Positions 1 to 64,000 of a stretch of DNA of 64,000 nt are shown here, piece after piece. Source of the DNA: Tubulanus polymorphus (Eukaryota > Animalia > Nemertea); contig NC_134029.1 of assembly GCF_964204645.1 (NCBI RefSeq), positions 10,752,850 to 10,816,849 on the forward strand. Reading direction: 5' to 3'. The translations under genes were made by a program, and so were the position numbers. How positions within the stretch are numbered: the stretch's first letter is position 1; every line of letters begins with the position of its first letter. The notes below the pieces were generated by a model. It worked only from the letters and a program-made list of their open reading frames with translations. It was not told the DNA's origin and searched no databases.

Positions 1-1005
1 AAACATAATCTGTTGGGTTATATATTTCAAATAAATCTCTAACTTCTTCAGTCATTTCTTTTTCTGTGTGCCTTAAATTAAAAAATTTGGTTTAGATTTA
101 ATTAATTCAATATTCATATTAAATCCTAATGAATTACATAGTATATTTAGCCCACTTATTGCACATTTTCCATTTGCGCAAATGTTATTACTGGAGAACT
201 CGTAAATTTTTTAGCACCATATGCTGCGTAGAATCCAATGAAGAAGCATTTTCTAAAGATTATATTCTGCATTTAATACATAATCTGGCACTATCTTTTC
301 TTTAGTTGAAGTATTACTTTTAACTATTGCATGAATATAGAATTCGTCATTATATTTTATAGTAAAGTCTTTAGGGTTATTTACAAATATTCTATAAACC
401 GCTGATGATTTCATATCATCCACGATTCTAAATATTTTATGTGAATAAACTTCTTCACAGTATTTTATAATTCTTTCTAATAATTTCAAATCTTGGTTAC
501 ATAAATACCAACTATATTTAGTTCCACTAACAGATTTATACACACCTGCTGAACCATCTCCCATAAAAAATCCTCTGATGAAATATTCTTTTTCTTCTAA
601 TGTTTCGGGTTCTATATTATAAATATTATCAATTATTTCATCAAATGACATATGATTCATTCTTTGGAAAAATCTTTTATGCAATAATTCATCTCCAATT
701 TTTATATCAGTTGGTTTTATTTCATCACCATTTTGTTTAATTAAACTATGGTCTTCAGTAATATCTACAAACCCTAATTTAGTTCTAACTCTATAAATTT
801 TCTTATTTGTTTTATGTCTAATAATAATCTCTAATTTTTTCAATCCATTTCTTGTCCAAACATCCATTAATCCATTTATTTGTATTAATTCTTTTTCACC
901 ATATGAAATATAATGTTCATTTTGTTTTGGAATTATTTTTGAAATTCTTCTAATTAATATTTGGTTATTGTATTTTAATAATATTGGGGTATCAGCTGTT
1001 ACAGA
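1..1005 (-). mobile_element. Intein with LAGLIDADG homing endonuclease inserted at the pPolB YFD|TD (pol-c) site
   Basis: After YFD the ORF reads SVTADTPILLK (block A, Ser1), then ITEDHSL (block B TxxH) and FIRGFFMGDGS (LAGLIDADG 1). After a frameshift near 253 it reads FFIGFYAAYG (LAGLIDADG 2, degenerate) and ...PTDYV at the window edge (start of block F). Sister pPolBs read YFDTDSY. Confidence 0.93.
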
Positions 1006-1834
1006 ATCAAAATATAATATTTCAATATGCTTTTCCCCAAAAAGTGGTTGTAAAACATTATAATAAAAATCATACATTAATAATTTTGATATTTCTAAAA
1101 CAGTTGAACCAATGAATATAGGTTTTTTAAATTTCATTGACGTTCTTTTTAATTTTACCGCGGTTAAATAATCTTCAAATCTTTTATTTCCTAAATGTCT
1201 AGGACTTGATTGTAAATGTCTTAATCGTTCAGAATTATTCAATGTCATTTCTATTTCTAATATTTTCACATGTTTTTCCATAAAAACTATTATTCATTAA
1301 TTTGAAGAAATCTTTTCCAAAATCTGTTTTAGATATGGTTCTCTGTTGAGTATTAAAATCTATATATTTTTCTAACCACTTCGATTGATTAAATTCAATA
1401 TATCTATGTACTTTTATTTAATTTCATTCCTTGTTTTAGATAAAATTCTAACTTTCTATAATGAACAATATAATAGTATTTATAATTTTGCGTAAATATT
1501 AATTTTTCTGTAAAAACATGATCTTTCGGTTTTATTTTCTTCTGGTATTCACTTAAACAACTATCATCTACGGCTAAATGTTCTTGGCAATATGGTAAGT
1601 TTCTTGTTTTAAACTTTATGTTATCAGGATATTCTAAATCAACTACAAAGAAATAACCAATTGGTGCTTCATCTTTTAAACCCATAATTGCACTTTTTTA
1701 ATCAGCTTTATCATCATTTTCAACTTCTGTTTATATAAAATTTTTGTACGGTTTAGGTTGCATCATTGCCCTACCACATAAATTATTGGCGTCAATATAT
1801 AATAATTTATATTCATCATTTGCTTTAAAATGTC

Positions 1835-2674
1835 TGTCGTAGCTCGGTCCCGATTGACCGAGATTGGCCTCTGATCAACCTTAGGGCGGGAGAGCCGACG
1901 AACAAATACCGCACTCCACTCCTCACCTACGTTCCGATTCCGCAGGATGCTGTCGCAACGTTCTTCAAGACCCTTCCCTCGATCCAGTGAACAAAAGGAA
2001 TCCGTGTCCGACCCTGCAGAGCAATCAACACATGGATTGTAATATCATGCCACAGTTTATTTCATCGTACTTCACCCCATATCACTACGAGGACGACTGA
2101 CGATACCTTACAATTATTTACAATCATTCTCAGTATTACACTCATCATTCTAACAAATACCTTTCACAACACATCAAAATCACCCCAATTAATATTACGT
2201 TTTACTCACCCACGATTCATCTAATCTTATCAAGCAACAGAACTAAGTTAATATATAACAAAGGTGACACAGACTTCATACATACAAACCACAAATAATC
2301 AACAGCGCCCTCTGGATAGCGCTCAGCGCGGGAAAATCTATCAGCAATAGCTTCCCCTAAACATGCCATTAAATTACTTCAAACACCCTGACAATCAACA
2401 ATTCGAAGCCCGAGCACATCGTAGCATACTTTAAAATAGATACATGTAGAAGATTAAACTAATTTACCTGCAGAGCAATCAACACATGGATTGTAATATC
2501 ATGCCACAGTTTATTTCATCGTACTTCACCCCATATCACTTCGAGGACGACTGACGATACAGGTCTCCAAGGACGCCAACTCCATTTGGTGGCGCCACTT
2601 GCCAGACCCATGAAATGACTGCGGCACGGAAGTCGGAATTATAAGTCGACTCCGGCAAAGTCCACACTACGACA
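1835..2674. mobile_element. Solo LTR (Gypsy-like), 840 bp
   Basis: Ends TGTCGTAG...CTACGACA; 4-bp TSD TGTC at 1831-1834 and 2675-2678. Removing it restores the pPolB frame GDRHFKANDEYKLLYIDANNL. Internal ~90-bp direct repeat at ~2014-2106 and ~2468-2560. Confidence 0.88.
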
Positions 2675-5416
2675 TGTCTATCTCCCATAACACCACTAAT
2701 TCCACCTCTAATTGATTTTTCAAATAATAAAACCATGTCTGGTTCTTTTACTAAATCTAATTCTACATTTGTATATTTTAAACCACGTTGCCAAGTTAAA
2801 CCAGCACTTGAATAACAATAACAGGGATCAACATTAAAATGATTCAAATATTAACTTCTCTACATTTTCAAATATGTCAGCCAATATCATAACATCTGAT
2901 TTTAAGTATAAATCTACTAAGTCACCATGATTTTTTATCTTAAAGTGATTCCAAATATTTAATGTTCTATTAAAAACTTCATCTTTCACATACTCCTCTT
3001 TTAATTGATCATAAAATTGTTCTTTTAATAATTCTGTTACATTAAAATCATCATGTGTTTTATAAAATGCACCTTTATATCTCAATAATTTAAAATCTTG
3101 TTCATTTGGATAATAATGTTGAGTTATTATTGAATCATTATCAATGAAACTTTTTGCTAAATTATCTAATGAACTTGCTAGAAATCTATAAGAATCTAAA
3201 AATCTAATGCAACCAAATTGAAATGAAATATAATTTTCAGATGTCTTAGCTAATAGTTTAAAATCATATTTTCTTACATTTGCTTCATTCATAGCATTAT
3301 ATTCTTCTATTTCTTGATTAATTGCGGCCAATTTTCCTGATAATCGTTTTATAAATAGATGGGTATCATAGCCTGAAATAATATTGGTACGAAATTAACT
3401 TTCTTAGCTTGTAAATTGCAATCTTCATGTGCAGCTCCACGATATTTTGAATTTAAATGATCATGATCTCTAACTTTTTTATCAAATGAATAAAAACGTT
3501 TTTCACAGTTACAACAATGAGTTGCATAATTAATATCAATTTCATCTTCTTTTGTCATAACTATTCCTTTATTTTTGTTTAATAATTTTGCAAAGTCATT
3601 ATCTATTTCAATTATATTATTACAAAATTCATTTACTATATCTTCACTTCTAAAAGAAATATATTGACTTTCATATAATTCAGGATAATTTGATTTTATA
3701 TAAATTCCATAAGCAGCAGCTCTTTGGTGAACTTTTTTAATTGTATTTATAATTGGTGGGTCTTGAATTATATCTTCATTTAGTTCATTTCCTTTATCCA
3801 TTGGTTTTAAAAATTGCTTTTTGTTATATATTTCTTTTCTATCTTGATCAGTTAATTCTTTATTCATCAATTACAAATGGAACAATATTATTAAATTTAT
3901 GATTAATGAATTTCAACTTACAATCTTTTTGTTGGCATTATTAATTTGCAAAAATCTTTATTACCACATAATTCTTTATGTTTTAGTAACGCATTCTCAG
4001 TCATAAATTTAGATAAACATTTTCTACATAGATAAATTTTACGATGGCGATCACTTTCTGTTGTTCTAAAGAATAAATCTATTTGTTTTAACCACATATA
4101 ATGTTCATTTTCATCTTTTTTGTAATATAACAAATCTATAACATTTTCATCATCATAATATTCTGTTAAATACAAAGCTTCCAATGTATAATCTTTAATA
4201 TTTTCACCTTTTGTCTCTGGTAATTGCATTAATTCGAATACATATATTTTTAAATTATTAACTTTTTCTATTTTAGGTATCATTTTTATAGTTACAGGAT
4301 ATTGATCAATTTTATATAATGTTTTATATTTCCGGTAATCTGTTATTCTAAAAACTATGCGTAATATCTTTTGTTGGGTGTAAACAACTAATAATTGACC
4401 ATAGAAAACATTTATTATCTTCATTTTGAACATTTATTACTGCTTTTGTTGTAAATGGTAATTTAATATAAGATGATGCTTTAATATCCTTTTCTGTTGT
4501 AAAGTTTGAATCATTTTTAAACATTGTTTTACTTTTTGATGCTTTATTCCTTTTTGTATTATAAATATTCAAATCTAAAAACATAATTTCATTCAATGTT
4601 AAACCAGAACCCTCAAAATATCTTTCCTCAATATGACGTTTAAATTCATTAAATATGTTTTCTAATTTCTCTTTTATTTGTGTTTTTGAAATTATTTCTT
4701 CAAAGTGTGTTTGAATATTATAATCCATTTTTTCTTCTGATTTAATAAAACTTACTTTTCCAGAAATACTAATTTTTGGATATTCAACATCTGTTACCAA
4801 ATCTAGTATTTTTTCCATGATTTCAATACATTTACTATAATCTTCTATTGTTGTACCTTTAAAAAATCTAAATATAATAGCTGCGGGACCAATTTTACTA
4901 CGTAATGTTTCTAACATTTCAATTGTATTTTTTAGTGAATCGATATAATTTCTAACATTTTCCATGTAAGGTTTATTTGAAATAGATTTAGTTTTTGAAA
5001 CAGTTTTTTTTACTTGTTGAGGTTTATCATCAAAATAATCTGTTCCTAAAACATTATTACTTAAATTTTTTTTGTGTTTATTGCGATTCGAGATGTCTTT
5101 TATAATTCCTTTTGCTATAAATTCATTAAAAACTTCACATTTTATTTCATCCACATTCATATTTTCTAATCGTTCTTTTCTTTCATTGGAATTTTCTGGA
5201 GTTTCAAAATCTGTAACATTTTTTATATGATTTGCAGTTTTTTCATGACGCGATTTTTGAGATTTATCGATGAATTTTTTACAATATGAACAATAATATT
5301 GATTTTTATTAACATCATTTTTTTCAGTCTGGATCTCTCTATCTCCCATTTTATAAGAAAAAAAAATTACTTGTGGTGATGATGAGTGGGGCGCGGTTAC
5401 TGTCCCCCTGTATATA

Positions 5417-5640
5417 GCAAACACGCTATTAACCGTTCTCGTCCAAGCCTCGCTGCATCTATCTAACCGAGCATGGCTGGTTGCTCAATCACTGTACTAC
5501 AGTAATAGCAAACGCGCTAATAACCGTTCTCGTTAGCGCCTCGCTGCATCGATCTATCCAAGCGCAGCTGTTGTTACGCTCACTCACTGTATACGTATAG
5601 CACAACGCTGTTGACCGTTCTCGTTAGTGCCTAGCTGTGA
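5417..5640. repeat. Degenerate tandem repeat, ~91-bp unit, ~2.5 copies
   Basis: gcaaac.cgcta.taaccgttctcgt...gcctcgctgcatc recurs at ~5417, ~5508 and ~5601. Confidence 0.8.
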
Positions 5641-5729
5641 TGAGTGGTGTGTCGACCTCTCGACCTCTGGTATGAAACCCCACTTTTACAATTACTTATA
5701 ACACTTTCCTTTATTATTTCATTTTCAGG

Positions 5730-7577
5730 ATCATCTAGTGTTTTGTGCAGGTTGAGAACGCAATTTCAAAAACGGAAGGCCGGCACCAAGAAATCAATGA
5801 CGACAAAAAATGCAGAGAAAGATACACGACGAATAAAACTAGGTTGGAAACACGCCGTCAAAAGCGGGACCTTTGTACTAGTCACTGTAAGCAAGGGTAG
5901 GGTAGGGGGGCACACACTTTGGACCTGAAAAAAGAAATGAATTTGTTTGCCTTAACCATGGAGTTCTTAAACCTATTTTTTCCAGACGGCAAATCGAATG
6001 CGATGAACCTAAAAATCAATGATGTGAGCTATCACCTAGCAAACTTCAATAATAATCGGTTATGTGATTATCTTGAGTGTGGTAATGATTTTGGTCTAGA
6101 GGCCTACATCCCAGCACATAAAACAAACGCTATTAGGCTCTATCTTCACACAACTGTTTTAGTTGACGATAGTGATGATGAAACATCCTTGCCATCCATG
6201 TCATCCTTTCTTGCTAATACCCACCAGCCACCGATTTCTGAGTCAACTTTACCTATGTTTTCGTTGATGCAACCGGCATTGTCGTTTACGCCAGCAGCCT
6301 CATCTACAATTTCGGCTAGAAGTGATATTCAACCTATTGTTTTAACTACGCATACCCAATCTGCCCATACACTTCCAACTCCATTTGCGGCCGGGATTCA
6401 GTCTGGTTATGTGCCTACCGGTGCTGTTGGCATACATACCGGTGCAAATGATACACATTCCCGTGATGGTATAGCAGATATCAACTTTAATGATTTCGAA
6501 TTGATACAGCTTGATACGCTTACAATTCAATTCAGAGTACAGACGAGTGGCGAGTTATCACAAGAAGAGATTAATCGCATTGAACAATACCCCTTCTGGT
6601 TCGCAGAACAGCCATGGTCGATGATATGATAAACGCTTTTTGTGATGCATCGGTGATGGTGAAAATAATAAATGCTCGAATGATACTCCCTAATGGAAAT
6701 GTTGAAGCCGGAGAAGGACACGGTGTCTTTCGAGAGTGTCTCACTGAATTTTGGTCAGAATTTAGAAAGCAATGTATGACGGGTAGTAGTCAGATGATCC
6801 CTCTCATACGCCATGATTATGGCACGGAAAAATGGAAGGCTGTAGGACGCATCATCAGTAAAGGATTTCAGGAAACATCATTCCCAATATTCCTCGCGCA
6901 GCCATTTGTTTCCGAATTGTTCTTCCAGCAGGATGATAGCGTAGACTTGGTCGAATCATTCCTGAAATATGTTTCTCCGTCTGAGGAGCTGATATTTCGA
7001 CGCGCATTGGCTAATTTCGATGATGAAGCAAATGACGTCGATAGAAGAGATAATAGACATACTGGGGGGATATGAATGTCGGAAACTTCCTACGAAGGAG
7101 AACTTCTTTATGTTGATTCGGGAAATTAGTCACCAGGAATTGGTGCAAAAGCCGAGATTTATAGTCGATTGTATAAAACCTATGATACAGAAATATGTAA
7201 CAATATCATATAAACAGTACCTCGATCTTTGTACAGATCTTAAACCCTCCTGTCGCAAAGTGGTAGAATTACTTTCTTTTCCAAACGTTTTGTCAGCTCC
7301 TCAGTCAAATGTTGCTACGTTACTGAAGAGATATGTCAGATCATTGGATGAAAGCATGTTGTCTATGTTCCTCCGCTATTGTACTGGTTCTGACATCTGT
7401 AACTGCCAAAAGATTGACGTGACCTTTACTAAGGTAGACGGTCTCCAACGAGCTCCAGTTTCTCGAACATGTGCCCAGATATTGGAGTTACCAGAAACAT
7501 ATGAAGAATACGTCGAACTGAAACAAGAATTCGATTATATTCTCCAGAGCAATGTTTGGGTTATGGACGTCGCATAA
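5730..7577 (+). pseudogene. HECT-domain E3 ubiquitin ligase (G2E3-like, transposon-borne), frameshifted
   Basis: ORFs 5644-5928, 5919-6629, 6614-7075 and 7020-7577. Motifs EAGEGHGVFRECLTEFW, WKAVGRII, FLRYCTGSD, PVSRTCAQILELP (catalytic Cys) and the C-terminus WVMDVA. Splice acceptor ttttcag at ~5723-5729. Confidence 0.85.
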
Positions 7578-7785
7578 AACTATTCTAGAAACGAAATGAC
7601 GTAATCCACGTAAGTTTCATATGTTCAAAGTTGGATGAAAACGTGTTTAAGTTCTTTTGTTTAGGCCTAAAGTGGTGTGTTTATTTTTAATATTGCCAGC
7701 CCTGATGTCGTTTCTTTTATCATAGAATTACTTAGTGACGATCTTTTTAACGATAGAAGTAATTATTCATGCAGTGCATTTTGAC

Positions 7786-7896
7786 CAGGTTCTACAGTTC
7801 TCGGTTAAGTTTGACTCTAGAGTTAAAGCATTGGAAATATTGAAAATAAACCGACTTAACTCTCGAGTCAAACCTTACCGAGAGCTGTTAAACTTG
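7786..7896. mobile_element. Small fold-back MITE (~110 bp)
   Basis: caggttctacagttctcggttaagtttgactctagagttaa pairs imperfectly with ttaactctcgagtcaaaccttaccgagagctgttaaacttg. Confidence 0.7.
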
Positions 7897-8750
7897 CTCC
7901 TTATATATGTCGTTTCAAATCAGGGCATCAATCATGACCAAGTACGTTTTTGTTTGTATTGAAAACAGGGGGATTTGCGGGCGCCACTTCTCTGCTGTCA
8001 AGTTATGTATATCCAGAAAATAAACATAATGCAAAAAACATATAAAAGTCATCCATACAACGTTTTTCAAATCAATATCTAATCTCTAGATTGCCTTTAG
8101 AAGTTTGGATGGCAATGTTTATGTCTTGAAATTTAGGGATTAGTATCTGAATGTGACTGCCTTGTCAGCAAAAGTTATTTTGACAGCTGAGCTACCACTG
8201 GCGCCATCTATCGAACATTATTGGAAGCTTTTCCCAAATTGAGAATTTTACTGCCAAAGCTGCCATAAATCATTGGACATAACGTTTTTTAGCGTTGCTT
8301 ATTTTGTGACTGAAAATAATGATTAATGAAAAAAATAAACCTCATCAACCTTTGAGGTGACGGTTAACTGATACCTTACTTTCATAGGCCTTAGGAAACG
8401 CATAGTTCATAGTATATATACTATAAATGTAAACAAAAGGTTAATTGGCTTCAAATTGCAGAAAATTTTACTTAATTCCAATGGCTAAAAGATTTATTTT
8501 AAAACAATAATTTCTAAGCGATTTGTTTTAGAACAAAAATATTAAGAAAATTGGAATTTGGTACTTAAATGACATGAAAAACTGATTTGACAATTCATGC
8601 TGATAACAATTAATATACTTATTGTACACTCAAAGCCAAGGTTTATTGAATATTTTTAATATGAATATTTTGATTTCCCTCATTAAAAAGCAACATTTTT
8701 CTTTACAATTGCAAACATCCTAAATTGTGTATTTCCTTATTTCTTTGCAG

Positions 8751-10355
8751 ATGTGAGGATGCTAGAGCATTTGGCAAACAGATCGACATCAAGATTGATA
8801 AGGGAAAATGGTATGAAAAGAAGATGCTTGAACAAAACAAATCAACAAATACGACAATTCAGCCTACACTCATACCGATAACAGGCTGGAGTGAGTTCAA
8901 GCCAGAGTCACTACCTCAATTATTCAATTATGGACACGTTTATTACTGGCTAGTTGAATCTCTCCCGTCATTTTCCAGTGCAGTCGACGATGACAGTGAC
9001 CAGGATGACACATCTTACTCTCCCTTACCAACACAGAAGCAGCTTACCAGGGGTAGACAATATGTGAAATCGGGTTTTGTTAGTGAAGTCTTTGTTAAAG
9101 TTTCAAACGATATTGTGTTTTTGAAGGGGAAAGTCAATGCATCTATGAAAAAAATTCTGTATTCGATAACTGATCTATGTCTAAGATTAGTGGAGCAATT
9201 AAGGATGCAAGTTGCCATTGTAAAGCATCGGCTTTATCTCGCTGTAGCCATGTTGCAGCTTTATTATTATGCCTTAACGACTGTGCTGGAACCCAATCCC
9301 CAGCATGTACTTCGGTACCCTGCCAGTGGAAACAAAAGCACCTGCAAGTATTAATAAAGCTGTATACAGCGACACGCCAAAAAAGAAATAATTAAGTTTG
9401 ACCCCATGAAGATCAAAGGGAAGTGAGCAATACTATGATCAATATATTTTTATCAGATTTGTCTTGGGGAAGTGCCACCTGTATGTGGCAAACTGTTTTG
9501 ATTTACAAATTTGATGACTATCAATTAACGAATGAAAGAAAAGGTATACTTTTAGAGTGGAAAAGCCTCCTAAAATCTAACCTAACTCCACTTGGAGATT
9601 TATCCAGCAAATATGCAGTTATGATTCCGGGCACCGAGGAACAAACATCCTGCGATTATTGGCATTCCCACCGTTATATCAGGATGACTGCATCCCACGC
9701 AAAAGAAACTGTTTTGTTATGGTCTGCTGTTGAAAAGGAACTGTCCACTAGCGTTTTAATCCGTGCCAAAAACTACATGAAGAGAAATTTTTGGGGCATT
9801 GATACTGTGACAACCTATTATATGAAGAGAGGTAATGACCTCGAGGACAGGGCTCGTAGTCTATACTCTGCTATCAACCCAACATATACTGTCACAATGA
9901 CAGGTCTCTGGGTGAACATAGATCTTCCACAGTTAGCCTGTAGTCCATATGGTTTGGTTTATATATCAACCCAAAATGAATATGGTATCTTAGAAATCAA
10001 ATGCCTAAAAATACTTCAGAAGTATTCAGTCTCAGAACTTATCGAAGCCCATAAAATAGAACCCAGTATGATTAGATCTGCTTGTTTTAGGATTTCACAG
10101 AACAAACTTGTATTGAAAAGATCACACCAATATAATTACCAGGTTCAGTTTCAACTGGGCACTACTGGATTTAAGTGGTGCGATTTTGTTTTGTACTCTT
10201 CAAAAGGTGACCCTTCTTTTGAAAGAATATATCCAGACAAGAAATTCATTGCTGATATGTTAACTGCTAATCTGCGATTGTGGGCTGCCATAATTGCTCC
10301 AGAGATTTTTGAAATCCGTGCACCACGAGAACTGAAACCATTCGTCCTAAAATAG
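8751..10355 (+). pseudogene. SWIM zinc finger plus YqaJ/lambda-exonuclease-family protein, frameshifted
   Basis: GRQYVKSGFV, VNASMKK, CHCKASALSRCSHVAALL (SWIM), WHSHRYIRMTAS, MKRGNDLE, LACSPYG (D to Y), LEIKC, YNYQVQFQL, WCDFV. Acceptor ttgcag at 8745-8750. Confidence 0.88.
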
Positions 10356-10493
10356 TAACAATTCATGTATTCAAAGTATATATAATAATTCATATTATGC
10401 ATCGATCATATTCTGTGAATAAAACATATTTTTGATAAGACAAGGTGATTTGTACAGTACTTTATGGAATTTACACAAAAACATTGAGGATTT

Positions 10494-12475
10494 TTAAGTA
10501 GCTAATTGTTCCTGAAAATTAACAAGAAAACAAGAGACAAACACCGCTTGTGTAGCAAGTGGTGTCATATTGAGAGGCATGATACCAGAAATTAATCTAA
10601 ATTTCTTAATACGTTCATTATATCGTTCTACATGTACACGTGCTTTTGCAATTTTCCTAGTTAGAAGTTCTTCCTGGGGAGTGAGTTTTTCCCTTCCACT
10701 TAAAAAGGGGGGTATGTTGAAGCTAACTTGACGTGACATTAGAAGATCTTCTACAATAAATCCTCGATCAGCCAGTATTAAGTCACCAGGTTTAAAATGA
10801 TTCAAAATTCCACACTTCTCAAATATGTCCCGGTCACTGATGGTATCTTCGAACAGATCTGAGACAAAAATTGCTGTACCATTGGGTGCGACGGCTATGA
10901 GGCATTTAAACGTATCATGATGATGTTTATAGTTAGAGAACAGATTGGCCTGTCTTCCAAGATTTCCCGGCATTTGTACGAAAAACTCTGTACAATCAAT
11001 AGAACACCGTACGTCTTAAAATCATTTAAACGATTCTGGCATATATTTCTTCAAAACATTTCTATCTGGGAACATTTTCTCCCTCAAGCCATCAAAATAG
11101 GCTCATCAAAATGGCAATACAACAATTGAAGCCACGTTGAGAAAATGCATCGCAATCCAGTCAAAGATACATTAAAGAAAAGTTTCATAGTAAAAAAACA
11201 GTATCCTCGTCTAAGTCGTACAAGTGTAATAAAAAGTTCATCAAGGGGTTTCGTATTGGCCGGTTTGGTTTTCTTATTCCAGTAAGTAAGATTACTTGTG
11301 CATGGGCCGAGAAACTGGAATAAAGCCAGGAACTGTACGAACGCGAGCCCTGTAAGAAATTTCATCTTAACGTCATCATTTTGAACATTTTCGAGGCTTA
11401 GTAATGAGTTTTCAGTAGTCCCAGATAGACGTGATGCATTGATGGAAGTATTCATCTCATTTCGCAGTATCATAGTTTCTATTTTCGACTAAAGTTCGTA
11501 TTTCTCATAAACAGTCTGTGTTACAGCATCCTGTTTTAATTGGGCGTCTACAGGTAAAACAAGAACTGGTTCCGTTTGTATTCCCACGTCAACCTAGAAA
11601 AAAACCACAAACTTTACTTCAAATACTAAGAAAAATTCATCTGAAAATGCAATTCTCCATCATTAGCAATTAACATGGTCGAAGAAATGTCAATATCTTA
11701 TTCTTACCTTATTTTTTGACTTCGGTAAAGCAGGAACTATTGAAGAATCACCCATTTGAATCATGCTCATATTAAGCAATGCCTCAGCTGCTGAAATCTC
11801 AGAACTGTCATCAAAGACGAGGCGTTTCCGTTTGCAGGGAGTACTCATTGATCGAGGGAAAGGAGCTTTGCGACAGCCACGTTCGAATTTTTCACGCTGA
11901 AAAATTAAACTTTTTACAGATGAGACAACTTCTTAATTTAAAATGTCACAAGATGGCGTAGGATATTGTACAACTACGCCTAGCCGGAACTTCTCGACTT
12001 GGACTGTTGAAACTTTAAGTCGACAGAAATTCCTGCAGAATTATTATTCATACTTTCTTTTTGGTGTAAGTAAGATAAGACATTATCCGTTGAAGACAGA
12101 AGCAACTAGTTCAAAATATCTGTAATAAATTCAAGACACATAAACTAGAAAGAAAGCATGACACTGACAGGCAGTCAAAAGAAAACTTACTTCTTGTGGT
12201 GTCGTTGCTGTTGCAGGAACTGGGTCAGGAAATTTTTCCGTTGGCCCTTTCCCATCAACGAAGTGTTTACTGCATATGAAAGTCATCTTTGTTATCTTGT
12301 TGACATTGAACTGATCGTGGGGTCGGCCACAGCACTTTATCCATCTCGTACACTTTGCTAACTGGGTCTTAGGTTTCGGAAAGTTTTAAAAAAATACACC
12401 TTTCATACCTTCCCTATCAGGGTACCGACTTTCGCTGTTGCAAGTGCCGTAACAGCAGTGCATTTTATAACCCAT
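10494..12475 (-). pseudogene. THAP plus HTH plus DDE (Harbinger/ISL2EU-type) transposase, spliced and decayed
   Basis: Exon 12191-12475 reads MGYKMHCCYGTCNS...FPKPK...RWIKCCGR...FICSKHF...PDPVP (THAP). 11084-11473 has FLTGL...LFITLVRLRRG (HTH). 10494-10973 has FSNYKHH, ILADRGF, IAKARVHVER (DDE). Confidence 0.9.
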
Positions 12476-12647
12476 TATATGAACACGGTGTCTAAAATGA
12501 TCCTTAAACACCGGATAAAAACAACACACTTCAACAAGAACTACGACTGAACCGTAGCAAGTTTGCCTGACTTCCTGGTTTGTGCAATACCCGGATGTGA
12601 CCTTGACTCATTCATTGTTTCTATTAATAGATCTAGTGCGCTGCGCT

Positions 12648-13953
12648 ATTGAGTTAATAGCCAGTCATACAAATCAGCGGCTTCTGGGGTTGATGTCGGT
12701 CTTGATTGTTGTCCCTGCCTCGTTATAAGATCACACATTGCTGAAAAGTCCGGATCACAGCCTCTCGATTCATTCGGCTTACTACAAAATTCCTCTCGAA
12801 TTTGCTGAAGTAGTCCAGAGTCCACTGGAAATTTGTAGTCTATAGTAGAAAATATTATTTCGTATTATCAAGAAGTGATAAAAACATCGTAAACTTAGAA
12901 ACCTATGCTCATTTTATACAGCGTATTTCGTACCGTAATATTCCGGCGAGAAGTATAATAGATCAGGTTTTCCGGGTGGATCATCCGCATTTCGTTGAGG
13001 CCTGATGGCATGTGTATTCCACTCCTGCACGAAATCCTGAAGATCGGCATTTATCAAATCAAAGAAACAGTATCTTAAGGTTTGACTGAAAAATATCTTT
13101 AAATATGTTCATCCAAAACTGAACAACTTCGTTTCGAAGACTTCGCCACCATCGTTCAATGCGCTTAAAACAAAGAAACATAAAACAATTGGTGAGTTTT
13201 GAAATATCTTAAGTTGGTTCTAGCGCAGAAATGGAGATTGTCCAAATCTACCCATATTACTCCACGAACCTGATTACTCGTAGATCTATCCACAAGAACG
13301 CACGTTTCGTCGTCATATTCTGCTCTAAAGGCCTTCTGAATCGCAGCAATTCTGCCATTTTCGGTTCCAGCGTCCATACGGATGCAGCGAGGAACTGCTG
13401 AATGATGATATAAAGATGACGGTCAGAGTATTATCTTAATCGACGATTGATAACGGATAATTTTTCCCAGGCATAATTTCGGCATATTGTGTTTTTATGT
13501 ATGGCTATTCTATCTACCTTCAATGTCCTGAACGAAATCTAAAAAGTACCACGCAACCACCTCTGGGTCATTATTAGTATTTCCAACTCTTAACCAAAAT
13601 CTTTTCAATGTAGACTGTGTTTATGAACATGTTCGACAAACCAAATTCTGAACTTAAAAAGCATCCAAGAAAGCAGTTTTGAATACAGCCAGATTGTAAA
13701 CGACACGTATTTACTATTCCGCTGTTGATATGTGGAAATAATATCTTTTAGGATATATCAATTATATATTATGTTTACCCATCTATACACCCATGAATCG
13801 GGAAACCAAAAGGCTTGAGCTTGTCATAACCATCGAGATGGACAAGATAATTGGGACCCTGGTTAAAGTAACGTCGTTGTCTTAAAACCCCATGGGTCCT
13901 ATTCTGCACTCCTTCGAAGTCTAAATTCTGAAGGATATTGGAAACTAGAGACC
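12648..13953 (-). pseudogene. IS3EU-like DDE integrase/transposase, multi-exon
   Basis: Exons read RRYFNQGPNYLVHLDGYDKLKPFGFPIHGCIDG / WLRVGNTNNDPEVVAWYF / PRCIRMDAGTENG...RSTSNQ / RIERWWRSLR...EWNTHAIR...GKPDLLYF / DYKFPVD...AADLYDWL, with GT-AG introns. N-terminal exons are missing. Confidence 0.85.
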
Positions 13954-14236
13954 TAGAAGTAAACAATCATATAACAAATGAGTGAAGCGATCCAGATCTC
14001 ATCTTAAAGGTCTTACATCAATCAAATACACATTTATACATATGCTGGCCGATTCGAAAGTTTTTTTTGTCAGGCGTAACAAAACTGACAATTCTTCAAT
14101 TTGGCCAAAAAATATTTTTCGAGAAATTAAGTTGTTTATTAGTTATGGCGTTTTGGTACTTTAGCGCCCTCATTTATCATGTCAGGAATTAACCGTGTAG
14201 GTAGCCACCGTATCATACATCTTACCTAGGGTAATA

Positions 14237-16612
14237 CGGTTCCTGAACTTCGCTGAAAAAGCTGAAACACTGAAAAGCTGAAACGCTGAAATAAAAACGC
14301 TGAAATTTCAGGGAATTTCCGAAAAACGCCGAAATTTCAGGGAATTCCCGAAAAACGCTGAAATCGTGCTAGGTACCGACAATACACGTTTTGAAATGTT
14401 TTCCGGGCCGGTGTCCGCTGACGAGTCCTGAACCGTGTTTTATGCTCTACCTTCGGTTACAGAGACATGCCTTAAGGTCGTCGTCATGATCGACTTGATC
14501 GATTGCGGATTGCGTGGATTGTTAGATGTGTTTTTTGCCATAGTTTTATGTGCATATACCGGTACGATCTAACAATGAAGTTATCACTTCATTTGAATAA
14601 ATTCTTAATCACAGTAATATTAATTCACAATATTTTTTCTTATGTTTGGTGATTTCTTGCAACTTATCATTGCCAAGTCTCATACAAGTAGTAGCTGAAT
14701 GAAAGTACAGTTAGGCTGAACCTGATAACCCAAATTAAGTGCTAGCATGGAACTAATGATTATTTTGATTCTATTTTCGGTGTCATTGAAATTCGTTAAT
14801 AAAGGTTCAACCGTCATAGTATACTGTACTTAGCATTGCTACAATTGGGTGCCATATTTCTACAATTTCTACAAGGAGGAAGGAATCTTTAAGTGTCTTT
14901 GTTCCCGGGTGGGGTACGGGGTAAAACCTGGTTTACTTTCTCTTTCGACTTGCCGGAGACTACTATCTGCAATGTATTGCATGCTTTGATGTGTCTGGCC
15001 TATAGGAGTCGAACGATATTTTTTTCCCATACACAGGCATGGCTTTAGTGTAGATGAAGGCTAGGCACTGCACATTGTGGATTGACTGGAACTCTAACTC
15101 ACAAAATTAAACGAGTCAACAAGAAAGATCCAATAATTGGACATTTGTCTAACTATATTATTTAACAGCTTGAAATAATACATAACACATTCTGCAAGAG
15201 TATACAAAGGAAATCAGTTCTTACATTATATCAGAATCAATAGTTCGCTTAACTCTGGCTAGAATTCTGGTTCCATTGCTTCATATTCTAATGAAATCCA
15301 CTAGTATACCTTAGAATATCGCTTTGCTTAAGACTAAAAATTTGGTACCAGGAAACAGGGAAGAAAAGTGGGTGTACTGTACATCCGCAATTGACTTATT
15401 TCTCTCCAGTTGAATCAAGTTATTATTGAAATAGCATTCGAATAGCCATTTTATTTTTAAAAATTGTGTCGTTCAGCTATCCTGCTGCAAATTTCGCAGT
15501 TGAAGTTTACTGGTGCCATCTGATTTCTCAGTATCTCAAAAAATTTGCACATTCTAAGCCTGAATCTAAAAATAGAAAAAGGTGCATTTTAGTCGGATAT
15601 AAAAGAATAGTGGCTAATACACCCTGGACTATATAGCCTATGGGGTGGGCCTAGTTTGAAAGCACTGAGGTCCGAGAGAACAGCACTTAGTAAATAAATA
15701 CTGAAATTAAACTTACAAAACACCCAGTACTTGAGATGATGTACTTGACAAGAAGTGTCACCAGCTAAGCAAATCAACTTTGTCTATGACTCCTCCTTTT
15801 ATAGATTCAGTAGTAGTCTAAAAATAAGAATGGGTTCATTTTTCTAACAGTTGGTATGTCATTTCTTCAAAAAAACTAATTATTATCACGCCACAGCAAA
15901 TAAATTATTCACAGTTGTTGAATGGTTAGCCCGATATAGATTAATTGGTTGACGCTAATCAGTATGATCCATACGTAGGGGCCTACTGCATGCCATTGGC
16001 GTCAATCCATTCCATTCCATTCCACAGTGAATTAAAAAGAAATTTAGTTAGATCCCTTTTGTCCAAAAGCTGCATCATTTATATAACTAGCTGTCAAATT
16101 TAATTTACCTCCTTCAGAGAATACCATAGTGACAAAGTCCGTCGCCCATCAACGTGTTGACAAAAGAAAAGTTGCTCCATGTTTTATACATGAACGTTCA
16201 AATAAGATATTTTTCGTCTTGCAGGGAATATTGAGCATAGTGTTTAAGTTGGCTTGCACGGTTTGTGAATGGGTTTTCCTCATTATGCTGCCTGTATGCA
16301 TTAAAAATCCGGATTTCAAGCGAATTAATTTGTCCAACAAGTGGCCCTCTAGAAGTATACTCCACACATACTGTCCATGCGTGTCTCTGTAACCGAAGGT
16401 AGAGACTAAAACACGGTTCAGGACTCGGCAGCGGACACCGGCCCGGAAAATATTTCAAAACGTGTATTGTTGGTACCTAGCACGATTTCAGCGTTTTTCG
16501 GGAATTCCCTGAAATTTCGGCGTTTTTCGGAAATTCCCTGAAATTTCAGCGTTTTTATTTCAGCGTTTCAGCGTTTCAGTGATTCAGCTTTTTCAGCGAA
16601 GTTCAGGAACCG
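14237..16612. mobile_element. Non-autonomous MULE/MuDR-like DNA transposon, copy 1
   Basis: ~220-bp TIRs starting CGGTTCCTGAACTTCGCTGAAAAAGCTG with internal (cgctgaaa) repeats; 9-bp TSD AGGGTAATA at 14228-14236 and 16613-16621; no coding capacity seen. Confidence 0.85.
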
Positions 16613-16666
16613 AGGGTAATAAGATAAAATCCCACTATTTACAGATTAAAAGAATTTAAAAACCAG

Positions 16667-16793
16667 GGGGCAGTTGCTCAAAAGTTGGTTAAAGATAACC
16701 GGCTGTTAAATACCATAGTAACAATGAAATTTCAATTGTCACCATATCAACTATCCACTGGTTAACTCTAACCAACTTTTGAGCAACCGGCCC
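16667..16793. mobile_element. Harbinger-like MITE
   Basis: TIR GGGGCAGTTGCTCAAAAGTTGGTTA / TAACCAACTTTTGAGCAACCGGCCC, 3-bp TSD CAG; second copy at ~60083-60209. Confidence 0.8.
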
Positions 16794-16828
16794 CAGAATT
16801 TATTTATTAATTCTAAAATATTTAAAAG

Positions 16829-16870
16829 ACACGACGTTTCGATCTCACCCTAGAGATCATCGTCAGGTGT
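16829..16870 (-). ncRNA. Minimal type I hammerhead ribozyme of a Penelope-like element
   Basis: Minus strand reads ACAC-CUGACGA-U-GAUCUC-UAGGGU-GAGAUC-GAAAC-GUC-GUGU: complete core, stem II and stem I, just 3' of a GIY-YIG ORF. Confidence 0.85.
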
Positions 16871-16959
16871 GAGAAAAAAAACTAAAAACAGGGGTATATA
16901 TACAGAGGAGGACAGGTTAATTGAGTAAATTGGTGATTGAGTAAATAATTAGTGTTTGG

Positions 16960-17500
16960 TAAGGCATGAAGTAATATACTTAGAATGAAGGGAATTATGC
17001 GGAGAAAAGCCATTATTTAAATTGGTACTAATATCTGAGTGACGAGTAATTAGGGCAGACTCAACTATGTGGCGTTTAGTGTAATTGCTGGAAGTATAAA
17101 TAATTTCGGCTTTATCAAAATTAAAACGATGACCAGTGTTCCAAACGTGATTGGCTACGCCATTAGCCGGTTTTGATTTATTATATCCTTTTTGTCTTCC
17201 GGAATTCGAGTTTTTAAATCACGACCAGTATCTCCAAAGTAAATTTTATCACAGCCAAAACAAGGAATTTTGTAAACTCCGCAGTCCAAAGGTTTAGATT
17301 GATTGTTTTTAACCAAAGTCTTACTAATTTTGTTTTCATACGTGAAAATGATTTGTTTATCCAATAAAGGGAGAGAGTGACGAAACTTTTCCAAAACAGG
17401 TACATACGGAACTACAATGAACTCTGAAATGTGTTTTTTATTTTCTGGAGGTTTAGAATTGAAGAAAGTACGTTTAGTCTTAGAAATAGCGATTTTCAAA
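16960..17500 (-). pseudogene. Penelope-like retroelement 3' fragment (RT tail plus GIY-YIG endonuclease)
   Basis: ORF 17155-17598 has VPYVP...CGVYKIPCFGCDKIYFGDTGRDLKTRI; a shifted frame continues ANHVWNTGHRFNFDKAEII...KRHIVESALI. Confidence 0.85.
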
Positions 17501-18132
17501 ATGTGATGATATCTGTTAGTCAACAGCCGAAACGTTGTGGTTTCGTAAGAATAAATTTGATCGTATAATTTCAAATTCGAAGTGTGGGATTTCTTCATTT
17601 ATCTAAAGTTTACACGGATCATAGTGTTAATTCGACAACTAGCTTTGAAGTCTTGTTGCATTCAAGAGTGAATATTTTCCGAGGATACCAAAGTCAATGT
17701 TTACATTAGAAAGTGTCAGAACTAATTTTCAAGTTGAAACATTATATTTGGACGGTGTTCAAGCAAAATAGCAGCACAGTACGTACGACTCCATGAGATG
17801 ATAATCAAATCCACGAATAGTCATTTATTAACATATTTGAGCATGTCTAGCTTTGTTAAGTGCACAAAATAAGAAATTAATCCACGAAATTCCACGCTTA
17901 AATAAATTTTAGGTAATCGATGTTCTTTGAAAATATACAAGCAAAGCCAAATCTAGAGGAATAAAGAGAAGTGAATGACCAGGATGGGAAAACTTTAGTA
18001 TTATTCACTCTTGAATGTAGTAGTTGCCTGACCTCAGTTACTTGCAGTGTTGAGCACATAGAAACCATAGGGTTCCCGATCTACGATGATATGAACTGTT
18101 TGATGCACCGCGATCATAACCACTGGGATAGA

Positions 18133-18368
18133 CTTTAGCAATATTCAGTCCATTAACACCTTTAGCTATATCAATTGGTGTGTTTGGATTAAGTCCAAGT
18201 GTTTTAACTGGTATAAGTTCAAAATTAAATATAAAAAGTAATAAAGAAAAAATTAAAACTAATATAAAAGAAATTAATAAATTAAAAAATACATTAGATT
18301 ATATAATAAGTTTAAATGGTAATATAACAGTTGAAGATAAATTATTAAAAGAATTATTAAATTATTAA
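18133..18368 (+). pseudogene. Polinton small membrane/coiled-coil protein, 5'-truncated
   Basis: LAIFSPLTPLAISIG...NIKSNKEK matches ORF 44697-45014. Confidence 0.75.
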
Positions 18369-18384
18369 TTTTTTAATTATATAA

Positions 18385-19684
18385 ATGGGGTTTCCAAAAG
18401 CTTTCCAATATAATAAATCAATTAAATATAATATTCCTGCAATAGATTTTAATGAAAATATTACATATAAAAATTTAGTTTTAAATTCATAAACTAATTT
18501 AGAATTTTATGCTACTGAAACACAGTTTTTTATTTCTAAAATGGAAAATATATTTAATACATATGAAGTTACTTTTACTCGAGATGAATATCATATATAT
18601 AAAGTAAAATCTAATATGAAATATTGGCAGAATCAATTAAATTTTGCTGTTTATTGTGCAACAACTGGTTGTGGTATAAGTTGATGATCATTTAAATAAC
18701 TTAGATAAAAATTTGAATTATTCTGATTTAAAATTAATTCACACAATATTTAGATTTCACACATATTTTCAAATCAGAATAATATTAAATGAATTAGAAT
18801 GTCCTTTACCCGGATCTAAATATTTTAAAGAATTGGATAATAATATTAATCCATCTAAGTTTTATAAAATATGTAATGAATTTAATATAAATATTAATTC
18901 CGATTTTAGAGCGCATGGTAAATTGCAAGGTATTGGTGAACAGTATGAAATAAAAAGAATTGATTATATGCATAGAATTGGAGCTTATCATAATTATAAA
19001 ATTGATAATAATAATGGTTGGATTAATTTTATTTTACTAAATAGTGAAGGTTTTACAAAATCAGGTATACAAAGAATAAATCAATCAATTAGAACTTATT
19101 TGATATGTATTTTAGGTGCGCAAGTTGAAACAAGATCACCAATAGTTGGAAATGATAACACTTCATTTGTTGCGCAGAAACAATTCAAAGTATTAGTTGA
19201 TGATTCCATTCATAATGATAAAAATAGATCGATCCCAGAAAACATAGTTAGGTACCAAAATTATCTAGATAAATCACATATTAGATTAAATTATTGTATA
19301 GGCCTTAATCTATTAATTATTTCTAATGATTTAGTATTAAAAATGGGAAATATAATTGGTTATAATAATTTAATTAAGACTGCAACAATAAATAATTCAT
19401 TTGGATTGAATGATATAAATAAAAAGATAATTACTGCTTCAAAATTAATGGAAGGTGGAAACATTAAAAAACATATTCAATCAACAGAAACTAAAACTTA
19501 GAATATTAAATTAAATAATGATTCTAAAATAAAAGATTATAATACATCAGAAAATGTAAAAACTGATATTATTCAACATGATATAATTAAAACTGATAAT
19601 GATAATAAATCTCATGAAAATACTAAATTAGTTATTACTTGTATAGGAATTGTAATAGGAGGAATATTATATTTTAAATTTTAA
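18385..19684 (+). pseudogene. Polinton conserved ~440-aa protein with C-terminal TM (homolog of 43237-44562)
   Basis: YWQNQLNFAVYCATTGCG, FRFHTYFQIR, RINQSIRTYLICILGAQ; in-frame stops present. Confidence 0.8.
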
Positions 19685-19703
19685 TTAAATTTTTATTATA
19701 TAA

Positions 19704-21418
19704 ATGGATGAAGAAATTCCATTGGATGTCATGGATCCTTTAGATGAACCTGGTATAAGTGATGAACCACAACCTGATTTTAATGAAACTAATATTGATA
19801 ATGATGATTGATCAGCATATAATACTAATTTAGGTGAAGATGATTCTAGTGGGCCTATATTATATGATTATGATGAATTTAAAGATGATACTAAAACATG
19901 TGAAAAATTAATAGATTATTTAAGAACCCGCGATAAGATAATAATTAAAACTAGACCAGAAAGAAAAGAGTTAATTGATAGATTAGAAAAAACAAAAAAC
20001 CCTAAATTGGAATTATTATTATACATAAAACATAGTGTAACAAATACAGTTATTGAAGAATTATTACCAAAAAATATAACATATAACATTGAACCAGAAG
20101 ATATTTCAGAACAAATTAGAAAAGATGATCCACATTTCATGAATAATTTAGAATTTAAAAATGATACATGGTATTATAATGTTGAATTTAAATAACAAAC
20201 TGTATCAATTCAATCATCTAAAATGGGACAAGAAAATATGTACCATCCTGAAATGCGAGCAAGATCTACAATTGAACGTGCAAAAGGTGGTTTAGAATTT
20301 CTCAGAATTATATGGAATGCACTCGATAGAATAAATGAAAAAGAACCAATTCCGAATATTGATATTAACAATTATTCACCATTTAAAAATCCAAATCCAA
20401 ATCCTACTTATGATCCAGAAATGGAAGATTTTGCAGATCGATTAGATAGATTAAGATCTTCAACACCAGAAACATCGAGAAGAGATATTCAACAAATTGA
20501 TTATTATTCAAGTCAATTACAATTAGTATAAGAAAAACAAATTGATAGATTAAGTGATACAGAAGAACAGATGAATAGTATGTTAGATACATCTGGTACT
20601 GAAACTGGAAAAAATCGAATGCAATCTTTACTAGAAAAAGGATTACTTGATTTAACTGATGAAGAATTTAAAAAAATTTCCTGAACAAGCACGTAGAGAA
20701 ATTAAAGGTATGCAAGAATCAGCTGGTGAAATTGCTAATATTAAGATGAGATTTTCTAAAATAACTATGTTAGATAAAGAATTAATTAATGCAAATGAAG
20801 AATTAAAACAATTAGAATTAAATAAAAATCTTCAAGTAATCGAGGAAGCTGATAATGAAAGCAAAAAGTTAGCTTTAGAAAAAGAAATAGATGATTTAAA
20901 ATATAACAAAGAATTACAGGAAAAAGAAAGAGATATATTATTAAAATCATATGATCTTAATCATATTAAAAAATTAAAAGTTATTTTTAAAGATTTAATA
21001 ATAAAACCAGATTCTAAAATATCATCGAAAGACAGAATAAAATTATTATTTAAATTAGAAGGAATAACAATTCTTTCAATTCTAACATCTGTAACTATGG
21101 TATTCACAACAATAGGTTTAGCCATATCAAATTCATTAAAATCTACACCAACTCCTAAAAAACCTGATAAACCTCCATATAATAATTCTATACAAGATAA
21201 AGTTAAGGATGGTTTAAAAAAAATTAGCAAAATATTTATGGGAACTATCTAAAAAATCTGCTGCAGCTTTACCTGGAGTTATTGCATCAATTGTTGGTTT
21301 TGTTTTAAAATCTGCTGGGAATATTCTTAACTTTGCTGCTGAACATATTATTTTATTTTTAATTACAGTTGTAAGTGCTATTATTTTTGGGTTAGTGAAT
21401 ATGATAAAAAATAAATAA
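19704..21418 (+). pseudogene. Polinton acidic/coiled-coil protein with C-terminal TM helices
   Basis: Starts MDEEIPLD and ends with the EGITILSIL...PGVIASIVGF block, as at 41769-43221; stops and frameshifts. Confidence 0.75.
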
Positions 21419-21438
21419 TTAATTTTTTTGTTAAATAA

Positions 21439-22686
21439 ATGAGTGGGAGTTATATAAATCCTTCTAAGAATCCTAGAATATCTAATGCTATTAAAGCAGA
21501 GAGATCTCATCATATAATTACTCATAACCCTTCTAATATTAATCCTGATGAAACTTTATATGTTAGAATCCCGAGATTAAATCAAAATACTTTTTATGTT
21601 CCAAATAGTATTTATTTATTAGCTGATATAAATGTAACTGGTAATAATAATAATTATGTTGTTGATAATGTTGGAAGATATTTGATTAAAAAATTAACTA
21701 TAAAGATTGGTCAAGAAACAGTTTTCTCATTAGATGATTATAATTTATTTATGTATTATAAAGATTTATGGTTAACTAAAGAAAATAGGTATAATATGAT
21801 ATTTCAAGGCATCCAATCAGAAAACCAAAATGAATTAAGATTAGAAGCTAATAATGCAGTAGTAACTAATGACGTAGATAATTTGATCAAACAGATTTAT
21901 GGAAGCAAATATAAAATTCCATTAGACTTTGAATTGATAAATAATAATGCACCTTTATATAAATATGCAATACAAGAAGATATTTTATTCGAAATAACAT
22001 TTGCTCCTGTTAATGAATTTTTAATATCAATTATAATTAAAGATATGGGTTATAAATTATCGAATATATGTTTAGAATATGATACAGTAACTGATGAAAA
22101 TATTTCAAGTATAATTCAAACACAATACAATCAGGGATTTTCATTATTATATGATTATATTGATAAATTTAAAACTGTAACTATTAATGCACATGATGAA
22201 ATTATTAATGAGAATATTAACTTCCCAAGAAGATCTATTAAAGGTATATTAATATTTTTCACAATTGCAACATATTCTAATGGTGCAATAAATGTTGATT
22301 ATTATTATAATCCTGAAATAACAAAAGTAGAAATAACTATCAAAGGAATAGCAAATAAAATATTTTGCCAAGGAATGAGAATGATAGATCAGTGACCAGA
22401 AATTAGACAACATTTTATGAATGAAAAAGTAAAATCATCTGAAAATTGTAATATTAATCAAATTGATTTATTATACCGGTAATAAATATGCACTATGGTT
22501 AGATTTTAGAACAACAGAGGATAATTCATTACATGGTTCTGGGAAAAAACTACAGAACACAAGATGGAATACAATTATTCATGAAAAAGAAAAAAAGGAA
22601 GCTTAAATTTTAAAATGCACATTTACATCATATCTGACGCGCAATTAAATATCATAAATCCTCAATTGAATAGTGTTATGAATTAA
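21439..22686 (+). pseudogene. Polinton major capsid protein (double jelly-roll), 3' part disrupted
   Basis: Highly similar to 40501-41748; TGG to TGA at 22393-22395 followed by frameshifts. Confidence 0.82.
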
Positions 22687-22718
22687 AATTTTAATTTTAA
22701 TAAAAATATTTATAATAA

Positions 22719-23891
22719 ATGGAAGGAGGAATATATGAAATACAAAGTCCAAGTGCAATGATATCAGATATATATTATATAATACCTTATGATGAATATA
22801 GTAAGTATTTTGGAGATTACTTTAATCAATTCAAATATAGAAAAAAGTAAAATAGATAATAATATTGAAACAAAAATAGAAGATAATATTGAACCTAAAA
22901 CAGAAGATAATATTGAATCTAAAATAGAAGATAATATTGATTCTACATCTAATAATAATGAAAATATAGATATTATACCTTCTACATCGAATGATGATAA
23001 GATTGAACCTGATATCAAAACCAAAAAGACAAATGAAGAATATTGTGACTTATGTAAGAAATATATATCATATAAAAATTGGGCATCACATAAGAAATCA
23101 AAGAAACATGTAGAAAAAGTAAAGAATAATAATGATAATAATATATCTGATAGTAATATAATAGATAATTTAATAAATAATGTTAATACAATTGAAACTA
23201 ATGATACCATAGATAATATAACAGATAATGTAATAAATAATGTTAACCCAATTGAAACTAATTATAATGATATAACAGATAATGAAATAATTGATTATTC
23301 TAAAAACATTGTAACATTTGTAATTTAGATATTTCTGAAAGTAATTTTTCTAAACATAAAAAATCTCAGGTGCATATAGAAAATGAAAGGAAATTGGAAG
23401 AAATAGAAAGAAATAAAACGTGTCAATATTGTAATAAGAAAATTGAACCTGTTGATGAAAATACTCATTATAAATCAAAATTACATCTAATTAATGTTTA
23501 TAAAATAGCGAGTATGATACCATTGTTAAATAACCCAAAGAATTATATTAAATATTTTAATCCTAAAACTAACCAATATTCTATATTCTATAAGTTGTTA
23601 TTTGATAAATTATTAGCTTATGCAGAAGATAATCCTGAACAAATATATAAATTATTATATTTTAGAAAAATAGATTTGAGTTATCTAATAAAAAATTTTG
23701 GATATCATTTTGATTTTTATTATGATGATTTTGATGAATACTTTGAAAAATTAAGAAAAGAAGCTAATATACCTACTAATTATTGTTTAAAGATGACTCG
23801 ACTAGAATTAATAAATCTACCTAAGAATTATGGTGAATTAGATATAAACAAAGATGATTTTATAAATGTATTAGAAACAAAATTAGAATAA
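22719..23891 (+). pseudogene. Polinton C2H2 (matrin-like) zinc-finger protein with IETKIEDN repeats
   Basis: YCDLCKKYISYKNWASHKKSKKH and TCQYCNKK...HYKSKLH; frameshifted; homolog at 39324-40468. Confidence 0.75.
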
Positions 23892-23896
23892 TTATT

Positions 23897-24515
23897 ATAA
23901 AACTATTTATATATCTATATACTAGACGTACGTAAGAATCTTGGTAAGAATCCAAGAATCCAAGAAATCTTACTTTCTTACTCGTACGTCTAGTACATAG
24001 ATATATAAATTAGTTTTCATAAAAAAAATTAAAAACATAAATTATTAAAGTATAGAAATAGTTACAATATAATCTATTTTTATTTTTATTAAGAAAAACA
24101 TAATTTATTCATTTTTATATATTTCATTTAATAGTTTATATTTAGAATAATTATTGTAAAACTATTTATATATCTATATACTAGACGTACGTAAGAATCT
24201 TGGTAAGAATCTTGGTAAGAATTCTTACTCGTACATCTAGTACATAGATATATAAACAGTTTCAGAATAATTATTCTAAATATAAATTATATATATATAT
24301 TTGTACCCCTGTGTAAACATAAATTATAAACATAAATTATAAACATAGTTTTAATATATAATTTATTCATTATTATATATTTCATTTAATAATTTATATA
24401 TCTATGTACTAGATGTACGAGTAAGAATCCAAGAATTCTTACTTTCTTACTCTCTTGGCAAGAATCTTGGATTCTTACTCGAACGTCTAGTACATAGATG
24501 TATAAATAGTTTCTA
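23897..24515. repeat. Three imperfect ~120-bp palindromes between convergent Polinton gene blocks
   Basis: Arms tatatctat.tactaga.gtacg / cgtac.tctagtacatagatatata flank gtaagaatc/cttac/ccaag sub-repeats. Confidence 0.85.
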
Positions 24516-24529
24516 TAATATTTCAAATT

Positions 24530-25144
24530 TTATTTTATAAATTTATATTCATAGGGAAATTGTAGTCTCGGAAGTAATTTTGAACCTTTATTATTCTTTA
24601 ATTTATTCATATATTCATCATGTAATTCAGTAGGTATAATTTGATTTTCTTCCAATGATTGTTGCATTGATTTTCTATCTTTATTGTAGAATAAAACTAA
24701 AAATCTTATATTCTCCCTAAAGTCTTTCACAATTGAATTATATTTTTGATTTAAAACCCATGTTGTTATCCCAAAATGTCTCCCAGAGAAAGCTAAATAA
24801 CATAACTCACTTTCTCTATCTTTTGAATCATGTAAATTAGCGCGTAAATCATCTATAATGAATAATGTATTTGAACCTTTATAAATATCAATTGCTATTC
24901 TAATACAATTATCTAAAAATGCTTTTACTGTTTTAGGATCTAATATAATAAACTTTTTTATCTTAACTATATCTCTATTATATGTTTTATTCATGTCATA
25001 AGTAGGACAGAATAATATCATATTATCAAAATGATTCTTATAAATAGTTTCTAACAAGTCTAATATGAAATGTGTTTTACCACAGTTGGTTACCCCAGTA
25101 ACTAAGATATTATGCGGTTCAAATATAAATAAATCTTTATACAT
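24530..25144 (-). CDS. Polinton A32/FtsK-like packaging ATPase
   Basis: Walker A GVTNCGKT, Walker B FIIDD, SGRH motif. Confidence 0.9.
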   Translation of the reverse strand: MYKDLFIFEPHNILVTGVTNCGKTHFILDLLETIYKNHFDNMILFCPTYDMNKTYNRDIVKIKKFIILDPKTVKAFLDNCIRIAIDIYKGSNTLFIIDDLRANLHDSKDRESELCYLAFSGRHFGITTWVLNQKYNSIVKDFRENIRFLVLFYNKDRKSMQQSLEENQIIPTELHDEYMNKLKNNKGSKLLPRLQFPYEYKFIK

Positions 25145-26221
25145 TTATTCTTTTAATTTTACTAGATAAAATCCATTCATTAAATTCATCATCATACCCT
25201 TTATATTTCACCAAAGAATACTTTTTTCCTTTAAGAGTTTTTGTGTTCAATACTTTTTCTATTTTGTATTCTATTTCATCTGGATTTGGTACAAGTGATA
25301 ATTCTTGTTCATAAAAATAACCTAATATTTCTTCATCTTTTAAATCTTCTAATTCATAAACAAATGGTTTAGTAAGCATTATCTTTTTAATTTTAAATAT
25401 TTCTTCAGTAAAATTTGGGGTATAACCTTTATAAAAGGTTTTTCGATATTTAGATATTCTAACATGTTGTCCAATTTTAGATTTAGGTTCTCCAAAATCA
25501 TGTGTAACAAACGCTCCATATAAATTATTCCAAACTATTTCTGAATTATCTTCTTTTCTAGCTTGTATAGGTTTCATATTTATAGAACTATGCTTAGAAT
25601 TATTATAACCTTTCACTAAATCATCTAACACATCGATATATTTATATGTTTCATTAGCAGTAAAATATTTCCACATTCTAGTTTTCAATGTTTTATTAAA
25701 TATTTCTATAATAGATGCTTTTTTATCTGAATGTGTTGAAAAATAATCTACATCGTTATCAGATAATAGTTTTTTAAAATGTTTATTATAGAATTCCTTA
25801 CCTTCATCAAATTGTATCTTACCTGGAATAGCTTCTTTAAATATATTCTTAAAAGCATTTGTAACTTCTATACCAGTTTTATTTTGATTGGAATTGACCA
25901 TGCGTATCTACTGAATATGTCTATGACATTTAATATCCAGAAATATCCTCTGTTGTATTCTTCTAAGTTCTTCATATCAATCAAATCTGCTTGCCATTGT
26001 TGATCAATATATGAAACCATAACTTTTCTTGTCAAATAATTTTTATTCATTTTCTTATGGATTTGATATGTTGGTTGATTTTGTAACCATAATCTTAGTT
26101 CACTATATTTTATATTTTCTTTATCAGATTTAATTTTATCCCATAATTCTGTAACACTAGAATATGATACTTCACTCTCTGGGTTATAATATAACTCTCT
26201 TAAATATTGTTCTTTTTTCAT
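25137..26221 (-). pseudogene. Polinton retroviral-like integrase with chromodomain, one frameshift (~25880)
   Basis: QWQADL, IDIFSRYAW, QFDEGKEF, IIEIFN; C-terminal YKIEKVL...VKYKGY...EWI. Confidence 0.92.
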
Positions 26222-26245
26222 CTTATTTTAATCCATCAATAATAA

Positions 26246-26590
26246 TTAAGATTTAGTTTCAGTGATTTTTTCATTTGACTTATTTTCTGGTATAACAGGT
26301 TTATCATCAGAATCATTATTATTAGATTTGAATTTAGATTTATATATTACACCGGAGAATATAATAATTGTGATTAACCCAACTGTAATATATAAGTAAT
26401 TATTTCTTCCACTATAAGAAGAATCAGATGGATTATCATTCGAATCAATATCAGATAATTTCTGTGATTCATTTATATCAGTTAATTTCTTTTTCTTAGC
26501 TTTTTTTAATTCTGCAGATCTTTTACCTAATTCGCTTGCCCATTTAATTTGTTTCTCGGATCTAGTATTTTTCTTAACATCATCACTCAT
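26246..26590 (-). CDS. Polinton small basic protein with one TM helix
   Basis: Homolog of 36871-37239; hydrophobic YLYITVGLITIIIFSGVIY. Confidence 0.7.
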   Translation of the reverse strand: MSDDVKKNTRSEKQIKWASELGKRSAELKKAKKKKLTDINESQKLSDIDSNDNPSDSSYSGRNNYLYITVGLITIIIFSGVIYKSKFKSNNNDSDDKPVIPENKSNEKITETKS

Positions 26591-26594
26591 TTAT

Positions 26595-27182
26595 TTAAGT
26601 TAATTTTTGTTCTGATTCAATATCACAGTGTGGGTGCCGCAAGGCACCATCTTCTGAATTACTTTTATCTTTACATACTATAGGTTTAATGTTAGAAAAT
26701 GTTATAACTCCAGTAGAAATTAATGTCATTATTCCACCTAATTGAAATGAAGCGTATACAACCCATTTCTGTAATTCTGTCATAACTAAGTAGTGATTTT
26801 TTAAATCACTATATAATTTATTTTCATCATCAATTGGTATTATCCGGTTACATAATTTAGAGTAACATTTTATAATACCATCACCAATAGAGTCATTTAT
26901 TCTAGCTAATCTAGCTTCTTCATATATTTTGAAATGTTTTATTACTTTATCTGGTTTCATGGCATCTAGTTCTTGAAAAGTTAAAATTCTATTTAAAAAC
27001 TCTTTAGATTTGCCGCCGGCAATTATTAATTCTAGATGGTGCTTAAATGTTAAATAGTATTCATAATCAATATTATCATTTTGAATACAATTAGAAACAA
27101 CTGTATCATTATTGCCAGTAATACCTAAATCCTCAATTGTCTTTTCAATATCGGCATTATTCTTATTAGATTTCTTTGACAT
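26595..27182 (-). CDS. Polinton conserved protein of unknown function (C-terminal hydrophobic segment)
   Basis: 195-aa ORF with ATAAATG start, homolog of 36270-36878. Confidence 0.72.
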   Translation of the reverse strand: MSKKSNKNNADIEKTIEDLGITGNNDTVVSNCIQNDNIDYEYYLTFKHHLELIIAGGKSKEFLNRILTFQELDAMKPDKVIKHFKIYEEARLARINDSIGDGIIKCYSKLCNRIIPIDDENKLYSDLKNHYLVMTELQKWVVYASFQLGGIMTLISTGVITFSNIKPIVCKDKSNSEDGALRHPHCDIESEQKLT

Positions 27183-27554
27183 TTATATTAGAGAAAAAAG
27201 CGAAAAAAAATATTATAAGTATTATAAGATGATACTAGTATCTCTTTGGGTTAATACTAAATTGACTAGGTTAGTTAAAGTTAAAGAAGTCTAGTATTAG
27301 TTATTGTTTTTTTAGTATTTTTTATTTCTGATATAAAGTATTCTCCTTTTGAAAAGAAATAATAGATTTTTGAAAAAATATAATAGAAATAATGGCTAGT
27401 TGAAGGTATGTAATTTTTAATATATTTTATTTGAATTCTATTTGATATCTCACTACTTTTGTTTATCTATTAGGAGCAGTAATTATAACTGTCCAGATAA
27501 GTCATTTCGGATCCTTGATATCAAATTCCTGTAAACTATTCTTTAATCACTTAT

Positions 27555-28658
27555 TATGGTGTTTGGGTCCGCTGGACCGTTAGAGGCTGGGCAACACAGC
27601 CAGTTCCACGAGGGTGTAGCAATATGTACACATTAGTATGTAGTTTAAATATCCACAGTAGAAATAAAACTGAATGAGTTGTATTTAGGTCCGTAAGACC
27701 GTTAGAGGCTGGGTGACGCAGCCAGTTCACGAGGGTGTAGCAATGTGACAATTATATCATTCACAGTAGAAATAAAAACGAGTAATTCATATTGAGAATG
27801 TGAGGTACACATTGTGTTGTTTCTTTTATATATAGTAAACAGGCGTCGGTGTATGACTGTATTATATTGCAAGTCATTGCAAATAGTACTGATAGTCTAA
27901 TCAGATAGATGGCGTGTGTATCAGCAACACATTCGAGGCCTTACGGTGGCGGGTAGTAGTGAGAACCGATATGGATGTTAGATTTGTGCAAAGGTGGGAC
28001 GGGCTTTCCTCGTCTCGTGTGGAGAGTACTTTCCGTCCTGTCAAAACAGGGTCCGTTGGTGTTGCGAGGGTAATCGCACCGATCATCTGTCGGCGTATGT
28101 ATCAACTACGTCTATATTTCAATCTGTTTGGATTGAGGAGGTTCTTAAAATCATCGATCTGATGTGATCTGAAGCGATTTTGTGTGTGACCGCCGGGCGG
28201 TATCGATTCGACCAGGTATTCCTTGGTTGTCGAATATTGATATAGCGTTACGTTGATAAAACGACACGTCGGGAGTAAATTGACTGCCCTTAGCATCAGT
28301 CCGAGCGGCTGTATATCGAGTCCTGAGAGTGTCTATACATGAGCGGAACGGAAACTGATTTAAACGGTTTTCACCTTATTTTGAATAAATCGTGATTGAA
28401 GGATTCGTATGAAGCACATAAAACCGACTATTATTACGGTATTGAGGTTGAGATGGTGGTGTGCCTTACACACATCTCGCGCGGACTAGAATGTCTCTAA
28501 GATTTTTGCCGCGTGTAAATAGTATTCTGGGAGGTTCCTTGAATATTATTCTCAGAGTCGCGTTCGATTGGATTATCTTCCAGTGTTTTGTAAGCGACTG
28601 ACGGATATTATCCGTGTTCGGATGGTATTTGGTGATCAGTGAGATTGAATCAAATGAT
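27555..28658 (-). mobile_element. 5'-truncated Penelope-like retroelement whose ORF ends at the RT C-terminus (Naiad-like domain order possible)
   Basis: 28657 to 28466 reads SFDSISLITKYHPNTDNIRQSLTKHWKIIQSNATLRIIFKEPPRILFTRGKNLRDILVRARCV*, a PLE RT-tail signature; then ~900 bp of non-coding tail ending in a ~120-bp tandem duplication; GC content higher than the flanks. Confidence 0.68.
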
Positions 28659-31600
28659 CACCTAATTCATCTATGAATTTACCAGGCACCTTTTTATTAT
28701 CATTGTTAAACAATTCAAGATCTTTAGGATAATTACTAAAATCGAAATGATGTTTTAATGTTTTTAAATCATCAGTTATGATATTAGTTTTTATCTTTAA
28801 TATGTAACTGTCAGTATCAAAATATAAGATTTCTATATGCTTTTCTCCAAAATGAGGTTTTAATACGTTATAATAGAATTCATACATTAATAACTTTGAT
28901 ATTTCTAAAACTGTAGCTCCAACATAAATTGGTTTATTAAATTTCATAGATGTTCTCCTCATTTTAACTGCAGCTAAATTTTCATCAAATATTCTGTTAC
29001 CTATGAACTTAGGATATGTTTGTATATGTCAAATTCTTTTACCATTACTAACTTACTCAATATCATTTATATTTCTTATATTTTCACAAGTCTTACCATA
29101 GATTGCATTATTCATTAGTTTGAAAAAATCTTTCTCAAAATCAGTTATAGCTTTAGTTCTCTGTTTGGTATTAAAATCTATATATTTTTCTAACCATTTA
29201 GACTCAATTAAATATATCTAAGTACTTTTTTTAGAATTATTCCTTGATTCAAATAAAACTTCAACATTCTATAATGTACTACATAATTATATTTATCTTC
29301 TTGAGTTACCATTAACTTTTCTGTATGAATATGATTTTCGGGTTTAATTCTTTTTTGATAATTTGATAATTCTTCATGCGTAACAGTTTTGTTCTGGACA
29401 GTATGCTAGATTTCTAGATTTAAATTTAATATTTTCAGGATATTCCAAGTCTACAACAAAAAAGTAACCAGTAACTGAATCATCTGCAATATCTAGAATT
29501 CTTTTCTTCCAATCAAATTTATCATTATTTTCATGTTGTAAAACCTCACTTATTTCGAATACTCCATAAGGTTGTGGTCCCATCATTGCCTATCCATAAA
29601 GATTATTTGCATCTATATATAATAACTTATATCCAGGATTATCATTTACATTGAAATATCTATCACCTAATACACCTGAAACTCCTCCTCTTATAGATTT
29701 TTCAAATATTAATAATTGATCTATATTTGTTAACAAATCCATTTTTATATCTGTAAATTTTAAACCACAATCCCAAGTTAATCCTGGTGATGAATAACAT
29801 TGGCAAGGATCAATATTAAAATATTTTTGGTTTACATCTCTTTCAAAACCTTTCAAATATATCAGTTAATCATAAAACATCAGATTTTAGATATAAATCT
29901 ACTAATTGTCCATGATTTGTTATTTTAAAATGATTTCAAATATTCAATGTTCTATTATATACTTCATCTTTAACATATTCATTTTTTAATTCATCATAGA
30001 ATTGTTCTTTTAATAATTCAGTTATATTGAAATCATTATGTGATTTATAAAATTAATATGGAATTGTGCCTTTATATCTCATTAATTGAAAATCATCATT
30101 TTTTGGGTAGTGTTCTTTTAATATCTTTAATTCATCATCAACTAATGATTTTGATAAATTATCTAATGAACTACTTAAAAATCTATATGAATCTATAAAT
30201 CTTAGACATCCAAATTGGAATGATATATAATTCTCAGATGTTTAAGCTAACATTTTAAATTTATAAGTTGGTATTTTATCTTTTGATCTATTTGAATTTA
30301 CTCTTTTTATTTCATTATTGATTTCTTCTATTTCATGACATAGCTGTTTGATGAATAAATGAGCATCATATCCTGATAAATTATGAAATATTACTGGAAC
30401 AAAATTGATTTTCTTAGCTTGTAAGTTACAAATCTCATGCGCCGCACCTCTAAACTTTCCATTCAAATGATCATGGTCTCCTACTTTTTTATCTTTATAA
30501 TATATCTTTATAAATATCTTTTCACAATAATAACATTTATCTGCAAACTCAAATCCTTCTTTATCTTCTTCTGTCATAATTATTTCTATATTTGTATCTA
30601 ATAGTTTACTAAATTTGATTTCATACTCAATTAATAGGTCACAAAAATGATTGATAACATTTTCATTTCTATAATTATAATATTCACTTTCAATTAGTTC
30701 TGGATAATCAGATTTTATATATAATCCAAAAGCTGCAGCTGATTGATGAATCTTTATAATAGTATTTGTTATTAGAGGTTCTGAATAATCAATTACATCA
30801 TTTTCATTAGAATTTAATATCTTTGTTTTATGATATATTTCTTTTCTATCTTGATCAGTTAATTCTTTATTTAATGATTCAAAATCTCCATATATAACAA
30901 ATGGTACTTTATTCTTGTAATTATATTTTTTGAATTCTAATACTTTATCCTTTTCATTTGGTAAAACTATGTTACAATAATCATGATTTCACATAATTGT
31001 TTATGATTTAATAATGCACTTTCAGTTCTGAATTCAGTTATAGATTTTCTACATAGATATATCTTATTATCAAAATCATTTTCTGATTTGAAAAATAAAT
31101 CAATTCTTTTAATCCACATATAATGATTCTCATAATATAATATATCTATTACATCATTTGAATCATAATCTTTTGCTAATTATAGAGGTTCTAATGTATA
31201 ATGTTTAATATTATTACCTTTTGTTTTTGGCAATTTGACTAAATCAAACACATTTATCTTTATAATATTATCTCTTTCTATTTTTGGGATATTTTTAATT
31301 CTAACAGGATAATTGTCTATCTTATAATTATTTTCAAATGGTTTATAATTTGATACTCTACAAATATTATCAGTTGCAGGATGTAAGCAACTAATTATTG
31401 GCCATAGAAAGCATTAACCATCAGAATTTTGTACATTTATAACAGCATTAGTTTTAAATGGTAATTTGATATAACTTGATCCATTAATATTATCATCTTT
31501 ATATGATAAATTATTTTCATCAATTGGTTTTGATTTAGTTAACTTATTATATTTTTTTGTCATAAACATGTAAAGTCATAAATATTATTTCATCAAATTT

Positions 31601-32344
31601 AAACCTGATCCTCCAAAATATTTCTCTTCTATTTTAGTTTTTACTTCATTATAACATTTATCTAATTTATCATCTATATGTTGTTTTGAAATAATATGTT
31701 GTGGATGAGAATTTATGTTATATATTGGTTTATCTTCCGATTTAATGAATTTAACTTTAGAAGATATACTAATTTTAGTGGATTCAACATCTGTAATTAT
31801 CTTTATAATATTTTTCATTCTTTAATTCATCATATTTTCTAAATGGTTTTTATTTTCTTCTAATGTTTTACCTTTATGAAATTTAAACTCGATAGCTGCT
31901 GGACCAATATCACTTTTAAATGCTTCAGTTATCTCTATTTCTTTTTTATTATCTAATGAATTAATATAATTTCTAACATCTTCCATGTATTGCCTTTTAT
32001 TGTTTTTTTTTATTTTTTATTCTTTTAATTGTCTTCTGTTTCTTATCATTATCATTATCAAAATAATCTTCACCTAAAATATCATTATTCTTATTTCTAA
32101 TATGACTTTTAGATTTTAAATGTTCTTTATGATATCTTTTATCACTGAATGATTGATTACATATATCACATTTGTATGTTTCTTTTTCATTCTTTAATTC
32201 ATCTAATTTAGTTTCTAATATATCATCTTTATATTCTAATTTCAATTTATTTTCTAAATGTGTTCTAGTTTTATTGTGTCTTGCTTTTTGAGATTTATCT
32301 ATATCAATTTTACATGTTGAACAGTAGTACTTATTTGCTTCCAT
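28659..32344 (-). pseudogene. Protein-primed PolB, intein-free allele, many stops and frameshifts, C-terminus deleted
   Basis: ORF pieces 31997-32356, 31585-31818, 30242-30577, 29590-29856, 29374-29586 and 28636-28962; YIDANNLYG, YFDTDSY, PGKF. Confidence 0.92.
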
Positions 32345-32388
32345 TTTATTATCCAATTTTTTATTAAAAATTTATTTTACATATTTTC

Positions 32389-32746
32389 TTATTTGAAATC
32401 TATTTCATGGTGCCCTTTTTCATTATTACCTTTGTATATGAAATAGAAATCTCCAGAACATAATTCTTCTAAATCTTCACTTGATAATCTATGAAATCTA
32501 TCTGGTAAATATGTTCTGAATTTATATGTATTTCCTTTTAATCCTTCATATTCTAAGTGGATAACTAATTTATCTCCATACTTGTTAGAAACTGTATCAA
32601 TATTTGTAATTAAATATTTCTTATGAATTGTTAATTCTGTTAACTTCTTAAATTTATAATCTACAGATTTTTTTATCATTTGTGATATATTTAATTCTAT
32701 CTAGAAATGATTTGTTGTTCTCACTGTGTACTTGTTTACTCTCCAT
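32389..32746 (-). pseudogene. Polinton small conserved ORF (~120 aa), 5' frameshift
   Basis: YKFKKLTELTIHKKYLIT...KYGDKLVIHLE...FRTYLPDRF; a near-identical homolog lies at 46824-47185. Confidence 0.72.
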
Positions 32747-32926
32747 TTTAATAACATATTTTTTATTAAAATTGATTTTAGAAGTTATTAGATTAATATT
32801 TTAAGAGTAATAGGGAATATGTTGTTCTAGATTAAAGGTTGAGAGGTTGAGTGAGTAGAAAATGAAAAATAAATTTGAGCGTGCGAGAATTTATTTTTCA
32901 TTTTTTACTCACTCGACCTTTATATA

Positions 32927-33147
32927 CGCAAAAACGAACTTTTAGAGAAAATTGGACGTTTTTCGTTGTTTTGACGGGGGCACCAAAACGAAAGTTCGTT
33001 TTGGTGGGGGCGCCAAAAGGAAAGTTCGTTTTGGCGGGGCGCCAAAACGGAATGTTCTTTGTTTTGGCGCGCCAAAACGAACTTTCAGAGAAAATTTGAC
33101 GTTTTTTTTTTTTCGTTTTGGCGGTCTGGCGTTCTGGCGCCCTTATA
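32927..33147. mobile_element. DNA transposon terminus with subterminal repeats (IS3EU-like)
   Basis: Repeated gcgccaaaacgaa...ttcgttttggcg units ending ggcgttctggcgcccttata, similar to 14147-14174. Confidence 0.5.
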
Positions 33148-33492
33148 CCAGGAATACCTTACATACCAGGAATTTTACGCTATGGCCCTTATCAGCCACC
33201 ATATGCAACACATCGGAGTCGGCAATACGAGAATATAAGACGCGCGGAGGCTGTTACTCGGAGATGTAAGTCGGTCTGGCGGCGTTTCGGGTCTTGTTTC
33301 AGTTCGTCTCTGTTCCTTCCTTCCGAGTTAAAGATCAAGGGCCTTTAGCCCACAGAATCCCTCCTATTGTAAATACGTTATTAGCCTACACGTTATTATT
33401 CGCTAATACTTATGTATTACGGCGAATTCAGTTACTGTTTATTGTGTATATATATGACCGTAAGCCTACGCTTGAAGCATTATAACCCCCGT

Positions 33493-34038
33493 AGTAATAG
33501 GGGTAATGGGCTTTCATACCAAAGGTCGAAAGGTCGAGTTCATTAAAAACAAAACATTAAAAGTAATTTAAAACTATAATATATTTTCATAACCGTGTGT
33601 ATTTTATATTATAACTAAATATTTATTCTAAGATATTAATAATTTAAATTTTAAAAGCATATTGTAACTCACTTCGCTACCGCTCCGCTCCGCGACCAAT
33701 TGATTTATTTACAATACACAAATTCATATAATCAAATATATTTTAATAATAATAATTATTCTATTATTCAACTGAAATACACACGGTTATGAAAATATAT
33801 TATAGTTTTAAATTACTTTTAATGTTTTGTTTTTTAATGAACTCGACCATTCAACCTTAGATATGAAAGCCCATTACCCCTATTACTCTTAAAATATTCA
33901 TATAAATGAATAACATTTAAATTGACAGATTATTCAATATAAAAGTATATATTTACAACATTATTTCAATATTCATATTTGTGTGAGTTAGATTTTAAAC
34001 ATTAAAAGTGTTAGTAAAGTGTGATTGAAATAATGCAT
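33493..34038. repeat. Left TIR of Polinton 3; the outer 33493-33887 is itself a fold-back
   Basis: Reverse complement of 51267-51828; the first ~110 nt pair with ~33775-33887. Confidence 0.92.
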
Positions 34039-34744
34039 AGCTGTTTATACTAGAACATGATTCTATTTGAACCTATATACATTTCATGTAATGAACGATT
34101 GAATAAATCTATAAATTCACAGCTGTTACAGCTGTTACTATGACGCCGAGACATATGAATCATTATTGCAAACGTGTAGAGAACACTCTAGAACCGGAAC
34201 CAGATGACGTGGCAAGAAATGAACAGGCGCTGTAACATTATGCTCAGGATATTCTATCTCTCGAAACGAAATTTGGAGTTTATAGTTTACAATTCTAAAT
34301 CTAAATGTAAGTACTGTTTGTTGTAGTTATTAGGGCTATTAAATATGAAACCTTTAGATATATTTAAGTGTATTTAGTATATCTTTTAGATGGCTATAGT
34401 TGCCGCTAATATCTTTTAGATTAATAAAACGCCATACGCATCAAGAAGTGATAGAGAAACTCAAGATACTCTTTCTGACTGAGGAATCAACAGCAATGGG
34501 GATATCGAACCAATAGAAATTAGCACAAGAAACACAAGAATCGCCAAAAGATCGACGAAGAAACTATATAAGAGTTTCAAAAACATAAAGACTCCAATGA
34601 TTAAGTTTGTTGTTGTTGTTAAATATTTACCAGCAATTGAAAAAATGTTTGTAATTATAGATTTTATATATAGAAATCAAATGATGTATTGGAAGAAACG
34701 GCCGAACAACTTGTATAATGTATTGTGTAAATCTACTTGGTGAA

Positions 34745-35245
34745 TGTTCTATGTTCGGTCGTTTCTATTTGCATAATTAATATATAATTATGATTAGCGC
34801 ATGCGCATTAAGCAAAACCGGCCATAAATGGCCGCATGTGACTGACACATGTAACGCATGTGACGCAGACATGAACGCGTTTGAATTTTCTATGTTCAGT
34901 TGTTTCTATTTTACAGAATGAATATATAATTATGATTAGCGCATGCGTATTAAGCAAAAGCGGACATCAATGGCCGCATGTGGCGCATGTAACGCATGTG
35001 ACGAGGACATGAATGCGTTTGAATTTTCTATGTTCAGTTGTTTCTATTTTACTGAATTTATAGAATGAATATATAATTATGATTAACACATGTGCATTAA
35101 GCAAAACCGGCCATAAATGGCCGCATGTGACGCATGTAACGCATGTGTTGTTTCTATTTTACAGAATTTATAGAATGAATATATAATTATGATTAGCGCA
35201 TGCGTATTAAGCAAAAGCGCGCCTGTATGTCCGCATGTGACGCGG
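34745..35245. repeat. ~135-bp tandem repeat (~3.5 units) in the Polinton 3 left non-coding region
   Basis: tatataattatgattagcgcatgcg.attaagcaaaa...atggccgcatgtga recurs four times. Confidence 0.85.
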
Positions 35246-35352
35246 GTATTGTAACTGGTATGGTTTAGATATCAAGGAATCGAAACTGACTTATCAAAAG
35301 CAGCGAGGAATGAAAAAGGATTAACCAATTTAGTAAAGAATACATATAATAA

Positions 35353-36009
35353 ATGGAACCAGAACAACCACAAACTATCAATATTACAAATAACGCTGGT
35401 GTTATAAATATATATTACAAGAAGTGTTCTAAATGTGAATTAGATAAATTAGCTTTAAAAGAATTTAGTAAGCGTAAGATTAGCAAAGATGGTTTTCAAT
35501 ATTGTTGTAAAACTTGTTTTAAACTATATACCAAACAATACCGAGAAGATAATATAGAACATTATAATTATTATATGGCAGAATATATGAGAGAAAGATA
35601 TCAAACAGATCTTAATTTTAGATTAAAACAATGCTTAAGATCTAGATTAACACAATTATTCAACAAAGAAACACATTCAGAAACACTATCTAATCTATTG
35701 GGTTGTTCAGATGAATTTCTCAAATCATGGATTATATTTCAATTCGATGATAAAATGAATATAGATAATTATGGGGATTATTACCATATTGATCATACGT
35801 TACCGATTTCTAAATTTAACATGAATGATGAATACAATAAAAAACTTATTTGGAATTGGAAGAATTTAAGACCTTTAGAAAAGAAGGAAAACATAATTAA
35901 ATCTAATAAACTAGATTTACAGTTATATTTAGAACAGTTAACAAAGGCAAAGAAATTTATTGATCAATGGAACAATGATCCAAATAATGAACAATACGTT
36001 GAGTCTTGA
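35353..36009 (+). CDS. HNH (His-Me) endonuclease with N-terminal CxxC...CxxC zinc ribbon, giant-virus-like
   Basis: KKCSKCE...CCKTC, LRSRL, LLGCS, NYGDYYHIDHTLP...NWKNLRPLEKKENIIKSNK; intact 218-aa ORF. Confidence 0.82.
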   Translation: MEPEQPQTINITNNAGVINIYYKKCSKCELDKLALKEFSKRKISKDGFQYCCKTCFKLYTKQYREDNIEHYNYYMAEYMRERYQTDLNFRLKQCLRSRLTQLFNKETHSETLSNLLGCSDEFLKSWIIFQFDDKMNIDNYGDYYHIDHTLPISKFNMNDEYNKKLIWNWKNLRPLEKKENIIKSNKLDLQLYLEQLTKAKKFIDQWNNDPNNEQYVES

Positions 36010-36269
36010 ATGAGTGGTTAAAGATTAATAGATTTTAAATAAAAAATATTAAAAAAACAATAACTTCAACTAGCTAGTGAATTCTATTATATTTTTAATA
36101 TTTTCTTTTCAAAAAAGAATACTTTATATCACAAATAAAAAATACTAAAAAAACAATAACTAATACTTAAATTCTTTACCTTTAACTAACTTATATTAAC
36201 CCAAAGAGATACTAGTATCATTTGAAGAATAATTATAATATTTTTTTTTGCTTTTTTTCTCTAATATAA

Positions 36270-36878
36270 ATGTCAAAGAAATCTAATAAGAATAGTATTG
36301 ATATTGAAAAGACATTAGATGATTTGGGCATTAGTGATAATAAGGATATTCCGGCCAAAATTGAAAATAATATTTGAGTTAATTGTAATATAGATTATGA
36401 CTACTATTTATATTGTAAACACCATCTTGAACTATTGATTGCTAGCTTAAAGTGTAGAGAGTTTTTAACTAAGACTATTACTTTTCAAGAATTAGATGCT
36501 ATGAAACCAGATAAAGTAATAAAATATTTTAAGATTTATGAAGAAGCTAGATTAGCTAGAATAAATGATTCCATTTCAGATGGTATTGTCAAATGTTATT
36601 CTAAGTTATGTAACCAGTTAATACCAATTAATGATGAAAATAAATTATATAGTGATTTGAAAAATGACTATTTAGTTATGACTGAATTACAAAAATGGGT
36701 TGGATATGCTTCATTTCAATTAGGATCGGTTATGACATTAATTTCTACTGGCGTCATAACATTTTCGAACATCAAGCCTATGGAATATAAATCAGGTAAG
36801 AACGAAACAGATGTACCACAACCAAACAGTGAAACAGAAAATGAATCAGAACAAAAATTAACTAAAATAAATGAGTGA
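36270..36878 (+). pseudogene. Polinton conserved protein (homolog of 26595-27182), early stop/frameshift
   Basis: MSKKSNKN start at 36270; ORF 36435-36878 matches element 2a. Confidence 0.72.
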
Positions 36879-37239
36879 TAGCGTTAAGAAGAAGCCTAGA
36901 TCCGAGAAACAAATTAAATGGGCAAGAGAATTAGGTAAAAGATCTTCAGAATTAAAAAAAGCTAAGAAAAAGAAATTAACTGATATAAATGAATCACAGA
37001 CTTTATCTGATATTGATTCAAATAATAATCCATCTAATTCTTCTAATGCTGGATGTAATTATAAATTATATTTTACAATTGGATTAGTAACAGTTATTAT
37101 ATTATCCGGTGTAATATATAAATCAAAATTCAAATCTGATGATAAAGATGATTCCAATGACAATAAACCTATCATACCAGAAAATAAATCAAATCATACA
37201 GCCATTGAAACTAAATCTAAATTATTATTAATGGATTAA
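36871..37239 (+). CDS. Polinton small basic protein with one TM helix
   Basis: 122 aa, LYFTIGLVTVIILSGVIY; homolog at 26246-26590. Confidence 0.72.
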   Translation: MSDSVKKKPRSEKQIKWARELGKRSSELKKAKKKKLTDINESQTLSDIDSNNNPSNSSNAGCNYKLYFTIGLVTVIILSGVIYKSKFKSDDKDDSNDNKPIIPENKSNHTAIETKSKLLLMD

Positions 37240-37245
37240 AATAAG

Positions 37246-38337
37246 ATGAAAAAAGAACAATATTTAAGAGATTTATATTATAACCCAGAAAGTGAAGTAT
37301 CATATTCTAACGATACAGAATTATGGGGTAAAATTAAATCTGATAATGAAAATGGTGGTATAAAATATAGTGAGTTAAAATCATGGTTACAAAATCAACC
37401 AACATATCAAATCCACAAGAAAATGGATAAAACTTATTTAACAAGAAAAGTTATGGTTTCATATATTGATCAACAATGGCAAGCAGATTTAATCGACATG
37501 AAGAACTTAGAAGAACACAACAAAGGATATTTCTGGATACTGAATGTTATAGACATATTCAGTCGATACGCATGGCCAATTCCAATCAAAAATAGAACTG
37601 GAAAAGAAGTAACAAATGCTTTTAAATCTATATTTAAAGAAGCTATTCCAGATAAGATACAATTTGATGAAGGTAAGGAATTTTATAACAAACATTTCAA
37701 AAAACTATTATCTGATAACGACGTAGAATATTTTTCAACACATTCAGATAAAAAAGCATCTATTATAGAAAGATTTAATAAAACATTGAAAACTAGAATG
37801 TGGAAATATTTTACTGCTAATGAAACATATAAATATATCGATGTGTTAGATGATTTAGTGAAAGGTTATAATAATTCTAAACATAGTTCTATAAATATGA
37901 AACCTATTCAAGCTAGAAAAGAAGATAATTCGGAAATAGTTTGGAATAATTTATATGGAGCGTTTGTTACACATGATTTCGGCGAACCTAAATTTAAAAT
38001 TGGTCAACACGTTAGAATATCTAAATATAGAAAAACATTTTATAAAGGTTATACCCCTAATTTTACAGAAGAAATATTTAAGATTAAAAAGATAATATTA
38101 ACTAAACCTTTTGTTTATAAATTAGAAGATCTAAAAGATGAAGAAATATTAGGTTATTTCTATGAACAAGAATTATCACTTGTACCGAATCCAGATGAAA
38201 TAGAATACAAAATAGAAAAAGTATTGAAAACAAAAAACCTTAAAGGAAAAAAGTATTCTTTGGTGAAATATAAAGGATACGATGATAAATTTAATGAATG
38301 GATTTTATCTAGTAAAATTAAAAGAATAAATGAATAA
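37246..38337 (+). CDS. Polinton retroviral-like (c-)integrase with C-terminal chromodomain
   Basis: Intact 363 aa; DDE triad in QADL / QFDEGKEF / IIERFN; chromodomain YKIEKVL...LVKYKGYDDKFNEWI. Confidence 0.95.
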   Translation: MKKEQYLRDLYYNPESEVSYSNDTELWGKIKSDNENGGIKYSELKSWLQNQPTYQIHKKMDKTYLTRKVMVSYIDQQWQADLIDMKNLEEHNKGYFWILNVIDIFSRYAWPIPIKNRTGKEVTNAFKSIFKEAIPDKIQFDEGKEFYNKHFKKLLSDNDVEYFSTHSDKKASIIERFNKTLKTRMWKYFTANETYKYIDVLDDLVKGYNNSKHSSINMKPIQARKEDNSEIVWNNLYGAFVTHDFGEPKFKIGQHVRISKYRKTFYKGYTPNFTEEIFKIKKIILTKPFVYKLEDLKDEEILGYFYEQELSLVPNPDEIEYKIEKVLKTKNLKGKKYSLVKYKGYDDKFNEWILSSKIKRINE

Positions 38338-38941
38338 AGATTTATTTATATTTGAACCGCATAATATGTTAGTTACTGGAGTAACCGATTGTGGTAAAAC
38401 ACATTTCATATTAGATTTGTTAGAAACTATTTATAAGAATCATTTTGATAATATAATATTATTCTGTTCTACTTATGATATGAATAAAACGTATAATAGA
38501 GATATAGTTAAGATGAAAAAGTTTATTATATTAGATCCTAAAATAGTAAAAGAAAATTTAGATAATTGTATAAAAATAGCAATTGATACTTATAAAGGAT
38601 CAAATACATTATTCATTGTAGATGATTGCGCTAATTTACATGATTCAAAAGTGAGAGAAAGTGAGTTATGTTATTTAGCTTTCTCTGGAAGACATTTTGG
38701 GATAACAACATGGGTTTTAAATCAAAAATATAATTCAATTGTTAAAGACTTTAGGGAGAATATAAGATTTCTAGTTTTATTTTATAACAAAGATAAAAAA
38801 TCTATGCAACAATCACTGGAAGAAAATCAAATTATACCTACTGAATTACATGATGAATATATGAATAAATTAAAGAATAATAAAGGTTCAAAATTATTAC
38901 TGAGATTACAATTTCCATATGAATATATATTTATAAAATAA
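38330..38941 (+). CDS. Polinton packaging ATPase
   Basis: Walker A GVTDCGKT, Walker B FIVDD, SGRH. Confidence 0.92.
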   Translation: MNKDLFIFEPHNMLVTGVTDCGKTHFILDLLETIYKNHFDNIILFCSTYDMNKTYNRDIVKMKKFIILDPKIVKENLDNCIKIAIDTYKGSNTLFIVDDCANLHDSKVRESELCYLAFSGRHFGITTWVLNQKYNSIVKDFRENIRFLVLFYNKDKKSMQQSLEENQIIPTELHDEYMNKLKNNKGSKLLLRLQFPYEYIFIK

Positions 38942-38964
38942 CAATTTATAATTTGGAATATTAT

Positions 38965-39320
38965 AGAAACTAATTTATATATCTATGTACTAGACGTACG
39001 AGTAAGAAAGTAAGATTCTTACCTTTTTACTTTCTTGGCAAGAATCTTGGATTCTTACGTACGTCTAATCCATAGAAATATGAATTATTAAATGAAATAT
39101 ATAATAATGAATAAATTATATATTAAAACTATGTTTATAATTTATGTTTATAATTTATGTTTATAATTTATGTTTATAATTTATGTTTATAATTTATGTT
39201 TATAATTTATATTTATAATTTATATTTCTTGGCAAGGATTCTTGGGTTCTTACTTTCTTACTCGTACGTCTAGTACATAGATATATAAACATTTTTATAG
39301 ATATATAAATAGTTTTATAA
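38965..39320. repeat. Intergenic palindrome, 13-bp minisatellite and half-palindrome between convergent gene blocks
   Basis: Same arms as 23897-24515; (tttataatttatg)n at ~39130-39225. Confidence 0.82.
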
Positions 39321-39323
39321 TAA

Positions 39324-40468
39324 TTATTCTCATTTTGTTTCTAATACATTTATAAAATCATCTTAGTTTATATCAAATTCATCAGAAGTCTTTGGCATAT
39401 TTATTAATTCTATTTCATCCTTCGTTCTACGTTCATCATCACTTAATCCAGCTTTTATTCTTAATTTTTCAAAGTGATCATTAGAATTATCACCATCAAA
39501 ATCAAATTCAAAATCATTTATTAAATTAAATAAATCTAGGTATCCATTATACGCTAATTTATATATTTGGTCAGGATTATCTTCTGCATAAGCTAATGAT
39601 TTATCAAATAACAACTTAAAGAATATATGATATTGTTTAGTTTCAGGATTAAAATATTTGATATATTTCTTTGGTTCATCTAACAATGGTAACATACCCA
39701 CTTTTTTATAAACATTAATTAGATGTAATTTTGATTTATAATGAGTAATTTTATAAACAGGTTCAATTTCTTTATTACAATAATCACATATTAATTCTTT
39801 TTCATTTTCTATGTAAAATTTTTTATGTTTAGAAAAATTACTTTTAGAAATATCTAAATTACAAATGTTACAATGTTTTTTAGAATCATCAATTATTTCA
39901 TTATCTGTTATATCATTATCATTAGTTTCGATTGGGTTAACATTATTTATTACATTATCTTTTATATTATCTATGGTATCATTTGTTTCAATTGTATTAA
40001 CATTATCTTTTATATTACTAACTGATATATTATTATCATTATTATTATTTCTTTTTCTATATGTTTCTTTGATTTCTTATGTGATGCCCAATTTTTATAT
40101 GATATATATTTCTTACATACATCACAATATTTTGGATTATAATAATCTTTTTTTGATTCAATATCATATGTAGAGGGTATATTATAAGATGTAGATGCTG
40201 TTACATCTTCTATTTTAGTTTCAATATTATTACTATCTTCTATTTTAGTTTCAATATTATCTTCTATTTTATATTCAATATCATTCTTATCTTCTATTTT
40301 AGTTTCAATATTATTTTCTATTTTAGTTTCAATATTATCTTTTATTTTACTTATTCTATATTTGAATTGATCTCCAAAATACTTAATGTATTCATCATAA
40401 GGTAATATATAATATATATCTGATATCATTTCACTTGGGGTTTGTATTTCATATATTCCACCTTCCAT
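39324..40468 (-). pseudogene. Polinton C2H2 zinc-finger protein with IETKIED repeats, frameshifted
   Basis: ORFs 40010-40468 and 39363-39701; YCDVCKKYISYKNWASHKKSKKH. Confidence 0.75.
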
Positions 40469-40500
40469 TTATTATATAAATATTTATTAAAGTTAAAATT

Positions 40501-41748
40501 TTAATACATAACACTATCTAATTGTGAATTTACAATATTTAATTGCGCGTCAGATATAATATAAATGTGCATTTTGAAATTTAGACTTCCTTTTTTCTTT
40601 GTCATGAATAATTGTATTCCATCTTTAGTGTTTTGTAATTTTTTTCCAGAACCATGTAATGAATTATCCTCTGTTGTTCTAAAATCTAACCATAATGCAT
40701 ATTTATTACCGGTATAATAATCAATTTGATTAATATTACAATTTTCAGATGATTTCACTTTTTCATTCATAAAATGTTTTCTAATTTCTGGCCATTGATC
40801 TATCATTCTCATTCCTTGACAAAATATTTCATTTGCTATTCCTTCGATAGTTATTTCTACTTTTGTTATTTCAGGATTATAATACTTATCAACCTGTATT
40901 GCACCATTAGAATACGTTGCAATGGTAAGAAATATTAATATACCTTTAATAGATCTTCTTGGGAAGTTAATATTCCCATTAATTATTTCATCATTTGCGT
41001 TAATAGTTACAGTTTTAAATTTATCAATATAATCATATAATAATGAAAATCCTTGATTGTATTGAGTTTGAATTGTGCTAGCAATATTTTCATTAGTTAC
41101 TGTGTCATATTCTAAACATATTTTTGATAATTTATAACCCATATCTTTAACAACGCTAGATAATACAATTTCATTTACAGGAGCAAATGTTATCTCAAAT
41201 ATAATATCTTCTTGAATTGCATATTTATATAAAGGCGCATTATTATTTATCAATTCAAAGTCTAATGGAATTTTATATTTGCTTCCATAAATCTTTTTTA
41301 TCAAATTATCTGCGGTACGAGTTACTATTGCGTCATTAGCTCCTGATCTTAATTTATTTTGGTTTTCCGATTGGATTCCTTGAAATATCATATTATTTCT
41401 ATTTTCTTTAGTTAACCATAAATCTTCATAATGCATAAATAAATTATAATCATCTAATGAGAAAACTGTTTCTGGTCCAATCTTTATAGTTAACTTTTTA
41501 ATCAAATATCTTCCAACATTATCAACAACATAATTATTATTATTACCGAGTACTTTTATATCGACTGATAAATAAATACTATTTGGAACATAAAAAGTAT
41601 TTTGTGTTAATCGAGGAATTCTAACATATAAAGTTTCATCGGGATTAATATTTGAAGGATTATGAGTAATTATATGATGTGATCTTTCTGCTTTAATAGC
41701 ATTAGATATTCTATGATTCTTAGAAGGATTGATATAACTCCCACTCAT
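40501..41748 (-). CDS. Polinton major capsid protein (double jelly-roll)
   Basis: Intact 415 aa, beta-rich; ITHNPS, VGRYLIKKL, IPLDFE, ICLEYD, YYNPEITKV, YALWLDFRT...LHGSG match the MCP type I recall from aquatic-invertebrate Polintons. Confidence 0.82.
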   Translation of the reverse strand: MSGSYINPSKNHRISNAIKAERSHHIITHNPSNINPDETLYVRIPRLTQNTFYVPNSIYLSVDIKVLGNNNNYVVDNVGRYLIKKLTIKIGPETVFSLDDYNLFMHYEDLWLTKENRNNMIFQGIQSENQNKLRSGANDAIVTRTADNLIKKIYGSKYKIPLDFELINNNAPLYKYAIQEDIIFEITFAPVNEIVLSSVVKDMGYKLSKICLEYDTVTNENIASTIQTQYNQGFSLLYDYIDKFKTVTINANDEIINGNINFPRRSIKGILIFLTIATYSNGAIQVDKYYNPEITKVEITIEGIANEIFCQGMRMIDQWPEIRKHFMNEKVKSSENCNINQIDYYTGNKYALWLDFRTTEDNSLHGSGKKLQNTKDGIQLFMTKKKGSLNFKMHIYIISDAQLNIVNSQLDSVMY

Positions 41749-41768
41749 TTATTTAACAAAAAAATTAA

Positions 41769-43221
41769 TTATTTATTTTTGATCATGTTTACTAACCCAA
41801 AAATAATTGCACTTACAACTGTAATTAGAAATAAAATAATATGTTCAGCAGGAAAGTTAATAATGTTTCCTGCAGATTTCAATATAAAACCAACAATTGA
41901 TGCAATAATTCCTGGTGATGCTGCAGCAGATTTTTTAGATAGTTCCCATAAATATTTTGCTAATTTCTTTAAACCATCCTTAACTTTATCTTGTATAGAA
42001 TTATTATCATTCGGGGGTTTATCCGGTTTATTGGGAGAAGGAGTAGGAGTAGATTTTAAAGCATTTGATATTGCTAAACCAATTGTTGTAAATACCATAG
42101 TTACAGATGTTAGAATTGAAAGAATTGTTATTCCTTCTAGTTTAAATAATAATCTTATTCTATCTTTTAATGATATTTTAGAATCTGGTTTTATCAACAA
42201 ATCTGTAAAAACATCTTTTAATCTTTTAAAATTATTACCAAATTCTTTTAATAATATATCTCTTTCACCTTTCAGTACTTCTAAATTATCTTTTAAATTA
42301 TTAATTTCTTTTTCTAAACGTGGTTCTTTTTGCTTATATTCTATTATATCAATTACTTGATGATCAAGATCAGACTTTAATTTTTCTATTTCTTTATTTT
42401 TATCAGGTAATTCTTTTTCTAAATTGTTAATTTCAATATCTCTTATACTTTTATTATGTGCAATTTTATCAGCTTCATTTCTTATACTAATAATTTCTCT
42501 AATTGCTTCATCAGAAAATATATTATTTAAATCTTCTAATTCTTGATCTGTTGCATCAAGTAATCCATTTGGTAAAAGTTTTTCAGTTTGAACTCTTCTT
42601 GATTTAATTTTACTAGTTTTGGAATTATCAGCTTCTTTAGGAATTTTTTTTGTCTTAAATTTTCATTAATTATCTTCAAAAAATCATCATTTCTTCGAAT
42701 AAATTGTTTTCTATTTAAAGTTATCTCTTGTTCTGTAACATCATTTATAACATCATTAATGATTTTCTTAATTCTAGATTGTTCTAATTTAATAAAAGTT
42801 GGTCTTGTTATTATTTTATCGAGACTTTTATTAGAAGAAATCTTAAAATAATAGTCATCTTTCAAATGCCAATAATAATCACCATTTGAATATTTTAAAT
42901 CTTTTACTAATTTATCCATACCTTTATCTGTTATATTGAAACCAGATTTTTTTAATATTGGTTCAAAATCATGAATAATTTCATCATATTTTAATTTTTT
43001 TTTTCTAATTCTGGTACTTCATTTTGAATATCTATTCTCGATTTAGCTCCTCTAATATATTCATCTGTTGATGGGGTTTTAGAACCAGGAACAACTTCTG
43101 GTAAATTAGTATTATATTCTGGCTCATTATCATCATTAAAACTTGTTTCACTAAAATCAGGTTGTTGTTCATCACTTATACCGGGTTCATCTAAAGCATC
43201 CAATGGAATTTCTTCATCCAT
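41769..43221 (-). pseudogene. Polinton acidic/coiled-coil protein with C-terminal TM helices, frameshifted in A-runs
   Basis: ORFs 42991-43221, 42536-42919 and 41769-42200. Confidence 0.75.
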
Positions 43222-43236
43222 TTATATAATAAAAAA

Positions 43237-44562
43237 TTAAAATTTAAAATAAAATATTCCTCCGATTACAATTCCTACACAAGTTAAAGCTAATTTAGCA
43301 TTTTCATGGGATTTATTATCATTATCAGTTTTAATTATATCATGTTGAATATTATCAGTTTTTATGTTTTCTGATGTATTGTAATCTTTTATTTTAGAAT
43401 CATTATTTAATTTAATATTCTTAGTTTTAGTTTCTGTTGATTGAATATGTTTTTTATTTTTTTCGCCTTCCATTAATTTTGGAGCAGTAATAATCTTTTT
43501 ATTTATATCATTCAATCCGAATGAATTATTTATTGTTGCAGTTTTAATTAGATTATTATAACCAATTATGTTTCCCATCTTTAGTACTAAATCATTAGAA
43601 ATAATTAATAGATTAGGTCCTATACAATAATTTAATCTAATATGTGATTTATCTAAATAATTTTGATATCTTACAATGTTTTCTGGAATCGATCTATTTT
43701 TATCATTATGAATTGAATCTTCAAATAATACTTTGAATTGTTTCTGCGCATCGAATGAAGTGTTATCATTTCCAATTATTGGGGATCTTGTTTCAACTTG
43801 AGCACCTAAAATACATATCAAATAAGTTCTAATAGATTGATTTATTCTTTGTATTCCAGCTTTAGTAAAACCTTCACTATTTTCTAAAATGAAATTAACC
43901 CAACCATTATTGTTTTGTTGTTGTATATTATTATAATATTTTGGTAATTCATTCAAATTTAGTGTTCTTATATCTGAATTTGTCATTATTTTTCCAAATT
44001 CTTTAGTATATAATATTCCTAATCCACCCATTGTTCCAATTTTTGCTCTAAAATCTTTATTTGAATTAATATTAAATTCATTACATATTTTATAAAACTT
44101 AGAAAAATTAATATTATTATTCAATTCTTTAAAATATTTTGAACCTGGTAAAGGACATTCTAATTCATCTAATATTAATTTTATTTGAAAATATGTATGA
44201 AATCTAAAAAGTGATAACATCAATGGTAAACTTGGTTTGTTTAAATGATCATTCCAACTAATTCCACATCCTGTTGTTGCACAATAAACAGCAAAATTTA
44301 ATTGGTTCTGCCAATACTTCATATTAGATTTTAATAACCATTGTTTTGCCTCATTTAAATTTTTGAAATTAATTGTATACACATGAAATATATTTTCCAT
44401 CTTTACATGGAAATTATTACTTTCAGTAACATAAATATATAAATCAATTAATGAATTTAAAACTTCATTTCTATATGTAATATCTTTATTAAAATCTATT
44501 GCTGGAATATTATATTTAATTGATTTATTATATTGGAAAGCTTTTGGAAAACTATCTGCCAT
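43237..44562 (-). CDS. Polinton conserved 441-aa protein with C-terminal TM anchor, function unknown
   Basis: Intact ORF; YWQNQLNFAVYCATTGCGIS; ends LTCVGIVIGGIFYFKF. Confidence 0.82.
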   Translation of the reverse strand: MADSFPKAFQYNKSIKYNIPAIDFNKDITYRNEVLNSLIDLYIYVTESNNFHVKMENIFHVYTINFKNLNEAKQWLLKSNMKYWQNQLNFAVYCATTGCGISWNDHLNKPSLPLMLSLFRFHTYFQIKLILDELECPLPGSKYFKELNNNINFSKFYKICNEFNINSNKDFRAKIGTMGGLGILYTKEFGKIMTNSDIRTLNLNELPKYYNNIQQQNNNGWVNFILENSEGFTKAGIQRINQSIRTYLICILGAQVETRSPIIGNDNTSFDAQKQFKVLFEDSIHNDKNRSIPENIVRYQNYLDKSHIRLNYCIGPNLLIISNDLVLKMGNIIGYNNLIKTATINNSFGLNDINKKIITAPKLMEGEKNKKHIQSTETKTKNIKLNNDSKIKDYNTSENIKTDNIQHDIIKTDNDNKSHENAKLALTCVGIVIGGIFYFKF

Positions 44563-44578
44563 TTATATAATAAAAAAA

Positions 44579-45014
44579 TTAATAATTTATTAATTCTTTT
44601 AATAATTTATCTTGTTCTTCAACTGTTATATGGCCATTTAAACTTATTATATAATCTAGTGTATTCTTTAATTTATTAATTTCTTTTATATTAGTTTTAA
44701 TTTTTTTCTTTATTACTTTTTATATTTGATTTTGAACTTATACCAGTTAAAACACTTGATGATAATCCTAACACACCAATTGATATAGCTAAAGGTGTTA
44801 ATGGACTGAATATTGCTAGAAATGTTATTACAGAACTAATTGTAACCGAACCACTTATAATCAAATAATATATAATTTTACTTTTTAAATATTTTTTCTT
44901 TTTTATCTTTAAGTCACTTTCAAATTCTAATATTAGTTTTTCTAAATATGTTTTTAATTTAGTTTTATTCATATCATGAGGAATAATATCAATATTATCA
45001 ACTTTATCATCCAT
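44579..45014 (-). pseudogene. Polinton two-TM/coiled-coil small protein (frameshift in A-run ~44700)
   Basis: IIYYLIISGSVTISSVITFLAIF / LAISIGVLGL; continuation matches 18180-18368. Confidence 0.7.
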
Positions 45015-45035
45015 TTATTTAGCAAAAAAAAATTA

Positions 45036-45445
45036 CTAATTAGTAAACTTATAAGCAACAAATAGAACAATAACAGTTCCGCCTAAAATCCATATTATTT
45101 CATATTTCTGTTGTTCTTTACTTGGGGTATAATAATCTGATAATATAGGTTTGTATAGATGTAATTTTTCTTTATTTGTTACCGCGTTATATAAACTCAT
45201 TGCATCATCAACTGATTGAAAATCTCCTGATCATATAATTCCTTGTTAATATAATCCATATAGTTTTGCCTCTTTTCTCTATATTCTTCCGCTGCTTTAT
45301 TATATTTCTCTAACGCTAAGTTATGTCTTTTATGTTCTGTTAATGATCCATTTTTATCAATATGCTTAAATAAATAACCACCACCAGTAAATGCTAAAGC
45401 GTTAACAATTGCTGATCCTATAATAGTTATAACTGCAGAAGCCAT
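45036..45445 (-). pseudogene. Polinton small membrane protein (N- and C-terminal hydrophobic segments), one frameshift
   Basis: MASAVITIIGSAIVNALAFTGG...EHKRHNLALE; shifted frame ends KYEIIWILGGTVIVLFVAYKFTN*. Confidence 0.7.
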
Positions 45446-45469
45446 TTATTTAGTTAAATAATTATGTAT

Positions 45470-45691
45470 TTATATGGGAGGAATATATTTTTGTTTTTCC
45501 AAATAATCAATAGTTAAATTAGATAAAGTAACTGTTAATGTTAATTTTAAAATATCATTTATATCAAATCTATCAACATTAACACTTCCCATTTTGAATA
45601 CTTTTTTTAATACCATTGAATAACCAACAGTTCCAACTGATAGTAATGCTCCATTATATAATCCAGTTATTATCCACTTATTATCACTCAT
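45470..45691 (-). CDS. Polinton small hydrophobic protein (73 aa)
   Basis: ATAAATG start, abuts its neighbours; GLYNGALLSVGTVGYSMVL...DYLEKQKYIP. Confidence 0.7.
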   Translation of the reverse strand: MSDNKWIITGLYNGALLSVGTVGYSMVLKKVFKMGSVNVDRFDINDILKLTLTVTLSNLTIDYLEKQKYIPPI

Positions 45692-46033
45692 TTATTTATC
45701 AAAAAAAATACTATCATCAAAATATTGAGTTATCATAGTGATGATTAATTCAACATTTATTTCATTACTACTTTTATGATTATCATATATTTTGGTTAAT
45801 ATGTTTTTAATATCATCAATAATTCCGTCTTCATTTAATTCATAATATTCTAAAGGTGTTTTAATTAAATCAATTACTTTTTCTATATTATAATTTTCTT
45901 TATTAATCATTGATGCATTGTTAAATGATTTACTTTTTATATCAGTAATTACATCATTTAGTTTAATTCTCATTTCTTTACCATGTTTAATATCAAACCC
46001 AAAACATATACTCGGTCCAACAGTTATATTCAT
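45692..46033 (-). CDS. Polinton hypothetical protein (113 aa)
   Basis: ATAAATG start, tightly packed within the gene block. Confidence 0.6.
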   Translation of the reverse strand: MNITVGPSICFGFDIKHGKEMRIKLNDVITDIKSKSFNNASMINKENYNIEKVIDLIKTPLEYYELNEDGIIDDIKNILTKIYDNHKSSNEINVELIITMITQYFDDSIFFDK

Positions 46034-46050
46034 TTATATAGTGAAAAAAA

Positions 46051-46809
46051 TTACTCTCTACATCTTATAACTAATTCATAAATTACAGGGAAATTATTTA
46101 AATCAATTAAGTATCCATTGTGATTTCTAATTTCTAATCTAAACTTATTAAAACGAGGAATGCATGGTTTGAAATAACATTCTGTTAAATTATAATTTAT
46201 TTGCGTTCCAAATTCTTTAACATTCTTCAATGGTAAAATGTTTAGTAAACCAGAATTACAAGTTATATCTTTAGTTGCTTCGAATGTTTTTGTAGGATCG
46301 ATTAAATTGCAATAAATATAAAAGTGTGTAAAAGGTATTAAGTTTGGTGTAGCATCAGCATTGCGTATCCTTACATCTGGGGTTATTCCTAAAATTTTAG
46401 CTAAAGGTTTTTTAACTAGAAATTGATGTTGATCTTCATTACCTAATTTTATTTTTATTTTATCGGAGCTATCACTTTTAATCAGTCTTAATCCAAATCC
46501 AGCAGATGCACCCATTTTCAACCGAGCTCTTCTATTAATTTCCTGCGCTAATGTATCTAAATTATATAATCCTGGTTTAAGATAAAGATGAAACCATTTA
46601 CTTTTATTTCTATCATGAATTAAAAAGACTCTATGTTCAATAGTTTTATCCGATACATTGTAAAAAGAAATACATAAACTTATATTAACTAATTTTAAAT
46701 CTACACAATTTTTATATTCTCTATCTAATTGTACTAGTAAATTATGTGATTTATAATCTGTAAGTCTTCTAGAATCAACAAATATTCTGTATTCTTTTAA
46801 TTCTACCAT
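46051..46809 (-). CDS. Polinton minor capsid (penton-like) protein
   Basis: 252 aa; SFYNV, LKPGLYNL..L, LAKILG, FYIYCNLI, LLNILP, RLEIRNHNGYLIDLNNFPVIYEL pattern typical of the Polinton single jelly-roll mCP. Confidence 0.75.
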   Translation of the reverse strand: MVELKEYRIFVDSRRLTDYKSHNLLVQLDREYKNCVDLKLVNISLCISFYNVSDKTIEHRVFLIHDRNKSKWFHLYLKPGLYNLDTLAQEINRRARLKMGASAGFGLRLIKSDSSDKIKIKLGNEDQHQFLVKKPLAKILGITPDVRIRNADATPNLIPFTHFYIYCNLIDPTKTFEATKDITCNSGLLNILPLKNVKEFGTQINYNLTECYFKPCIPRFNKFRLEIRNHNGYLIDLNNFPVIYELVIRCRE

Positions 46810-46823
46810 TTATTTTACATATT

Positions 46824-47185
46824 TTATTCGAAATCTATTTCATGGTGCCCTTTTTCATTCTTACCTTTGTATACGAAATAGAAATCACCAGAACATAATT
46901 CTTCTAGATCTTCACTTGATAATCTATGAAATCTATCCGGTAAATATGTTCTGAATTTATGTGTATTTCCTTTTAATCCTTCATATTCTAAGTGTATAAC
47001 TAATTTATCTCCATAGTTATTAGTAACTGTAACAATATCTGTAATTAGATATTTCTTATGGATTGTTAATTCTGTTAACTTTTTGAATTTATAATCTACA
47101 GACTTTACATTTGTTATATCTTTAATTCTATCTAGAAATAATTTGTTGTTCTCACTGTGTGTTTGTTTACTATACTATGTTCCAT
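46824..47185 (-). pseudogene. Polinton small conserved ORF (homolog of 32389-32746), 5' frameshift; absent from the ORF track
   Basis: Manual translation KSVDYKFKKLTELTIHKKYLITDIVTVTNNYGDKLVIHLEYEGLKGNTHKFRTYLPDRF...EIDFE*. Confidence 0.72.
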
Positions 47186-47214
47186 TTATAATACATATTT
47201 TTATTAAAATTTGA

Positions 47215-50200
47215 TTAACACGTTAGAATTCTTTTCATTATCTCGTTCTCTTTTGTGTCTTCTCTTTTAAATTTTAAGTATTCATCTAAATTACAACCAT
47301 AAGCAACTGTATGAATTCCATCATCTAAAATATATCTTTTATCATCAAATGGGTTTAGACTTATCTTTTCAATTTCTTCAATAAACATTTCATGATCTTC
47401 AGATCTTAAACATCTCATTTTATGTTTTCTAACTTCTTCATTGAATATACAATTGATGTAATCTTTGAAATGAATATTCTTTTCTACTACACTTTTGATT
47501 ATTCCTTTTAACTTTTTAGCTTCATGTTCTTTAGTTTTATATGAATACATTTTAGATCTAATACCTATGAACTCTATCATTTCTTCACCACCTAATTCAT
47601 CTTTGAATTTACCGGGAACTTTTTTATTATCATTGCTAAACAATTCATGATCTTTACGATAGTTACTGAAATCAAAATGATGTTTTAATGTTTTTAAATC
47701 ATCAGTTATGTAATCAGTTTTTATCTTTAATATGTAAGAATCGGTATCAAAATATAATATTTCTTTATGTTTTTCTCCAAAAAGTGGTTGTAATACATTA
47801 TAATAGAATTCATACATTAGTAATTTTGATAATTCTAAAACTGAAGCGCCAAAATAGATTGGTTTATTAAATTTCATTGATGTTCTTCTCATCTTAACTG
47901 CAGCTAAATTTTCATCAAATATTCTGTTACCAATGAACTTAGGATATGATTGTAAATGTCTAATTCTTTTACCGTTACTAACTAACTCAATATCATTTCT
48001 ATTTCTAATATCTTCAAGTCTTACCATAGAATGCATTATTCATTAACTTGAAGAAATCTTTTTCGAAATCAGTTTTAGCTCCAGTTCTCTGTTTGGTGTT
48101 AAAATCTATATATTTTTCTAACCACTTAGATTGACTAAATGAAATATATCTATGTACTTTTTTTAGAACCATTCCTTGATTCAAATAAAACTTTAACATT
48201 CTATAATGTACAACATAATTATATTTATCTTCTTGAGTTACCATTAACTTTTCTGTATGAATATGATTTTCGGGTTTAATTCTTTTTTGGTAATTTGATA
48301 ATTCTTCATGAGTTACAGTTTTATGTTCGGGACAGTATGCTAGATTTCTAGATTTAAATTTAATATGTTCAGGATATTCCAAATCTACAACAAAGAAGTA
48401 ACCAGTATTTGAAATATCTAGAATTCTTTTCTTCCAATCAAATTTATCATTATTTTCATGTTGTAAAACTTCAGTTATTTCAAATACTCCATAAGGTTGT
48501 GGTTCCATCATTGCCCAACCATACAAATTATTTGTATCTATATATAATAACTTATATCCAGGGTTATCATTTACATTGAAATATCTATCACCTAATACAC
48601 CTGAAACTCCTCCTCTTATAGATTTTTCAAATAATAATAATTGATCTATATTTGTTTACAAATCCATTTTTATATCTGTAAATTTTAATCCACAATCCCA
48701 TGTTAAACCTGGGCTAGAATAACAATGACAAGGATCAATATTAAAATACTTTAGGTTTACATCTCTAAACCTTTCAAAATATCGGTTAATAATAATACAT
48801 CTGATTTTAAATATAAATCTACTAATTGCCCATGATTTTCTATTTTGAAATGATTCCAAATATTCAATGTTCTACTATAGACTTCATCTTTAACATATTC
48901 ATCTTTTAATTCATCATAGAATTGTTCTTTCAATAATTCAGTTATATTGAAATCATTATGATTCTTATAAAATGAATATGGAATTGCTCCTTTATATCTC
49001 ATTAATTGGAAATCATCATTATTTGGGTAGTGTTGCTTTAATATTCTTAATTCATCATCAACTAATGATTTTGATAAGTTATCTAATGAACTGTTTAAAA
49101 ATCTATATGAATCTATAAATCTTAAACACCCAAATTGGAATGATATATAATTCTCAGATGTTTTAGCTAACATTCTAAATTTATAAGTTGGTATTTTATC
49201 TTTTGATCTATTTGAATTTAATCTTTCTATTTCATTATTAATTTCTTCTATTTTATGGCATAACTGTTTGATGAATAAATGTGCATCATATCCTGATAGA
49301 TTATGAAATATAACTGGTACAAAATTAATTTTCTTAGCTTGTAAGTTACAATTCTCATGTGCAGCGCCTCTAAACTTTCCATTCAAATGATCATGGTCTC
49401 TTACTTTTTTATCTTTATAATTAAATATCTTTTCACAATAATAACATTTATCTGCAAACGCACATTCTTCTTTATCTTCTTCTGTCATTATAATTTCTAT
49501 ATTTGTATTCAATAATTTACTAAATCTTATTTCATATTCAATTAATAAGTCACAAAAATGATTGATAACATTTTCATTTCTATAATGATAATAGTCACTT
49601 TCAATTAGTTCTGGATAATCAGATTTTATATATAACCCGAAAGCTGCAGCTGATTGATGAATCTTTTTAATAGTATTTGTTTTTGGTGGTTCATCTGAAA
49701 AATCATTTTCATTAGAATTTAATTTCTTTCTTTTATAATATATTTCTTTTCTATCTTGATCAGTTAATTCTTTATTTAATGATTCAAAATCTCCATATAT
49801 AACAAATGGTACTTTATTTTTGTAATCATATTTTTTGAATTCTAATATTTTATCCTTTTCATTTGGTAAAACTAATTTACAATAATCATGATTTTCACAT
49901 AATTGTTTATGATTTAATAATGTACTTTCATTACTGAATCTATGTAAACATTTTCTACAAAGATATATTTTATGGTGATCAATTTCTGATTTAAAAAAAA
50001 AATCTATTTGTTTAATCCACACATAATGATTCTCATAATATAGTATATCTATAACATCGTTTGAATCGTAATCTTTGATAGGTATAAAGGTTCTAATGTA
50101 TAATGTTTTATATTGTTACCTTTTGTATTTGGTAATTTGATTAAATCAAATACATTTATCTTTATATTATTATCTCTTTCTATTTTTGGCATGTTTTTAA

Positions 50201-51212
50201 TTCTAACAGGATCTATCTTATAATTATTTTCAAATGGTTTATAATGAGTTAATCTAAAACTATGTGTAATATCTTCTGTTGGGTGTAAACAACTTATTAT
50301 AGCCCATAGAAAACATTTATCATCTTCATTTTGTACATTTATTACAGCATTAGTTTTAAATGATGCTTCAATATCTGGTTCTTTATAATATGATACATTA
50401 TTTTCATCAATTGGTTTTGATTTAGTTAACTTATTATATTTTGTGTTATAAACATGTAAAGTCATAAATATCATTTCATCAAATATTAAACCAGATCCTT
50501 CAAAATATTTCTCTTCTATTTTAGTTTTTACTTCATTATAACATTTATCTAATTTATCATCTATATGTTGTTTAGATATAATATGTTGTGAATGAGAATT
50601 TATTATATATTGGTTTATCTTCAGATTTTAAAAACTTTACTTTAACTGATATACTTATTTTAGGATATTCAACATCAGTTATTATTTTTATTATTTCTTT
50701 CATATTTTCTAAATGTTTTTTATTTTCTTCTAATGTTTTTCCTTTATGAAATTTAAACTCGATAGCTGCTGGACCAATATCACTTTTAAATGCTTCGGTT
50801 ATCTCTATATCTTTTTTATTATTTAATGAATTAATATAATTTCTTACATCTTCCATGTATGGTCTTTTATTGTTTAATTTATTTTTTATGCTTTTAATTG
50901 TCTTCTGTTTCTTATCATTATCTTTATCAAAATAATCTTCACCTAAAATATCATTATTCATATTTCTAATATGACTTTTAGATTTTAAATGTTCTTTATA
51001 ATATCTTTATCACTGAATGATTGATTACATGTATCACATTTGTATGTTTCTTTTTCATTCTTTAATTCATCTAATTTAGTTTCTAATATATCATCTTCAT
51101 ATTCTAATTTCAATTTATTCTCTAAATGTGTTTTAGTTTTATTGTGTCTTGCTTTTTGGGATTTATCTATATTGATATTACATGTTGGACGGTAGTACTT
51201 ATTTGCTTCCAT
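47215..51212 (-). pseudogene. Protein-primed PolB, intein-free allele, several frameshifts
   Basis: ORFs 50985-51212, 50572-50961, 50049-50474, 48757-50022, 48014-48526 and 47215-48036. N-terminal zinc fingers, NVQNEDDKCFLWAI, YGDFES, DHDHLNGKFRGAAHENCNL, KLMNNAFYGKT, YFDTDS, KKLKGI, PFDDKRY. Confidence 0.95.
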
Positions 51213-51266
51213 TTTAATACTAAATTTTTTATTAAAATTGATTTTAGAAGTTCAATGATTTATATC

Positions 51267-51828
51267 ATGCATTATTTCAATCACACTTTACTAACACTTT
51301 TAATGTTTAAAATCTAACTCATACAAATATGAATATTGAAATAATGTTGTAAATATATACTTTTATATTGAATAATCTGTCAATTTAAATGTTATTCATT
51401 TACATGAATATTTTAAGAGTAATAGGGGTAATAGGCTTTCAGGTTAAAGGTTGAATGGTCGAGTTCATTAAAAAACAAAACATTAAAAGTAATTTAAAAC
51501 TATAATATATTTTCATAACCGTGTGTATTTCAGTTGAATAATAGAATAATAATTATTATTAAAATATATTTGATTATATGAATTTGTGTATTGTAAATAA
51601 ATCAATTGGTCGCGGAGCGGAGCGGTAGCGAAGTGGAGCGACCAATTGATTTAATACAATATGCTTTTAAAATTTAAATTATTAATATCTTAGAATAAAT
51701 ATTTAGTTATAATATAAAATACACACGGTTATGAAAATATATTATAGTTTTAAATTACTTTTAATGTTTTGTTTTTAATGAACTCGACCTTTCGACCTTT
51801 GGTATGAAAGCCCATTACCCCTATTACT
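51267..51828. repeat. Right TIR of Polinton 3; the outer 51418-51828 is a fold-back with an internal hairpin
   Basis: Reverse complement of 33493-34038; internal aaatcaattggtcgc...gcgaccaattgattt at ~51599-51652. Confidence 0.92.
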
Positions 51829-52370
51829 CCCCGTCCATACATATGTATTACAGACGGGTTTCGGTTGTGTTTCTATTTCGGCTATAGGATCTTTGAACTA
51901 TAGTCCGTCAATACTTATGTATTAGAGACGGATTGATTCGTATCGTTATGTATGGAGTCCTATGTTAATCTCTCCCCGTTCATACTTAAGTATTTAACGC
52001 GGGTCTAATAATCGTTTGCTCTTGATATCATTATAAGCTATTGTCGCCTTCGTTGTCGTTTTTATTATAGGCCTCTAAGGCCGGTTTCTATGTGTGCGTA
52101 CTTAAGTTTAGATGAAATTCATATAGGCAACCCTTAAGGTTATGTAATGTCCGCGGTCTATATGTGTTCGTTGTGTGAGGTTAAAGTTGAATAGCAAGTG
52201 TCAATCGCATAGTCTTTTCCCTTTTGTAAGTACGTAAGCATTTGCAGAGTTTGAACCTATCCTGTCTTTGAGCATGACGTATTTTGATTTCTTGTGGTTA
52301 AATAAAAGCTGCTTTCGCAGTACGTGAAATTATATTAACGGTTTCGTATGAGTATGTTGGGTAGAAAAAC

Positions 52371-54622
52371 CGGTTCCTGAACTTCGCTGAAAAAGCTGAA
52401 ACACTGAAACGCTGAAAATAAAACGCTGAAATTTCGAGAATTCCAGAAAAACGCTGAAATTACAGGGAATTCCCGAAAAACGCTGAAATCGTGCTAGGAA
52501 CCGACGATACACGTTTTGAAAATTTTTCCTGGCCCGGTGTCTGCTGCCGGGTCCTAAACCGTGCTTTAGTCTTTACCGAATTTTATTTGGGTTATAGAGA
52601 TACGCCTACAAGGTCGTTTTCTTCGGCTCCCTTTAATATTTTGAAATGGCATCAGACCACAATTAATAGGTTAGTAGCTTGAAGATGCGTATGGCCGGAC
52701 CATGGTAGCTAGAGCGAAGAAGAGGTCCCCCATAAATGTTGCTATAATTTCGGCAAATGAGAAAGAGATCTGAGCTCAACCTTTGATCGATTGATGGAGG
52801 ACCTCATTTCCTTGACATGAGCTGGAATCTTCAGTTGGCTCAGGACGAACGATAATTGTTCAGGACACACTGTATTACATGATACTTACTAGCCAAAAAT
52901 TAGTTCATCAAAACTGCATCAGTTCCAAAAACTACCATCATGCTTCCCCAAAATGGAAAATAAATAAATAATATTTTACTTTCATTTGTCTGTGCATCAT
53001 GATATAAATTGTTGTTATTGTTTTATGTGCATGTATGTTCCCGTATGAGCTAACAATGAAGTTTTCACTTCATTTGAATAAATTCTTAACTACAGTAATT
53101 CAAATTCTCAATTGTTTTTATTATTGTTTGGTAATTCCTTGCAACTTCTCATTTCAACGTTTCATACAAGAAGTAGTTGAATGAAAGTACAGTTAGGCTG
53201 AACCTGACAACCCATATTAAGTGCTAGCATCGAGATTTGATTATTTCGATTTTATTTTCGGTGACATTGAAATTCGTAAATAAAGGGTTCAACTGTCATT
53301 GTACTTAGCATAGCTTAGATTGGGTTTCATATTTCTACATTTTCTACAAGGAGGTCTTAAAGGGTCGTCCCCGGGTTAGAGGTCAGAACTTGGTTTACAT
53401 TCTCAAGTTGCTGGAGACTACCATCTGCATTCATACCTCGATTTGTCTGGCCTATGAGAGTCGAACAACATTTTCCCATACACAGGCTTGGCTTTAATGT
53501 AGATGAAGGCTAGGCACTGCACATTGTGGATTAACTGGAACTCTAAACTCTCAAAATAAAACGAGTCAACAAGAAAGATCCAATAATTGAACGTTTATCT
53601 AACTATATTAATTAACAGCTTAAGAGATATACATTATACACAAAAGAAATCAGTTCTACATTTTATCCGAATCAAGCGCTAGAGCTACAGATTCGCTTAG
53701 CTTGGGCTTGAATTCTGGTTCCATTGCTTCGTATTCTATTGAAATCCCCTTTGTTACCTCGGAATAACGCTAAGCTTTTAAAGACTACAAATTTGGTCCC
53801 AGGAAAACCAAGTAAAGCGGAGTACTACTGTAAATCAGCTGTTGACTTATTTTTCTCTGGTTGAATCAAGTTATTACTGAATGAAATATAATCACTGCTG
53901 CTACAAGAAGTCTTTTCTCGGTATCTATATGTCCATCTTAGCAAATCAACTTGGTCCATGATTCCTCCTTTTAAGATAGTCTAAAAATAAGAATTGTTAC
54001 AATTTCTAACAGATGCTATGTCATTTCTTTAAAAAACCTGATGATTTTCTCACCACAGCAAATGAATTATTCGCAATTGTTGAATCCATTCCATGGGCAC
54101 AATGAATTAAAAAGAAATTAAGTAAGATCCCTTTTGTCTAAAAGTCGCATCATCATTATAACTAGCTATCAAATTTAACTTACCTCAAGTCTCCAACAGA
54201 GAATACCACAGTCGCCCATAGTCATGCGTGACGTGTTGACAAAAGAACAGTGGTTCTCATAATCATATTTTATATACATTGAAATGTTCAAATAAGATTT
54301 TTTTCGTCTTGTAGAAGTAAACCACATTCTTGGAATATTCAGCATAGTGTTTAAAGTTGGCTTGTGCGGTTGTGATAGGGTTTTGATACTCCATACATAC
54401 GGTTTATGCATGTCTCTATAACCAAAAATCAAATCAAAGGTAGAGACTAAAGCAAAGGTTCAGGACTCGGCAGCGGTCCCGGCCCGGAAATGATTCAAAT
54501 TGTGTATTGTCGGTTCGTAGCACGATTCAGCGTTTTTCGGAAATTCCCTGAAATTTCAGCTTTTTCTTTTCGGCATTTCAGCGTTTCAGTGTTTCAGCTT
54601 TTTCAGCGAAGTTCAGGAACCG
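52371..54622. mobile_element. Non-autonomous MULE/MuDR-like DNA transposon, copy 2
   Basis: Same TIRs and largely the same interior as 14237-16612; 10-bp TSD GTAGAAAAAC / GTAGTAAAAC (one mismatch). Confidence 0.85.
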
Positions 54623-55181
54623 GTAGTAAAACAGTGGATTTGGTCCAAGTGTCCATGGTCTGCGTAGAGGCTCGCTCTCGGAACGGATAGAGTCCAGCGG
54701 AACGTAGTGCAATCCTGTTCGGGTGACGAGCGGTGTCCGTTTATTCCGCTATCCAATTTTGGCTCAAGCGATGAAATTCCACGTCGGGGGGTGGGTGACG
54801 TGGTGTGTTTTACGGTCGACTCGGGTCCATGTATAACCACGAGATCGTGAGTTATTGGGTGGACAGAAGGGTGCGCATCGCTATCTGTAGGTTCTAATAT
54901 ATGGTTGTTGGGCCCGATCCTTAGTTCTCGGAGGGTAGTTTTCGAGTCGGCCCAGTCGTTACGTTCCTGAATATATCAGCAATCTACACCCGGGATTGCG
55001 GGAAATGCTTACTCGTGTGTTAGGTCGAGTTAAGCCTGAGAGCCATTTGTTATTCTACACATAAACATATCTTCCTGTGGTGGTCGTATACCCCTTCATA
55101 AACATCTTTCCCGTTGTTAAAGCGACGCAGGCGAACCCTTAGTAGCGACGCCATTTTACATACATTATTACATACTTACAC

Positions 55182-55311
<130 letters not shown>

Positions 55312-57759
55312 ACATTACCCGAGATACGCGCCTGCATCTTAAAACCGACATAGGGGGTTTTGATTTGAGGCCCAGTTATGCGTCGTATACATATATATAC
55401 ATATATGACGCATTCTCGAATATGACCCATTTCAAAATGGCGCAAGGATATCACTATCACTGACGCGGAGGGCTATACTTGAAGATCGCATCAGTATTCA
55501 TTTCCGACAAGATTTAACAGAAATTAGCCAAAATTCAGTACAATGATAATAATAAATTATTTTTTCATTTTACTACATTACAAAATTATTTTCACAATCA
55601 AAATATGTTTTATTTATCGGTTTTTATGTGTTTTTAAAGAAGACTTCGAGATTTTCGTGGTGGTTTAAATTGAGGGCCCGACTGTCTCTGTGATCAGTGA
55701 AGCAAGGGCTTTATGCTTGACATTCACGGTCTTGTTAGTTAACCGAAGTAATAGTAGACATTTCCGATTGAATCACACGTAGACGTAGCGCATTCGTCTA
55801 GATAATATTGGCTTGTGCGATAAGTGATGTTGTAACATATTCAACGAAAACATTCTACATGATCTACTCAAAAGAAGACTTCAATCCATTCGGAATACGC
55901 AGATGTACCAGCATACACGTGAAAACGAATACGAAAGAAAGTATGATAATTATTTCTGCACTTCGATTTCATAGACATGGACATCTTTTATGTACTTGCA
56001 TTTCCGATTTCAAAATTCAAATCCCTTGTTTATCTTCTGGCGTGTAGTGGATATCAAAAGGGATGCAGCCAATACATGAACCACCTGTTCTATTTCATAT
56101 TTTCAGCTTCATGATATTTTGATCTTAAAATGGGGATTCATCCTGTTATTCATTTGATTGGTAGATATCATTTGATTTGTTGGATTTGGTGTCCCTTACA
56201 AACCTACCAAGGTTTGATTTTGATATCGGTTGTTGTGTGATTGTGTCGGGCAATTTTGAGATTGAAAGTTGATTAACTATATATTTATCTCACGCCTATA
56301 CGGCCTACCAAGGTTGAACTCAAGCGTTAGTCGAAAACTCACGCCCCCATGTACTTTACGGTAAATGATCGCAAAAAAGTTCCGTCATGTTTGGAAACAG
56401 GTATCATTTCTAGCCTAAAATAAGACATGAATCATAAAATGTGGCCAACATGTGGTGTACTGCAGAATAGCATGATTATTGCTTCTTTTGCTCTACATAT
56501 TCCTTATAACAAATGTTCTTCTAGTAAAACAATACAACTAAAACAGGTATGCAGATCTTCCTGCTCAATTATGATTGTTCACAGACCTAAGTTTGTCCAT
56601 TTGAAAAAAAATAGAATATTTATGCTTAAATTGAATATCTTCAAAAGCGAAAATCCATTGATGATTATAGGACTCCTGAACTGACCCACAGTCAAGTATG
56701 TATGTATATATATATTTAAATATATATATGAGCTCGAATAATATACAGAAATCATGTCAGTTCACTCAAGGTGAATACCGGTATACACAATGATTCCTAG
56801 AACATAATTATCCATTTGAGTGCAACACTTTTTCACAAGAATTTCTCCAAAAATTAAAGAAAATCCATTTGGGTAAAAAAACCAATGGCTCCTAGTATAT
56901 AATGACGCACGGAAACATATCTGTTCATGCTCAAAAATGTATAAATAGGTAGATCTATCCTCAGAACCGGAATCTCTCGTCGAAGTTAACTGAAAAACAA
57001 GTTTGAGACCTAACTGTTCGCCAATATACAACTTCTAATTATAATAATTAATGGGTCCTTAGGTAGAGTAAGTATAACTCGATCAGCGATAGATTCATAA
57101 AGGAATTTCTTTACGGTAGGAAATGAAAATGTTTTATGAGAGCCAGCGTCGTTTATCTATCACGTGATCTAACACGTGTCTTATCACTTGTTGAACTCCG
57201 CCCACTGAGTAACCTCGTGGCGATTAAGTCCGTCTGAGTTTCCTAGACGCATACGTTTTATTTCAATCGTGGCAGTTAGAATTGTGGTCCTCGATCATTC
57301 GTTTATACACAGGCTAATAGTACTAATCCTTTCCTAATTAAGGATTCGAATCCAATCGCGTTGACATACAGTTCTTGGTTTTCGTGGCGCAACTATTTTG
57401 CCCGGTCGATCATCCATTCAAGAGATGTCTGCCATCTGACATCGATTATGATGTGGCTTTTATTCATATTGGCTGTAACGGCAAACCTAGTTCGGTGTTT
57501 TATTCTCACGGAGCAAGGGGTATCATAAATGTATGTTTGTTTTAAGTTTGTGAAAGGCCGATTTACATATAAATTTCATTCTAATAAAAGTACAATTGGA
57601 TAATAATAATCGGCCATAATCCATCACAATAACGACGGATCGTTCTGAGCAGGTATATTAGGTATTTGATCAACCTGAACTAAAGTCTGATTTCCCGCAG
57701 ATGCAATTTACCGACAAAATCGGCAATCCCCAAGGATGGTGTTAAATCGATGTATGACT

Positions 57760-59450
57760 GTATGTTAATTTGATATGAGTATATAATAAATGACTCTCAC
57801 AATCAAATGACTCGTTGTATAACTAATATGTATATACATACATTTTTACCCCAACGTCAGCCAATTTTGAAATGAGTATCTTATTATTCAAAGCCTATTC
57901 AAGATGAGTATATCAAATAACTGATCACATAGGATGACTCGTGATCTAGTATGAGTACACTAAATAAGTACACTAAACTCGTACTACACTGACTCCTAAC
58001 ATTGAATGACTCGTTGTATATGTAACAGGCCTACTTATACATATTTTCCCCAAAAACCAACATAAACCTAATTGGATTGAGTATATAACGTATAAAACGA
58101 CTCAGGATCACTCGTCGTATATCTACTACATATATTTCTCCCATATTCATCATTGGCAAACTTGACCCACGTTCATCCATGGATGTATAAACTAGCGGGG
58201 TCGACCTTTACGCTCAGCAAACGGAAAAACAAGGTATCACCTTTTTAGCCCAAGGTGAGCCAATTGATGAGTAGATTTAATTAATCTTCGCACAGGGTGA
58301 CTGGTATACCTACTATATATAAATCTCCCCGAGCCCGCGTCAGTCTATTTGAAATGTATCTATATCAATTTGAAGTGTCTATATCTAAACTATAAGAGAA
58401 AAACAGCGAAACATTGTCACGGGTTGACGTCGTCTGTGCGCTTTGGTTGGTGAAGGACCGGTGTTAAAATATCCATGAAATACCCGACAATGTGTTATCC
58501 AGTTTCTCCCGTGCAGTACAGGGGTTCACAAAATATCTTAGGAAAATGGACTCAAATGTTTTTCCAATAAATTACTTCGATTTAAAAGAAACATAAAAAG
58601 TAAATTCATCCAAATCAAGTGAAATCTTCAAATAAAATAAATGGGACCATATTTTATAGCAAAATAATCAACTTAACTCAATCATGATATAACACAGGAC
58701 GGGTACATAGCTTGGCCGCGTGTATGTCTAGGGTAGCATTTTGCCGATACGATAATAGATATATTTATTGACCGTATAAAATGACTGCGTTTTGTCACTA
58801 CGCGCAAGCTGATTAAAAAACATTTACAGAAAGATTTGGTGAGCGTCGGCTGTTGCTTGGTTACAGTATAGTGTGCTTGACCAGACACAGGGTGGTGACC
58901 CAAAGTCACCTCGTGCCAGTCACACAGACCAGGACTGAAATTGGTAAATCTCCGACCGCTTGGTTTAAACAGTGATTTTATTATCTACACATTACTATAT
59001 ATAATATAATAGATAAAATGATAAAGTATGGTGTTTGGCGGGCAACGAAAGACCAATGAGATGACTAGAATGAAATGTACATACTCATATGTAGTATGAG
59101 TATGACTCTTTGCAATATGTCTGGCCGGCACAAGCTCGCAATATCAGAAAAATATGGTATATCACGAGAGTATGCGCGACACTGACTAAGAATATAATGG
59201 GGATTACTGTATCTATCTTCGCACTGTTGAAATGAGTATTAAATGACTCCTAGCATAGATATACTCCTTGTATTATACTTAAAATTGTGGCTAACACGTA
59301 TCGTCAGCCAATTTAAGGCATATTAAATGGCTTATAGTTTAGAATGACTCTACCCCAGCGTATTTGGTATGAGTACCGGTATTTAAGATGGGTAGGATAG
59401 GACGACCCACATAGTTCATACATATTTTCTCCAACCAACGTCAGCCTGAT
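57760..59450. repeat. Highly degenerate patches of the ~75-80-bp satellite-like unit, in opposite orientation to 61000-64000
   Basis: Recurrent atgagtat...aaatgactc, the reverse complement of gagtcattt...atactcat. Confidence 0.55.
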
Positions 59451-60082
59451 GGAATCTTCTCAAACATATATTGGTAGTTTCGCTTATGTCACCTGCATCA
59501 TTCGCTTGAAATCTTTGTCGGATACTGGAGATTGAGGGTCTCGGATAAGCTCCTTAATAACACATGGTAGTGGGGCCTTAAGTACGGTAACGTCCATAGT
59601 ATGTTGCCAGAAGTCAGTCAATCCTTGCTATACATGCTCATGCTTTACGCTGCTATCAAGTTGAGTATTGGTAGGGAGTGGAAACTTTGGGATAGATCTG
59701 CACACATCCTTTAGGAAATCCTTCTACACTGCCTGATGCTTCATTTTAAAATTATTGATCGATAAAACTATTAGATTTATATCACGAGTTATGGTGGAAA
59801 CAGCATGTTTATTTTTATTTATATATAATTAAGTGTACATGTCTTCAAGTACAATTAGAAAAAATATTTTCAATTACAAACATAATATGTGATCGTGTGA
59901 CTGGTGCAACTTGGTGATGGTGCTTTGTTCGATACTCATTGAAAATTCCAACCTATGACCTCATATTTCGCGAGCATATGAGATCCTTCGATTACCATTT
60001 GTCTTAAAATCTTACCGTTCAGAGTATGCATACAGAAGCTAGTTATATCTATTTAACTTTGCCAAACACATAAGTCAGAGTG

Positions 60083-60209
60083 GAGTCAGTAACTCAAATG
60101 TTCGATAAAGATAAATGGCAGACAGATACCGTAGTAACAATGAACTTTCAATTGTTACCGTGTCAACTATCTACTGGTTTGCCCTAACCAACTTTTGATT
60201 AACTGACCC
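60083..60209. mobile_element. Harbinger-like MITE, decayed copy
   Basis: tagtaacaatgaa.tttcaattgt.acc.t.tcaactatc.actggtt...taaccaacttttga matches 16667-16793. Confidence 0.75.
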
Positions 60210-60999
60210 CAGATTACAAAGTACATTAATTCTGATTATATATTTTAAACACATTACACAGGTGGTCCAACTTAACCCTTGTGATAATCTATAAAATATT
60301 ATTAACCATTATCTCTTAACTTCTTCAGAATTACAGAGCAAATAGCAGAATAAACTACTTAAAATTACAGTCATAATTTCCGCAATAATAAATGGGTTCA
60401 AGTCTTTGTGTAAGTGTATTTATTCATCCAAAAGAGATACATTCATGAAAGGTATATAGTATGAAAAACAAGGGGTCCAGACACTGCCCAATCAAGAAGA
60501 TTCCAATTGCAATCTGACAATTTTATATGCAACACCCCAGATGAACATACACTGAACTAATCTTTTGCCACTGTAAACCACCAAACATTTAACACAATAT
60601 GGTAAAATTGTTTAACCGCAAAACAACTAAACATTAAAGGAATTATGAATGAACAATCTTAAAGTGAGTAAATTAGCTATATGACATAATTACAACATGA
60701 TCAACAGTCCGAGTGTATCAAAACAAATGACATTCTGCATGATAATGGACAACATTCTAAAGGTTGTGTAAACAGAATAGAAGTTGGACAAAGTAGCCTC
60801 TGCTCGATATAATTTCAAAAAGGTCCATAAAACGCGTTTCTTCGGTTTTGCTCCATCACTTCTTCCCTAGAAAAAAATATGATAATTTCAAATATGAGTA
60901 TGACAAAATAAAGCCCATTCAATTTTAATACGCATTGTACTTTTCCAAAGAAAAACAATTTTCTGATGTAGCAGCACACATCTGGGAGTCGTATTCAAA

Positions 61000-63900
61000 T
61001 GTTTCGATATCGGCAATAATTGAAGGAATGAACAACAATATGTTGATTTTAGGGATTATCAGGATGATCACCATGTGAATCATTCAATAGTACGGGTCAT
61101 TTTCATGTACTCCTCCCAAATGTACAACTCAAATAGACTGAGGTTGTAATTTAAGAAATTAAACTTATATAGGAATACTGTATATATTGAGAATAATTCT
61201 ATAGTAAGGGTCATTTTATACACTCATTTCAAATGGAATGAATTTGGTTTATGGAAAGTAATACACGTAAAAACTAAACCGTGAAGTAGGGATCAGTTCT
61301 ATAGTAAGGGTCATTTTTATATGTTTTATATACTACGTGAAGTAGGGGTCAGTTGATTAATAATCATCTCAAAAGGACTGACTTGGTTTTAAATAGTAAT
61401 ATTCATGTAGAAATACTACACTTGGAATTATTTTATAGTAGGGGTCATTTTTATATACAATGTATACTCATACCAACTTTGGTTTTTGAAGAGTAATATT
61501 TCTATAGGAATACTTTACTGCCAGTCGTTCTACATTAAGATACATAATTTATATAGAAATATTGTGAATCATTATACGGAAGGGTTTATGTGTAGAAACA
61601 AAAGCCAGTGAATATGACCGTTTTATGACCAGGCTCATGATAGCTGGTGAATCGGTGACAATCTTCTGGTCAAAAATGGGAAGTAGTACTAAAATGGTCG
61701 ATATCCAATTGGTCAAAAAAACCGAGGGCTCAATAAGGATACTGTAATGACTTACCAATTTTTTTACTGACACCTTTTACTTCAAATTTACATCTTGAAA
61801 ATAAAGACAAATCCTTTGCGCAAACTATTCGTTTCGATCTCCTCCTTGTAGTTCACTCTGAAAATAACCAAATTACTGATTAGGCACAGGCCTAAATGAT
61901 AAGAATTTACAAAGATAACAAAGAAAATAACAAAATGCATAGACTGGGGCATCAATATCCTAAATATAAAATGGACTGAATTTGCTGCTTGAAGATACCT
62001 ATTTATACAGAAAAACTATATTTACATTTATTCTATAAAAGGTGTCACCTTTATGTACTCATCACAAACAGACTGACTTAGGTATTTGAAGATACCATGA
62101 CACGCTTTATTGTGAATTATTCTAGACGGAGGTTGTTTTTCTACAATCATCTCCTTTGAGATGACTGGTTCTCGAAGATTTATGTTTAACACTATTCTCT
62201 GAATCATATTATTCTAAGGGTCATTTTTATATAATCATCTCGATTAAACTGACTGTGGTTATTGGAAATAACATATATTGAGAATGACTATTCTGCGAGT
62301 CATTCCACACAATGTGTCGTTGCATATTCTTCTCAAATAAAGTGACTCCGGTTATGGTAATTAATATTTGCACACTTGACTGAGATTCAATCTATCGTAG
62401 GAGCCATTTTTATACTCATCTGAAATAGACTGACTTTGATTTTGAAGATAAATATTTATACACTATTCTGAAATTAATTCTATGGTAGAACACATCCTTA
62501 TACTTATCTCAAATAGACTGACTTTGGTTTTTGGTGATTAATATTAGCACACTTTACTGCGATTCAATCTACAGGAGGAGTAGTTTTTATATTCATCTCA
62601 AATAGACTGTTTTCTTTAAAGGTTGTAACTTATACACTATAATTGAATTCATTCTATGGAAGGACACATTCTTATACAACTTATCTTCTTATACTTATCT
62701 CAAATAGGTCTAGATTGACTTTGGTTTTTGATTATCAATATTTATACACTACAGCTACAGTTTAACTCAAATAGACTGGTTTTTTATGATTAATATTTAT
62801 ACAGAAGGAAAAAAGACTTAATCTATAGTAGGAGTCGTTTTTACACTTATTTCAAATAGACTGACTTTGGTTTTAAAGATAAATATTTATACGCTATACT
62901 GAAATTAATTAATTCTGTGGTTGGACACATTCTTATACTAATCTCAAATAGACTGTTTTTTTTTTAAGATTATAACTAATACACTATAATTGAATCCATT
63001 CCATGGTAGGACACATTCTTATACTTATATAAAAAAGGCCTAGATTGACTTTGGTTTTTGATGATCCATATTTATACACTATCAAAAGACTAAATCTATA
63101 GTAGGAGTTGTTTCTATACATATCTCAACTAGACTGAGTTTGGTATTTTATAGTTAATATTTATACACTATGAAAAAGGTCATTTTATATACTCATCTCA
63201 AATGGTCTGAATTTGGTTTTTGGAGAGTAAAACATGACACACTATACTGTGAAGTAGGGGTCAGTTGATTAATAATCATCTCAAAAGGACTGACTTGGTT
63301 TTAAATAGTAATATTCATGTAGAAATACTACACTTGGAATTATTTTATAGTAGGGGTCATTTTTATATACAATGTATACTCATACCAACTTTGGTTTTTG
63401 AAGAGTAATATTTCTATAGGAATACTTTACTGCCAGTCGTTCTACATTAAGATACATAATTTATATAGAAATATTGTGAATCATTATACGGAAGGGTTTA
63501 TGTGTAGAAACAAAAGCCAGTGAATATGACCGTTTTATGACCAGGCTCATGATAGCTGGTGAATCGGTGACAATCTTCTGGTCAAAAATGGGAAGTAGTA
63601 CTAAAATGGTCGATATCCAATTGGTCAAAAAAACCGAGGGCTCAATAAGGATACTGTAATGACTTACCAATTTTTTTACTGACACCTTTTACTTCAAATT
63701 TACATCTTGAAAATAAAGACAAATCCTTTGCGCAAACTATTCGTTTCGATCTCCTCCTTGTAGTTCACTCTGAAAATAACCAAATTACTGATTAGGCACA
63801 GGCCTAAATGATAAGAATTTACAAAGATAACAAAGAAAATAACAAAATGCATAGACTGGGGCATCAATATCCTAAATATAAAATGGACTGAATTTGCTGC

Positions 63901-64000
63901 TTGAAGATACCTATTTATACAGAAAAACTATATTTACATTTATTCTATAAAAGGTGTCACCTTTATGTACTCATCACAAACAGACTGACTTAGGTATTTG
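61000..64000. repeat. Degenerate ~75-80-bp tandem satellite with a 1912-bp-period near-perfect duplication (61337-62088 = 63249-64000)
   Basis: Recurrent ctatagtaggggtcatttttatactcatctcaaatagactgactttgg; identical ORFs 61549-61773 and 63461-63685. Confidence 0.85.

Follow-up and report, generated by a model that had tools for sequence, protein, structure and literature searches.

The DNA polymerase of a Polinton integrated in the window, i.e. the whole 64-kb stretch of DNA analysed here, is interrupted within its catalytic motif by what reads as a class-1 homing intein, now decayed, which likely came from a giant-virus polymerase once and long ago; this reading is assigned a probability of about three in four. 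Comparison at the sequence level confirms the minus strand of window positions 1-1005 as a true LAGLIDADG pol-c intein of the giant-virus PolB family inside a Polinton protein-primed polymerase (pPolB). The intein allele is a known one; the literature covered describes no such intein in a protein-primed Polinton polymerase, a host gene class that appears to be new and that here likely belongs to animal nuclear DNA. The intein and its blocks, the latter located by motif reading, are:

1-1005, minus strand: pol-c intein with a LAGLIDADG homing endonuclease, left-truncated by the window edge (from translation and from profile and relative alignment)
985-1005, minus strand: block A, whose Ser1 immediately follows the first Asp of polymerase motif C
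748-759, minus strand: block B, TxxH (TEDH)
553-573, minus strand: block C, first LAGLIDADG helix, acidic residue kept (GFFMGDG)
216-236, minus strand: block E, second LAGLIDADG helix, shifted into another frame and without the acidic residue

Six-frame translation places the insertion at 1006/1005 of the minus strand, where motif C of the polymerase of this Polinton (element 1) reads ILYFD and then SVTADTP, with the Ser1 codon at 1005-1003. The motifs that the initial annotation had quoted from this polymerase (ILYFD/SVTADTP, TEDH, GFFMGDG, MKSSAVY and DYV) all lie where it had placed them, on the minus strand, with MKSSAVY at 414-394 and DYV at the window edge, and the second LAGLIDADG-like motif lies in another frame. 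The intein N-terminal model TIGR01445 scores 31.5 bits with the window intein against a cut-off of 24.5, and matches under the gathering score are obtained for PF14890 (Intein_splicing; 1.7e-05) and for LAGLIDADG_3 of Pfam (0.009). The best PDB sequence match is the PI-PkoII intein endonuclease. A likeness to the Mimivirus PolB intein had been proposed in the initial annotation, and alignment bears it out (40% identity of the open frame over 256 columns). Since the junction motif was found in 0 of 100 shuffled windows and TIGR01445 scores above its cut-off, a chance match was ruled out as the source of the intein signal. Alignment with an intact relative, P0001, stops at residue 1517 of that protein, whose intein ends at 1537; the window edge falls ~20 codons short of the C-terminal junction, and blocks F and G lie further left. 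No further intein copy occurs elsewhere in the 64-kb window. A HINT domain of the Hedgehog or BIL type was also considered, and was rejected because endonuclease motifs are present and the polymerase resumes past the insert in relatives.

A search with the window intein returned 145 proteins, of which the best 120 were evaluated. The proposed check that the best hits should themselves be inteins came out positively, as the best 120 of 145 are mostly inteins of RNA-primed PolBs (by extein type, 115 RNA-primed PolB, 2 pPolB and 3 unclassified). The top two among them, P0001 (62%) and P0002 (44%), are protein-primed polymerases with the whole intein. The closest relative, P0166, came from a search with the P0001 intein (best 150 of 2058) and is 66% identical to the window intein over 141 columns; past its terminal Asn, its C-extein is 75% identical to the polymerase of a second Polinton in the window (element 3) over 72 residues. 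P0348 (17 member sequences) and P0370 were obtained with the empty element 3 polymerase as query (best 120 of 640), and L038, a pPolB with intein and two stops, was the sole locus given by a scan of metagenome contigs for patterns of the Polinton intein clade. These six (P0001, P0002, P0166, L038, P0348 and P0370) are the Polinton-type relatives with intein, and P0199 is a clade member represented by an intein fragment without extein. A terminal Asn is followed by Thr-Asp in 6/6 relatives that span the C-terminal junction, the closest, P0166, included, and pPolB then resumes, which is the arrangement the initial annotation had expected beyond the window edge. A single open frame runs through both exteins in P0001, P0002, P0348 and P0370; it is broken in the window copy.

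The residues flanking the intein at motif C vary among the Polinton inteins (YFD, YGD, YLD, YMD and ASD). The variant motif ASD/TD belongs to a pPolB clade comprising P0348, P0370 and relatives, and because this clade carries the intein, the intein target tolerates loss of the usual Tyr-Gly. The intein of intact P0001 was modelled with a mean pLDDT of 73 (7-row alignment), and the model has the HINT and LAGLIDADG fold predicted for the Polinton intein; its best Foldseek matches are archaeal homing inteins (7qsu, E 7e-17, TM 0.67), and PI-SceI is matched as well. This predicted fold is shared with archaeal TliVMA, PhoVMA, PI-PkoII and PI-PfuI and with yeast PI-SceI, whereas identity to these inteins is below 20% and they occupy other sites in other host genes.

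Several searches define where such polymerases were met. In IMG/VR, patterns of the Polinton intein clade gave 0 matches, the queries P0348, element 3 polymerase, P0001 and P0002 gave no confirmed locus, and a pattern for the C-terminal junction matched 15 loci, not one of them flanked by pPolB; because these searches gave none, an intact intein-bearing Polinton with its own capsid and integrase was not found. The junction pattern had 0 matches in GTDB, where 5 pPolB loci in MAGs all have an empty site. Polinton-type polymerases also stand under bacterial MAG labels (L054-L058, P0370 and P0399), and these are likely misbinned eukaryotic or viral contigs. One protein, P0294, combines the C-terminal part of a pPolB with PF01712, which we take to be deoxynucleoside kinase.

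The polymerase that carries the window intein, and the end of its element, are laid out as follows:

1006-5349, minus strand: N-extein, the element 1 protein-primed DNA polymerase, with zinc finger, endonuclease VII-like insert, exonuclease and palm
1835-2674, no strand: 840-bp insertion within the element 1 polymerase gene; ends of the TG...CA type, termini inverted over 8 bp, and 4 bp of target sequence duplicated
5657-5696, minus strand: element 1 terminus with AGTAAT end, similar to bases 1-40 of the element 3 terminal repeat

The polymerase start codon is likely at 5349. PF03175 is weak on one piece of the element 1 polymerase (E 0.0013) and is above cut-off in P0001, which aligns along all three window polymerases. 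The 840-bp insertion at 1835-2674 is presumably a solo LTR of a host retrotransposon. It contains an internal 94-bp direct repeat (2013-2106 and 2467-2560) and has no other copy in the window.

Both parts of this gene are damaged. Besides the 840-bp insertion, the N-extein has two stops and ~six changes of frame. A single frameshift had been reported for the intein, and three are present instead, near 257, 172 and 84, all past the first 250 open codons; because one break sits in a six-base run, some frameshifts are possibly sequencing error. The acidic residue of block E is absent from the window copy and kept in 6/6 relatives that hold block E; over the seven inteins compared, block C retains its acidic residue in 7/7 and block E in 6/7. 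Judged from its sequence, the element 1 intein copy is dead, and neither splicing nor homing would be possible from it. The block E loss takes weight from the status of this copy as an active member, and none from the origin of the family. Breaks are about as dense in the intein (3 per 1.0 kb) as in the N-extein (about 8 in 3.5 kb), and GC is likewise similar (0.250 vs 0.251), which fits integration with the intein followed by neutral decay. Most likely, then, the window copy integrated already with its intein and the whole copy decayed afterwards. That giant-virus DNA was joined to a dead Polinton by chance, or in a chimera made during assembly, might be suggested by the closeness of the insertion to the window edge and by the break in the six-base run; it is extremely improbable given the codon-exact insertion at motif C, the matching GC and the same architecture in six independent JGI, ENA and NCBI records.

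The elements that hold the other two window polymerases are:

33493-51828, no strand: element 3, integrated Polinton of 18,336 bp, with 562-bp TIRs (95.6% alike) and a 6-bp target duplication
18136-32800, no strand: element 2, rearranged Polinton copy with approximate ends, its blocks in both orientations vs element 3
28807-28824, minus strand: empty motif C (YFD/TDS) of the broken element 2 polymerase
47737-47754, minus strand: empty motif C (YFD/TDS) of the broken element 3 polymerase

Element 3 encodes an integrase-chromodomain protein, an A32 ATPase, a capsid-like gene and the broken pPolB. Capsid matches in element 3 are weak (E about 0.01), and the capsid-like ORF has 0 matches among PDB sequences; element 2 has an ATPase. 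For element 1, one matching terminus is seen, and its integrase, ATPase and capsid genes would fall outside the window. The window elements are regarded as integrated Polintons because of the TIRs, the 6-bp duplication and the genes of element 3, and because of the similar terminus of element 1. With Polintons, Mavericks and adintoviruses (PMC8502044), element 3 shares pPolB, integrase, packaging ATPase, capsid-like gene, TIRs and 6-bp duplication. Within element 3, the integrase is fused to the chromodomain at 37240-38337, and element 2 contains a palindromic repeat region at about 23861-24547.

The surroundings of these elements bear on the host. Adjoining the element 1 terminus, 5900-13400 contains a Harbinger-type element (THAP and DDE_Tnp_4), a YqaJ exonuclease and clustered pieces of HECT, and a microsatellite is also present in the flanks. 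Such a mix of THAP/Harbinger, YqaJ, HECT and microsatellite sequence is typical of invertebrate genomes. Named relatives of the element 3 polymerase, at 39-47% among the best 120 of 640, come from Mytilus (2), Sycon (4) and a cyanobacterial MAG (1); the source name of P0370 points to a MAG from a clam-associated sample, and the P0370 extein shares a clade with a Mytilus edulis protein. Most of the relatives are metagenome records. On the basis of the repeat landscape and these named relatives, the window scaffold likely has an invertebrate host. Intein and Polinton could be real and the host non-animal (protist, fungus or alga) or the scaffold a contaminant; the case would then be a parallel to inteins already known from endogenous viral polymerases of microbial eukaryotes. 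Both Polinton PolB classes occur in non-animal eukaryotes too (PMC8502044), and the YqaJ look-alikes say just Eukaryota (97%), with Arthropoda commonest; a search for YqaJ homologues gave 3 matches, all without a taxon. This rival is nevertheless unlikely in view of the flanking sequence, with its Harbinger-type element (THAP domain), YqaJ, pieces of HECT and a microsatellite, of named polymerase relatives that are, among the matches listed and apart from one cyanobacterial MAG, from Mytilus and Sycon, with P0370 clam-associated, and of the integration that the TIR, the 6-bp duplication and the nested LTR-like insert show. Other repeats in the window are a MITE-like repeat in two copies (14237-16612 and 52371-54622), with ~230-bp inverted ends containing 29-bp subrepeats, and a 760-bp direct duplication (61329-62088 and 63243-64000, 99.7% identical) around an 88-bp tandem array, which is either a recent duplication or assembly redundancy. 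Rfam gave 0 matches in the window, and 0 tRNA genes were found.

The polymerases of elements 2 and 3 had been said to read YFD/TDSY, and they were found to do so at 28824-28807 and 47754-47737. They had also been presented as empty alleles forming a substrate for homing, and this is not supported. The two elements are 83-90% identical to one another and either is 70-74% identical to element 1, so the sisters represent another subfamily in other, likewise broken elements, and the window copy itself has three frameshifts and a degraded block E. Because this copy is dead and its sisters are diverged and broken, the window is a record of a past state, not a live homing substrate. The upstream half-site of element 1 matches the empty sisters at 17/18 and 18/18 bases, the downstream half lying outside the window. 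Elements 1 and 3 are 92% alike over the last 60 bases before the site, against 57-85% further upstream, and share two residues near the site that nearer outside relatives lack; identical codons beside the site stand at 16/19 vs 17/28 (raw counts). Elements 2 and 3 are 88% alike near the site, where the motif is conserved regardless, and co-conversion beside the insertion site is at most hinted at.

Among the best 120 of 640 pPolB matches, 3 carry the intein and 117 are empty, a count of full copies that is biased low because split matches score lower. In an extein tree of 66 of 126 rows, from which P0002 was excluded as unalignable, 4 changes are required to account for the 6 rows with an intein, and 4 of 500 shuffles are as low, which indicates clustering; monophyly of the six intein-bearing exteins is rejected (p-AU 4e-06). 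The nearest extein neighbours of these rows are empty, at 74-88% identity, and a supported extein group unites element 1 with P0166 and with P0292, which is empty. Within the window polymerase class, intein and extein divergence run in parallel (61% vs 62% for P0001-P0166, 76% vs 84-87% for P0348-P0370), and an old acquisition is therefore indicated. P0002 stands apart, with exteins that have no BLASTP match to the other intein-bearing pPolBs and a strong PF03175 score, and it is probably of the Alpha polymerase class of PMC8502044. Because its intein is related all the same (39-46% identical), it represents one jump between polymerase classes. The comparison of intein and extein trees proposed at the outset thus returned agreement within the class and the P0002 jump between classes, but not monophyly of the intein-bearing exteins.

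Alternatively, after one ancient gain the intein could have been passed on only vertically and lost precisely many times over, homing among Polintons having ceased. Vertical descent with loss fits the window polymerase class without proven homing, because intein and extein trees agree as far as they are resolved and divergences are parallel, and change counts cannot separate gain from loss. As an account of the whole family it is rather improbable, since an unalignable P0002 extein with a 39-46% identical intein demands at least one lateral move, endonuclease motifs kept across inteins ~40-60% alike are hard to explain without homing (PMC5056185), and 117 empty sites in the best 120 of 640 pPolBs would require many exact losses. 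The preferred reading, in which the intein was acquired long ago, kept by homing and often lost, is likely.

The donor was approached with two trees. For the first, 181 of 265 candidate inteins passed a junction filter that took out 84, three of which were restored by hand; with one over-long sequence removed and seven added, it has 187 rows. The second is an IQ-TREE analysis of a 50-row subsample. The intein tree was rooted on three topoisomerase-type inteins or at the midpoint. All eight Polinton-side inteins form one clade (support 100 with 187 rows and 100/100 with 50 rows), and in both trees this clade nests within giant-virus-type inteins of RNA-primed PolBs. A grouping of the Polinton clade with the Mimivirus pair is rejected (p-AU 0.003), and the 50-row tree gives the clade no supported giant-virus sister group. 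The P0002 intein is not forced inside the other seven by the data (p-AU 0.42) and may branch beside them, so that either polymerase class may have acquired its intein first. An unusual C-terminal block of the G-F-P-L-I type is common to the Polinton inteins and 13 giant-virus-type inteins. In IMG/VR, the loci that carry inteins of the RNA-primed PolB type belong mostly to giant-virus MAGs, with Mimivirus-like PolB flanks in 44/52 and pPolB in 0/52. Members of the intein family are also present, at two sites, in proteins like type II topoisomerases (P0067, P0219, P0270, P0276 and P0281, one clade). Pfam supports that identity in P0067 only; P0219, P0270, P0276 and P0281 are labelled topoisomerase-like on our reading of their flanking motifs.

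Taken together, the comparisons suggest a giant-virus origin of the Polinton inteins. The initial annotation had proposed that a giant-virus-type intein moved into a Polinton PolB; the position of the clade inside giant-virus inteins upholds this, but neither a Mimivirus donor (AU p 0.003) nor a genome-specific event is upheld, and the transfer into Polintons looks old and not particular to this genome. A recent transfer from the Mimivirus lineage was likewise rejected. The direction could also be reversed, or a third source involved, with Polintons having given the intein to a giant-virus group. The 13 giant-virus-type inteins with the same G-F-P-L-I type block would agree with this, as would the missing sister group of the Polinton clade. 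It is very improbable, however, because the Polinton clade is small (8 rows) and, under either rooting, is nested among RNA-primed PolB inteins whose radiation is far larger, and because the allele is also present in archaeal PolB (PMC549080).

For a giant-virus origin, the following course can be proposed. In class-1 inteins, splicing is driven by Ser1, the block B Thr and His, the terminal Asn and Thr+1 (PMC7765530; PMC549080). The precursor of an intact Polinton is predicted to splice by Ser1, the block B His, the terminal Asn and Thr+1, rejoining YxD/TD, and intact Polintons would need this splicing to restore the catalytic motif of their polymerase. The two-motif LAGLIDADG domain is predicted to cut the empty motif C of near relatives, upon which repair would copy the intein across. 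Such an endonuclease requires the acidic residues of blocks C and E, and their retention in 7/7 and 6/7 inteins is as expected under selection for homing (PMC5056185). The first jump likely went through the motif C common to both PolB classes, in a cell that held a giant virus and a replicating Polinton; such a meeting in animals is plausible because Polinton-like viruses are associated with entomopoxviruses (PMC11296320). Homing among close Polinton relatives, frequent precise loss and at least one jump between polymerase classes would have followed.

Known systems resemble the window intein in part. The pol-c inteins of Mimivirus and other giant viruses have the same YxD/TD site, Ser1, TxxH, two LAGLIDADG motifs, Asn and Thr+1 (PMC549080), whereas the extein here belongs to a protein-primed polymerase of a Polinton, for which BLAST detects no match to the Mimivirus-type exteins used as the sorting class, and Mimivirus is not sister. 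In Klebsormidium, Tetrabaena and Honda, nuclear scaffolds carry viral-like DNA polymerases with inteins, so that there too an intein reached a nuclear genome inside an endogenous viral polymerase (PMC10710043). Those carriers are in algae and a labyrinthulomycete, whereas the window intein is carried by a Polinton, which integrates itself, and the host is likely an animal; in the available text of PMC10710043, Polinton and metazoa occur 0 times. Polinton pPolBs with inserted HNH and VSR nucleases also have a nuclease domain inside the polymerase (10.1101/2023.08.22.554363; PMC11071308), and PMC11071308 speculates that such inserts derive from intein invasions. The insert of the window type differs in combining a splicing domain with a LAGLIDADG endonuclease within the catalytic motif, no splicing domain being reported for the HNH and VSR inserts in the available parts of these sources. 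The available text of the nematode Polinton paper (10.1101/2023.08.22.554363) gives 0 hits for intein, HINT or LAGLIDADG, and that of PMC8502044 contains 0 occurrences of "intein". Across the full-text literature covered, as far as the available texts extend, no splicing intein is reported in a Polinton, Maverick or adintovirus polymerase. The expectation of novelty thus stands for Polintons, but not for inteins in endogenous viral polymerases in general, and because the latter are known from algae and a protist (PMC10710043), novelty is confined to "Polinton, protein-primed, likely animal".

A broader reading, which we hold to be somewhat favoured, is that of a Polinton-specific intein lineage derived from giant viruses, still splicing and homing in invertebrate Polintons, jumping between polymerase classes and present in the germ line. 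These would be the first animal nuclear inteins, and a fossil record of Polintons replicating beside giant viruses. According to a survey of eukaryotic inteins, metazoan genomes have none, and the only viral inteins in its lists are those of giant-virus families and of viruses without classification (PMC5784728, available text); Polinton-borne inteins would be a back-door exception to that absence. If this is true, functional Polintons rely on protein splicing in animal cells. The series YGD, YFD, YLD, YMD and ASD would offer a natural set of target sites for change in homing endonuclease specificity, and the window-type insert would supply a concrete case for the speculation in PMC11071308 on intein-derived nuclease inserts. 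Because homing requires donor and target DNA together, in one cell, the Polinton intein clade may mark past encounters of giant viruses with Polintons, and such a marker would bear on the question of a parasitic life of animal Polintons on large DNA viruses.
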